NCBI RefSeq assembly: GCF_964204645.1
Contig: NC_134027.1
Span: 25,258,560-25,322,559, forward strand
Direction of reading: 5' to 3'
Length of the DNA: 64,000 nucleotides
Source of the DNA: Tubulanus polymorphus
Taxonomy: Eukaryota > Animalia > Nemertea
A program made the translations under genes and the position numbers. Positions 1 through 64,000 of the stretch are shown piece after piece. Position 1 is the first letter of the stretch, and the number at the start of each line of letters is the position of its first letter. The notes beneath the pieces were generated by a model. The model worked only from the letters and a program-made list of their open reading frames with translations. It was not told the origin of the DNA and made no database searches.

Positions 1-101
1 AGACCCGGCCGCTATAGAAATGAACTGTTTATAAATTTTATCATATTTTACAAAAATGACCCGGCCGCTGCGGAGAAACAAGGTATCATTTTTGTTTAGC
101 C
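1..101. mobile_element. Right end of a Tourist/PIF-Harbinger-like MITE (same family as 55981-56202)
   Basis: Nearly identical to 56102-56202. Ends ...TTTAGCC followed by TTA (102-104). Confidence 0.8.
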
Positions 102-2048
102 TTATGACTACTGTTGTGGACCTGGGTCCGGATCTAAATTTTAACTCTGAACCCTGTGGCGCTGGGTCAAAAGAGTAATATGTGAAGAAGATCTTGTTTA
201 TAGCTAATAAACTAACAGGGCATTGAGTCCTATTTTGGATATATTGAAAAATAAATGTATATTCAGAAAATGTCATTGTATTTGTCTTAGTGTCGTTGGT
301 GGGAAAGTTTTTGATTTGAGGAGGTTAAAATGGAATAGAATGGTGTGCTAGTGGAAAAACTTAAGTATTCTCGCCGTCGTCTCTTTGTCAAATTCTCGTG
401 TGGAGACTGAGCGCACAGAACCGCTATTGCGAACATTTTTGTGACGTAACATGACCAAACTTAGACGAGAAGATACACAATATCCGTGTATGATGATCGA
501 GAGAAATCCCACAATAACGAAGCCAAGATTGAAAAATTCTACATCAATTGATTACATTTGAGGAGTGACGGTTAGCCATCATCATGAAAGTAAAAACTGC
601 AAAGATTATTAAATGAATCGTAAACGGTGTCATTTAAAAGGCAGGAGGGCTTATAAACCATCCTAAACGAATCATACACTGTCACCCTACCCTGCCCCCC
701 TCAATTTCCATAATTAATTCAACCAAACTTTGAAGACACACTGCCGTAGTTTGAACGTTTATTCGAGGAAAAAGCTGCAGAATAGAATGGAAGATCATAC
801 ACGTTCGATTAAAATGCGTTGATGCCTAGGAGTTATACTGGGAGTTAGCTTTGATTATATAGCTAGCCATCGATTACTCAATAATTCATCTATTACAACA
901 GAAATGTAAGCAGTAGTGTGACACAAAAGACAGGCGAATACCCTGCAGATCAAAGCGCTTATCGGTACGGATCGTTTTCGAGTTGCGAAATCGTGGCCGA
1001 GTCGTATTTTTAAACGAGGAACCCAAATTGTGGTCGTGGCATCACGGTGGTATCTCGATATCATTTTAGTTGACCCCGGTCTCCGGTATAGTTCATGCTC
1101 AATGCGAGCAGGAATAATCCTGCCGTGACTACTCATGCGCAGTCTATAGATTGACCAGATATGTCGGTTTTGGATTGTTCTGGTACAAACCAGTTTGGCG
1201 ATGTACGACAAAAGGTCACGTTATTGTCACGCGGTGACGGCTGCGGGCTCAGTTCTGTACGCGAGAATTTTACGATGAAACATCGTGTGAAATACCTCTG
1301 GTTTTTTCCTAGGAGACTTGAGTCTTGACTTATATAGCTAGCCATCGATTACTCAATAATTGATCTCACCCCTTCTATCGACTTCATCAACTCCCAATAT
1401 GCATCTTCGAAATTCACTTGTTAATGGGGATAAAATGACCAAATTCCGTTTTTAGATGTTCTAGTTCATAATAAATATTCTCATTTGATTTCCTCGGTCT
1501 ACCGTAAACCTGCTATAAGTAGTAAAGGAAAAATAATGCAAGTAGGATCCAGAATGAGTGGGTTTCGTTCGACGCTAGCTCTCTGTTTACCAATGTCACT
1601 CTCGCGCCTACCTTGGATTTTCTCAAACGTAAACTTCCCTCGTTGGACTTCAATTATGATATTCCTACTGATCGTATCATTGAATTAATTGGAATTAGCG
1701 CTCAGAACCCCTTTTTCAGTTTTAATAATTCATATTTTGAACAGGTCTTTGGCATGTCCACGGGGAACCCCCTTAGCCCCATTTTAGCAAATTTATTTGA
1801 TGTGTTGATGACGTTCTTGAACTTATTCCTTGCGATTTTGATATTGATTTATTTCTCTCATTCATAACTCTTTTTACCCCGATCGTTGAACTTCACATTT
1901 GAATTGGAAGTTGATGTGATCAGAGGAATCTAAATGATCCGTCCTCCACAAATCGGCCTGCATCCACCCGGACATCACACTTCTGCACATGGATCCAGCT
2001 CGCTTTAGACATTCACCGCTTTGTAATATTTTTTTTTTTGATCGTCCA
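102..2048 (+). repeat. Local duplication, copy 1 (may begin upstream of the window)
   Basis: Near-identical to 3566-5510 at an offset of about 3464. The copies diverge after ...gatcgtcca. Confidence 0.93.
1430..1910 (+). mobile_element. Degenerate, rearranged Penelope-like reverse transcriptase fragment
   Basis: Motifs IPFLDVLV, SVYRKP, VSFDASSLFTNV, YFEQVFGMSTGNPLSPILANLF and LNFTFELE are spread over frameshifted frames and out of order. Confidence 0.85.
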
Positions 2049-2522
2049 GTTAACGATTGGGAAATTGGAGTTGGTCATGTCTGAGTAAGGCAAGGTTTAC
2101 TGTAGAATTGGCTCAACTGCACATACGCTCCTTGGAATTTGCTCCGTGCATCCTCCCTCGAAGAGATAAAAATCATGGTTGAATCCCATGATGCCAAATC
2201 CTGTGAGTGAAGAATGTGGCCAGAGTCTCATTATGGCATCAGGTTCAAATCCCAGCGAGTGAGCAATGTGGTAGTCTCATCGAATCCTTGCCGAGGCACA
2301 GTAATGCATGCACGATTTTTGGTTATATTTTGGTATCGAAATCATATAATTATTCTTTATAAATTATTATTGATATCATACGCGTTGATTGGTTATCGAA
2401 TATTTACATTTTAACTTGTACTTGTGTAAAGTCTATTTTCGACAGAAAAGTCCGGACCCTAGTTCCGCAGTTGTTGGCTTTAAGAAAATGTAGTTCAGTA
2501 ATGTTCATATCGGCTTACTTAA

Positions 2523-2791
2523 CCCTTTCAGTGCGTCTACATCGCAGTGCGGTGTATAAATCAGTGATAGATTTTGCTAGTACACAGCACTGCGGTGTAT
2601 TGATGTAATTAGTAGTTATCTCTCTTGAAAAATGGCAGCACCTGTCAAACATAGTGAAATACTAGTAACTAACGATACACTGCACCGCAGTGTAGGGTAT
2701 CCTTGTTATTAAACATACTAGAGTAGAATTTTTCAAAATTTTCAAATTATCTCTAGCACTATAGGGTATTAATTAGTCAGCACTGAAAGGG
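2523..2791. mobile_element. piggyBac-type MITE
   Basis: TIR CCCTTTCAGTGC / GCACTGAAAGGG with TTAA on both sides (2519-2522, 2792-2795). Nested inside the inverted repeats of another element (about 2455-2830). A diverged inverted copy lies at about 52668-52890. Confidence 0.85.
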
Positions 2792-3565
2792 TTAACCAGG
2801 TTAAAAGCCACAACTGTGGAACTGGGTCTAGCGTCTTTAGATTGTGCTCCTCCAGTAGAGAAATCATCTGCTTCTTTCGCTTGTATTCTTTCTGCTTTTG
2901 GAATTTTCTGGCAATTCTTCCGACACTGCGATGGCTGGAAGACTCTGTGCACGAGGAAATGTCGACTTCATCATAAAATTTCCACTGACACCACCTTTGA
3001 TTCATATCTTGCGTCTGCCACCCTTCTGGAGGAGCGCGAGCGAAAGTAGTCCATGATTCGATACTTTTGACCTCTCTAGGTATTTAAGTTTAATCGCTTT
3101 AAGAGTTTATATCCAGGTCAGCAGATAATTGAAAAATATATCGAATATGTTTTATTTCAAATTCTCAACAACTGTTAATAAAGCGCACCTTGATATAGTA
3201 TATTTGTTCAAAGCGATTCATGAGAATTGTATAATTTGCGAATACAAATGTATTCCGATATTTCAACTACCAGTGATGCGGTGGTGTTAACCGGTACCAG
3301 GGCCCATGAAAAGGTTTTCGATCTTTTCTTCATAAGTTTTGTTTATTTTGAGTTCTGGGTCCAGTTCCTCAGTGGTCGTTTGATTTTGACTTGCTATAAG
3401 AACATCGAAAATCTAGTTACACGTTCTGAGCTTAGAATTTCACTCTACTGATGTCTTATTGAAAATTAATTACTTTAATCAAGAGTTTACTTTTGTTTTC
3501 TGATTCCATTGCCACAGATCGTTCAAAGAAAACTAAACTTGAATTATTACTAAAAAAAACTTGTA

Positions 3566-5510
3566 TTATGACTACTGTTGTGGACCTGGGTCCGGATCTA
3601 AATTTTAACTCTGAACCCTGTGGCGCTGGGTCAAAAGAGTAATATGTGAAGAAGATCTTGTTTATAGCTAATAAACTAACAGGGCATTGAGTCCTATTTT
3701 GGATATATTGAAAAATAAATGTATATTCAGAAAATGTCATTGTATTTGTTTTAGTGTCGTTGGTGGGAAAGTTTTTGATTTGAGGAGGTTAAAATGGAAT
3801 AGAATGGTGTGCTAGTGGAAAAACTTAAGTATTCTCGCCGTCGTCTCTTTGTCAAATTCTCGTGTGGAGACTGAGCGCACAGAACCGCTATTGCGAACAT
3901 TTTTGTGACGTAACATGACCAAACTTAGACGAGAAGATACACAATATCCGTGTATGATGATCGAGAGAAATCCCACAATAACGAAGCCAAGATTGAAAAA
4001 TTCTACATCAATTGATTACATTTGAGGAGTGACGGTTAGCCATCCTCATGAAAGTTAAAACTGCAAAGATTATTAAATGAATCGTAAACGGTGTCATTTA
4101 AAAGGCAGGAGGGCTTATAAACCATCCTAAACGAATCATACACTGTCACCCTACCCTGCCCCCCTCAATTTCCATAATTAATTCAACCAAACTTTGAAGA
4201 CACACTGCCGTAGTTTGAACGTTTATTCGAGGAAAAAGCTGCAGAATAGAATGGATGATCATACACGTTCGATTAAAATGCGTTGATGCCTAGGTTTGAT
4301 ACTGGGAGTCGGCTTTGATTATATAGCTAGCCATCGATTACTCAATAATTCATTTATTACAACAGAAATATAAGCAGTAGTGTGACACAAAAGACAGGCG
4401 AATACCCTGCAGATCAAAGCGCTTATCGGTACGGATCGTTTTCGAGTTGCGAAATCGTGGCCGAGTCGTATTTTTAAACGAGGAACCCAAATTGTGGTCG
4501 TGGCATCACGGTGGTATCTCGATATCATTTTAGTTGACCCCGGTCTTCGATAATTCATGCTCAATGCGAGCAGGAATAATCCTGCCGTGACTACTCATGC
4601 GCAATCTACAGATTGACCAGATATGTCGCTTTTGGATTGTTCTGGTACAAACCAGTTTGGCGATGTACGACAAAAGGTCACGTTATTGTCACGCGGTGAC
4701 GGCTGCGGGCTCAGTTCTGTACGCGAGAATTTTACGATGAAACATCGTGTGAAATACCTCTGGTTTTTTCCTAGGAGACTTGAGTCTTGACTTATATAGC
4801 TAGCCATCGATTAGTCGATAATTGATCTCACCCCTTCTATCGACTTCATCAACTCCCAATATCCATCTTCGAAATTCACTTGTTAATGGGGATAAAATGA
4901 CCAAATTCCGTTTTTAGATGTTCTAGTTCACAATAAATATTCTCATTTGATTTCCTCGGTCTACCGTAAACCTGCTATAAGTAGTAAAGGAAAAATAATG
5001 CAAGTAGGATCCAGAATGAGTGGGTTTCGTTCGACGCTAGCTCTCTGTTTACAAATGTCCCTCTCGCGCCTACCTTGGATTTTCTCAAACGTAAACTTCC
5101 CTCGTTGGACTTCAATTATGATATTCCTACTGATCGTATCATTGAATTAATTAAAATTAGCGCTCAGAACTCCTTTTTCAGTTTTAATAATTCATATTTT
5201 GAACAGGTCTTTGGCATGTCCACGGCGAACCCCCTTAGCCCCATTTTAGCAAATTTATTTGATGTGTTGATGACGTTCTTGAACTTATTCCTTGCGATTT
5301 TGATATCGATTTATTTCTCTCATTCATTAACTCTTTTCCCCCCCGATCGTTGAACTTCACATTTGAATTGCAAGTCGATGTTATCAGAGGAATATAAATG
5401 ATCCGTCCTCCTCAAATCGGCCTGCATCCACCCGGACATCACACTTCTGCACATGGATCCAGCTCGCTTTAGACATTCACCGCTTTGTAATATTTTTTTT
5501 TGATCGTCCA
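3566..5510 (+). repeat. Local duplication, copy 2
   Basis: Near-identical to 102-2048, with scattered substitutions and small indels. Confidence 0.93.
4895..5375 (+). mobile_element. Duplicate of the degenerate Penelope-like RT fragment
   Basis: Same motifs as 1430-1910, inside duplication copy 2. Confidence 0.85.
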
Positions 5511-6850
5511 CGCTTTACATGTGTTCAACACATTTCCCAAAACTGATCGTCCGCAATCGGTGGTAATAGGCTGTAGATTGTAGAAATTCTAAAATCAATA
5601 CCGTAAAAATATCTCTAGAAATCAAGATGATGAAAACTCCTTAGAGAAAACCAATACACATTTAATTTTTGATTGATGCAATTCTATTTGAAATCCAGAT
5701 TTTAGTTAAATGATTGAAGTTAAAAGGTAGCCGTTAAAGATAGTTGTTTGAAGTCTGTATTTTTTCTCTTAGTCACACATTTCAGGAGGAAATTCGCTGA
5801 AATAACAAAACAATCACAATATATGTATTTGTTTAAGTTAAAACATATGGTAGAAATATATAGCGATTCATCGGTTCTTGAATTGTACAAATCCACGAAA
5901 TTAAACGAGACATTTGAAAAAAGTTTGAGGTTTATATAGCTTGGTATCAAAAGTTTTGCCTGTGCATTAAACTGAAGTAAATTTATTTGAGATATTATGA
6001 AAGCGAGGCCGGACAACGGGCCAGTTCGCCATGATTGATTGATTCCGGGCCGTCTCCAATTTCATTCTTTTATCGATCATCGGGAGGTCTCTGGACTCTC
6101 CATTCCGCCGGCCGGCGAGGTTGTATAGTTGCGGAGTGGAGCCGTGCGACCAAAAAGAAGATACACGTTCAGGATAGCATTAACAGGCAACCAGTCTAGG
6201 CACAGGATAGCATTAACAGGCAACCAGTCTAGGCTCAGCAACCAGTCTATTACGCGATAGAACAGTCGTGCTCAGTCCGATTGTGCTCTTTTTTCCCCGA
6301 AATCTCCGGATATCAATCCGGACGTGATAATAAAGTCGGTCCCTTCATTCGATCATATGATAAATTATAAATCTTTTGCTGGACCCACACAGTTATGGAG
6401 TTAGTTCCATAGTTGTGAATTAGGTCTTACCATCCATAGGTCCCTTCGCCGTCGTTCTCTGGTATCTCATCGCAGAGCCCCGCTTTTTTAACAAGTCCGT
6501 GAATTGCTGATCCGGTACGGGACGGGAATCTGCAAAACATGAACCAACAATCATGAGATTAGATTAAGGCGTCTAGCTCAGTGGCATGAACGTAACCACC
6601 CCGCCACACTTAGCTATCAATATCAACACCGATTGGTCGATATATTCCCTTATTTGCATAATGACGTTGTAAATGTAAGGATAACATTTGTAAAATCATA
6701 ATCATTTATTCATTTTCTTCACATTATTTAAGTTACGTGTACCTACGTCGCGGCATACAAAAAATTGAATATGATATAGTACAGCCGGGGCCCATTACGT
6801 CACGGAGACTACAAAAAACTAATTGATAATGGCGGCTCTACCTCTCAATT

Positions 6851-9800
6851 CTAGCTCTCCGATACCTCGAAATAAATACTTGACCTGTAATGTTTTCGTA
6901 TACAAACGAACGGAATTTCATCACTACATGGACGCCACCTCTTGAGAAACTGATTATTTTGTTTATACAACGTCTTGCAATCCATCGTCGAATTTCTGTT
7001 ACCCGTGTGTTTCCAAAATTCGGCCGAACTGAAATCGAAATGAAATTTGTTGCCATAGAGACAATTGTTTACAAAGTTCTCCCCAGGTGAGAAATGATTG
7101 GTGAAGATTCATAAAACTTTTCAGGGATGGAAGCATGGGGACCTGACACTGAGTGTCGAGGAGGTAACGCCGGAGCTTCTTTATCCGGTGATAACCGCGT
7201 AAGGATATTTTACGCGTCAGGAGGTGGCGACGTCATGTTTTTGGGTAATCGGCGCTGGGTCCGCATCGTTGATTTTGTTGTCCCTACTTCCCCTCGCTTA
7301 TTTTCTTTATTTCGTTCATATCTCTGGATTGGCTTGATATAGAAACAAATTTAAAATGTATTTCAAACCCGTCGATCATATCATCATCTTTTTTTCTGAT
7401 ATAACAGTCAACCCCCGATACCGCCCACATCGGTGCAGAACAGTGGCGGTATAGAGAGTATGGCGGTATATCGGTGGTGTTTTACTATGTATTTGTATTG
7501 AGATGTACATTGAGAAAACCTGGCGGTATATCGGTGGTAATTGACACTCATTTAACAGTACAGTACTCACTAGTCGCCCATATTTCCTGTGTCCAAACAT
7601 CTAGCGCTATTCAGGAGGCTCATTCCCAATGCCAAACAGAAGTTCTCGGCTTCCTCGTATGTAACGTTCTTTGTGAATCTCTGATGAACAAGTTTCTTAC
7701 CGTTTGGTAGGTTTCCGCTAACGCAAGGTTTAGAGACTACAGTGAAATACAACTCGGATGAAAAACGAATGATGATTTGAGAAATGAACTTTTTTTTCTC
7801 GTCCTCGTATGCAGGGATTCGAACCCAATTGACGAACCGTCTAAATGGCTTGACCATTTTCCTTTCCCTTTTTACGTATTATCTAATACAATATTCAATA
7901 AATCAATAACGTTTGATGTTAAAAAAGAGATAAATAAAGAAATATTATCATCTTCGTCATTATTTGGTAATTCTCGAAGATACCGAGCTCGAATCCCTGC
8001 TAAAGAGAATGCCATGGAACTGTTAGGAAACGTACATGGCCATCCATGATTTAGCCACAAATCGCAGAGAACGGCTAGAGTCATCTGTGGAAATTTGCTT
8101 TTAGCTGCCTCAACATATGCTGCAATAAATGAAAAACGAAACACGGTTATTTGAAAAAATGATATACGCCCTAAAATATCATTTCAGGTTCAGTTGCACA
8201 GCTAGTGAGAATATTAGTACAACTATACGATTCATGTGAGTTGTATATATCGAAGTAATTTTGACACCTAAAGAGTTATGTCATAAAAGAAATATTCCTA
8301 TGTTTTAGAAAGTATTATTGTTTAGCCTAATGAACCAACCCGATCATTCTACGGCAAGTTTATCTACATCTGGCTCGAATACTACCCTAACATCTGGACC
8401 ACGCGTCTTGGCGATCACTTTTCGATCCAATTTACAATTTGTCATGACGTTTCAAAATGATTTGCTGCTTAATTTTGTGTAACGAAAATTTATCATTCGG
8501 ATGGAAATTAGAAACACCCATGAGTGTGGTAGTGACGGTGATTACGGTGCAGATGAGAGAGCGTGATCCGGGCGATAAAATTAACGAGCGATTTGCATGT
8601 CTAGGAGTATATTTGAAAGTTTAACGTCTTTTCATGGGTTTTTTTATTGAAATCTTTAGTACAGGTAGACTTAATATCAGTTATAATTTCATTGTTAATA
8701 CTATATATTAGTTGTAACGTACTTTCAGTGCATACGTCCCTCAGCCAGCGATACTGTTTTCTCAGTGGCTGGTTGAATAAGTAAACGTGTTTCACGTATC
8801 CTTCGTAATTGCCTGAACCGATCACGAGTTTACAACTTGAAGACCCACCGCCGTTGTAGGCGATGCCATCGGTGACATCTTCACAATGTTCATCTTTGCA
8901 AATCTATACAGATAATAAACATTTCGATATGGTTGATATTTTAGCTCGCTGATATTTTAGTGAACGCCATGATATGGATATTCTCAGAGCCTCCCTCATT
9001 TGGATGCTATGCATTAAAATAAAAACATCGAGGTCAATCACCGATGATACAACGACTTTTACAAGTAACTAATCGTACATTGACTCTCAGTCTGGAGAAT
9101 ATTCAAACTGTTACGAAATTACGACCTTCGCTTTAAACGTTGCTAAATAGTTTGACTTGAATGTGCCTTTAATGATCACATGGACTTCGTATAAAAGTCC
9201 CTCGAATATGAGCGTTTTGAACTTGGAGCGCAGCATTCATCATCGTAACTTAATACAAATAACATGAAGTTACTATAACTCAAAATATGCGTGGGCAGTA
9301 TATACATAATAGCAAAAGTACGTCATTATTTAGTGATTTTATAGGGGAATAATAGATTATGGAAATTCAAAAAAAAGTGCTTTAAGACATTTACGTAATT
9401 TGACCGAAGTATTTTCAGATAAATAGAATAAGGTATATGTAGCTAATTTCAGTGAACGGAAACATCAAACTCACCCGTTCTTGGCCAGTGCTGAATTTTG
9501 TCCACTCGATAAAACTCCATTCGGTTGTACGAATGCCTCTAATGGAATCGTGGGTGAGATATCCGACTTTCTTATTCAAGGAGTATATTTGCGGGTCGGT
9601 GGTCGGGTGACCGGTATCCCATGTGATCAGATTTCGTTTTACGTTATCCGAACCGTTTTTCGGCTTGAAGCAGACGAACAGCGAAAACTTCTTCTCGCAA
9701 CTATTGTGCAGGGTTAACTGAATGTAAATGAAGATCGTGAAAGTGCCACGCAGGCGATTCACTCGAAATCACAATTAATACGCGTGATAAAACGGGAAAG

Positions 9801-12800
9801 AAATCTCACAATTGTAAAGTGTGAATGGAGAAAAACTATTAAACATAGAAATCACTTAACGTATCATTTTCATTCTAGACTGATTAGGAAGTGCTTACAA
9901 CATCCGAAATATTTCTATCTATATTTCTACATTCTAGTAAACTCCAGACGAATTCAGTTGCATCATGGGGAAATTCATCATAAAACATGGCGGATAATCG
10001 ATCGAAGTAATTCTGACATATTTCTCCATTATCAAAGCCCATATTCAAGTGCCTAAATTGTTTGTAATCCAGGAAGAAAGACACTCTAAATATTTGGATG
10101 GATATATGAAAGCTGTGGGTACTGGAGTGTGTAATGGGTATTGTAGTGTGATCTGTGTGCATTTGTGGCCAGCACACAGATCACATTGTTCAATGGGGTT
10201 TGGTCCAGGACTCGCGAGATTTTCAACAACACGGAAGGAAGTAACGTGTAATAAATGATGACTTGAATTGCATGACTACCTACCACCCCTCATCATTGTT
10301 GGAAAACTAAACGTTCGGCACTGACTAAAAATTAGTAATAACATTTTAGAAATGGCCAGAATTTTAACTTAGGTTCTATCTCATTTTTATTTTACAATTG
10401 CGATTGGTATAATTTTTTTTTAAACGGCCGTTAAGGCTTCATGTTTCGTCTGCAATTCACTGCAAATAGTTACGCAACTACGCACATTTCAGTGTTTTTG
10501 GCAGCTGTACACTCAATCGGCACCGTTCGTGACTAGCTTCACTGCGGAATTATCATTAATTAACATCGCCATATCACATCATCAACTTATATTGTGCCTT
10601 AAAACCTTAACAGCCGAAATAATTGAAATGCACACACGATTTCTATCATTGAAAATTGAGAGAGTGGCCATGTTTGTGTTTGCTGCTTCGCGTAAATCCC
10701 GCACGGTGGCGCAACCGCGCGGAGTGGGGCCGATACGTCCAGTGCTTAAAAGGCCTACTCACCGAACCGTTACTAGATGCGGATAGATAAGAATATGCAT
10801 GCTTGACTGACTGATTAAACGTCACGCCTCCGCTGGCAACTATCGACTCCGTGCCAAAGTCATTTGAATATAGCGTCTCATTCGTCAACCGGAAGCCCTC
10901 GTCTGGACCTGAATCAGATAATATTTTGGCGCCTCATATATTATTAGCCCGCAAGAAATAAACACGAAATATATAGTGTGCTACTGTGTCGATTCGTCGC
11001 ATATGGCTATATACGGTTTTGGGAAACCATATTCCGTATTTCGGAGCAACGCACTCAAGTCACGAAACTTCTGTTTTAACTCACTGGTCCAACTGTCAAC
11101 TCAACACTTTCTACTCACACAAACACAGAGAAATGAAATTTAGAACGAACCAATTTAGAACCAATTTTTTGCAAATATCAAGGCTTGGGCCGTTTTAAAT
11201 TAGAACGGACTACATTCAGAACGTTCTAGATAATGAAGTGTGAACGCGGACTATGCCTTGCCGCGTGCACTGGGCTTCAAAGACGTTATGACACAATTCT
11301 GTATCAATTAATACCCGTCGAAAGCCTTCCCCTGCTAAGCGGGTTCAAACATTCAAAACTTTAAAACAGCGGATGAACGGGGCAGTAATGCACGTTTAAT
11401 TCGGATAATCGGGGCTCTAACCTTACAAATCCGCTTCATGTTTAACCACTTCTATCAGTAATACTTACACTTTGCGTGACACAAATCCATCGCTACTCTG
11501 TAACTGGTAGATACCATGACGTTGAAAAGGAAGACGTGTTTCATCAAGCCCGTAAAGTTTCCCAAAGTTACATTCATCTCGGCATTTACTGCTGCAGAGG
11601 TCGTAACGGGGGTACACGTATCGTCCAGGCATATCTCCTCAACGATGCCAGCGTCGGTTTCGTGGTGAGACCAGTGCAAAAAATACCATTCACCTGACGT
11701 CACTTTTCCCGCATCAGTACCGTCAACATAAACGTTCTTGTCGTTTAGATATATATGTTTGTCTCCCGGTGAAGTTGCGCCGTGCCAGCGAAATATAGTT
11801 TCATCCGACGATGCTGAACCATCGCGTTTGATGCACGCGTAAAAAGTGGCACGGTGAGCTGGTACCGCGGTGAAAGCCTGTAAAGGCGGGTTACTGCGGA
11901 AATCAAACGAATCAGCTTTATTGAACGCAAGCGCTCCACCTGCAGATGTCAGATTGTTACCCAGACCGGAAAAGTCTTCTAGTGTAGCGTTCATGAAGTA
12001 TGCAGCGATAGGATCTGAAAATAAAAGTCCGATTTTGTAATTTGAAATAACATATATAAAACAAATATAAACAAGAAAATTAACTTTAATAAATTATTTG
12101 ACGCCTGCGAAAAAATGTAGAATTTCTGGGATAAGCTAATGTGGAATTGCAAATTTGAAATCGAAGTTTTAAGAAATTTGGGGAATTATGAGATTTGGCG
12201 ATTGGGTAGATGATACAATCTTCGACTGGTCTAATTTAAAAAAAAATTGTCAACTTGTGACCGATTTCGATTCACTTTTGCCTCTAAGCTGGTCTGCAAC
12301 TTCATTGCCTCCATGGTTGAAGAAAGAGCTCTTCTGATGTCTGCTTCATCATGACTTCGAGCATATCGTGTAGCAAGCCGGCCCGGTCGACCGGCGGGAT
12401 CGGCCGGTTTGACTGTCACTCGATATCCTAGACTTGAGTCTGGGTTGAAGTAGACATTGTCATTTAAATAACTTATTCATGTTATTCTGTATGAATTACC
12501 CGTGTGTCTTGTATTTTGTATTTTCTTAGTTTAAAATTTGTAACTTTATTGAATTTGGGAATTTTATCCCGGAATTTCAATGAAATAAGGATCAATAAAG
12601 TATTGAATTGAATTGTCACCTTATACACATGCCATCAGTGGACGCGGAGCCGTATATGACAGTTATGCTATTATAAATTGCTTATCTCACGAAACCTGCA
12701 TACCTCTAATATCGAACATATTTTCTAAAACATTTGAATATTGAAATTATATGTTTACACGATTTTATATAGACCGCTTGTAGCCGCCGATGAAATTCAC

Positions 12801-15800
12801 GCCGGCCCTACTCAGATCGTAGATAGCTTCGTCATTCCACTAGCATCCCCATGTCAGGGTCTGACTTTTATATCAGACTTCCAAATCGTGTATACATCCG
12901 CCATTTAACCGAATAATCCGATTTACTTATCATTTCTATTTATGCCTGACGCTCCTGATATAATCATACATCCTTTACTATTACAATACGTCTTCTCATG
13001 ATATTCAATGCAATATAACATTCCGACGTTCAAATAGAGGTCATAATATAATCACAGGGAGCCATTCTACATCTTTATCAATAATATTTTGCCAAATAGC
13101 TTGTATGTGTACACATAAACCTGTGACGTTTTGCACATCGATTTACGGTTGTCGTTTGTAAAATGACGCTGAATGGTTAGCATTGTTTAGGTTTCATAAT
13201 GGTAACGTTTTATAAGGCGTCAAAAAATCTTTCGAAACTGTTCCCACTGACTGGCCTATTGATAACGTCATGAAATATATTACCTTCTGTTCTGCAGTGA
13301 TCTTCAATCATCATCAGATGTTTGAGGATTAATTGTTTGAAGCGGTTGAAAAGCAGAACATCTTTCACTTTGCCTTTGAATCCCGGACCTCCGAGTTTGA
13401 GCGTCAGAAAATTTCCAGTTTCTAACAGGCTCCTATAGGTGTCGTCTCGATCGATTTCCTGACATTGGCCGTTCAGGCACAGAACTTCGGACGCCCTAGT
13501 CTCCGATTCGTCAACGTCCACTTTCGAGTACCATATCAAATGATTCCAGTTGTTAGATATGAAAGTGTGAAAGAACGAGCTATTGTGGTCGCCTTGGAGG
13601 TAGATTCTAGTGTCCGCACCGGTACCTAAAATGGTGGACAAAATACAAAAGAGGTTATGAATAAAAAGTCCAACCCCAGAATAATCATTCCACCTGATAA
13701 TTGCTGTTAATAAAAAGCCAAAGAATAATTCAGTTAATCAAAAATAATTATTTGAAATTGTATCGCAATATATGTGGACCTTTTATTTATTTTTCTTCAA
13801 CTGACATAAGAGTGTTATTTCACCAAAAGATGTCGTTATTCGTGGCAGAAAACCCCACAATGAGATTGCAAAACTGTAAAGGTTTCGGGTGAACTGAAAC
13901 AATAGCATTGTGGGTTTCGCTGGGCATGGTACCTCATTGTCCATGTGTATGTTTGTATTGTTCTATGCAAATAAAAAGTATTCCAAATGCATGTTGTATT
14001 TTAGTGTTTTGTAACCAATCATTTTTCCCCTCTGGTGCAGGCCTTCAATGGATATCACAACCTTTCACATTTTCTAATCAAAATTTAACAATGAAAAACG
14101 AATCCGAGCAAGAAATATCATTCAAGTACATTCAAACAAGAAAAAAAACACGCGAAAAACAATACAAATATACATGATTATAACAAAATTATTGATATCA
14201 AGAAAGAACAAAATAATGCAAAGGCGACGACAGACAAGTAGCCTATATGTACATGACTTTTGTGGGCACATTTCGGCCGACAGTCTTTTCTTACCTGTCC
14301 AGAAGTGTGTAGCCGGATGAAACTCGAGGAACGTGTAATTGTCTGTCTGTTGTTCGGGGTATATACACAATGAGAGTAGTAACTCATAATGCGAGTCGAT
14401 GAGCGGTTGAGCGGACGTTTTTATATACGAGTCGCCCGCAGTTTCGTTCCCAAATAGATAAAAGTCAGTCTCTGCGGTTTTGGGGTAACCGCTAACAACT
14501 TCAAAATGGTGCTTCATGCCGGTTTCATCGTCTAAACTTTTGTGACGTAGCGGCCACTTTCCCTGCAGTTCTGGATTAGAAAACGATAAATGCTGACAGG
14601 TCCAATCTGAACTATTTGTATTATCACTGAATATCGTGACTGATAGCGTTCGGTTACTGGCCTCCACGTTTCGAATCCTGGTGGGCATCATTATCTCACC
14701 GATTAGTAAACTAGTAATGAATTCATTGTTGTAAGAAAAGAAATTCTTCTTTTTAAATTTTCCCGTCTCCGCAATTATTTCGAGTACATCGAAACCCCTT
14801 GTGATCCAAAAACGACCTTAGTGACTTCGCGGTGAGTCGGAGTAAAAGTACTTACGACCATTGCAAAGTTCGGTCATGAAGAGCGTATGACTTTCAGCGA
14901 TTGACTCATTGTATAACACAACGTGTCGTATGTGACCAATGAATGATTTGCTGGAATCTTTGTTTCCAAATATAAGCTTACACGAGCCAGAGTTGACGTG
15001 TTTGTCTGTATCGACATTCAGTGAACATGCGTAATCATTGCACACCTGGAAGTTACATAATATCCTATGTGAAAACTTATCACTCACAAATTCGATGCTT
15101 GTTCGAAAAATCAGCCATTTTTTCATATACATAAAATGTAGGCTTAGCATTACGTATGTAATTGCGCTCGCCCCTCCCCTAATGCGTACGTTGTAAATAA
15201 ATTACTCCAAGGTTATTCATTCTAGGTAAAACCTTGGTGATTTTGTCAAAAGTTCGATATTTTTATATATTTTTCAATTAAAAATACATCTTAGGTGTAC
15301 GATCAGCCTGTGAAAGTGTACTGGTAATAATATGACTAATCCTTTCAAAATCTATATGACGTATCAATCAAGGCGACCGTCCAGTAATTAATTAAGTGTT
15401 GAACGTTTGATAGGTGCAGATAATAGAATTATAGATGGATACATGAAGAATGATAGATTCAGGCCCAAAAAGGTATGACGAAACAATATGTGACACAAAT
15501 TGAACAAAAGCTTACGCATACCTTATCTCTATTCTTATTTCCAATTCGGCTCCATTCGATGAGAGTCCATCGACCGGCAGTGGCATTGGTCGTTACGGCG
15601 ACTTCTTTGAACGTTTCGTTTAGGTATTCAAATTCATCGTTGTCGTAGTTAAAACGAATCGTCGTAACATTGCCGGAGCCGTCGTCCCAACGAACAAGGT
15701 CACGGACACCGGAAGTAGCATTGTCCGGGTGAACACAGAAGAAAAGACTGAAATCCTGTTCGCAATGGTTGATCTTAATCTAAATATGAAATTAATACAT

Positions 15801-17617
15801 AATATATAATTCATTTTTTACTTACGGATAACAATGAAATGAACATTATAAATGCCGAATTAACATCAATAAGTGAGGGTGCAGACACAGACTTTGGACC
15901 AAGCCAAGTGGTGACTGTACCCTAAAAAAAAACAAAGAAAAGATTGATATGACACTACACGAGATGGATGAAATGAGACATGACTTGTTTATATGAAGAC
16001 ACTACTAATAGAGTATCTTCTTATCTTATTAAGCTGACCATCAGGAATAGAAATGAATAGTGATATCATGATTATATACAAATATCGATGACGCTCTAAG
16101 CCGGGCGCACAAAAACAAGACAGACGCCCAAAATATGAAGCAAAGAATTTATGTCTAAAGCCCAACGCACACGACGCACGGAAATACGGGAACATGAGAA
16201 AGAAGTACATTTTGTCCTGCGCGTTTAAGAGAAACACCCCATTTTTCCCTGTGCTGTGTAAGCCGTACGCAGAAATACCGTTTTTGTGTGCTTTATTTCA
16301 GAAGTGTGCGTCAATAGAAATGTTTTGAAATATTTGCAAAACTCGTTAGTATTTTGGCACACGGCACTGAAAAAACTTTGCTCGTGAAAAAACGTTTTCG
16401 ATGTTTTTTGTTATGCCGTGTGCGGGGAGTCAATACAAAAAAACGCCCAACAGAACGTTTTTCGTCCTGTGTGCGGTTGGTGTTTTGTGTTTTGCATAGA
16501 TTCCATAAAATTCTATCTGCGCCGTTATGCCGTGTGCGTTGAACGCCTATCGTTCGCGGTCAAAACGTTTTCGAAAACGTTTTCCTTTGTATTTTCTGTT
16601 TTGGTGAAACAAGCGTTATGCCGTGTGCGGCGGGCTTAAGGAAGCGTTAACGTCGGCGAATGAAAAAACGCCGATGAATTCAATCACAACATTATTTTGC
16701 AGAATCTCTGAACCAGACGAATAAGCTTACCTGCGATTTGGATTGAAGTTTGAGCGCTTTGTGCTTTGTCGCTGATTGACCATGATGGCTTGCGTCTAAC
16801 GCGTCCGTAGTCGTCCATCCAATTTGATTATCCTTAGTGGCGTCTTCGTTCCCGATGTCATCGTTTAAATTAGTAGCGAAAAACCAGCGACCGATCGGTT
16901 CTATAATTAGAAAGACAATGCGTTTTTGACGATGAACACTTATCCCTCGGGACTGAATGAATAACGCGGTTGTTGCGAGCGGAATGTATTGCAAAACAGT
17001 TGCACAGTCGTAACTTAAGTCCAAAAGTGGACTTAAATCTTAAAACTGGTCTTAAGTTCTTAGATTGGCTATAGAACTAGGTTGGTCTTAGACTGGTCTT
17101 AAGTCAAAGCCGTGACTGTGCAACCGGGTAGACTTGGTACGGGTCAATTTCTTACTCTGTACCGCTCAACTCAAAAATTGCCCTCACATCCCCCTCTCCT
17201 ATTTACTGATAATACAGTTCGCTCAGGTAGTGAACTTCGTAATGTTGCAAAGCCACCACCGATTAAGGTAAAGTCTACCATACGTTTATAGACGTATCCT
17301 GAGCGCCTAGTAGTTGCTCGGATGTTACTTGTACCCAGGGAGATATGACTGTGATACATCGATAGAGTTATATATAGGCAGGGGGCAATGATACCAAATT
17401 TGGAGCGCACTTAAACAGACTCTATTTTGGATACCTCCACTACATAAATGACGATTATCATCATTATTTTTACCATATGCAACCACGTAAGAATTGCCTA
17501 AAAGCAAAGTTTTTGATAGAAAAACGTACCTGGGAATTCCGATGATGTTGTAAAACGAACGCAAGACAACAGAAATAAAGACAATATGAACGTAATCATC
17601 TTCATCACAGTCATCAT
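6851..17617 (-). CDS. Secreted multidomain protein: signal peptide, four LamG/pentraxin (concanavalin A-like) modules and a C-terminal C-type lectin-like domain, about 955 aa, 13 exons
   Basis: Phase-consistent GT-AG exons: 17617-17530 (MMTVMKMITFILSLFLLSC, signal peptide), 16900-16731, 15779-15522, 15045-14856, 14570-14295, 13625-13284, 12014-11469, 10908-10763, 9717-9475, 8903-8723, 8119-8036, 7736-7571, 7028-6851. Total 2868 nt with no internal stop. Each module ends with a related motif: FIGHIRHVVLYN, FKGKVKDVLLFN, FTGLMKHVFLFN, YEGYVKHVYLFN. Lectin-like motifs are TYEEAENFC and WRPCSDEIPFVC. The 3' end is less certain. Confidence 0.82.
16099..16636. mobile_element. Non-autonomous TIR element (MITE) in intron 2 of the lectin gene
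   Basis: Imperfect TIRs AGCCGGGCGCACA / TGTGCGGCGGGCT flanked by TA. Internal GCCGTGTGCG repeats. Confidence 0.55.
16997..17128. mobile_element. Short MITE-like inverted-repeat element
   Basis: GTTGCACAGTC ... GACTGTGCAAC ends. Related sequence near 54685-54740. Confidence 0.5.
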
Positions 17618-17828
17618 TTCCATATCGAAATATGAATTCCGAGGATGTTAAAACGACGTTATAAATAGGATCGTTCCATCGGCAATATTTTGGCATCAAG
17701 CTGCGAGCCATTGTGCGTTTTAGGTCGTAATTAACAGTTTCTGTTCAATCACAATTCATCGGACGCATATATTGATAAAAACCGTGAATAATAAATAAGC
17801 GGAAGGGATAATTTTGAATTAATTTTAC

Positions 17829-18170
17829 CAAGTGAATCGATCAAGGAGCCCAACAGGTTCTTAAGATATGAAAACTTTTAATTACTCTGCTCCCATCTGG
17901 AACTACCATTCATCCTTTTGTCCTATTGTATACAGTATACAGATATCTATTCAGGACACATCTATTTACAAAAAAAAATCGAGAATACTCTTTTGATACT
18001 GAGCACAGGGGGGTGGGGTGTTTCGAATGAGTTTGATCAAGTGAATCGATCAAGCAGCCGAGCATTCTTCCAAGATATGAAAATATTTAATTACTTGCTC
18101 CCGTATGAAACCACCATTCACCCTATTGTACTGTTGTATACGGATATCTATTCGGGACACATTTTTGTTC
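17829..18170 (+). repeat. Imperfect direct repeat, two copies of about 130 bp
   Basis: caagtgaatcgatcaag...agatatgaaaa...accattca...gatatctattc begins at about 17829 and again at about 18038. Confidence 0.7.
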
Positions 18171-19169
18171 TCATCATTCTTTCTTTCTACCACAATGAAA
18201 ATCTTTTTTATCTTTTTCTTCCTCTCCCGGTAAAAATTCTTAAGCTTTGTTGACGATCGATTTCTCACGCAGAAACATGAATTCTTAATACAAAAAAATC
18301 TCAAACTAATAATGCGTTCTTATTAATTCTCTTTCGCCTTCTTTTTTTATTGTATCTTTGCAATAATGTTTTCATTATTAATTGTATGAAATATTTCAAT
18401 TGTGCGATCGTTTATCGGATCGCTTATCGAGTTTCTATCATCATGAAAAAATCTTCAAGGTTTCTCAGGTTTTTATTGGCGTAGAGATATTTCGTAGATT
18501 TTTTAGGCTCATATACGTGCGTTATTTAATGTATCTGCAGCTGCCACATCAGTAGCGCCACCTGGACACCGGAAATGCTGTGTTTTGGAAGCCATTAGAA
18601 TCGAATGTAGCTCATTCCAGTCGTCTTTCCGAGAATCAACACGACCAAATACATAACATTTGTCAATCTCTGACGCCGTAAAAACCGTTACAGAAATGTT
18701 TTTATACATTGGTTATTACTATGCATCTTTAAATTCCCCTATTTACTCAAAAAGTAACTCTACGCATTTCAATTAGATGCTGTAGACATGGATTCTAACC
18801 GCTTCTGGGATCTGGGTATCAAGTTTTTAGAAAGTAGGCTATTTGTGTACACATCATGTATGTAATACAGGTACACATAAATGAACGTCCTCTGTTAAAG
18901 TTTGACTCTAGGTTGTTCTATGTGCGCTGGTATTTATTTTCCAGTTTATGAGAAATCCGGATTAAGATCAATCACATCTCAATTACGTACATGTATGTAT
19001 TTCTGGATTGTGTCGAAATGCAGATTTTAACTAATCCAGATTAAGCGGGTTAGACTTGTAAAAGTATATACTGACTTGAATTGAGCACGATATCGCAGAA
19101 AACCAAGCAACATTATATATTTCCAATGAATGTGACTGATAAAATTGTACTGGTAAACCAAACTCGATA

Positions 19170-20129
19170 TCAGTGGCTGTTCATTTGAATTTTTTTACAA
19201 CAGATTTTTGAACAGAAATACGCTCGAATTTCTCGTCCCAATAAAAGATAAATGTAAAAATTAACGGAGTAATTACACAATTGAAACTGAGTAAAAATAT
19301 CATACAGAAAATCCCTCTGTCCCTTAGAGATCGGTAAATATACTGTAATAGCGGATGGAAGTGTAAATATTGCAAATGCGAGTGAAACTGTTACAAGCAT
19401 TATTGTCGTACGCTTTGATTTTGTAGTTTTCTTATCGGACGAAACCATTTTTGAACCTCTGAATAACTGAACTATTATAACAGAATTCGATGTAAGAATC
19501 AAACTTAGTGGTATAAAGTAAACGTAGATAACAATTATGATAAAAAATGTTATTTGATCTGATAATTCATAGTAACATCCGAAAAACCGGTCGGAGAAAT
19601 GTATCGCCAAAGTAGGTAGAAAATACAGGATAAGTGTATTCATCCCAATGATTATGAGTATAGCAAATCTAGCGAATCTAGGTGTACATATCAAACGAGA
19701 TGTGAACGGGAAGAGCACAACTGCCACTCGTTCCAGAGATATCGCTACTATCAACCACGAACTATTGGTGGCACAAAGTGACATCAAAAATTCGTAGATC
19801 TGACAAACGATCAGTGAATTCATCACGAATAGAGGACCGTTGTAGGCGTTTAAGAGGACAAATTGTAGAACAGGCATCAAACCGAGATTGATGCAATACA
19901 TAAAATCGCTGACTGACAAAACAATAAGATAGTAGGCATAAGATAAACTGCGAAATCTGCGACTCGTCATGATCAGGAAAGTAGCTGAATTTCCGAAGGC
20001 TCCTAGTAGGAACAAGATAGGTAGAATAACCAAAGCTACCGTTCGGTAGCTGCCAAATTTGTTTGCGACGGACATTAGGATTATGTAACTGCTGTATGTC
20101 CGACCGACTTCCACTTGAGTATGATTCAT
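19170..20129 (-). CDS. Intronless class A GPCR (orphan, peptide-receptor-like), about 319 aa
   Basis: Seven hydrophobic segments, GN in TM1, LSVSD in TM2, ISLERVAVVLFP (DRY-like), FTLP in TM6 and NYSVNFYIY in TM7. First ATG is at 20129; the track starts at a GTG at 20159. Confidence 0.92.
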   Translation of the reverse strand: MNHTQVEVGRTYSSYIILMSVANKFGSYRTVALVILPILFLLGAFGNSATFLIMTSRRFRSLSYAYYLIVLSVSDFMYCINLGLMPVLQFVLLNAYNGPLFVMNSLIVCQIYEFLMSLCATNSSWLIVAISLERVAVVLFPFTSRLICTPRFARFAILIIIGMNTLILYFLPTLAIHFSDRFFGCYYELSDQITFFIIIVIYVYFIPLSLILTSNSVIIVQLFRGSKMVSSDKKTTKSKRTTIMLVTVSLAFAIFTLPSAITVYLPISKGQRDFLYDIFTQFQLCNYSVNFYIYLLLGREIRAYFCSKICCKKIQMNSH

Positions 20130-23100
20130 CGTTGCCGCAAACAATCGACCGAAATTCACGTTTACAATGCCTTATTTATGCAAGCTACTATATGTATTCT
20201 CTGGCATTCACTCTCGATTTAATGAAAGTCGATTGCGTAAATTTAATATCGAATATATATAAGGATAATAAAGGTCTATTGTCAAAGTTACGTACAAGCC
20301 TTTATGATAAGAATTATCGAAAATACACATGTATGGTGGAAATCAGTACAAGAACAAATTCATATTTGACGGCGGAGTTTAGAAATATAGATTTATCATT
20401 TTCCCCAATTTCTATCGACTAATTTCTTCACGTGTTGTGTATTTTTTTTTTATTGTGCATTTCATGTTATCATTAATAACTTAGATATACCTGTTCAAAA
20501 GATGAGATTTAAAGAAAAGGTTACGGAATTCCGAGATAATAATTCCGAGCAGCCCTGTTTGAGGCGCCCAGGAATAGGTCATTGCTTTCTGATAGCGTTT
20601 TGAGGAATACTGGAAGAGGTTTTTGGTCTAACTGAATCATTTTAGCCGCTCTTGGTTAACCGTGGATTCAAAATAAGCAAATTCCTTTCTTCTCTCTTGC
20701 TAAACACGCAAATCATGTCTTGCCAGAGATGATCGGAGCAGACTCGGGACATATCGCTAGCAGCCCCGGTCCTATCGGTGGGTGTTTATGGCGTAGATTT
20801 ACGGTCGAAGTTTAACATGTCAAAAACTTTTATCCAAGAAAAAGATAAAAAAGGATTCAAAAGATATTTCCCCGTTATGGTGCTTCGAAGTAAATGAATA
20901 TTCCGACCAATCATCATGTATCAAAGTGGAGTTCTCGTTGAGTTGATTTCCAACTTATTTTTAAATAGGGGTTTACATCTTGGAGACGGCCATGAACTGG
21001 GTTCAGGTTCATTTGTTGAGTTAAAGGTTAAGGTTAAAGTCAGTTCTTTTACGTTTGTAAAACTAGGTCGTTTAAGTTTTCAACAAAAATCGCTTGAAGA
21101 CGCGCCGATTTTTTTGCGCTTTTAGATATATGTGACGAAACGGACATATCTATTCTATTTCAGTTTTCAGGCGAATTTCAGCGGCTTCTCCGACCACAAA
21201 ACCAACTGGAAATACACCCTACTTGCTTCGTCATCTTCCCAAAAAAAATTCTTCCAGACATGACATAAATACCGTTTTGATATGCATATGCTCAAACGCG
21301 ACGCGAAGAGACCCTATAAGTTACCGTAACAAATAGTCAAAGAAAAACTACATAAGATCTATTTCTTTATTTCGGTGTAAATCCCTTTCAAAACAACTTC
21401 AGATTTTTTCAGCGATTTCACACTGAAATAAATCTATTTCAAGATGCAGAAAAGTTTACCAACGACTTCGTGATTTTTTGCAGCTATATTTGCTAAACCT
21501 TTATTGGAAATTTAGAGCGGGACTTCATTACGTACGTTAGTAGGGGGAGGTGGAGATAAAATCGAATCCAGATCAGCATTAAGACTGTGTTGAAGAGGTA
21601 GGGGTAAACGATATTTCGGGATCGTGTATCCTACATCGAAAATTCATTTCAGTAATCTTAACGGGATTAATTCTCTGCAACTCAACACTGATGAAGCGCA
21701 GATTTCATTTATATATACGATGATTCTAATCCAAAACGCGTTAATCGAATACGTGGCTCTTCGAGCATTTCTTATCAATTCAATTCAAACTGCTGCTAAT
21801 AAACCTAAATACGTCTGCGTTTTTAACGATAAAAGTCAATTTCTAGGAATTTCGCTGTTTTTCGGCAATTCTGTTTTTCAGCGATTTGCCAAAAAAAGCT
21901 TCTTCGGATACGCAAGTAAACTTTACTTAAAAACAGTTGACATAAATTTCACAGTCGCTTATCACAGAGTTTATCAACATATATATTTAGTGGCTCCCGT
22001 CTAAAATGTATATTATAGAAAAAGAAACTTATCGCTTTGGAGAAAGCGTTTGATTTTATCTTTTGATGTTTTTCTTAATGAAATTTACGACTTCGGGTAA
22101 AGAGTGAACTCTGTTAACAGTAAGCGAAGAATTTATCTTCCGAGCCGTATAGTCGTTCGGTTACGACAATAAATTATGCGCGTTTGAATTATAAAAAAGA
22201 AAGCCAACCGTTATAAAAATCCCGAATAAATCGCATTGATAAAGACCACGTGTTGTCAGGCTGCGGAGGTAGTGTAAAGTGGTTGTATCTGCAGTAAATG
22301 CACAGACAGCTTTACAGCTGAACATCTAGGATTTGATTTTATCTAATGGAATGTACGTACTGTCTCTGGCTAATTTAGTTGTCCTCATCTGCCGGATGGA
22401 CCCGAAAACCATCATGATAAATACTAGATTGATATAGGTACCTGCGTATTTAAGCAATTCAATTGAAACCTGGACTCAGGAGTTGGTAACGGATTATCCG
22501 GATTATGTTGGATTCGAACCCTGACTGACTGACTGACTGACTGTGGTGTGTACGCGTCTGGTCAGATGCGATACAGATATTGAATAATCTGGCATCAGAA
22601 AATCGATCTCATCGTCTGCTAAAACGACTTATGAAATAAACGAAATGTTCTTTAATGACGCTGAAATAAGATAGTTTTTCTGAGTTAACACAACTAAATA
22701 CAATTGGAACATAGAATCGTCGTTTTGTTTCTAGTGCAACGTGTAACGAAGGAAACAGACAGACAATTCGTGCAAAAATGATCGATCGGTCATCCTGAAC
22801 GATAACGTCTGCTAATAGATTACGTCATCGTCAGACGACGCTTCACTCAGATGTTACCACGATCCGCGGTGTTTATATCATACGACGTACACCGATTCAA
22901 TCTCCAATACGTAGCACTAATATACGTATCTCTCGTGAAGGTAAGAATGATTCTTTGGACCCCTGGTCATTTCATCCTCAGTCCTCGGTGATTTTCATCC
23001 TTTTCTTCTTTATTTTTTTATTTATTAAAAAGTATGGATTGTATATACACAAATAGATTTTGGAACCTTGACTTCGAGGAATACCTTATGGAATGTATGA

Positions 23101-23935
23101 TCTTATGTAGAACCGGGTAGATCCCTATGTATGGATACAGCTCCACAGTTGTGGAAAAAGTCATAAATATTCATGTTTTTTCAATTCATTCTTTTGAATC
23201 TTAGTCTATTTTCAAGTATGGGTTTGTCTGCCAGAAATCGGGTCATTACATATATTTATATATATCTTAACGAACGCGCAGAAGAATTGTTGTAATTCTA
23301 GGTTGGATATCGGACGAACTCGCCACAGTCGTCTCTGTTAGTTTCTTTGATGATTTTTATAATTGCAGATAATGATATCAGAAATTATATAATGACAATG
23401 GACTGTGTAAGACGATAAGAAAATGTCAAATTATACCTCATGTTTGACTGGCGGCTATATTTGATTAAAAGGATACTATTTCTATTCGTGATCAACGATG
23501 TGTTTTTCTCCAATACAAAGTAGAATTTTTACCGATCGACGTGGCTAATATTTACGTTTTTATTCTTATCTTAAAAGGTATTTTTCCATTCTTGCGAAAT
23601 ACTCAAAATCATATTAGCCTCGACGCAACGTCTGATATGGCGTAGACAGACCTACACCGTCAATTAGCACTTTCTGATGCTGGTAATTGAGCATTCTGGG
23701 AATACCGGGTGTGTCTCTCTGTCTCTCTTCAAAGCTCTTTAATCTTGTTGAGGTCGATCGAGCCATAAACCGCGCGGTAACAAAACTGCAGCCACGTGAT
23801 AAATGTCCATATATCAGAAACATACTTCAAAAATACGGAAAACTGACGCTTGACACTGGACCAAAGTATTGGCAAAATGAATTCCAACATCCATTTTACT
23901 CCTGCCGGGTTCAATTCGACAGTTGTGCGAAATTT

Positions 23936-24430
23936 GTCCAGTTCCACAGTTATGTGGGTTTAATTCGACTATGGATCCAGTTCCACAGTTGTGTGGGTTT
24001 GATGTGACCCTGGATCCAGTTCCACAGTTGTGTGGATCTAATTTGACTCTGGATCCAGTTCCACAGTTGTGTGGGTTTGATGTGACTCTGGATCCAGTTC
24101 CACAGTTGTGTGGGTCTAATTTGACTCTGGATCCAGTTCCACAGTTGTGAGGGTTTAATTTGACTCTGGGTCCAGTTCTACAGTTGTATAGGTTTAATTT
24201 GCCTCTGGATCCAGTTCCACAGTTGTGTGGGTTTAATTTGCCTCTGGATCCAGTTCCACAGTTGTATAGGTTTAATTTGCCTCTGGATCCAGTTCCACAG
24301 TTGTGCGGGTTTAATTTCACTGTGGGCCCAGTTTCACATATTGTGTGGGTAACCCAGTTCAATCCACGGTTGTTTAGGTTTAATTTGTCGCTGGATTCAG
24401 TTCCACAGTTGCGTAGTGGGTTTAATTTCA
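23936..24430 (+). repeat. Tandem array of a 39-bp unit (ggatccagttccacagttgtgtgggtttaatttgactct)
   Basis: About 12 units. Related units occur at about 42370-42540 and 59180-59380, and as termini of elements at about 2455-2830 and 50634-50845. Confidence 0.92.
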
Positions 24431-25329
24431 ATCTGCTGGAAATCCGCTACATCGGTTATTTTTCTTTAATGAAATCCTTTCTTCAGCGGACTCGGGTTCG
24501 ATGAATATTAGACGTCACCGAACGCATCTTGTGTATATACGTTCACACGGTTTTTAGCCAGAGAGCAGCGGCGGAGACGACGCGTAATCATCTACTGCAC
24601 AGACATAAAACAACTGTGAATCATGTTTTATTCATGCGAAAAGGGCATAAAATCTAATATGGTTGTGAGATACCGTGCCTTACGTTCTCAATCTCAAGGT
24701 TCATTTTTAATTGAGATATGATGTAGACGCCGGTACACTGTAGTTCGTGTAAGGACAAACGTTTCAAAATCCAATAGTTTCATATGCTATATACATTAGA
24801 TTTGCACGTTATCACTACGTAGTTTTTTCTTTAGATTTTCAGTCATAATTTACTCTCATATTGAAATTTGAGATATCGAGAAATGAAAATATACTAACCC
24901 GAAAAAATAAGTTTTCAGGGAGGGAGGCTAATGATGACGAATTGGTGTGATTGGATGATTTCAAGGACAAACGCTGGGATCGGGGCCAACACGTAAGGTC
25001 AAGGAAAAAACACCGAGGGTCAAGGCCGACATTGCCAAGCATATTTTTGATTGACCCTGTTATTTGTTTGGTTGGTAAATTTCGTTTGATTTTTTTTTTG
25101 ATTGAGTGTCCCTTACAAACCCGAAACGGGGGTTTGATTTTGAAATCGGAAATCGAAGTACAGATATATGTGTGATCGGTGGTCAAATTTACAGATTTTT
25201 TTGTTTATATCCAAGCACGAAATTCGGTTCCGGTTCATTCAAAAAATCTTCCAACCAGTCTGAAACGGCCAACGACTGATTGGGGTCAATTTTTATCTAT
25301 ATTACAAGGTTGAAGGAAGATCATTGACC

Positions 25330-25750
25330 GGGCTGTGAGAATAACAGATCATTAAATAATGGTATTCATCACCAATTTCGCCAGAATTACAATTCTCTTT
25401 CGTATATCTACCCTTCTCAATAGGTAAACAATGATTATTGGCACGGTATCGTAGCAAATAGCGACAGAATTTTGGCGGTAACTCAATGAGGTATTTTTTC
25501 AAACTCAAAATTCTTTTTAATTAGTCTATAATTACAAAGGGTATCTTTGGTATAGCCATTTCATTCCACCACTGTTGAATAAATCGATCTTTAAGGAATA
25601 ATTTCATATAATTATCTAATCCTTGACATCAACTGGATCTTGGATCATCCATACGTAATCTAAGTTGTAATCATTTAATACGTGATGGATTCAATACATT
25701 TTGAACTAAGTTGGTTGTTTCCATATAGATTGAACAGATTACCATACATT
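25330..25750 (-). mobile_element. Non-LTR retrotransposon ORF2 3' remnant
   Basis: RYRANNHCLPIEKGRY...CNSGEIGDEYHYLMIC matches the typical H-x-L-x-IE-x-GR ... DE-x-H-x-L-x-x-C tail of LINE ORF2 proteins. Degenerate. Confidence 0.75.
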
Positions 25751-27754
25751 ACTATATCATTATCTCATTGATTTTCAAATTATAGTTACACGTAACCATT
25801 TTGACGTCATATTAACGCATTTAACGCTAGCGACACCTGGCGGATCCTGGTGGAATGTCGCTTTGCGAGAACCACCCGTTCAAGAAACGGCGCGAAAAAT
25901 AGGTGAAATTCTCGCGAAGATTTTTTCATGTTTACCAGGAAAACACTTTCGCTCGATCACGATTTTTTGTCATTTGTGCTTCAGAACTCGCAACGGAAGG
26001 AACTTACTTAAGGAAGATGAGATCATGACTTGCTGGACCACGAATTTGTTTACTAGCCACTAATACGATAATGGTTAGACTTTATCCTTTATCCGCTGGT
26101 TCATTTATTCAATTAATAATTAATTCGACTATCGAGCGACATCTGACGGATGCCGTGAAGGTTTCAGGCCGTCGGGTTAGAATCCCGATACAGCTCCGAT
26201 GCTGTCTGCATTCTATGGCTATGAAAGATTCAGTCTGCTGCGAATGCTGTCACCTAAAACCTATAAACCATTGACGAAAGTCTGCACTCAAACCGGTTGA
26301 ACTCTGCAATTATCACCAAAACAATGAAGAAAACCGAAGAAAAAGAAGGAAATTCAAGCATCATGGCCGAATAAATGATCTTGGTCTGAAACCAGCAAAC
26401 GAACAATCCTGACCTGAGTGCAAAGAGATTGGGCACTTGCAAAACCTGTCGAAAAATCAGTCAAACAGCAAAATAAAACACTGAGAGATGGAGAGGAGAC
26501 TCAAAAACAAATGTATTTTTGTATGTTTGTTCACAAGGTGACACTAGATTACATGTGAGACATGTGGTTATTCGCCTACTTTTCATCTTTTCGCTACCTT
26601 GACAGTGGGTAGTTTTGATGCACGTTGGTGGTTTTTAATTAGAGATTTAATCTTTAAAATGGGGCGAGTGATTTATTCAAATTTCCTAAGGATACAAGGC
26701 ATCATCGACTAAAATAGTGCGAGTATCTATCTTATCAAATGTGTGAAGTGTGATTGCTGGTGGTGTGGTTTCTTATCTATGAAGTCTGGGGGGAGCAGTC
26801 ATGCTATGAATCAGTGTTAAAAGCCTATACACTAAAACGTGTTGTTTACTCAAGAACCGACAGAAAATTTAGCAATTATGGCCGGATAAATATTCTTGGG
26901 CCGAAACAAGACTGACCTGAACTCGACTGAAAACAAGGCAAATAGGTAGGCGACTCCGCAAAACCTTTCAGAATAATCAGTCATCGAGGATGTTAAAACA
27001 ATGTTGCATTTGTAGTAAACATTTAGAGGAAAGGTTTTGATGTTTGAAGAACAAGGCGCGGCATCATTGCCCGCCGTGTATATTTTGTATTTGGCCCAAT
27101 AGTGACCAGAACTACATTCAGCCTATCAACGCTTTGATACTAAGGGCGCATATTCCATCCGCACGGATATAGTCTTTAGTAATTCTATCTTTACGCCTTA
27201 AACGCAGGATATTCTGATCGAATCGGGCATGGAACAACTTCTGATAGTAAAGTTTGAAGGATTTATTATTGATAGTATTGATAGTATGCACAGGGAAGCG
27301 AGTATCATATTTACAAACACCGTAGTAGAAAGCATGTGCACAGCCAATACTCAGAAAGGCGGTTCAGTCTGCTGCCCCTTCAAACACATAGACGATCAGT
27401 TTTTTGATAAGATTTCTATTATCTTGTGTTAGTAGTTTATTTCCGATTAAAAGAAAATATTGCGCGTGAATTCTTCAACACATCGCTGCTCGCCCACAAG
27501 AGGTGATCGATCAGTTGGCATCACATTCAGAGTCTGGTTGCTTTAAAGCGAAACCAAATTTCCCTTTAACCTTGAACGTTGTAGTCACAGTGATACGGAG
27601 GGAACTATAAAAATCCTTATTCAAACTGATACTGCACGTACACGGCTGTTTTTCTAAAATTACCGGGTTTGCTAGTGATGGGCGTGGCGCTGCTGCAAGT
27701 TGAATCACGTTGATCCAAAATCTACATTTGTCAGCGTCGGACGAAAATCCATTC

Positions 27755-28891
27755 ATGGCAGACGTAAACGCGATGAAAGATTCAAATATTTCAACGCCGA
27801 CGACTACGATCGAACCGATCGTAAAGACCTGGTCGAGTGTGTGTGATTGGGCGAAGGACACGTATCCGCCCGGCTGGGATCTCATATTCAGTGTTTACAT
27901 GTATATATTTGGCTACGGGTCGCTCACAGTTTGCGCTATTATTTTAAACACGATCACGTTTTTAGTGTTGAAGAAAATGGACAATGAAGTTTATTATTTA
28001 ATCAAAGTCTTAGCAGTTTTTGATGTATCTTACTGTACAAGTGTATTCATCATGTACCCTCTACGCACTATTCACCTCTTTGTACATTTAGGTAGAACAA
28101 TATTCCACTATGACGACTGGCATTTTGGTTGGGAATTCATTACAGTGGCTTTAGGACCATATTACATGTTTCAACAAATTCGAAACTGGTGCGTTGTTCT
28201 AATCAGTTTGGAAAGACTTATCGTTACACTTTTCCCGTTAAAATCACGAATGTTCTGGACTCGAAAAGTTGTGAATTCTCTTGTTTTTCTGATCTCAATT
28301 TTCGGTTTCCTTTGCTTTTTGCCGATGTTTATACCGAAATGGCAACTAGGTGCGGTTTCGTGTTTCGGCTACAAGTCAACGTTCAGTCGTCGTAATCGAC
28401 TTTTTCCACAATACTGGAGTTCGGTATTAGTTCACTGGGAGGTACATTCGACAGGAAGGTTGGGAACGATACCCACTATCATACTACCAATGCTTTTATT
28501 GATTCTTTTAAACGTTATTTTAATTCTATCGTTAGTAATTATGAAATTTACAGCCAGGAAAGATTTAAGAACTGAACGTTCTAACACATTAGAATTGAGG
28601 GCTTTGCGAATGGCTTTCGCTTTGATAGTCGTTTTCGTAGCTTGTGAATCTTTATTGTTCCTTCAACAAATGGAGTTTTTTTCACAAATCAAACTTGCTA
28701 TACCGGCCCTTCCCGTAAAGATGAATAGCTTGATGGTCTTCAGAAAAATCGCAATCTCCCTGACCCTCTTAGATTCCTGCCTGAATTTCGTCGTTTATTG
28801 TTTTATCAACAGTAAATTCAGACTGACGACTAAACAGTTAGCAGTTCAATGCATAGCGCGCGTGACACGTTCGAAAAACGTACTAAAATAG
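27755..28891 (+). CDS. Class A GPCR with intronless CDS (orphan, FMRFamide/sex-peptide-receptor-like clade), about 378 aa
   Basis: Seven TM segments, LAVFD in TM2, ISLERLIVTLFP and LDSCLNFVVYC. First ATG at 27755 is preceded by an acceptor-like tttgtcag at about 27734. Confidence 0.92.
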   Translation: MADVNAMKDSNISTPTTTIEPIVKTWSSVCDWAKDTYPPGWDLIFSVYMYIFGYGSLTVCAIILNTITFLVLKKMDNEVYYLIKVLAVFDVSYCTSVFIMYPLRTIHLFVHLGRTIFHYDDWHFGWEFITVALGPYYMFQQIRNWCVVLISLERLIVTLFPLKSRMFWTRKVVNSLVFLISIFGFLCFLPMFIPKWQLGAVSCFGYKSTFSRRNRLFPQYWSSVLVHWEVHSTGRLGTIPTIILPMLLLILLNVILILSLVIMKFTARKDLRTERSNTLELRALRMAFALIVVFVACESLLFLQQMEFFSQIKLAIPALPVKMNSLMVFRKIAISLTLLDSCLNFVVYCFINSKFRLTTKQLAVQCIARVTRSKNVLK

Positions 28892-29301
28892 TATCCATTT
28901 TTATCGGATAAATCGGGACTCGAACCCATAATAACTTCCGCAATTAAAACGTCGGTTTTTTCGCTTATCTGTCGCATAAGCCATATCATTTCAATCGTGT
29001 GTGTATCCTAAAAAGACCAGTTATTTTCATCTCATGAGGTAGTCATTAAATTCATGAATATAAGAAACATGTCATCAGAATGACAACCGGAAGAGGGTGT
29101 GGTCACACGATTCACTTCCTTCAAAAATAACAAACACAAAATTGACAGTTACCGAGGCTTTTTTTGTCTTTGCCTGAATTGAAATACTACAGTCGGCAGT
29201 TTCGATCGTTCTCATCCGCGTTCAATTTTTACAGTAAACCTCGAATTGGTCTGAAATGTGACCAGTGAAATCTGTGCAGTCCGAATAAAACATTGTTTTT
29301 A

Positions 29302-29541
29302 TTAGACGAGAAGATACACAATATCCGTGTATGATGATGACGAGAGAAATCCCGCAATAACGAAGCCAAGATTGAAAAATTCTATATCGCAATGGTTGTA
29401 TTTGAGGAGCGACGTTTCGACTAACAACAGTTAGCCATCATCAGGCGTACCCATACGTCGTACGTCGCTCCTCAAATACAACCATTCTGATATATAATTT
29501 TTCAATCTTGGCTTCGTTATTGGGGGATTTCTCTCGTCATT
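29302..29541. mobile_element. Penelope-like pseudo-LTR fragment with inverted duplication
   Basis: About 29336-29415 is the reverse complement of about 29462-29540. The same family occurs at about 461-585 and 3925-4049, where the ribozyme core is deleted. Confidence 0.75.
29404..29447 (-). ncRNA. Minimal type I hammerhead ribozyme motif (stem I truncated)
   Basis: Minus strand reads CUGAUGA-U-GGCUAAC-UGUU-GUUAGUC-GAAA-C-GUC: conserved core, 7-bp stem II, palindromic ACGU stem III and a GUC site. Confidence 0.7.
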
Positions 29542-30686
29542 GTTTTTACGTACGTGCGTTTTACACTGAATTGAAGAATTGTCAAAAAGCTTCGTTTGCT
29601 CCAGTGGAATCAGAGAAAAATGACTCCATAATTTGAATGTTTAACTCCTGTCTCCGGTGAGAAGGGATATGAAATGGATTAAGGTAAATGATATATTTGC
29701 ATACCTATAAAACAGAAATGGTTTTCTAAAATGAAATGAAAATGTTTGATTTCATTGAACGAACTCTAAATTTGATATGCTTTCTTCAATAATTCACTTC
29801 ACTTAATTATAAGTAAGATTTTACGCGAGTCCATTTTTGATTTCTTTCGCGTCTTGTGAAAATATAAAGTTAGACCATGTGTTTACATTAATTATAGGCT
29901 GTTCCCATCACTATTGTTTGTCTGGCGATTTATTGCATGCGGGTCTCTGTTTTCGACCTTTCTCATCCGACGATTATGAAAACCGCCTTCCCGCCGCCTC
30001 GAAAGCATGCGGTTTATTTGCGCTATTCTGATATTTACGAGTTTTTTTTGGTTGACGCGCAGAAAATTACAAGAACTTCCATTGTATTTTCGAGAAATAA
30101 TGATTACGCCACACCAGACGGGGAAACGCGGCACAGACAGGCGGCGGTGCACCTGGATCTTAAATCAACGACCGGTTGTACAAAGCCTTTATTTCCAGAA
30201 TCGATTGTTGTCATAATCAGTCATAAGAATGCGCCATAAGGTAAGACCGAGTTAATAGCTTAATGACATTAGTACAGAGCCACTATGAATGTACATTTTA
30301 AATTAATTTCCTGACGAGTATTTGGAGTATAGTACCGTCTATGAGGCTTACTGAACATTAATTGTTTCGGTCGGTCTGGCACCGATTTTCTCAGAATGCG
30401 ATTGAATACGATCCCACATTGATGATAAGGCTGGTTCCCGCGGTTTTTTTTTTTTCATTAATACGATCCCACATTGATGATAAGGCTGGTTTCCGCGCGT
30501 TTTTTTTCAAGCTTTGAGCGGTCAAAGCACGAATATGTCTCGTCACCCCACAGCCGAATTTGAATATCAACCGCGCACGCAATTTCAGTCACGATCGGTT
30601 CGCGAAAACCAACATTTAATAAATCGTATCTTGAAAGGCTTATTTTCTCGATCAGTTTACCGCTAGTTTTCCTGTATTTAGGTAAG

Positions 30687-31077
<391 letters not shown>

Positions 31078-31452
31078 CATTCAGTTAGTGTTGTGCATCG
31101 AATGTCTCGGCGTTAATTGTATCAGATCTAAATATCATTCCTCGTTGATTTCTTCGTCATTCCGGTGGCGACACAGTTCCTTCTGGCACCAACCGGAAAC
31201 CCCAATTTGCCGAAGTCATTAACCAAATTAGTCTTCAATTGAAGAAAAAACGGGATTGTCTCACAACAGTCGTCGTGCTGTCTATAAAACGCTGTACGAG
31301 GAATCTAATTTACGTCTGGTAAAAGCAACACGTATAAAGTAACACGAATGAGCCCGGTATAGAAGCTGTAATTCCCCCGTGACTTGTCTTCGCTGCTTTC
31401 CAGACAAAATCGGAGTGAAACTAGACGGTAAGCCATCAACAGCGAGTCAAGA

Positions 31453-31573
31453 GTCACTAAACTTGAGTTGAAACATCGGAAATCACTGATCTAACCAAGA
31501 GCTATATGATAAGATTTCACTAAACTTGAGTTGAAACATCGGAAATCAACGATCTAACCAAGAGCTATGTGAT
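31453..31573 (+). repeat. Tandem duplication of about 60 bp
   Basis: tcactaaacttgagttgaaacatcggaaatca...gatctaaccaagagctat occurs twice. Confidence 0.85.
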
Positions 31574-31779
31574 GTTCCCTAGTTCCAGTGACGGTTTCAC
31601 GGTTTAAATCGACGCCACTTTGAAGTTAAATTCGTTAAATTGTTAGTCAAACTCACAAGTGTGGAACTGAATCCAGGACCCAGATACACGTGCGTTTAAG
31701 GAAATTGGAAATTAATTCGTTTCAGCTCAAGAATCAACCTTAACAATATTGGATCTCGGGATTCCGTTATGAAGCCCTT

Positions 31780-32100
31780 ATTTTCGCACTGTTTGTATGC
31801 GTGCCTGTCTGCGTGGCTGTCTTTCAGCCACTTAACTTGTTAATAGTTGGTCGATCTTGATGAAACTCGGGTACAATGTTAATATGGGGGTCTAGTTGAC
31901 CAGTGTAAAGCATGGGCCCATTGCGCCTCAAAACGACAGAACTATTCAGGCACTAAAAACTCTATTTTCAGCCAATGGCCTTGAAGATGACCTCATCACT
32001 GAGGAACGGGGTCAAAATTAAATTGATTGTTTTGACAAAGCTATTGGCCCTAGACACAAAATCTCAAAAATACAATAGGAACTAACGGAATTTAGGAGTT
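31780..32100 (+). mobile_element. Interspersed repeat, HINE-like; second copy at about 33980-34410
   Basis: Shared blocks: degenerate gtct/gtat microsatellite, ttga(t/c)gaaac, atgtta(a/g)tatgggggtc, and tgaagatga(c/t)ctcat...tgaggaac. Confidence 0.55.
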
Positions 32101-32609
32101 CCAGATTCGAGCCGGAGCCCGCGAACCGTTGCCGTCTGCGGCTTGTTTCGGTATTTATCTGTTCACTTTTTCACTGCTGTTGCCAATTCGAATGTTCGTG
32201 GGTTCGAATCCCGGCGGTGACAGAATTTCACGGTTCTCAGCTTTGGTCTCTGCCTCTGTAAGAAGAAAATTTAAAAATCTCGCTAATCATTTCATCCGTG
32301 TTCGAGGAATGAAAAAGATCTGTACAGGCATGACATTTTCAGACTGTATCTAGCGGCATAAAAAAAAGTTGACACAATAAATCAGAATGACTTTGGACCA
32401 TGTAACCATAAAAGAGCATTCTTTCGACGTACAGTCGAAACATTATACGCACTGTAACTATTATAAGAACATTGACATTTTTAGACGGCGAAAAAAAAAC
32501 ATTTTCTCATAAATAAACACGGCCAGAAAGTATTTAAGATTGCGACCTAGGAAAGAAAACTGAGGTTCACACCATTGCGTGTTATTTGTCGCTAGGATAT
32601 CGCCGCTTT

Positions 32610-32752
32610 AGTGTTATTGGTTGGCTCGTTAATGTTTAACCTCATTGGTGGCAAGATAAAACCGTTTACGATTGGCGATTTCTTATCAGTTTCTTACCGC
32701 TTGACATCTCGGCAGCAGCGTAGTTGAGTATGGCGGGCAACTGGGTATACTG
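32610..32752 (+). promoter_or_regulatory. Candidate promoter and first exon of the dispanin gene
   Basis: Three inverted CCAAT boxes (ATTGG at 32616, 32644, 32671), then a strong donor TG|GTAAGT at 32752/32753. Matching acceptor AG at 35366-35367. Confidence 0.45.
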
Positions 32753-35413
32753 GTAAGTTTCATTTCTCGGTTTTGGTGTCGAATTTCTATTTCTAGTTTT
32801 TGACCAAATTTAAAAAAAAAACGTATCAAAAGATTTCGTAAGGTTTTGTCTTGTTTTTGATGGCAGTATTAATTAAAGGGCAACGAGTTATCTAGTTTAT
32901 TTCATTTTTTCTTTGTTTCCGCTGTGATGATCGGATTTATTTAGGTAAATCCGAAAACTGTTAGAAAATAAACAACATACTTCATCATATTGCGGGATCT
33001 TCATTTCATCAACGAACTGAAGAAAACATTGCAGTCAACCGTCGCTAAACTATTGAAACGTTAATTTTGAGAGTGGATTTTCCAATAAATGTAATTCAAG
33101 AAATCAGTTCTTGTATTTAGGGTTAGAAAACACCCCGAGATTGGTTTTAGGGCTTGGTTAAGGATTAGGTTTAGAGGTTAGTAATAGTTTAGGTTTACGA
33201 CGTCAAAACGCATGAGTTCGGACAGAACTGATGGTCTAATGGTAGAATGCCGCAGAGTGAAGTTATAGTGCATTGAATAGAGTTTTGTCCAGAACTTCTG
33301 TCCAGATTGGTCACTGCGTCTTATCTAAGTTATAAATACGTCACTAAACATCTATCCGTTCATGCGCATTTGAGAGTAATTATATGAATAATAATTTCAG
33401 AACTTTTCAATACGATGCTGAATTCTATCATAGGCCTAGTTTCATAGTTTTAACTCTAGATATTTCCAGTTTCTAGGCGCCATTTTGTGGCGGTCCCTCG
33501 AGGTCCCCATTGTTGCGATAATTTGCGCTCATTTTTAAAACATAAGTTTAGATGGAATATCATACAGTTCTGCAGTCCCTTGCTCGACGAACTTAGTTTA
33601 TACACCAATTTAAAAGGAAATGAAATGCAGATATTTGCCGGTGATTCTTGGAATTTTAGAACGCAACAATTAAGAGCAGTGACGATATGTGAAACTAAGG
33701 ACCGCATATCTTAACCGCGCGTAAAAAAAATCGCGATATCTATCAATTTTGAAATATCTAAGTATATCTTTAAGCTATATTTCCAATTTTCACAGTGGTT
33801 GAAGAGGGTTATTTGCAGTTAGGGCCTGCGTTGAAATTTTTTGATGATTTTTCCTGACGACTGATCTGTAACCGCTTGAGTAAGAGATTACGCGCCAAAG
33901 GGGTCTCCCACTGCGCACCGCAATTTCACTGAACAGTGAGATTTGCGAAACGAAATCGCAAAAATAAATTTTATTCAGGTGTAAGCCTCGCACTGTCTGT
34001 ATGTATGCGGGTCTGTGTGTCTTTCTCTTTTCGATAATAGTGGGTGATTTTGACGAAACGTAGGTTCGATGTTAGTATGGGGGTCAGTGCAAAGAATGTG
34101 TCCAGCGCACCACCTAGCGGCAGAACTGTAGGGACTAAAAACTCATTCTTTTCAGAGACGCGGCCCTGAAGATGATCTCATATGAGGAACTGTGTTGAAA
34201 TTCAACAAAAATTGTCTTGACATAATTTAACTACATGTAAAGTATTCAGCTCTAAGGGCCCCCTTTTGAAAAATTTTGCAAAACTATTCCCAGACTATTG
34301 TACTCGAAATACTAATGTACAGTTTATTCAGATTCTCACGTCAACTAAGTTAGCTAAAGACCTAGGTCGTTTTTGCTATGCGGGTTTCATCAAGACGACA
34401 TTATAATTCCATCGATCATCTATTGTATTAATTACCTTTTACCTTTTTTTGAATTTGTAAATATAAGTGCTATTAGAAGTTTTGTTATAATTAATAATCA
34501 ATAATAATTAATTATATATATATTCTATTTTCTTCCTCATCTTGTTAATATTCTTGTCACTTATGGTCATGTAATATTGATTTAAAAGACAATAAACATT
34601 AATTGAATTAAATTGAAATAATTGAATTGTATTCTCCCTAGCTACAACATTTCAAAAATGCAATAAAAAATAACGCATGGTATTTTCGGATTTCGAGACC
34701 GAGAAGCGTTGCCGCGTACCGGTATGGCTTGTTCAATTCATTGTGTTTAAACCCACTGTGAAACGTGAGATTCTGAATACGCGAATGAAAATTTCATTCG
34801 CTTTCAACGGAGTAAAATTCAATTTATTAACGCTACAATCAAGGCGTGAATACATGCAAATAACATTCAATTCTCTAATGCATTCGATTTTTTTTTACTC
34901 TCGGATTTCTAATCAGGAAAGAAGCAACTATAATTTGTTTTCTGTCTAGGTCTCGTCTTGTAAACTGTAAAACTGAAGCTGTCTTCTCCATTGTCTGTGA
35001 CGCATTGGCAAGGTGATAGAAAGTTTAACTGTTCATATAATTTCTTGTCTGCGTTATTAGCTAAACAGTTGTTGTAATCGCATCCCCCTTTGATTCCATT
35101 CACCGATGGCTCCATGACCGGCTCTTCCGCGAAAACTACATTAGTGTAATCGTAGTAGATGAATCCAACACTATTTTCAATCTTGTCAATATTTTCTATA
35201 TGATTTTACGTTTAGAATATCCTTTGCGGTATTATTATCCTACCCAAGATTGTGTTAGACTCAACTTGGGTCCAAGCCGTTACTGGCCCCATTAAGTCTG
35301 ATTCTTGAAATCTGATGTCAGAAAAAAAATTAAAAATGAACTAATTTCGCTTTATCCTTTGTAACAGGGCACCGCTGAGAATTAACAGGCCAAATGTATT
35401 CGATTAAACGGCC

Positions 35414-36689
35414 ATGTTTAAGAACTTACTCCGCAGTTTTGCGAAACCATCGAAAAATACAAAAAGAACGTCTAAATCGGCCGCAAAATATGAATTGACC
35501 GGAAACAAAACTCAAATCGATAACGATTCAATTCGGCAAGATGAGGCCTGCTCCAACGGCGCATTGAAGGCGGAACGCTCCGAGAATCCGTCCCAGCCCA
35601 AAAAACAAGTTCGTCTGCCCATGGACGAACACGTGGTCGTCTTGCATATATGCCCGAATGCGCACGCGACGGAAACCGACTCCGAATTCCCGCTGCAAGT
35701 TTTCAGTAATGATCCAGCAACGTCATCAACGACTGCGAAAAATGGCAGAAAAACTCAGAAAATCGGCGACAGCATCAAAAACTACGCGACCGTCCCATGC
35801 ACTAACCATAGATATCCTTCTAGTAGCAACTATTCAAATGGTTGTACGACACCCGCCATCAAGCCATGCATTAAACAACCAGTACCTCATATTGAACCGA
35901 AAGGTAGCACCGACAACTATAATGTCTACCTGGAAGATGGCCGGGTATTCATGTTTGCTCATAGGAGGTAAGGGAAACGTAACTGCATTTGCGGTTGGTA
36001 GGTGGAGCGTGGGGTCCTGTTTGGTTTTTCCAATTGGCTACATATTTTGGCTCTCTCTCTAATAAATCAGTTATAAAACTGAAATTATGGTCAATTCACA
36101 GCGCCAAAAGCTTTTCGCTTTAATGGAAGTATTTCGCTTGATGGCAAAGCGCGTCTTTAGCCATTTAACGGCCACTGACGGTCAATATAATTGATGAGTG
36201 AAACTGAGCTTACGCCTGGTCATATTAATGTCTCGTGGGTTCGGAACCCTCGGGTGGTCTTGTGGTATTAACTTTTTAGTCTATTTTTCCTTTCATTGCA
36301 GGCCCCGCGACTATCTAATGTGGTGTTCATACGCCTGTATGGTAATTGCATTTCCGTTCGGTTTGATGGCTTTACTGCTGACTCTATCCAGCAGAGAGGA
36401 TATGAAAAATTCAAACAACGTTCTGACCAATTCGGCCCGTCTGAAACGCGACGTAGCTTCACTCGTTTTAATGATCGGTTTGATCACGCTTATAACAGCA
36501 GTTTCTACTACTTTATGCTTGAATTTGCACGTATTTTTGCCCGCGTCGACAACGTCGAAGCCGACAGTCGCCAGTCCGCGGCATTCGAAACCGAATTACG
36601 GTGATATAGAGTCGATTTATCAAAGCGCCAAACGCGACCACAGAAGCGAAAACAAAGTCGACAACAGTCGATTAGAATTAGGCTCTTGA
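35414..36689 (+). CDS. CD225/dispanin (IFITM/PRRT-like) membrane protein, about 313 aa, 2 coding exons
   Basis: Exons 35414-35967 and 36302-36689 join in phase 2. RPRDYLMWCSYACMVIAFPFGLMALLLTLSSRE, followed by a second hydrophobic helix, fits the CD225 pattern P-x-DYL-x-W...P-x-G-x-x-AL...SR. Confidence 0.78.
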
Positions 36690-37981
36690 GCTATGGGGAC
36701 TCTACGTTCGACTGTGGCAATCGAGGATTCAACTTGTAAGCTCGCTTGCCACTGTAGCGTTGGAGTTCCCATCGAGCATAGAGTCAACAGAGAAGGTTTT
36801 AAATGTTTTTACGTGAAAATATGTTATTATAGATAATGTTTTATAAAATGTATTATGATTGTATTAAGATTATTATCGATGTTATAATCAATACCAAAAC
36901 AGTATTAGATTGTTAATAATACAGGCTGTTCCTACAACCATATCTTTCAACTTCACACAAAGAAATATCAGACGGAAGCAATATGTTATTGATTATCGAT
37001 ATTTGATCAGTCGATTGATTATAGATTCGGATATATATTACTAAATAACGATCGATTGCTTATTAATCGCTATTGATAATCAATAGATTGATGGAATCAA
37101 TCGATAATTAATATTGATTTATTTGTTTGATATTGATTCAGTTATTACGGGTAGTTTTAAGATTTGGTTGACGGTGTTTGTGTACGCTTGATGTTTTGAA
37201 CGATGGGCTCGGTGGTAATGAACTGCTTTACCTCAAACCCATCTCTCCCCCTACCGCCCTTCCTACCCTGTCACCCTCAGTTGCTAACGTATGTATTATG
37301 CTAACCCCCTCGCGTAACCCACCCCTCCCTTAAATCATAACAGTACAACTAGGACCAAGATAGGGCTAATTAAAGACCACTTTCACTGACGTCACGCATC
37401 AGCTTTGACATTTAATGTTTAACATTATTTAATTATTTCTACTATAAACTAAACTTTAAACGAGCAGTTACTTAATGGCCATCCTGGTTTTCTGTGACGT
37501 ATAGCGTGTTGTCTGCGTGCGTCATAACGGACGTCAAATGGTCGTCAACGTTTAATTGCGTCTCAACTTAGAAAAAAAGAGGTATTCAAAATGTCTTATC
37601 AAAATATCAGTATTCTTATGTATTTTTTCATAATCATAAATTTTTTATTGGAGTCTTATTGAAACCAGCTGCTGCAGGTGAAGCCATTTACTTCGACGAT
37701 ATGAATCGAATTTGAATATCCGTGTATCCGTAAAACTGCCGGAGTGGTTTTAGTGTAGTTTTTATCGGGGGAAAAAACGAGAAAATTCTAATGTATTTCT
37801 GCGTAAACGCATTTCCATCGTGTAGATATCAATCATGTATTCAACTCAGTATAGAAACGATGTGAATTTTTGTAAACACGCGTTATTAACGAGACTGGGA
37901 CCAACTAAAAATTATAGTGGACATTTTCTATCAGGGAAGGTATACATATATATCATATATTTCTTGCATCATATTTTGTCG

Positions 37982-38905
37982 TTTTTAGCCCACTTGGGAC
38001 TTTAGTCCCAGCGGGCTATTGCGTTCACTTTTCGTCCGTCGTCCGTCCGTCCGTCTGTCCGTATACGGAATCCAGTTATGTTGGGAAGTTTTGAAGACGC
38101 TTCAATATAATGTCTTGATATTTGGGTTACACATGTATCTACCATAGACACATCTTCAGTCCAAAGACTGGCCCGGTCAGAATCAAGATGGCCGACTAGC
38201 AGCCATTGTTGTTCGCCAAAATCCGCACTTCTTACACATTTTTGAAGCTTTGATGGAAATTTTGAAGACGCTTTGATTAATTACCTTGATCTTTTGTATA
38301 TATTTGAAACCCCAAGAGCCCATCAGCATAAGAAAAATTGGGTCGATCGGACTCAAGATGGTCGTCCTATGACCTTTTTAGTGCCCAAAAATGTCAATTT
38401 TGGCCGGAATTGTGAGTCCTGTAGCTTACTACTGGTTTGCCATTTCTTATTGCGATTTGCATCTATGATTGTGGTGAGTTTTAAGGACATTAGTTATTCT
38501 ACATGGTCACTAGGGGGTGTTGAATAGTAGAATAACTTAGTATTTCCTTAATAGATTGGTACCTAGTCATATTTTGTTATCATGATCAATGCAAAGTTGT
38601 AGTTCATGACATGTTCTATGATTGTGGTGATTTTCAAGTTCATTGGGTTTTGCATATGGTCACCAGGGGGCGTTGAATAGTAGAGTAACTTAGTATTTCC
38701 ATATTAAATTGGTAACGAGACATATTTTGTTATCACAATCAATTACAAATTGGTAGCTGCTGACATGTTCTATGATTGTGGTGGGTTTCAAGGTCATTGG
38801 TTTTTTTATATAGTCACCAGGGGGCGTTGAATGTTGAAATTGTTAGATTGTTGAGCATTTGAAACCACTTCCCAAGTGGGCATGGTGTCCCTGGACCCCT
38901 AGTTT
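37982..38905 (+). mobile_element. Helentron-associated interspersed element (HINE/DINE-1-like), apparently full length
   Basis: 5' TTTTTAGCCCACTTGGG with a hairpin, a (GTCC)n microsatellite, internal tandem repeats of about 150 bp (38460-38830), subterminal inverted repeat CCCAAGTGGGC (38871-38881), a 3' hairpin, then CTAGTTT. Confidence 0.8.
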
Positions 38906-39170
38906 ATCTGCGGAGTTAATAGATAAATTCAGGTGCTGATTTAACAATATTCAGTCGAATCCCACGACTGGGCCGGAACCCGCTATGACACAACGAGTCC
39001 AGGAGTGGGTTACTACCAAAATATGAAGCTAGCTGAGTACTGCCAACACGACGGGTTAACTCACATCCTTTATGAATTATTTTTCTGCAGTTAGAAATTT
39101 GCTAATTTGTAGTCTCGAAGGAAAATCATGACCGAAAAAGGCAGTGATCCTTGTTGAGCACCTTCGGAAG

Positions 39171-39692
39171 TGACTGGAGCTGACTGGAACTGACAGCAGC
39201 TGACTGGAACTGAATAGAGCTGACTGGAACTTACTGGAGCTGACTGGAACTTACTGGGTCTGACAGGAGCTGATAGGAACTGACTGGAACTGAGTGGAGC
39301 TTACTGAAACTGACTGGAACTGACTGGAACTTACTGGATCTGACAGGAGCTGACTGGAACTTACTGGATCTGACTGGAACTGACTGGAGCTGACTGGAAC
39401 TGACTGGAGCTGACTGGAACTGACAGGAGCTGACTGGAACTGACTGGAACTGACTGGAACTTACTGGATCTGACAGGAGCTGACTGGAGCTGATAGGAAC
39501 TGACTGGAACTGAGTGGAGCTGACTGAAACTGACTGGAACTGACAGGAACTGACTGGAACTTACTGGATCTGACAGGAACTGACTGGAACTTACTGGAAC
39601 TGACTGGAACTGACAGGAGCTGACTGGAACTTACTGGGGCTGACTGGAACTGACAGGAGCTGACTGGAACTTACTGGTGCTGACTGGAACTG
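39171..39692 (+). repeat. 10-bp minisatellite (TGACTGGAAC)n, about 52 units
   Basis: Directly visible period-10 array with variants TGACTGGAGC, TTACTGGATC and TGACAGGAGC. Confidence 0.97.
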
Positions 39693-40680
39693 GGTACTTG
39701 TCGATAAAACCTGCTTCTTTGATATTGTGCCAAGAATTGCATATCGTATATCTTATATAATTACATATATGTCTTGTATCTTAAATCTAATTTGTATGAT
39801 ATGATTATCGAATTCGAATACGCAAAATATCGAGAAAACAATGTTATGGATTATGTACATTTTTTATGAATACGTACTAATAATTTTCACTGCTATTTCC
39901 AAGAAAAAGGAATATGACAATTTGAAAATTAAAAAAAAAGATTATGTTGTTCGTAAATACGGGTTGTTGAATGGGAAATAATTATAAGTCTTTAATACAT
40001 GTTTTAATACTGTTTATATTCAACGCCTTATTACGATATAGATTGACGTCGAAATGTTTGAGATGTATTCGGATGTATTTTGACGAAAACACGAAATTGT
40101 ATTTCAAAAATAAAGCTCGTACGTATTTCATTTTATTCTCTTTTGGGGCCGTTTGAAAATCGACCACTTCTACTTGCTGTTTATCGTGCTTGAAATTTTA
40201 GTACGTGCGATTAAAACGCGCTACGTAAATACCGTTAAACTTCGCCTCAGGACACGACCGACTCAGACTAACTCGGAACAAAAACAAAATCATTTGTCTG
40301 ACTTCTTAACGTATTTTCCTATTCTAAACTCGGGTTTCGCTTACCTTGAATCGATTTTGTCGGTTCGATGTTTTTCCGAGTTAGACGAGGTTTTCTGAAT
40401 TTGAATGATAAAAAACGAGATCATTTTATCAGAATTTGAAATCAAAAGTTTCGGACCCTTTCCAGAGAGCAGTAAATCCGAAACGTCGTGTAATTTTCAC
40501 TTGAGATTTTAATTCTTGATAAATTAATTCCGCTTTTTAATCTTTTAAATTTGTTTAAACATGTCGGCTTTATCTAAACCGATCATCTATTCTACGTATG
40601 AATAATGATGATGATAATAATGTTGATGATAATAATGTGTATTTTCATATCGGGATTGACTTATGCCAACCTGGGCCACC

Positions 40681-40827
40681 TTCGGTTTTCTTAGTTAGTC
40701 GACTATAGTCGAACTAAACGAAACCGAATCTCCGTTAGTCGTAACTATATTCCGGAAATAGTTCGAAAATCAAGCGCATTCGGTTATTAGTTCCGACCAC
40801 TAGTCGACTAGATACGAAAACCGAATT
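40681..40827. mobile_element. Palindromic MITE-like element
   Basis: ttcggttttc...tagtcgacta mirrored by tagtcgacta...gaaaaccgaa. Confidence 0.55.
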
Positions 40828-41267
40828 TAACCCTGAGCGCAGCTGACGGCGTGGAATGTAAAGAGTTAAAAGTTCGGATACATAGGTAGGTGCTATTCTA
40901 CTGCTGTGAGAATGTAGTAGCTGCCCCTGAAAATGATTGAGATGAAGTTATCCACGGCAACATTCTGGCGACAACGTTTCGTAGCTCCGAGAAATGCAAT
41001 CAGAGACGATTTTAGAAACGTGAAGCTAAAAGACATAAAACGAAATTATTTTCCAGTGTGAACGCAGAAAATTAATTTAAAGTAATCATGTTCTATGAAA
41101 TACGTTAGGTGTCCGTGGTGTCACCAGCTATGCGTTATTAAAGTTAATTATGTTTCAACAAAAAAATGAATGATTTTGCCGTGGTAGGCGCAGGTGCTTA
41201 GTTACAGTTGCTACCGCACGACGGGTTTCTCAAATCGACACCAGATGTCACTTGTTTACTTCGAAAA

Positions 41268-43579
41268 ATGACGACATCAAAAAGCGCTACGATCGTTACT
41301 CGTTCAAACGGCTCGACTGTTGACAGCATGGAAGTGTCGGACGCTGAAAGACTAGAGGATACCCTTACGACGTATCACTTACAAAGGATTTACAGACCTC
41401 GTTTGAAAAATACGGCATTTCAGTTTACGAGATATCCGATGCAGAAATGTCTGTTAATCGATCAGGTAACAAGTAACTATAGTTAGGGAAAGGCTGAATC
41501 TAGTTTTAGGTCTTAGTTGCTTGAAAAGTTCAGCTCTGATTAGACTGTACGGTGTCTTACTCCAAGAGTAGTTTGAATACCAGTCGATCATACTGGTTAC
41601 CACTAGAAAAGCTGAATCTCCGAATATCTGAGTACGGTGGAGTTTGTTTCTGAAAAATTCAGTTATCTACTTTCTCTACAGTAAAATCAATGATATAATA
41701 CTAACGCGTGTGTAAGGAAGAATTAAGAATATTTACTAACGCGATACTGAAAAACTAGAAATTTATTGGAATGACTTCAACATTTAATCGGAATTAGATC
41801 CAACGCGATTTCATATGTATAAATCGTGATGACGATTTCCATGAAAGGTTCTATGAATATAGAATCGTTTGTGTTGCGTTAAAAATCACAAAATAAAGCA
41901 AAATGTCGGTCGTGTGAAATTATGAACGACAACTCTCACGTTACAATTAAACATGTTCCATATTTCAGTAGAACTTTGAGTACTGATCGTCTATGACATT
42001 TCGCCTGGGGACTTTATACAGCAAACGTAAAAATCGGGAAAATCCTTACAACTGCAGCAGCGCTGTTCGACGTCACCTGCTATATTTTAAACCCAAACTA
42101 CGCAACGTTTTTGTTAGTTTGACGTAGATATCTAGATTTAACTCGGTTCAGTTTTTATTATTTTTGTTTGGTTTTTCAATAAGGAGAAGAGGGAAACTTT
42201 TAGAAGATTAACAGACACGAAAATCCATGGTTCATTTGGAAGATTGATTTATACCACGGCGCTAGAACAACGTCAGATTCACACGCCGCTACCAGTGACA
42301 CCTATATCTACTAAATGTACGTCATCATCATATTCATTAATTTATTCATTCAATGTCACCTTGTTGCCCCAGTGGTGAACCTGACTCCGGAATCTGTGTG
42401 TAAATTTAGCTCTGAGCCCAGTGTGTTGGTTTGATATGCCTCTGGGTCCAGTTTTATATTTGTGTGAGTCCGATTTTACTTTTATCTAGTTCCGCTTGTG
42501 CGGGTTGAATTTGACCCTGAACTCAGGTGCACAGTTGCTATAAATCAAAAAATCATTGAGATTTTAGATCTATAGATTTATCTAAAAACTCATAAAAGAT
42601 AAAGATCCAGGACAAAAGTTCAGCAGTTATTGGTTCAATTGATTCTAGAGTTAAAATAAGTGCATTGCCAATTTTTAAACTCTAGTTACATCTAATCCAC
42701 GAACTGTAAAACTGACTCGAGTTCATCCCCGCGGGGGGGATTTCGTCAAATAGTACGATCTATGAAATTGGTTTATTTCCATTTAAAGGTGTTTCGCCGA
42801 GTGCTATAATTGTTCGTAGTCGAACTGGGGATATCTTATCAACCAAACATACATCCCTATGCGACTGGTTCGAATCTCCTCCACCTGACCTTGACGATGT
42901 GCTGAGATGGCGAACAACAAAACGGTAAGCAATCTTGAAATAATCCGACGTGGATCCGTGGGATCGACGAAAAGAGAATTCCTCAAACCGACTCCGGTGC
43001 GTAGAGGTCCGGTTTCTGGGTAAAGATTCTTGCAGGGACTTTGGTCGATAGTGGTGAATATGGGCGCATGATTTGGGTTAATTTCTATTGGATAGCGGAA
43101 CCCCTATCTGCCATTATGGGCCATATCTGACATATTTTGGGCCCAAATATAGGGGAACTCCTATATCGTTTGATGTGGGTTCACGTGGAACCAGAAAATT
43201 TTTCCCGGTTGTTATTTTCAGAATTGAAAAACAAGTCAAACAAGATTTCAGCCGAAACGAAAATAACAACTATCCGCTATCAACAGTTTTAGTGCGGTGG
43301 CATCGGACACCGGGTGAAAGTGGTTACAGCAAACAGCAATTGAGAGAGATATTCAACGAATTCGGTCCGATTCGAACTATCAAATACTCGAGCTCGTGCA
43401 GTGCGGTGGTAGTGTTCGAAAATCTGGTCGATAGTTGTAAGTTGATAACGGCGGCGGCGGCGACAAGTCAGTGGTTGGGTGACAAGCAAAATCGATTGGC
43501 GTGCAAATGGTACCACAGCACGATGTCGACGAAAAAATTCTATTTTAGGGGACAGGGCATGTGGGTTCGGTACAACTGA
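41268..43579 (+). CDS. TEX56/C6orf201 (DUF4523)-like protein with a C-terminal RRM-like fold, about 274 aa, 4 exons
   Basis: Phase-consistent exons 41268-41465, 42184-42316, 42789-42924, 43222-43579. PLSTVLVRW...FGPIRTI...SAVVVF...SC...LACKW resembles the TEX56 C-terminus. Start codon uncertain. Confidence 0.72.
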
Positions 43580-45246
43580 TTAGAAAATATAATTTGTAAA
43601 ATAAAGTCAACTGTCTTCTTGTCGCGTGAGAGAAAATGTGCTCATATTGTGAGTGATTGAATCGTGCTGCTTATAAAGGAAACGAATTCGCTTTATAACC
43701 GGAAGCTTACTATGGAAAAAAGTGAAAATGTCAAATTTCTAATCAAAGTTATTAGGTCTTTGTTGAATAATTCATTGAGATGAGAAGGTCATTTTTGGTG
43801 AATACATGTAATGATAATTTAGTTTTTTGGCTCCAGAATCGTGACTGACAACTATCGTAAATAACATCACGCGACTATCGTGTTTAAGTGACTTCTTCTT
43901 CGCAGACATCTAGTTGTTTTCAAATGAATTTTTGAGAGTAGAAAAGCGAGTCTCTCAAATTTTTGTTTGTTTGTTATTGTTTTTTGTTCTTAATGTCGAT
44001 CGGATCGCAATAGGACTGACCCTATTCGATTGTACATTTTTACAGATTTCGCCACATTGACACATGTGGTGATTAAAACATTTTCAAAATTTCATTTGCA
44101 AAATAAATAAGTAGTATGTGGATGTTGGTTTTTCAAAATTTTCCACGGCCTAGCGCTGACTGGACATAATTCGAACAAAAACTGATTTGGCCAACACTTC
44201 CATACTCACAACAACTGAAGAAACGTCACCAAGCCAGTCTTTCTACACATACGTCAAGCTAAAACGACGGTTCTAAAATGGAACGATAGCGGTTATGTGA
44301 AATTTTTTCGACCGTTGCTTGTCAGATTCTCCGAGTCGTTTGATGAATTGATGGTGTCTAGTCGCCTCTTATACTCGTGTGATTCGTTCCGGCGCGGTTC
44401 AAAGACGGAAACTCAGTAAATAGCTAACATGCTAATTTACCACATGGAAGAAAATGCGATGCTTAATGTTACGTTTACGGATGGCCTTTCAGTCACAGAC
44501 GCTGAGAATATGAAATATTGAAATGAATTACCTTATGATACACATGGGAACTGTCGCCGTGCGCGGGAGGTCACAAATAGTCAATAGAAATAGTTTTTAT
44601 TTCAAGTTTTTTTTTATTTAAGAAAGTCGATCGATGTAAAATTCGCTCGATTTCGTCATGTTTTGAAAAATCTTAGGATTACCGGCGTCGCGACCGACCC
44701 AGTCTCTCCCCGACAGGCCAAACCGGTAAAAGGGTAGTGGTTCTGCAAACATTTACATCGATCTCATCACAATATCCGACATCCTGCTGCACTTAATTTT
44801 ATTCTCATGTGCAAATTATGTGCAGTACTAGGAAGATTCGCGGCGGTGTGCTGGGCTTCGCGCCAATAACCCCTACCGTTCTGATTGCGGGGAATGCAAG
44901 TGGCGCAAAATTGGACAGGCAGCCAGGTAGTCTAGGCGATTTTTTTTCACAAGAGAGTTTCCACCATTTTGTTCGGAGTGCGCATGCTCTGCTGTGTTTG
45001 TAGACAAATTCACGCGTGGAATCGACCGCCGAGAACTGTGTCGCTGTAGTGTGCCTGTGCCCACGTACCATGAGTTCTATATGCCCGTACGGACGTGTGC
45101 AAGACCGGTAACCAGTCTAACTCGTAGTTGGAGACCAGTCTAATTGGCAACCAGTCTATTGGAGAGTGGAGTATCAATTAAATCAACTTTGTTGACGCAA
45201 AATATCGTGAACTGAAGGTTTGACAGACATAAACAAATAGTCGAAA

Positions 45247-46698
45247 ATGGGTTCTATATTCGGGAAAGCTATGGACGAAAACCTGAAAAAGAACCAGGAA
45301 TTCATGCTACGTACACAACAATTACAGGTAGCTTACGAAAATATATTATAGAGAAAACGTCATGGGCCTACTCAATATTAATTGGTTTTTCATTGACATT
45401 GTTGTTTTGTTGTTTTTTTAAGCTGGGGCACTGGGCTACCGGTGGCTGGGCGTGGTTACCGTGTGGCCTGGTAACTTCGACGTAGGCAGCGCTCAATTCA
45501 AGACCTAATTAACCCATTTGATTTGTTTCACTTTTCTTGTATTGTAGATGGAACGGCAATTAAATATGCAGAACCTGATGAGAGAAAGAATGATGGCAGC
45601 TCAACTCGCTAAAAATAAAGATATATTTTACTGGTTTTCGAGTTTCTATGCAGTTGCCCTAATGGGTCTCATCAGAGGGTCAGTTAGCATTACTACTAAA
45701 ACTGGGATCAAATTATTGCGGATGAAATGTCATGTAGTTGAAATAAGTTTTTCTCGGTTTGTAGATATTCAAAAGCAAAGAACCCTGCATTCATCGGCCC
45801 ACTGGTGCCACTGACATTTATCCTTGGCTATCAAATCGATTTGAATTATGGCAATAAATTGCAAAGGATAAGAGGTAAAAATTGACACGATTCCTCATTG
45901 ACAATTTTGAAAATTAAGTTCTTAGATTTTGAGCATTAGAATATAGGCCTAAGCTAAAGCCTAGTGCACATCGACACTGCGATTGGAGACAACTAGTTGC
46001 AAGGCAGTTTTCGGCGCATGAGAGGAACTGGCTGGATACGATCAGTTGCTTGAATGTGTCGATGTGAGCGAGCTTACGATTGGTAAGCGTCGATCTATCT
46101 CCAGTTCCAGCCAGTTGCCCATGTTCTACTTTTGAGCAACTGGTTGTACTCAATCGCAGTCATATCCGTCGATGTGCGCGCTCTGGATCTCGACGATCGA
46201 CACGCGCCATGCAGTTGCTGCAACTGACCGGTTGTAACTAGATTTCGATGTGCGCGGGGTAATCGTTCGGTAGCAACTAGTTGTCTCCAATCGCAGTGTC
46301 GATGTGCGCTAGGCTTAATATTATACCAGATATTATATACCGGTATTGTATTAAACAATTCCTGAGCAATGATCCATTGATAAAGATCTTTGGATTTGAA
46401 TCAAAAGCTCTAACATTTGCTAAACAAATTGTGTCTTTTTCAATGTCTTGAATAATGTCTACAACGCAGATATCGCTAGTGAAAAGATCCGACTTGAGCA
46501 TCTGGAGTGTACTTCATCCAGCTCGAAGTCAAAAGATACAACTTGAGTGGAGTTAAACTGTACCATCCAACTGATCCTCTTTCATTCGTTGTATTTTTAG
46601 ACGGAGCTGAAACGATTCTAAAAGAGGATTTATCGTTGATTTCGATGCCCGGAGGAGTCCCAACTTTCGATGAAATCGAAGAGCGACGCGGTCAATAA
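45247..46698 (+). CDS. PLGRKT: Plasminogen receptor (KT) homolog, 139 aa, 4 exons
   Basis: Exons 45247-45327, 45548-45678, 45765-45874, 46601-46698. MGSIFGKAMDENLKKNQEFM...QMERQLNMQNLMRERMMAAQLA...PLVPLTFILGYQIDLNYGNKLQRIR is the recognisable PLGRKT sequence. Confidence 0.95.
45958..46315. mobile_element. PIF/Harbinger-type MITE in PLGRKT intron 3
   Basis: TIR of about 43 bp, AGCCTAGTGCACATCGACACTGCGATTGGAGACAACTAGTTGC, with TAA on both sides (45955-45957, 46316-46318). Confidence 0.88.
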
Positions 46699-47650
46699 TA
46701 AAAGCTTTCGAATATGTTCTTTTTCTGCAATAGCTTAAAAATGTCATGACCTCCCCTAACTCAGGATTTTCCACAAATTTTTGACGGGTTCTTCCATTTA
46801 CGGTACCTCATTATGATTACCTCATTAAAATAGTTTAGAACTTGAAATCATATTGCTCTATATATAACATTTACACAGTTATAACTGTACTAATTAAATT
46901 AGAAATTAATAATATTTCATATTTGTGAAAAATAGTTTTTATTTTGTAAAGAGCCTTAAAAAATATACTTATTTTTATCGAAAATCTATGAAATATTTTT
47001 TGTATGTTATTTTGGCATTTTCTGTGATCTCATGTAGGCTGTTAATCGAAGACCAGGGAGATAAAATAATAACTCATGATTAATAGAGGGGCAGTGCCCT
47101 TTGGAGAGTCAGACAAAAATTGCCCGTTTCGGCAAAATTTGTGCCCTATTTGAAGATAGTGCTTTTTGAATCAATAGAAACTCAGCATTCTCAGCCGTGA
47201 CCCCTCCAACCACTGGTCCCTTAATCCTTGATATCACGCTACCTAATCATCGCCGAGATCAACGCACCGGGATTAACAGTTTAATTACGGGATTCGAACC
47301 GCGACTAAGATTTATTATTTCTATCTCTGGCAAGCGAGTCAGTGCAATATACGGGGAATCCCCAATTTCAATACGCTTCGCAGTTTAATGCAGTAGAAAC
47401 CCGTCATCGCTTTCAAAATCATCATCTCGTGAAATGAAGCGCTGTTGCAGTTGACGTAAACGAGTTTAAACTATCTATTGTTTAATTTAGTAAGCTTTTG
47501 AAGCTGAATGATTTTATTTCAGTTCATTAATTGCAATTTGAGGTTGATTTTTAACGTTTTTTTGTTCAGTCTGGACTGCTGGATTGGTGTCGAGTCATCT
47601 GATTTTTTGTCATTATTCATTGCCATATCATTTGGCCGTCAGTACCACAG

Positions 47651-47805
47651 GGGCTCGTATTTGAAGTTTGGGGGTGAACTGTAGCTTAGATCATCCGATA
47701 ACCAAGGTACTTACTTTAATTCTTACCAGGGATATTATTATTGTATAATCTAAGCTACAGTACAGTTCACCCCGAAACTGAAATTTCAAATACGACTACG
47801 AGCCC
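47651..47805. mobile_element. MITE-like inverted-repeat element
   Basis: gggctcgtatttgaa...ggtgaactgtagcttaga mirrored by tctaagctacag...ttcacccc...ttcaaatacga...cgagccc. Confidence 0.6.
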
Positions 47806-47929
47806 AATATTTGACTACTATACGACCGTGGTTTATTAAGTAACTTATGGTGGTGGTGGCTAATATTATCAATTTGGGTGAATTCTAAAAATCACAAGCA
47901 AGCACACAACCAAATGAAGCCTATTGAAC

Positions 47930-48167
47930 GGTCATCCTTATTACCGAGATGACGTATTTTACCGAGATCAACCGAGATAAACCGAGATGAAATTAAATAT
48001 GACATATTTATTTATTCCTTATCGATTTTTACCATTGAGATCATATTATTACTGATATAACATGATTTCAAGTGTTAAAATCGATAAGAAATAAATAAAT
48101 ATGCTATATTTCATTTCATCTCGGTTCATCTCGGTAAAATACGTCATCTCGGTAATAAGGATGACTC
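47930..48167. mobile_element. Long palindromic MITE-like element
   Basis: gtcatccttattaccgagatgacgtattttaccgagat mirrored by atctcggtaaaatacgtcatctcggtaataaggatgac. CCTATTGAA occurs on both flanks. Confidence 0.7.
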
Positions 48168-49147
48168 CTATTGAAGGTTTGAAAAAAATGCATTGAATAA
48201 ATATTTTCATTATATTGACAAAACATTATTTTTGTATTGTCATGTCTCCAAAACGAAAAGATGTTGTTTTGTCACAAACTAAAAATCTTGTTTGTGAAAT
48301 TGTGGCAAATACGTGATTTTTTCGCGTATGGCCTGCTGGATCAGCCACCATGATGACTAGTACTAGAGTTAGTGGGCGTAAAGTAGCTTTAGATCCTCCA
48401 ATACCCAAGCAACTTTATTTGCTGGGATATTGGAGCGTCTAAGCAGGGAAGTGTGATGAGATGGAATACGGACGCTTTTAATTGCCGGATGTAGGCTATT
48501 CAATTCAGCCCGTACATCAAAGGTTACCGCAACAGCAGTAAGCTACGCTTATCGAGTGTGTGTTACCAGCTGAACACCAGTCAACATCAACTTTGATTCG
48601 GTCGCAGAACAACCCGCAATAGTTTTAGCCAGATAAATGTTCTGCGATCGATACTACGCATGCGCACTGCAGTTCATTGAACAACGTGGAAGTGGCTCTG
48701 TATGCACATATTTTTCTATCGAAAATCGGTTGAAATTCAACAATTTCTCGTAAAATTTGTCCAAAAAGGTATGTATTTTTATTCTTCTATATCTCCGAAA
48801 CCCGGTATCGGAACATTAAGTATTTATATTGTGATTAAAGTCTGTTTTTATGTGTTAAACATATGTTTTTGCCAGTTCGTTCCGATTCCGGGTTTAGCGT
48901 TATTTGGGCCTTGAAGATGTCAAATATTTCGGCCCAGACTCGCGCAGCTTTCGTTTCTGACGTCATGTTGCTATGTTACGACACAAACATATACACGAAG
49001 TATGATCTTTAAAATGTGTATTTACTACATAATAATGTTACTTAATAACGCTTACATTAGGCCTACAAATTATTGTCCCCCATATAAACAAAGTTGCCTA
49101 AATAGCATCAGCAATCTCATTTAATTAACCTTTTTTTGTTTTTAGTC

Positions 49148-49480
49148 ATGGATCTTTGTCGATTGTGTGGAAAAAATGCGAAACCTCCGGATCGTCGTCC
49201 TATCGATAAAAATGATTTCAAAAGCCATGTGAAGGAGTTGTTCAACATTGATTTTGATGATGATACTGAACAGTACCCGATATATATCTGTAATATGTGT
49301 CGTGTCAAATTACAAAAATGGCGTAAGAACAAAAACGTTAAAAAAACTGTCCCTGTTACTATCAAATTAAAACAATGGACATGTAAACCACTGGTTAATT
49401 CCAAGTCTGGACGGCGACTTATTTGTAGTCAAAATTTTATCGATCGATTTTCCATAATGTACTGCTGCCATTCCATTTGA
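49148..49480 (+). pseudogene. Truncated transposon ORF with a C4 zinc module resembling the RAG1/Chapaev N-terminal domain or ZAD
   Basis: MDLCRLCGK...KELFNIDFDDDTEQYPIYICNMCRVKL. The ATG is preceded by acceptor ttttag (ending 49145); donor AAG|GTATGT at 48768/48769. No catalytic domain follows. Confidence 0.65.
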
Positions 49481-50083
49481 ACTGAATTTAAATACTCGAT
49501 GGTTAATCACTTCAGTCATAGCCTTTTCCAAATATATAGTGTTCCTGCGAAAATAATAATAATGATTATTATTTTAACATGTACTTATCTGGATTTTTTA
49601 TATTATGTTTATGTATTATTTTCTGTATTCGTTTATTATTTTATAACCTAAAAGGATTGTATTGATTATAAAAATAAATGTAAAAAATACCTGTATGTGT
49701 GTTTTCTCGTGTTCAGATCGCAGTCTCTGGTCAGCTGAGCCTGAGAAGTACCTATATGAATAAGAAAAGGAAAGAAGTGCCTGCAATTAGGTGGAAACTA
49801 TTCCGATATTTCATTGATTCAAAAGGAATAACACTCACTAGAATCGGCCGAATTAGTTGATCCTGATCCAGAGGATTCCCGTAATATTTCCGTATCGATC
49901 TGAACCAATTCGTCACTATCAAAGAATAGATCGTCAAAATCGTCATCATTTATAATTTCGTTGACAACCGCTGCCATTTTAATACAGCGGAAAGAACCGA
50001 TATCACGATTGATAAAACACTATATCCGTCTGAAGCGATGTAGAGAGAATCCCACAATGATAACGAAAAAGTCCAAAAATGTT

Positions 50084-50145
50084 AGTAGTTTATTCAACGT
50101 TTCGTCCATGTCCTAATAGTCATCTTCAGAAATAATGAATACTAC
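50084..50145 (-). ncRNA. Minimal type I hammerhead ribozyme motif in a Penelope-like fragment (about 50010-50430)
   Basis: Minus strand: UUAUUU-CUGAAGA-U-GACUAU-UAGGAC-AUGGAC-GAAA-C-GUU-GAAUAA. Stem I is UUAUUU/GAAUAA extended by GUAGU/ACUAC; stem II has one mismatch. Confidence 0.65.
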
Positions 50146-50633
50146 AGAAATTATGAAAGATATATACAATCCAGAGACAAAGAGACTAATTCAAGTAATC
50201 AGAGATGATACTAACTAAAGGAAAATTAACGTAGAAACAGTTACACACTAAAACAGATTAAAGAGAAGCAGTTAAGAGACAAACTAGGGGGCACTTAAAT
50301 TTAAGACAATTGTGAATACAAGTTGATCGACTAAAATTGATGAGGGGAAATCAGGTGTTGAGTTTAACCAGTTTACAGAGGAATTTTTATATAAGTTTAT
50401 TATGGGATGAAAAACCGATATTCGGAAACAACTGATTTATTACGGAGATTCCCGATCTCGCTGGTTATCGCTTATCGGCGCGTTACGTAACAAAGCGCTC
50501 GCCGACGAACCGTTATCGGCTTTAGGGCAATTACAACGCACATTCGACAAGAGCTGCACAATAGCGTCCGTATTCCATCTCATCACACTTCCCTGGTCTA
50601 AGCTACTATTCACCCACAAACTTCAACTATGAA

Positions 50634-50845
50634 CCCCTGGGTCCAGTTCCACAGTTGTGAGTTAAGATTTGACCCTGGGTTAAAACATTGAAAATGAACT
50701 AAATTTAACTCAGAGTTAACTCTAACTCACAACTGTGGAAAGTTCCACAGTTGTTAAAGTTACAGTTAACTCTGAGTTAAAATTAGTTCATTATCAATTA
50801 GTTAACTCTCAAATCTTGACACAGAACTGTGGAACTGGGTCCTGT
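50634..50845. mobile_element. MITE whose TIRs match the 39-bp repeat unit
   Basis: gggtccagttccacagttgtg ... aactgtggaactgggtcc, with an internal palindrome. Confidence 0.7.
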
Positions 50846-50928
50846 GGTTAAGTCAATAACTTCAGCGAAGATTTCGTCCGATAAATTTTTCCTATTTTTA
50901 TTCGCTTCAGCGCTTTTAACCGGGAGAA

Positions 50929-53900
50929 ATGAATTTTAATTTGGATCAGACTCGTGGTGCACCGTCGTTCTATGATCCTGCAGCGGGGTCTCGGATTCGA
51001 ATAGTCGGCCAAAGTCAATCGCAATCGCAACTCTCACAAACAATGCCAATATCTATAGGACCTGGACTTCTTAGTAGACAGAATCCTATGACCATGTCGA
51101 CGCCCTCGTTAAACTTTAACGCCGTCCCAGACGGGCCCCGACCCCAGCCGCGAATTCCCATGATGCCTAACTACCGCAGTATGACTGCCTTGAACAGCGG
51201 GCAGTTTTCTCCAGGAATGAGTCCCATGTCGCCGGTGGTGCCCCCAACGCCGAAACTACCGCTCGAAGAACTCGAAAATATCGTCGAGAATCTACAGATG
51301 AGCATCTCGAGCGGGAATATCGAACAAGCTCAAATCTGCGCGAGTCAACTAGCAGCGAACGCGACGAAGATCAAGATGGACCTCCTGGAATCGGAAACAA
51401 TAAAGGAAAAAGTGACATTTAGGTAAGGCTCTGATGGATACTCGGATGCCTATCAGGACAATTGCAAAACCTTTGAAATCCATCCTCAAGTAATTATAAT
51501 CCACTTACCAAATCAAAGGAAACTTAGTTAGTCCGCTTATTAGTGGCTAATTTATTGGTATGAGTTTAAGTGTTTAACAAAGTATTTAGCTGAAGTTAGT
51601 TAGCTAGTCTAAGTTTAGTTAGTCTAATTTATCAGAAGTTAGTATCTGTGCTACTTTAGGGTTAAAATTTACTTCTGGCGGCGGCGGGGGGGGGGGGGCA
51701 ATTGTCCGGGGGGGAATTGTCCTAGAATCACTCGGATGGATAGTACGATTTTTTGAAAACACGAAAGAAGCGAATTTTGCTTGTACGAACTTTACCTAAA
51801 CAAACAGAGTGAATTTCTTTAATTTTTCAGGCTGAAAGTTTACGTAGAATACAAGAATCTGTCGGCAGGATTCGTTCTCCTTAACGTGAATCCCGACATT
51901 AATATCAAACAACTTAAAGAACAGGTAGTTAACTCTAAATAAATGATCTACGGTCATCAAAGTCAGTTATTACATTCCACTGCCCACTTTATAGAGTCAA
52001 AATCCAACTCAAATTACCATTTCTTAATAGAACCAAATTCATTATTATGCACTATGTTTTTCTTGGTCCCAACTGGTGTTAGTATTACATACTTAATCTA
52101 TATTCAGATTGTCTAATTATTGTGCATCTGACCACTATTTGGTATTCCACGTTCAGTTTCTTCTAATATACACTTCAGTTGCAAATCAAACCTTTTCTCT
52201 CGAATAAGTCTCTTATTGATGAAAAAGATACAAATCGCTGAGTAGAAAAATGAAGTTAATTTATATTCGGTGGTTCCTGGGATAATTTATGGATTCAGTT
52301 GCTTAAGAATTAGGTTCAATTTTGACAATTTCACACGATCTGCCGGATTGCGTTGTAGTTGCCCAGATTCGCAGTGAATAAAGTTTGTTGATTCGTCGAT
52401 TCATTCAGATGATGCTGCACCACAAAATTCACACGAAGCTTCAGAAATGGATCGTCGGTAATAAACTGTGTAAAGACACCGATGTCCTGTCGAGTTTAGG
52501 CTGTAAAGGCGACCACGCTGTATTTCTGTACGTGATGTCGGCTAGATTCGCCGGCTTGGAGAAAGATAAAGCCGAACGAGACCAGAGAAGATTGTCTATG
52601 GGAGGTTCGCTTCTTTTCAATTCGTGAATCATCAGTTTTCATTGTCAGAATCACCGGTTTATCAATCAACCCTTTTAGTGCAGACAAATCCTTACTCTAA
52701 AGTAAATATGAATAACTTGAAAATTCCACCGATGTGCAGTGGATATACCACTCAAGTGCATGTACATTACGATGCAGTGTATTGTTAGTTAATAATATTT
52801 CACAATGTCTGACAGATGCTGCCCTCTTTCGATAGAGATTATCAGCGGATACACTGAGGTGCAGTGTATTAGCACAGTCAATCGCTGATTTATACTCTTG
52901 CCTCCCATGTTCAACTTTTAAGTGTATTTATGAGAAATATATTTATTTTCTAGGTCTGATGCCCGAAGCATCTGAAGAAGGTAAGTTCGATGAATTTAGA
53001 CCTGGATGTTCACTAGCATTGTCTGTATTTTACTTGTATTTTTTGTAGAGGGTTTTGTTCTAGTGAACAGGGATGAGGTTCCCGCAACAGCGCCGAGACT
53101 TGAAGCGTGGCCCGAAGAACCAGTTGAGAACCCCGCTGTTAGACAGCGCGTCGTGCCTCAGGAACCGGTTCAACAGTCGTTACCTAATAATCAACCGGAA
53201 ATCGGACAAACTGTCCAGGTTTGTATCAACTACTGTTGCCCCAAATGACAGAATTACGACCCATTTTCGCCGCTATTGCCCCTGAATTTGCTTGCTGCTT
53301 TGGTAAAAATTGGACCTGTGAAATCTAAGACAAGCGCATGGAAATTTTAGATTGCTAGATGACAAGTTAAATCGAATACTTTCTGTCTATGTCTGACGTA
53401 TTTGACTGCGTTAATTGACTGAATTCTTAAGCAGATCAAGTCAGGGAAAAGTCAGGGAAAAAGCAAGTCAAATAAAACTGGCCCCCCCCCCCCCCCCCCC
53501 AGTGAAAAATGATGACGATGTGAAAATTCCATTGTACACCAATTTCACCGCTGATAATCTATATTTGTAGAAACCAGCGTTGAAATGGACGTGTCAGGTT
53601 TGTACGTTCGAGAATCAGCCGACGCGACCGGGATGCGAGATGTGTTCGACCGATCGACCGGACGACTTTCAAATACCCGACGACTACGAATTGACGCGCG
53701 AAGAAATACAGCGCAAAGAAGCCGAAGAATTACTCGATTTACAAACGCAAGAGGTACGCTTTTAGTATTCTCAACCCAGTTCAATAGTTGTCCGATGCTT
53801 ACAAGGTACAGTCAAACGAGCTTAAGTCGTCATAGTTGGGATGATCGTTTCAGATCAGGGAATTACAGATTTGCTTTCCTCTGCAGAATTCCGACTTTCT

Positions 53901-56900
53901 TTGAATATGAGGGAATTTTAATTTTCGGTGTCTTGTTGTTCTTGCTGGTTTTGAGTGGCGCGAAGAAACAGTCCCCTGAGGATGTCTGTTACTTTGATAT
54001 GGGAATTTTTCAGGCGAGGGTTAGGGAAATATCAGGAGTTTTGGATTTCCCAATCCGTAAAGACCCTGTTATGTTGATGACTTACTGAGAGGCGCAGTGG
54101 CCGAGTGGTGTTAAGCTGCTAGTCATTGATCTCGTCAATCCAGGATTTACGGGTTCGAATCCCGGTGGCGGCAGAGTTTCTTGGTCGAAGGTTCTTCACC
54201 GGTCTCTCCCCCATTGGGAAAAAGAAACATCGAACCCATTGATAATGCCCTGCTTGGCGCTCAGTGGGTCGAGGGAATTTAAAAGGAAAATGACTTATCC
54301 AAGTGAAAAATGATGAGCACTGGAAATAAAAAAGGGACTCAAAATAGAGACAACTCAAGCGTATGAAGACTTATCTGATGACGATTTTTGAAAGAAGTTT
54401 GACTGTATTTTTAATGAAAAGTTTTCTCAACATTTCTGTTTGTGGTAAACAAAACATCTTTTCGAGTTGGAAAATTCTAAGTTCTGCTCATAAGGTTCCA
54501 GTACCGCCTCCTGTCCATTAGCCCCAAAAATTTAGGTCCATTCCGCTGTTTTGGATGTCATTTCTGAAATGTTGCAGTGATAAAGACATGCCCCTAATCC
54601 TCCATAAAGTAAAACCTTGTAAATACATTATTGAATAGAATTCGAGGGCTGGCTCAATAGAAAAACATTGCATCATTGAGCTTTGCCAGTTGCGCAAAGC
54701 TTAGATTTAAGACCAGTCGAAGCTATCTTGGTTCTACAACTTCTAGTCTAGATATTCATAACCCTTTTGGACTAGGCTCCCGAATTGTAATTTTATCACT
54801 GCATCGTTTCAGAAATTAAACACTCCTCCAGTCGACAACGACAAACAAGATCTCGAAAAGGATGAAGACTTGGCTAGGATGCTTCACTTCCAAGACCTTT
54901 TCGCTACTCAGCTGGTGAATCAACTGCTTCTACCACCAGCTCATGTTGCTGACTCTGATTCAGATAGTGAGAACAATGCTTAGAATATGATATAACATAC
55001 AGGGATCAGTCGCTCAGAGGTTGGTTAAAGATAACTGGTGGATGAATACAATAGTTACAGTAAACTATTAATTAGTCACTACGTCAACTATCCACTGGTT
55101 TTACTCTAACCAACTTTTAAGCAACTTGCCCCAGCTTTTGATTATGGAGTAGACTGCAAAAAGAAATATATCTGATTCGAGCAACATATTGGGTCACAAA
55201 ACACTTCCAAAATATCCCAAATTGGATTGATCAAACTTGTGCAGAGTCTAAGACCAGTAACGAGGTTCCACAGTATCTTTTGAAGACCAGTAAAACAAAT
55301 CCAGCGTGTGATTCGAACGTTAGCAAACATTCCGAAATTCTCACAAGGTTTATCATGTATTTTACGTACCGGTAATGTCTTCAGTATGGTTATGATTTTT
55401 GACTGAGATAAATCTTTCTTTATGCCACTTATTTGCACCAGATGATTCACATTAGTCAATAACTGCTGTAAATGCTGTACAAAAGTGAAGTATTTATAGT
55501 AGATGTTAACCCCCTTAAAAAAAACTACCGCTGGTATTTTATTCCCAGTCCATGAAACCAGGCCCCTAGAACAATAAATAAACTGTCCCTGCCCAGCTGA
55601 TGTGATAAAAGAGTGGTTCAGCTAGTCTATATATATTCCTCACAGGGGTCTGACACAAACAGTTTTTGACCCAGTACCCTAGGTACTATGTATAAAAAGA
55701 CTATAAATATAATAAGTCTTTTTATATATAGTACCTAGGATACTGGGGTCAAAAACTTTTTGTTTTGTGTCAGGCTCGTGTGATATACCTACTTGTATAT
55801 AATGCATGTGACTTAGATTTTATTTGAATTTCGAATATCCAGTAGAAATGAGTTGAACCGCTCTTAATAACTATGATGTACATAAAGTAAATATGTGATT
55901 AGAATTTAATAAATGGTTTTCAATATAGACAAATCTCTTGTTTTTGCTCTTTTGTTTATTTCGTTGGAAACATGGCATTAGGCTAAAAAAAAATTGATAC
56001 CTTGTTTCTCCGCTCTGCTGAGCTTAAATGTTGACCCGGCCGGCCGCCTATCTACCCTATACATTACTTTTTTTTAAAATCGTGATCAATTTTGCCATAA
56101 CAGACCCGGCCGCTGTAGAAATGAACTGTTTACAAATTTTATCATATTTAACAAAAATGACCCGGCCGCTGCGGAGAAACAAGGTATCATTTTTGTTTAG
56201 CCTTAAATAGATTACTGAAAACGTGACGTCACGGCACGTGGTATTGACGTCACGCAGCGAGTACAGCTGAAGCAACAAGTGCCTCGTCAAGTAGCCTACA
56301 TTGGCCGTTGAACTTTGACTTGATCATTTGGAGGAATTTAGATTTGTATGACTGACAGACTGATATTAATCTCAGTATCTCAGACTTAATGAGCAAAACC
56401 CACAGTTGATGATTCAACAATTTATTCTGATAGTTTCGAACTGTTCGACAGTTTCAGAATTTCATCAGAAAAACGAAAATCAAAATTTCTATTTCGTTGA
56501 TGATGAACTTCAGTCGAAACTGTCGGAATAAATTGTTATATCATCAACTGCGGGTTTTGCTCATTACATTTTTATGAACTGATAGAATATACACCTCTGT
56601 GGAGAGAAGAAAAAATTACGTCAAGTTTTGATCAATGCCAAATTACTTTGTTAAACCATCTTCAACGAACGCCAATATTCCGAGACCAGTTCTCGATTGA
56701 ATTTGACATTTTGAGTTAAGATTTACAGTTAAAGGTCTTTAATAAAGGTCTTGTATAATGCCACGGTTGGGATCGATACACAACATGGCGTTATAACGAA
56801 TTTGGTGCGACAAAAAATGTATTCCCGTTGAATTGAAGTTAGATTGAGCAAATTTGTTCCTAGAAGAAAAATGTCGGTGTTCAAGTGATCGGTGGCATTA

Positions 56901-59095
56901 AAAAGGATGGCAGCGTTATAACAAACTTTGACTGTTTTTTGAAATGTTTTAACTTCGATAGGTTTTAACCGACAACTCGAGAAGTTGGACCCAGAATAAA
57001 TCCAAACCTGACATCGTTGGCTCTGAAATAGAACAGTAGCGCAAACCTGAATATTTTTTTCTCGCGTTGGTCCAGACTTATCAGTCTCAATTGAACCGTA
57101 AACAATTTTGTCATAGCCCGAATTGGCCACCACAATTTGTACTGTATTTTCACCTATCCCTTCTGTCTGGTCTAATAGATTGTTTGGCTTTCTTCTTTTT
57201 TAAAAGGCTGAGCACATTCGTCAATTAGAGCATGAACACCAACGAGTGATCAACTATCATTACTTAGTTGAACAAGAAGAAACATTAGACCTTGTCGCCA
57301 ACAGTGAAATGTTTTATTGTGCCATTTGTTTTGATGAAGTTGATCCCGGAGAAGGGGTCGTTCTCAGAGAATGTTTACATACATTCTGCAGGTACTTTGC
57401 TTGACATTTTAATTCATTGATCGATGGTCCCTTGCATCTCCATTCTCTCGGAATTGAGAATCTTTGAAAGTGTCCCACATTTCTTTGAATATTGCAAATG
57501 TTTTTGTTAAGCCACAAATCCAAAAGATTGCAAATGAAAGTTTCATCGATTTCACTTGAAATCTGAAAACTCACTGGAAATATTGTGTACTTACTGGGAG
57601 CCAAAAAAATCGAAATTCTTTTCAATGAACACCGCTCGAACGTAGGTCATAATATATTTATAGGGTCGTAACTGGTTTCTGTTTTTGGCAGGTCTTGTCT
57701 CCAAGGAACCATTGAAAACAGCGAAGATGCGCAAGTGCTTTGTCCATTTACCGACGGGAACTACTCTTGCGATAAACCACTGCAGCACAGGGAAGTGCAG
57801 GGGGTAAGATTATAAAAAAATATTGCATGCACCCAAATATTGCATGATGCCGCATGCCTATCGTTCAGTTGTATGGACCGTTTAAACCGTATGAAATCGT
57901 GATTTGACCACTTGTGTTTGGTGGCCAGTAAGACACGCGATGACTTCATCAGACCTGAAGTAGTTTCTCCACTTTCTAAGAGCTCCAACGTTCTGCTGCA
58001 AAAATATCAAAATATTCTCAAAATCTGAAAAATGTCTAGTTCATTTTCAATTAAACAGCTATTTCATGTCAAATTACTACCTCTCATTTTTGCTTAAAGC
58101 TACTACTAAAGATTAGAAATATTAGTTAGTCTTGTCTGTGCCATGTACGTATACCTCTAAACCTTAAATAACGTCGACGTTTTACTTTCGAACCACTCCT
58201 CAATTTTTCAGTTAGTTTCTGCCGTTGGTTTTGAGAAGTATCTACAACGCGGTTTGGCAACCGCTGAATGTCAAGCCAGCAACAGTTACCACTGTAAAAC
58301 GGCTGACTGCGGAGGCTGGTGTATTTACGAAGATGAAGTCAATGTATTCAACTGCCCGGTCTGTGGCAAGAAAAACTGTCTCACCTGTAAAGCTATACAC
58401 GAAGGTCAGAATTGTAAGGAGTATCAGGATGATTTGAGAATTCAGGCGGACAATAGCGAGGCCGGTAAACGAAGTCAAGAAATGTTAAAGGTATCGGAAA
58501 TCTTGATTCGGGCGAATTTCATCGGTTTTACGTGAAATCAGTTTACAGCAGGCGCGGGTCAGAAATAAAGCGACGTCATTCCACGTGGTAAAATTTGAAT
58601 GACGCCCATGCCGGTGGGAGCACTTAAGATGGTGGCCTTGGTCCTCCCTAAGATATTCTCTACAATATTTCGTTATCATAAATAACAAAAATTTCTTCTA
58701 CACTTCAGTACTTAATAACGTCTTGATCGGTATATTTGTAGGGATTAGTCAAGTCCGGTCAAGCCATGTTCTGTCCCGGATGTCAGATATTGATACAGAA
58801 AAAGGAGGGCTGTGATTGGCTACGATGTACGATGTGTAAGATAGAAATATGCTGGTGTACTAGAGGCCCTCGTTGGGGTACGAATGTAAGTTTCAGAAAT
58901 TTTTTTTTTTTCGTTGGAAAGTTTTCACTAAAATCGTTCTTCTACTGAATAATTGTATTTTGCTACAAAAATGCATCTGTTCATTTTTTAATTGACAAAT
59001 TGTTTTATTTCCAGGGAAATGGTGATGTTTCTGGTGGTTGTAAATGTAGAGTAAACGGTATTTTGTGTCATCCTACGTGTCAAAACTGTCATTGA
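50929..59095 (+). CDS. RBCK1: HOIL-1/RBCK1 RBR E3 ubiquitin ligase (LTM-UBL-NZF-RING1-IBR-RING2), about 654 aa, 11 exons
   Basis: Exons 50929-51422, 51831-51924, 52409-52604, 52954-52980, 53049-53218, 53571-53753, 57207-57391, 57692-57803, 58212-58490, 58742-58885, 59015-59095; 1965 nt, in phase. [23 protein letters not shown]; RING1 CAICFD...[12 protein letters not shown]; [10 protein letters not shown]; HOIL-1-type end [20 protein letters not shown]. Confidence 0.96.
54088..54370 (+). mobile_element. tRNA-derived SINE in RBCK1 intron 6
   Basis: A box TGGCCGAGTGG (54098) and B box GGTTCGAATCC (54152), followed by a non-tRNA body. Related B-box heads at about 32200 (+) and 7815 (-). Confidence 0.7.
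54813..54983 (+). CDS. Candidate alternative terminal exon of RBCK1 (short LTM-UBL-NZF isoform)
   Basis: Acceptor gtttcag in phase 0 with exon 6. 56 sense codons [31 protein letters not shown]...[10 protein letters not shown], then TAG. Confidence 0.5.
   Translation, partial: KLNTPPVDNDKQDLEKDEDLARMLHFQDLFATQLVNQLLLPPAHVADSDSDSENNA
55003..55133. mobile_element. MITE-like inverted-repeat element
   Basis: gttggttaaagataactggtggat mirrored by atccactggttttactctaaccaac. Confidence 0.5.
55639..55783. mobile_element. Palindromic MITE-like element
   Basis: tcacaggggtctgacacaaa...ctaggtactat mirrored by atagtacctagg...tttgtgtcaggctcgtgtga. Confidence 0.6.
55981..56202. mobile_element. Tourist/PIF-Harbinger-like MITE, complete
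   Basis: TIR GGCTAAA...TGATACCTTGTTTCTCCGC / GCGGAGAAACAAGGTATCA...TTTAGCC with TTA on both sides (55978-55980, 56203-56205). Confidence 0.88.
56387..56566. mobile_element. Palindromic MITE-like element
   Basis: taatgagcaaaacccacagttgatgat...agtttcga mirrored by tcgaaactg...atcatcaactgcgggttttgctcatta. Confidence 0.65.
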
Positions 59096-59179
59096 GAAAG
59101 ACTAATCATTTTAGGAAAATGGTTTACTGTGCCTCGATTTAGTTATGATACATGTAATCAGACAGCATTCTGGTTATGG

Positions 59180-59380
59180 TACTGGATCCAGTTAACTAAT
59201 TTGATACTGAACCAGTTCCACAGTTGCGCGTGTGGCTGTGGGTTTGATTTGACTGTGGATCCAGTTCCACAGTTGTGTGTGTGTGGGTTTAATCTGTCTC
59301 TGGACCCAGTTTTGCTGTTATGTGGATGGGTTCAATCTGTCTCTGGACTCAGTTTCACCGTTATGTGGGATCCAGTTAGA
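59180..59380 (+). repeat. Degenerate array of the 39-bp repeat family, just after the RBCK1 stop codon
   Basis: ggatccagttccacagttgtgtg units. Confidence 0.8.
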
Positions 59381-62300
59381 TACAGCATATGTCAGTGGCT
59401 ACTCGGTGTTATTTTGATATATTTGTGAAGAAATATATTCATCCTGAATGATGCAAAAAAGATGCAAATTTTCGAATTGACGAAAATGGCAACCTCAATG
59501 GGAAAGCGGGGGTCCAGACCCGTGACCATCCCCTAAAATCCGCCCGCTCTGTCTTATGTCTCGTACGAAGCTGTTAATTGTTATCATTAAAACATGAAAT
59601 GTCTGGTTGCAATTAATCTTCATCGAAACTGAATCCGTCTAATTTGAAATTCAAATGTATTGAAATTTCATTTAAATGTTAAAAAGACGCGTTTTGAACG
59701 AAATGTTCCCGGTCTCAATATTCATGCAATCTTGAAATTCTATATAAGGTAGACAAACGTAGCGCTATCTTTTGACCCGTTTATATAAGACGGTTCCATT
59801 AGAATATTACAATTATATGTATGTCAAACATGTTGAATTAAGTCATCTGTAAATAAAATTGAATTCGCAGAATATATACGCGGTGCATAATGTATATCGC
59901 TGTTGAATAAATTATAATCTGATACTAGATTTTTCATTTTTGATTTTTAATGGTTACCCAAATAAAGGCAACAAGTGACTTGTAACACAACTAGCTTTTT
60001 ACCATCGGTAGATCATTTCCCTTCATTGTTGGTTTTCGAGGAGCAGGTGGTAGCTGAATGAAAGGTCGAACGAATGATGCATGCATTGTTAGGGCTACAA
60101 GATGTAGGACGTTTTTCTATCATGAAAACAAAGTGTTCTCTATCTAGCTACTACATTATCAACACATGTTTCACTTCTAGGAAAACCACTCGAATTGCGA
60201 TCGATATTTTTACTGAAAATAACATTTATCATACTACGTGACAGGACCGATGTCTACGTGCGGTTGCATCAGCGCATTGCGCTACAGTCGCGCGCTACCC
60301 CTAGAGCGGTAGCGGTACAGGGGATGGTGAAACTGCGGGTGGTTAGACTCCATCCAGAACATCAAAGCTCAGTGCTGCAATTACGGCTCTCAGTGAGAGA
60401 CCTTGGATTCATGACTGTGTAGCGTGTTTACGACTGATAGCTTCTAGGAAATGGTTGGATTATATGGAAATGATAAAAAACACTAGTGTATGTGTAGCTA
60501 CACACATTCAGTCAGTCAACAAGTTGTTCGCGTAGAGCCGAGCTGACATGGTCCCTCTCCTCCTAGCATGTTGAATGAAGCATGGTCCAGCAGCTCTTCG
60601 GGATAATCAACTGATGTACTGGTCTTCTGATTAATACCTACAAGGTAAGATTCACTTTTCATTGAACTTGATTAGGTTTAAGAGACCAGTGCTTGTCGAG
60701 CTCTACCATTACTCGGAAGTGGTACATAACATCACTTCTCTTGCATCATCCGATTAATTTTTGTGCGCCTATATAGTTTTATATATCGGAATTTGAAAAT
60801 TTATTATAATATTAACTAATATAAAAAAGTGGCCCGAGTTTCCTCATGGACAGACATCTTATTGTATCCACTTACGGTGTATTTCTGATGTCGTTTGATG
60901 TATTAAATCTATTTTGTATCCCGCGAATGTTTTCTTTGAAAAATGTCTTTGAACATTTATTACTTTGAATATGATTTATGGACGAGAATGACAGGTCTAG
61001 GGCCTATGTATATACAAGGTGCAATTATCCGTGCGAAATGCTGAATGTTATCATTCGATGTTTTCGTCTGCGAACCGAGATTGAATAAAGTCCACGCAGA
61101 TTATTTACAACTAATATCAAAAGTCAATTCGTTCGCCCGTAGACAGACGTATTAAAAACTGGGGCAACCAGGGGCGGCGAGGAGGTTCCTTAGAAAAATA
61201 TACGCAATGATTTCAATGAGTTACCCGGCGAGGCTATCTCCATATAATGCACCATCCCAGTGCGATGTAAAGATTTTTCACGATTCTTTGAAAATGACCG
61301 TGACCCGGTTTTTACGCCTTAAGAAGGCGATCCTTCTCGGTGAAACCAGGGAGGTTCATCCCCAAGATTAGCATAGCAGCATGAATATTCCGTGGTCATC
61401 GTAAACCCGACAACTCGCCGATTCGTCACCATAGGCCGAGGCTGAGTTCCCCAAGGCGATCTTCACGGTATAGGTCTACCTTTTATGCACAATTGCACAT
61501 GACTTTTATAAGTCATGTCATCTTAGTCTTTATGGTAGTTAAATCTAAGCTACATTGCACAACACTGGCCCATGGGGACTGAGGGCATAGGCCGGGGACA
61601 GCCCTCGATGATATGGTTTTTGTCAAACCTCAACCTCAGGAGCCGCTATATTCATGGAAATCCTAGGTACGTGACAGAAGCATTTTACAAATGCACCTCT
61701 CCCTGCATCAGAAACCTTATTGAGTTGTTCTCTTATCCGGCGTCGTCACGCTGTGAATGAATTACCATTTACCGCAGAAATGTAATTATTTTGTCTTTTA
61801 AATGTCGAGATATGAAAATTACCCGACGAAGCAAAAACAACTCTGCTGATTAGAAAAGAAGTAGAACAAATTTCACACTTGCGCGTTTCAATGCGGGATC
61901 GCTTTTTCGGACGTGTTTGGACAAATAAGCCGAATGTATCGGTAATAGAGCGAACTCGATGCGCTGTCATGACTCACTTCCAGAAATGGGCTTGAATCTA
62001 AGTCACTCGTAGATTACCAGGTCTTGTACGTGTCGCCATAGTTTGTTTGCCCGTCAGCTTGGAGACTTGCCGTGTGATCTAACATGGGATTATTTACAAT
62101 ACTCGAATGTCTGTCTGGTAAATCACTTATTGTATTGAGTGACCGGCAATATGGCGTATAGTCACGTGAAAAAGAACACGATGCCACAACTTTAGTTGGT
62201 CCATGGTTTGTAAACATTTGGGCCTGTTCTCCCTTTAGAAAAACCACCGTATTTTTCATTGCATCTGAAATAACGGTGCAAACTGTAACCGGCAAAATTG

Positions 62301-62462
62301 GTCCGAGGTCAGCGAAATCGGAGGGTTCGGAACATACGTTAGCAAGTCAGAAATGATTTTGGCTTTTGTCCCTGTATAGTCAAGAAGAGTTCCAGTCGGC
62401 CTCAGCCGAGTTTTATACTTATCACTTTTTATTAACTTGAATCGTTTGAAATCTATTTTCAG

Positions 62463-64000
62463 ATGTTGAGACGAATCGCTTTTAACAACGTCATCCAGTT
62501 TGTTGAGCCTCACGTGCTCAGCTTCACGCCGTCGGATCCGCCTCTGTTAGAAGTCGACGGACAGAGGTATCCGCAATGCAACCTCGGTATTTTCGTCGGC
62601 GAAAACGGCTCCGGTAAAAGCAGCATCTTCGAATTGATCGTCTCGTGCGCAGCGCCACCTACGACGGTCATAGAAACCGGGGAAACTGGCGGTAAATCGG
62701 ATAGCCGCGCGCGCAGCGCCACCATCATACCGAACACGCCTTCGAATGGTAAATCAGGGTATACGTTTTGCGAGTTTGAAATTCCGACGTCGATGGGAGC
62801 GAAAATGAATCTTCCGAATTCGGCGAGGAGAACGTCGACCGGTAACTACCTGGTCATCCTCGGTTTGGAGGTGCCTGGTCAGACGAGAGAGAAGATTCGG
62901 CGTATAATCATTCCCGTAGACAGTTCCAAAGACGAAATCTGCTCGAGACGCCGCGGAGTTTTCGTCATGCTTCTGACGTCGGAAAAATGCGAGCAATTGT
63001 TCAAAACCGAATCCGACGTCATCGGTATTCTTTCCAAATCGGACGTGGCCAAACGGAACGACGTGGCGAACGTTGATTGGTTGGACATCGGCAACGTTTA
63101 CGAACAAATAACGGATTCGATAATCGTCGGTCATCGCTACAGTCAAGAAGATTTCGACTTGTACATAAATAAAGCTAAGGAACACCCGGAGTTTGTAGCG
63201 CGAGTGCACGACGTGTTTTTCAAAATAATCGGTAACACCGACTATCAGTTCGTGATCGAAGACGGTCAATTGTTTTGCCGTGAAATGAACGACGCCGCCT
63301 GCGAGAGCAAGACGGAAACGTGGCAGGCGCCGTCCGGAATTCTCGACGCGTTTCTTATGGCTTTCTATCTGTCTCTGGACGATAAACTGACTTTACTGTT
63401 AGAAGAACCGATCAAATCGATGCATCCGCTCTTAGTGCGAGCGTTGAGGGACATTTTCCTGCTAGGGGTCACCGGTAAAACTGTCATCGCCGTCTGTCAT
63501 TCGGAGCGGTTGATAAGCGCGTACACCGTAGCCTTCATGTTCCGTTTCCGGCGCGTACGCATCCAAGATGGCGATCGAATTCTGCGCGCGTCGAAAATCT
63601 ACGAGTTGAAGAATCTAGCCGTCACCAATCACGGCGGTCACCCGTTCGCGTATCTTACCGTGGAGCGAATTCGGGACGTCCTATTCGCCAACCGAATTCT
63701 GTTCGTCGAAGGTCGCGACGACCGACGATTCGTTCACGCTACTCTCGATCTGATCGAGAGAAAATACCCCGGTATTCTTCGCATGTGCGGCGAAGATGTG
63801 GAACAACTGATCGGTCCGTTAACGCAGATATCCGTCATTCAGATGGACGGTAAAATGCACATGGATTCGTGCGTTTACGTCGCCGAGAATTCCGGCTTGA
63901 AAAAACGCTACGCTTTGCTTCTCGACCGAGACGTGTTGACCGGAAATGAGGTGTTCGTCTCCAGTTTCGTGCAGACGTTGAAGAAGTTGTTAGAATTTTA
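62463..64000 (+). CDS. OLD-family ATP-dependent nuclease (ABC ATPase plus TOPRIM), more than 512 aa, 3' end beyond the window
   Basis: Stop-free frame from ATG 62463 (MLRRIAFNN) to the window end. Walker A GENGSGKS (62598), signature-like APSG (63327), Walker B/D-loop LLLEEPIKSMHP (63393), H-switch VCHS (His at 63498), TOPRIM LFANRILFVEGRDD (Glu at 63708) and DxD LLLDRD (63924-63932). Confidence 0.9.
   Translation, partial: MLRRIAFNNVIQFVEPHVLSFTPSDPPLLEVDGQRYPQCNLGIFVGENGSGKSSIFELIVSCAAPPTTVIETGETGGKSDSRARSATIIPNTPSNGKSGYTFCEFEIPTSMGAKMNLPNSARRTSTGNYLVILGLEVPGQTREKIRRIIIPVDSSKDEICSRRRGVFVMLLTSEKCEQLFKTESDVIGILSKSDVAKRNDVANVDWLDIGNVYEQITDSIIVGHRYSQEDFDLYINKAKEHPEFVARVHDVFFKIIGNTDYQFVIEDGQLFCREMNDAACESKTETWQAPSGILDAFLMAFYLSLDDKLTLLLEEPIKSMHPLLVRALRDIFLLGVTGKTVIAVCHSERLISAYTVAFMFRFRRVRIQDGDRILRASKIYELKNLAVTNHGGHPFAYLTVERIRDVLFANRILFVEGRDDRRFVHATLDLIERKYPGILRMCGEDVEQLIGPLTQISVIQMDGKMHMDSCVYVAENSGLKKRYALLLDRDVLTGNEVFVSSFVQTLKKLLEF

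Follow-up and report, generated by a model that had tools for sequence, protein, structure and literature searches.

The closest described relatives of the gene reported here are the OLD nucleases, in which an ABC-type ATPase is combined with a TOPRIM nuclease domain. The abstract of PMC12445682 reports that P2 Old, a class 1 OLD, kills through removal of the anticodon arms of tRNAs, and abstracts or passages of that paper and of bioRxiv 10.64898/2026.07.10.737580 describe it as an ATP-activated tRNA nuclease. The passages from the latter also describe an inactive P2 Old tetramer that converts to dimers upon sensing DNA hairpins or ends, as well as archaeal OLD homologues that can regulate DNA replication. 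Other OLDs cleave DNA with two metals, according to passages of PMC6755086 and PMC10568477. In the Thermus scotoductus (Ts) and P2 enzymes, Glu takes the place of the Walker B Asp, His that of the D-loop Asp, and the ABC signature is degenerate; Schiltz et al. found the matching residues to be required in both proteins (passages of PMC7049728).

OLD-like genes have also been described in eukaryotes. Maaroufi (bioRxiv 10.64898/2026.08.18.745644) reported them in SAR, chytrids, Capsaspora, Placozoa, Cnidaria and bivalves, and further in Rotifera, Nemertea, Hemichordata and Cephalochordata (amphioxus). The proteins are 577–844 aa long, the genes have or lack introns and are transcribed in several groups, expansions occur in oyster and Capsaspora, and no eukaryotic GajB was found. 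According to the same preprint, transfers to Capsaspora and Crassostrea had been noted by Krishnan et al. in 2020. The preprint is computational and itself calls for functional studies; its nemertean example is Cephalothrix simula, and Tubulanus is absent from its main text. Beyond this preprint, the literature listings that we searched showed neither another report on OLD-like genes of animals nor an assay of such a protein.

Here we analyse such a gene in a 64,000-nucleotide stretch of DNA from the ribbon worm Tubulanus polymorphus (the window). The original prediction implied that an OLD nuclease in an animal would be new, which did not hold up, as invertebrate OLD-like genes, nemertean ones included, are covered by bioRxiv 10.64898/2026.08.18.745644. 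The finding of OLD in an animal is thus already in print; the protein described below, P0002, is itself new as far as we have seen, and Tables S1–S3 of the preprint may list it.

On the + strand, 512 codons run without a stop from position 62463 to the window end at 64000, in agreement with the predicted unbroken frame of more than 512 codons; at the frame's base composition, the chance of such a run is about 2e-11. It appears as a 3′-open frame at 62436..63998. This coding exon (62463..64000, +) encodes residues 1–512 of P0002, an OLD-like ABC-ATPase/TOPRIM protein, and continues past the window. P0002, the whole product of 894 aa, is encoded on a 27,807,848-bp contig, matches the frame over all 512 residues and is the sole member of its 90% cluster in the protein collection. 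All motifs named in the prediction were located in the expected order: GENGSGKS at residue 46, APSG at 289, LLLEEP at 311, SMHP at 319, VCHS at 344, ILFVEGRDD at 412 and LLLDRD at 485.

Profile and structure searches likewise confirmed the predicted pairing of an OLD-family ATPase with a TOPRIM domain. On the frame, the score of Pfam AAA_21 was 37.2 bits against a cut-off of 27, that of OLD-like_TOPRIM, at 24.3 bits, lay barely above the cut-off of 23.2, and PADLOC returned 38 families at E ≤0.1 with AriA, AbiLi, GajA and Old in the top rows. A RhoGEF match on residues 501–623 (20.3 bits, below the cut-off of 27.6) was dismissed as generic helices. When the query and 19 of its matches were combined into a profile, the top solved structure was that of T. 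scotoductus OLD (6p74; E 1.8e-21). An AlphaFold2 model of P0002 with a mean pLDDT of 62 had the same structure as its top match both in Foldseek (E 1.4e-7) and in VIA, which aligned 340 positions within residues 1–891 at Z 18.4 and rmsd 4.8; Gabija GajA was matched as well (8x5i_D; Z 16.3, rmsd 4.7, 393 aligned). An OLD-family ABC/SMC-type ATPase is present at the N-terminus, where AAA_21 and Rad50, SMC and OLD structures match. By every testable sequence feature bar the uncertain Q-loop, the gene is to be placed in the OLD family.

Among the prokaryotic systems, class 1 OLD (6P74, P2 Old), which is also the best structural match, shares with P0002 the domain order, the Walker B Glu, the D-loop His, the degenerate signature, and the E/DxD and D..E metal sites, the second of which is followed by a basic residue. 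It differs in that sequence identity is 14–18%, the P0002 Q-loop appears to be without His or Arg, an insert of 330 aa has no counterpart in 6P74, and the P0002 gene has a eukaryotic exon–intron structure. GajA (class 2) shares the ATPase–TOPRIM fold, but no UvrD-type GajB gene lies upstream of P0002 within the window: the 93 window frames scanned, which cover the upstream side, gave no UvrD/PcrA/Rep helicase match. PARIS AriA/AriB and Retron-Eco8 OLD have related ATPase and TOPRIM domains. In contrast to PARIS, where these are split between genes, P0002 carries both in one unbroken frame, and in contrast to retron OLD (class 3) it has neither a reverse transcriptase nor a known ncRNA upstream, as the window frames scanned held no reverse transcriptase and Rfam gave 0 matches, the upstream side included. 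Upstream of the coding exon come the gene's own intron, its first exon and then RBCK1, with no retron parts.

The likeness to the eukaryotic OLD-like proteins of Maaroufi is closer. These, too, combine ABC-ATPase and TOPRIM in a single chain with Walker A/B and nuclease residues kept, are encoded by expressed stand-alone genes, occur in Nemertea, and carry an extra helical insert in the equivalent part of the TOPRIM domain (oyster residues 555–606). P0002 is longer than their 577–844 aa, its insert is several times longer, and it keeps the D-loop His, where Cephalothrix simula has Asn.

When 1.84 billion representatives were searched with HMMER, 97 proteins reached E ≤0.001; one of these is the query, and the remaining 96 match over part of their length at 25–40% identity. 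Among 20 high-ranking matches, all seven that carry species names are from animals, namely six bivalves and one hemichordate, to which P0002 is thus akin. We aligned the 59 of the 97 proteins that had at least 480 aa and a Walker A motif, which left 58 homologues for comparison. In Walker A (G46–S53; 62598..62621, +), G46, N48, G51 and the catalytic K52 are invariant (58/58). The degenerate ABC signature APSG (residues 289–292; 63327..63338, +), for which the family consensus is P-E-G, has its G292 in 58/58. Walker B E314 and E315 (63393..63428, +, together with the D-loop) are each Glu in 47/58 and otherwise mostly Asp; the D-loop His H321 is kept in 57/58, as is the H-loop His H346 (63492..63503, +). 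In the TOPRIM domain, the catalytic E416 is found in 55/58 and the metal-B D420 is Asp in 51 and Glu in 7 (63696..63722, +), and D488 and D490 of the DxD motif (63915..63932, +) are Asp in 55/58 and 50/58, respectively. Beyond the window, the metal-B Glu E835 occurs in 51/58 and the Lys K852 in 46/58; to judge from its place in the order, K852 would be equivalent to R487 of Ts OLD. D833 occupies a position that is otherwise S/T, like D541 in P2 Old. Helices 228–256 are predicted with good confidence where the dimerisation region is inserted in the OLD ATPase.

The predicted insert is the one trait that marks P0002 out and that makes it the longest member. It starts at 63933..64000 (+), comprises about 330 aa that are predicted to be helical, and its remainder lies past the window, as do E835 and K852. 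The span from the first Asp of the DxD motif to the metal-B Glu is 347 residues in P0002 versus a median of 68 and a maximum of 278 in its relatives (47 of the 96 matches were parseable by patterns, and 13 members of the same cluster were left out). The C-terminal block 816–892, which took no part in homologue retrieval, is recovered at E 4.9e-12 by a profile from which the query was left out; the nuclease domain is therefore split by the insert, not truncated. The insert is predicted to be all-helical at low confidence (pLDDT 40.6 in a single-sequence model). Its best match in 116 homologue records, at E 0.04, was not significant, and it had no fold match with Z ≥8 among 48,161 chains (best Z 7.5), and in the Atlas only unnamed clusters (0.90–0.91, TM ≤0.31); these null searches would not by themselves amount to a new fold. 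At the same TOPRIM site, P0004, P0008, P0065, P0096, P0075 and P0009 carry unrelated spans of 178–278 residues; insertion there is thus recurrent, and the site is a hot spot for it within the eukaryotic OLD-like family.

Taken together with the bacterial precedents, these features favour a stand-alone OLD ATPase–TOPRIM protein acting as a switchable two-metal nuclease that cuts tRNA or DNA and so shuts down a cell holding foreign or aberrant nucleic acid, a reading to which we assign a probability of about 0.55. We favour it by analogy with class 1 OLD, including P2 Old, and a cell-autonomous antiviral or defence role would likewise be carried over from these bacterial relatives. By the same analogy, a dimer or tetramer would be held inactive through the ATPase and the dimerisation region until a trigger opens it; E416/D488/D490 and D420/E835 would then bind the two metals, and K852 would stabilise the cut. 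The helical insert, beside the nuclease cleft, might determine which substrate is cut or how the enzyme is regulated, and the altered Q-loop might weaken or retune the control by ATP; both suggestions are speculative. For this reading we count the Pfam matches, the first rank of 6p74, the kept catalytic columns, the splicing seen in two studies and the flank-like read depth (see below), the seven animal names among seven named relatives, the query-free profile scores (see below), the P2 OLD precedent, and the share of synonymous differences. The last comes from at least six coding differences among 40 rows listed, with 125 further rows over the 7 kb: four are synonymous and two, T172A and H241Q, are not, and no motif is touched. 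Against a synonymous-site share of 0.23–0.29, four in six gives p 0.03–0.06, which is only a hint of constraint on the gene, and the signal is weak because these differences come from the 40 listed rows alone. Against it we count the apparent loss of the Q-loop Arg, the archaeal homologues that can regulate replication, and the lack of a close paralogue among the proteins returned, in contrast to oyster and Capsaspora, where the gene family has expanded as an arms race would lead one to expect.

The foremost alternative, which we consider credible, if unlikely, is that the nuclease activity of P0002 serves housekeeping, in DNA replication or repair or in RNA processing, and not defence. The replication role of archaeal homologues in passages of bioRxiv 10.64898/2026.07.10.737580 would fit it, as would the structural kinship to SMC and Rad50 heads and the spliced contigs from two studies. 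The window holds one copy of the gene, and a word search with residues 1–512 returned only P0002 among 7993 scored candidates; with a 20-row alignment as the query, only P0002 and one distant protein were returned. Since the word search overlooks the 96 HMMER relatives, it speaks against close paralogues only. The patchy distribution, the 25–40% identity of even the best matches and the swings in copy number, on the other hand, suit conflict genes better than core genes.

More doubtful is a crippled ATPase, in which P0002 would be an ATP-independent nuclease or scaffold under the control of its insert, or a gene in slow decay. At the probable Q-loop (D205–G210; 63075..63092, +), the Arg found in 51/58 homologues aligns with L207, or with I209 in a second alignment, so that the family Arg is apparently replaced by a hydrophobic residue. 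The predicted model has a pLDDT below 50 over 109–217, and the register of the Q-loop is therefore uncertain; by eye, Lys 175 offers an alternative. Nearby family-typical columns (K288, E291, E295, R318 and G319) also differ in P0002, which moreover forms a long branch of 1.01 changes per column in our tree. Passages of PMC7049728 report that the Q-loop substitution H140A abolishes the ATPase of Ts OLD and that ATPase mutants of this enzyme still cut DNA in vitro. The prediction of an apparently catalytically intact nuclease thus stood for the nuclease site, Walker A, Walker B, the D-loop and the H-loop, and did not stand for the Q-loop. Improbable, in our estimate, is a rewired OLD in which a new helical sensor of 330 aa, inserted in the TOPRIM nuclease, replaces the ATPase switch, the Q-loop being lost, making a protein-triggered, tRNA-cutting antiviral effector from a separately acquired lineage kept beside RBCK1/HOIL-1, which is presumably an immune ubiquitin ligase.

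Such a separate origin can be considered in its own right. In a query-free profile search, P0002 scored 253 bits versus 34–104 for five prokaryote-looking rows, and thus appears closer to eukaryotic than to prokaryotic OLD-like sequences; the sequence set of this profile was seeded by P0002 residues 1–512. The phylogeny, built from 46 rows and 287 columns (23 bivalve-type, 18 deeper and 4 prokaryote-looking rows, the last so labelled from their sequence), keeps P0002 apart from a starred clade of 23 rows, to which every named bivalve row belongs, and joins it to that clade plus five rows at 81/88. AU tests reject neither the constrained grouping of P0002 with the four prokaryote-looking rows (p-AU 0.39) nor its placement inside the subclade of named bivalves (p-AU 0.058). 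With regard to the metazoan/Asgard cluster 1 of Maaroufi, the tree gives 81/88 for a join with the bivalve-type group and leaves both other placements unrejected. A P0002–P0091 pairing with 99% in a first tree was lost in a fresh alignment and was rejected as an alignment artefact. P0030, P0061, P0082, P0087, P0091, P0096 and P0097 form a supported clade (96/93) apart from the bivalve and hemichordate groups, and the hosts of this P0030/P0091 clade may be protists or fungi.

We regard it as distinctly improbable that P0002 arrived by a transfer of its own, with a prokaryote or protist as donor and independently of the OLD-like genes of bivalve type in animals. The position outside the starred clade with a join at only 81/88, the unrejected prokaryote-looking grouping, and the 512 codons within the window without an intron would be in keeping with it, but P0002 shares eukaryote-type N-terminal and C-terminal blocks, nesting in the bivalve subclade is equally unrejected, and the metazoan cluster of bioRxiv 10.64898/2026.08.18.745644 already includes a nemertean. 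Nor did the scans return a close donor: viral contigs gave 305 pattern matches with 0 confirmed, phage records gave no match, and in GTDB genomes 0 of 27 stretches contained the single protein. Seven GTDB loci, which came from the 1 part in 64 that was scanned and had matches of 21–59 residues (E 2e-5 to 1e-4), were not used.

We compared four public runs over 57000–64000: X1, X2, X5 and X6, of which X2 and X5 are from different studies and X6 consists of raw DNA reads from a third. One contig each of X2 and X5 skips 1818 nt bounded by GT..AG, with 28 (X2) and 68 (X5) letters on the short side; the joint occurs 0 times in the X6 DNA reads and 0 times in X1. RBCK1 introns are skipped as well, four in X2 and two in X5; neither run is on record as RNA, and we take both as such from the skipped introns. 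The skipped segment is a 5′-UTR intron (60645..62462, +; GTAAG...TTTCAG) preceded by an untranslated first exon (60409..60644, +; 5′ end approximate) that is covered by the X2 contig and joined to the coding exon in X2 and X5. The canonical acceptor reads …TATTTTCAG and is followed directly by ATG. An in-frame TGA lies 11 codons upstream of this ATG in exon 1, with no ATG in frame between, and position 62463 is therefore the start codon. The ATG is not the beginning of the gene: it abuts a splice acceptor, and the untranslated exon lies 1.8 kb upstream. Within the frame, the X2 and X5 contigs are gap-free. They bear on the existence of the spliced form and not on its level, tissue or induction.

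The surroundings are those of an animal genome, as predicted: the window contains GPCR reading frames and RBCK1-like exons, one of which, at 58212–58487 and thus 4 kb upstream, has 100% identity to a protein labelled Tubulanus polymorphus, encoded on a contig equal in length to that of P0002. X1, which may be the window's own source, spans 61490–64000 in a single contig at a depth of 34 versus 25–28 on the flanks, and X6 covers 30/30 bins at a depth alike in the OLD-like frame and RBCK1. The GC and GC3 of the frame (0.51 and 0.63) resemble those of the RBCK1 exon (0.53 and 0.64) and are higher than in the two GPCR frames. It is extremely improbable that the frame stems from bacterial contamination or from a false assembly join, as a spliceosomal intron joint in two studies already refutes it, along with the X1 contig, the X6 coverage and the RBCK1-like composition, even though the frame's GC and its CpG ratio of 1.78 are above the window average, X6 depth falls to about 2 near 59.8–60.0 kb, and no single piece listed bridges the full 7 kb. 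The OLD-like gene is a spliced, expressed and host-integrated ribbon-worm gene.

Directly upstream lies an intron-rich RBCK1/HOIL-1-like gene (51088..59095, +; start approximate) with an IBR match and four joints in X2. A minisatellite with units of about 40 bp occurs in the RBCK1 3′ region (59197–59377) and at 23936–24435; X6 depth there is about 100-fold, and it is therefore a high-copy genomic repeat. Pfam further identified two single-exon rhodopsin-family GPCR frames (19173–20171, −; 27704–28888, +) and, at 43082–43576 (+), an exon that matches RRM_1 as well as DUF4523 (41.7 bits, cut-off 27). A frame at 36198–36689 (+) has two hydrophobic stretches and a weak match of 17.1 bits, below the cut-off of 27.1, to CD225, the interferon-induced transmembrane/dispanin family. 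Together with RBCK1 and the OLD-like gene, this frame might point to a cluster of immune genes, though this may be chance. Three long frames at 11458–14817 (−) resemble exons that belong to a single protein, secreted or extracellular; Pfam gave nothing above cut-off for them, and the product, beta-rich by eye, is presumably laminin-G/pentraxin-like. Two copies of a 1949-bp segment (102–2048 and 3566–5510; 97.9% identical, 3464 bp apart), in whose scanned frames Pfam found no match, reflect either tandem duplication in the recent past or a haplotype left uncollapsed.

P0002 does not establish a class of its own, and assays would be easier with the shorter proteins of bivalves or cnidarians. For the family, the site between the metal-binding halves of the TOPRIM domain tolerates inserts of about 50 to 350 residues and is a natural place to seek sensor or specificity modules. 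For the ribbon worm, the locus, with its promoter region, 5′-UTR intron and splicing in two studies, provides direct evidence that one animal OLD-like gene is domesticated.
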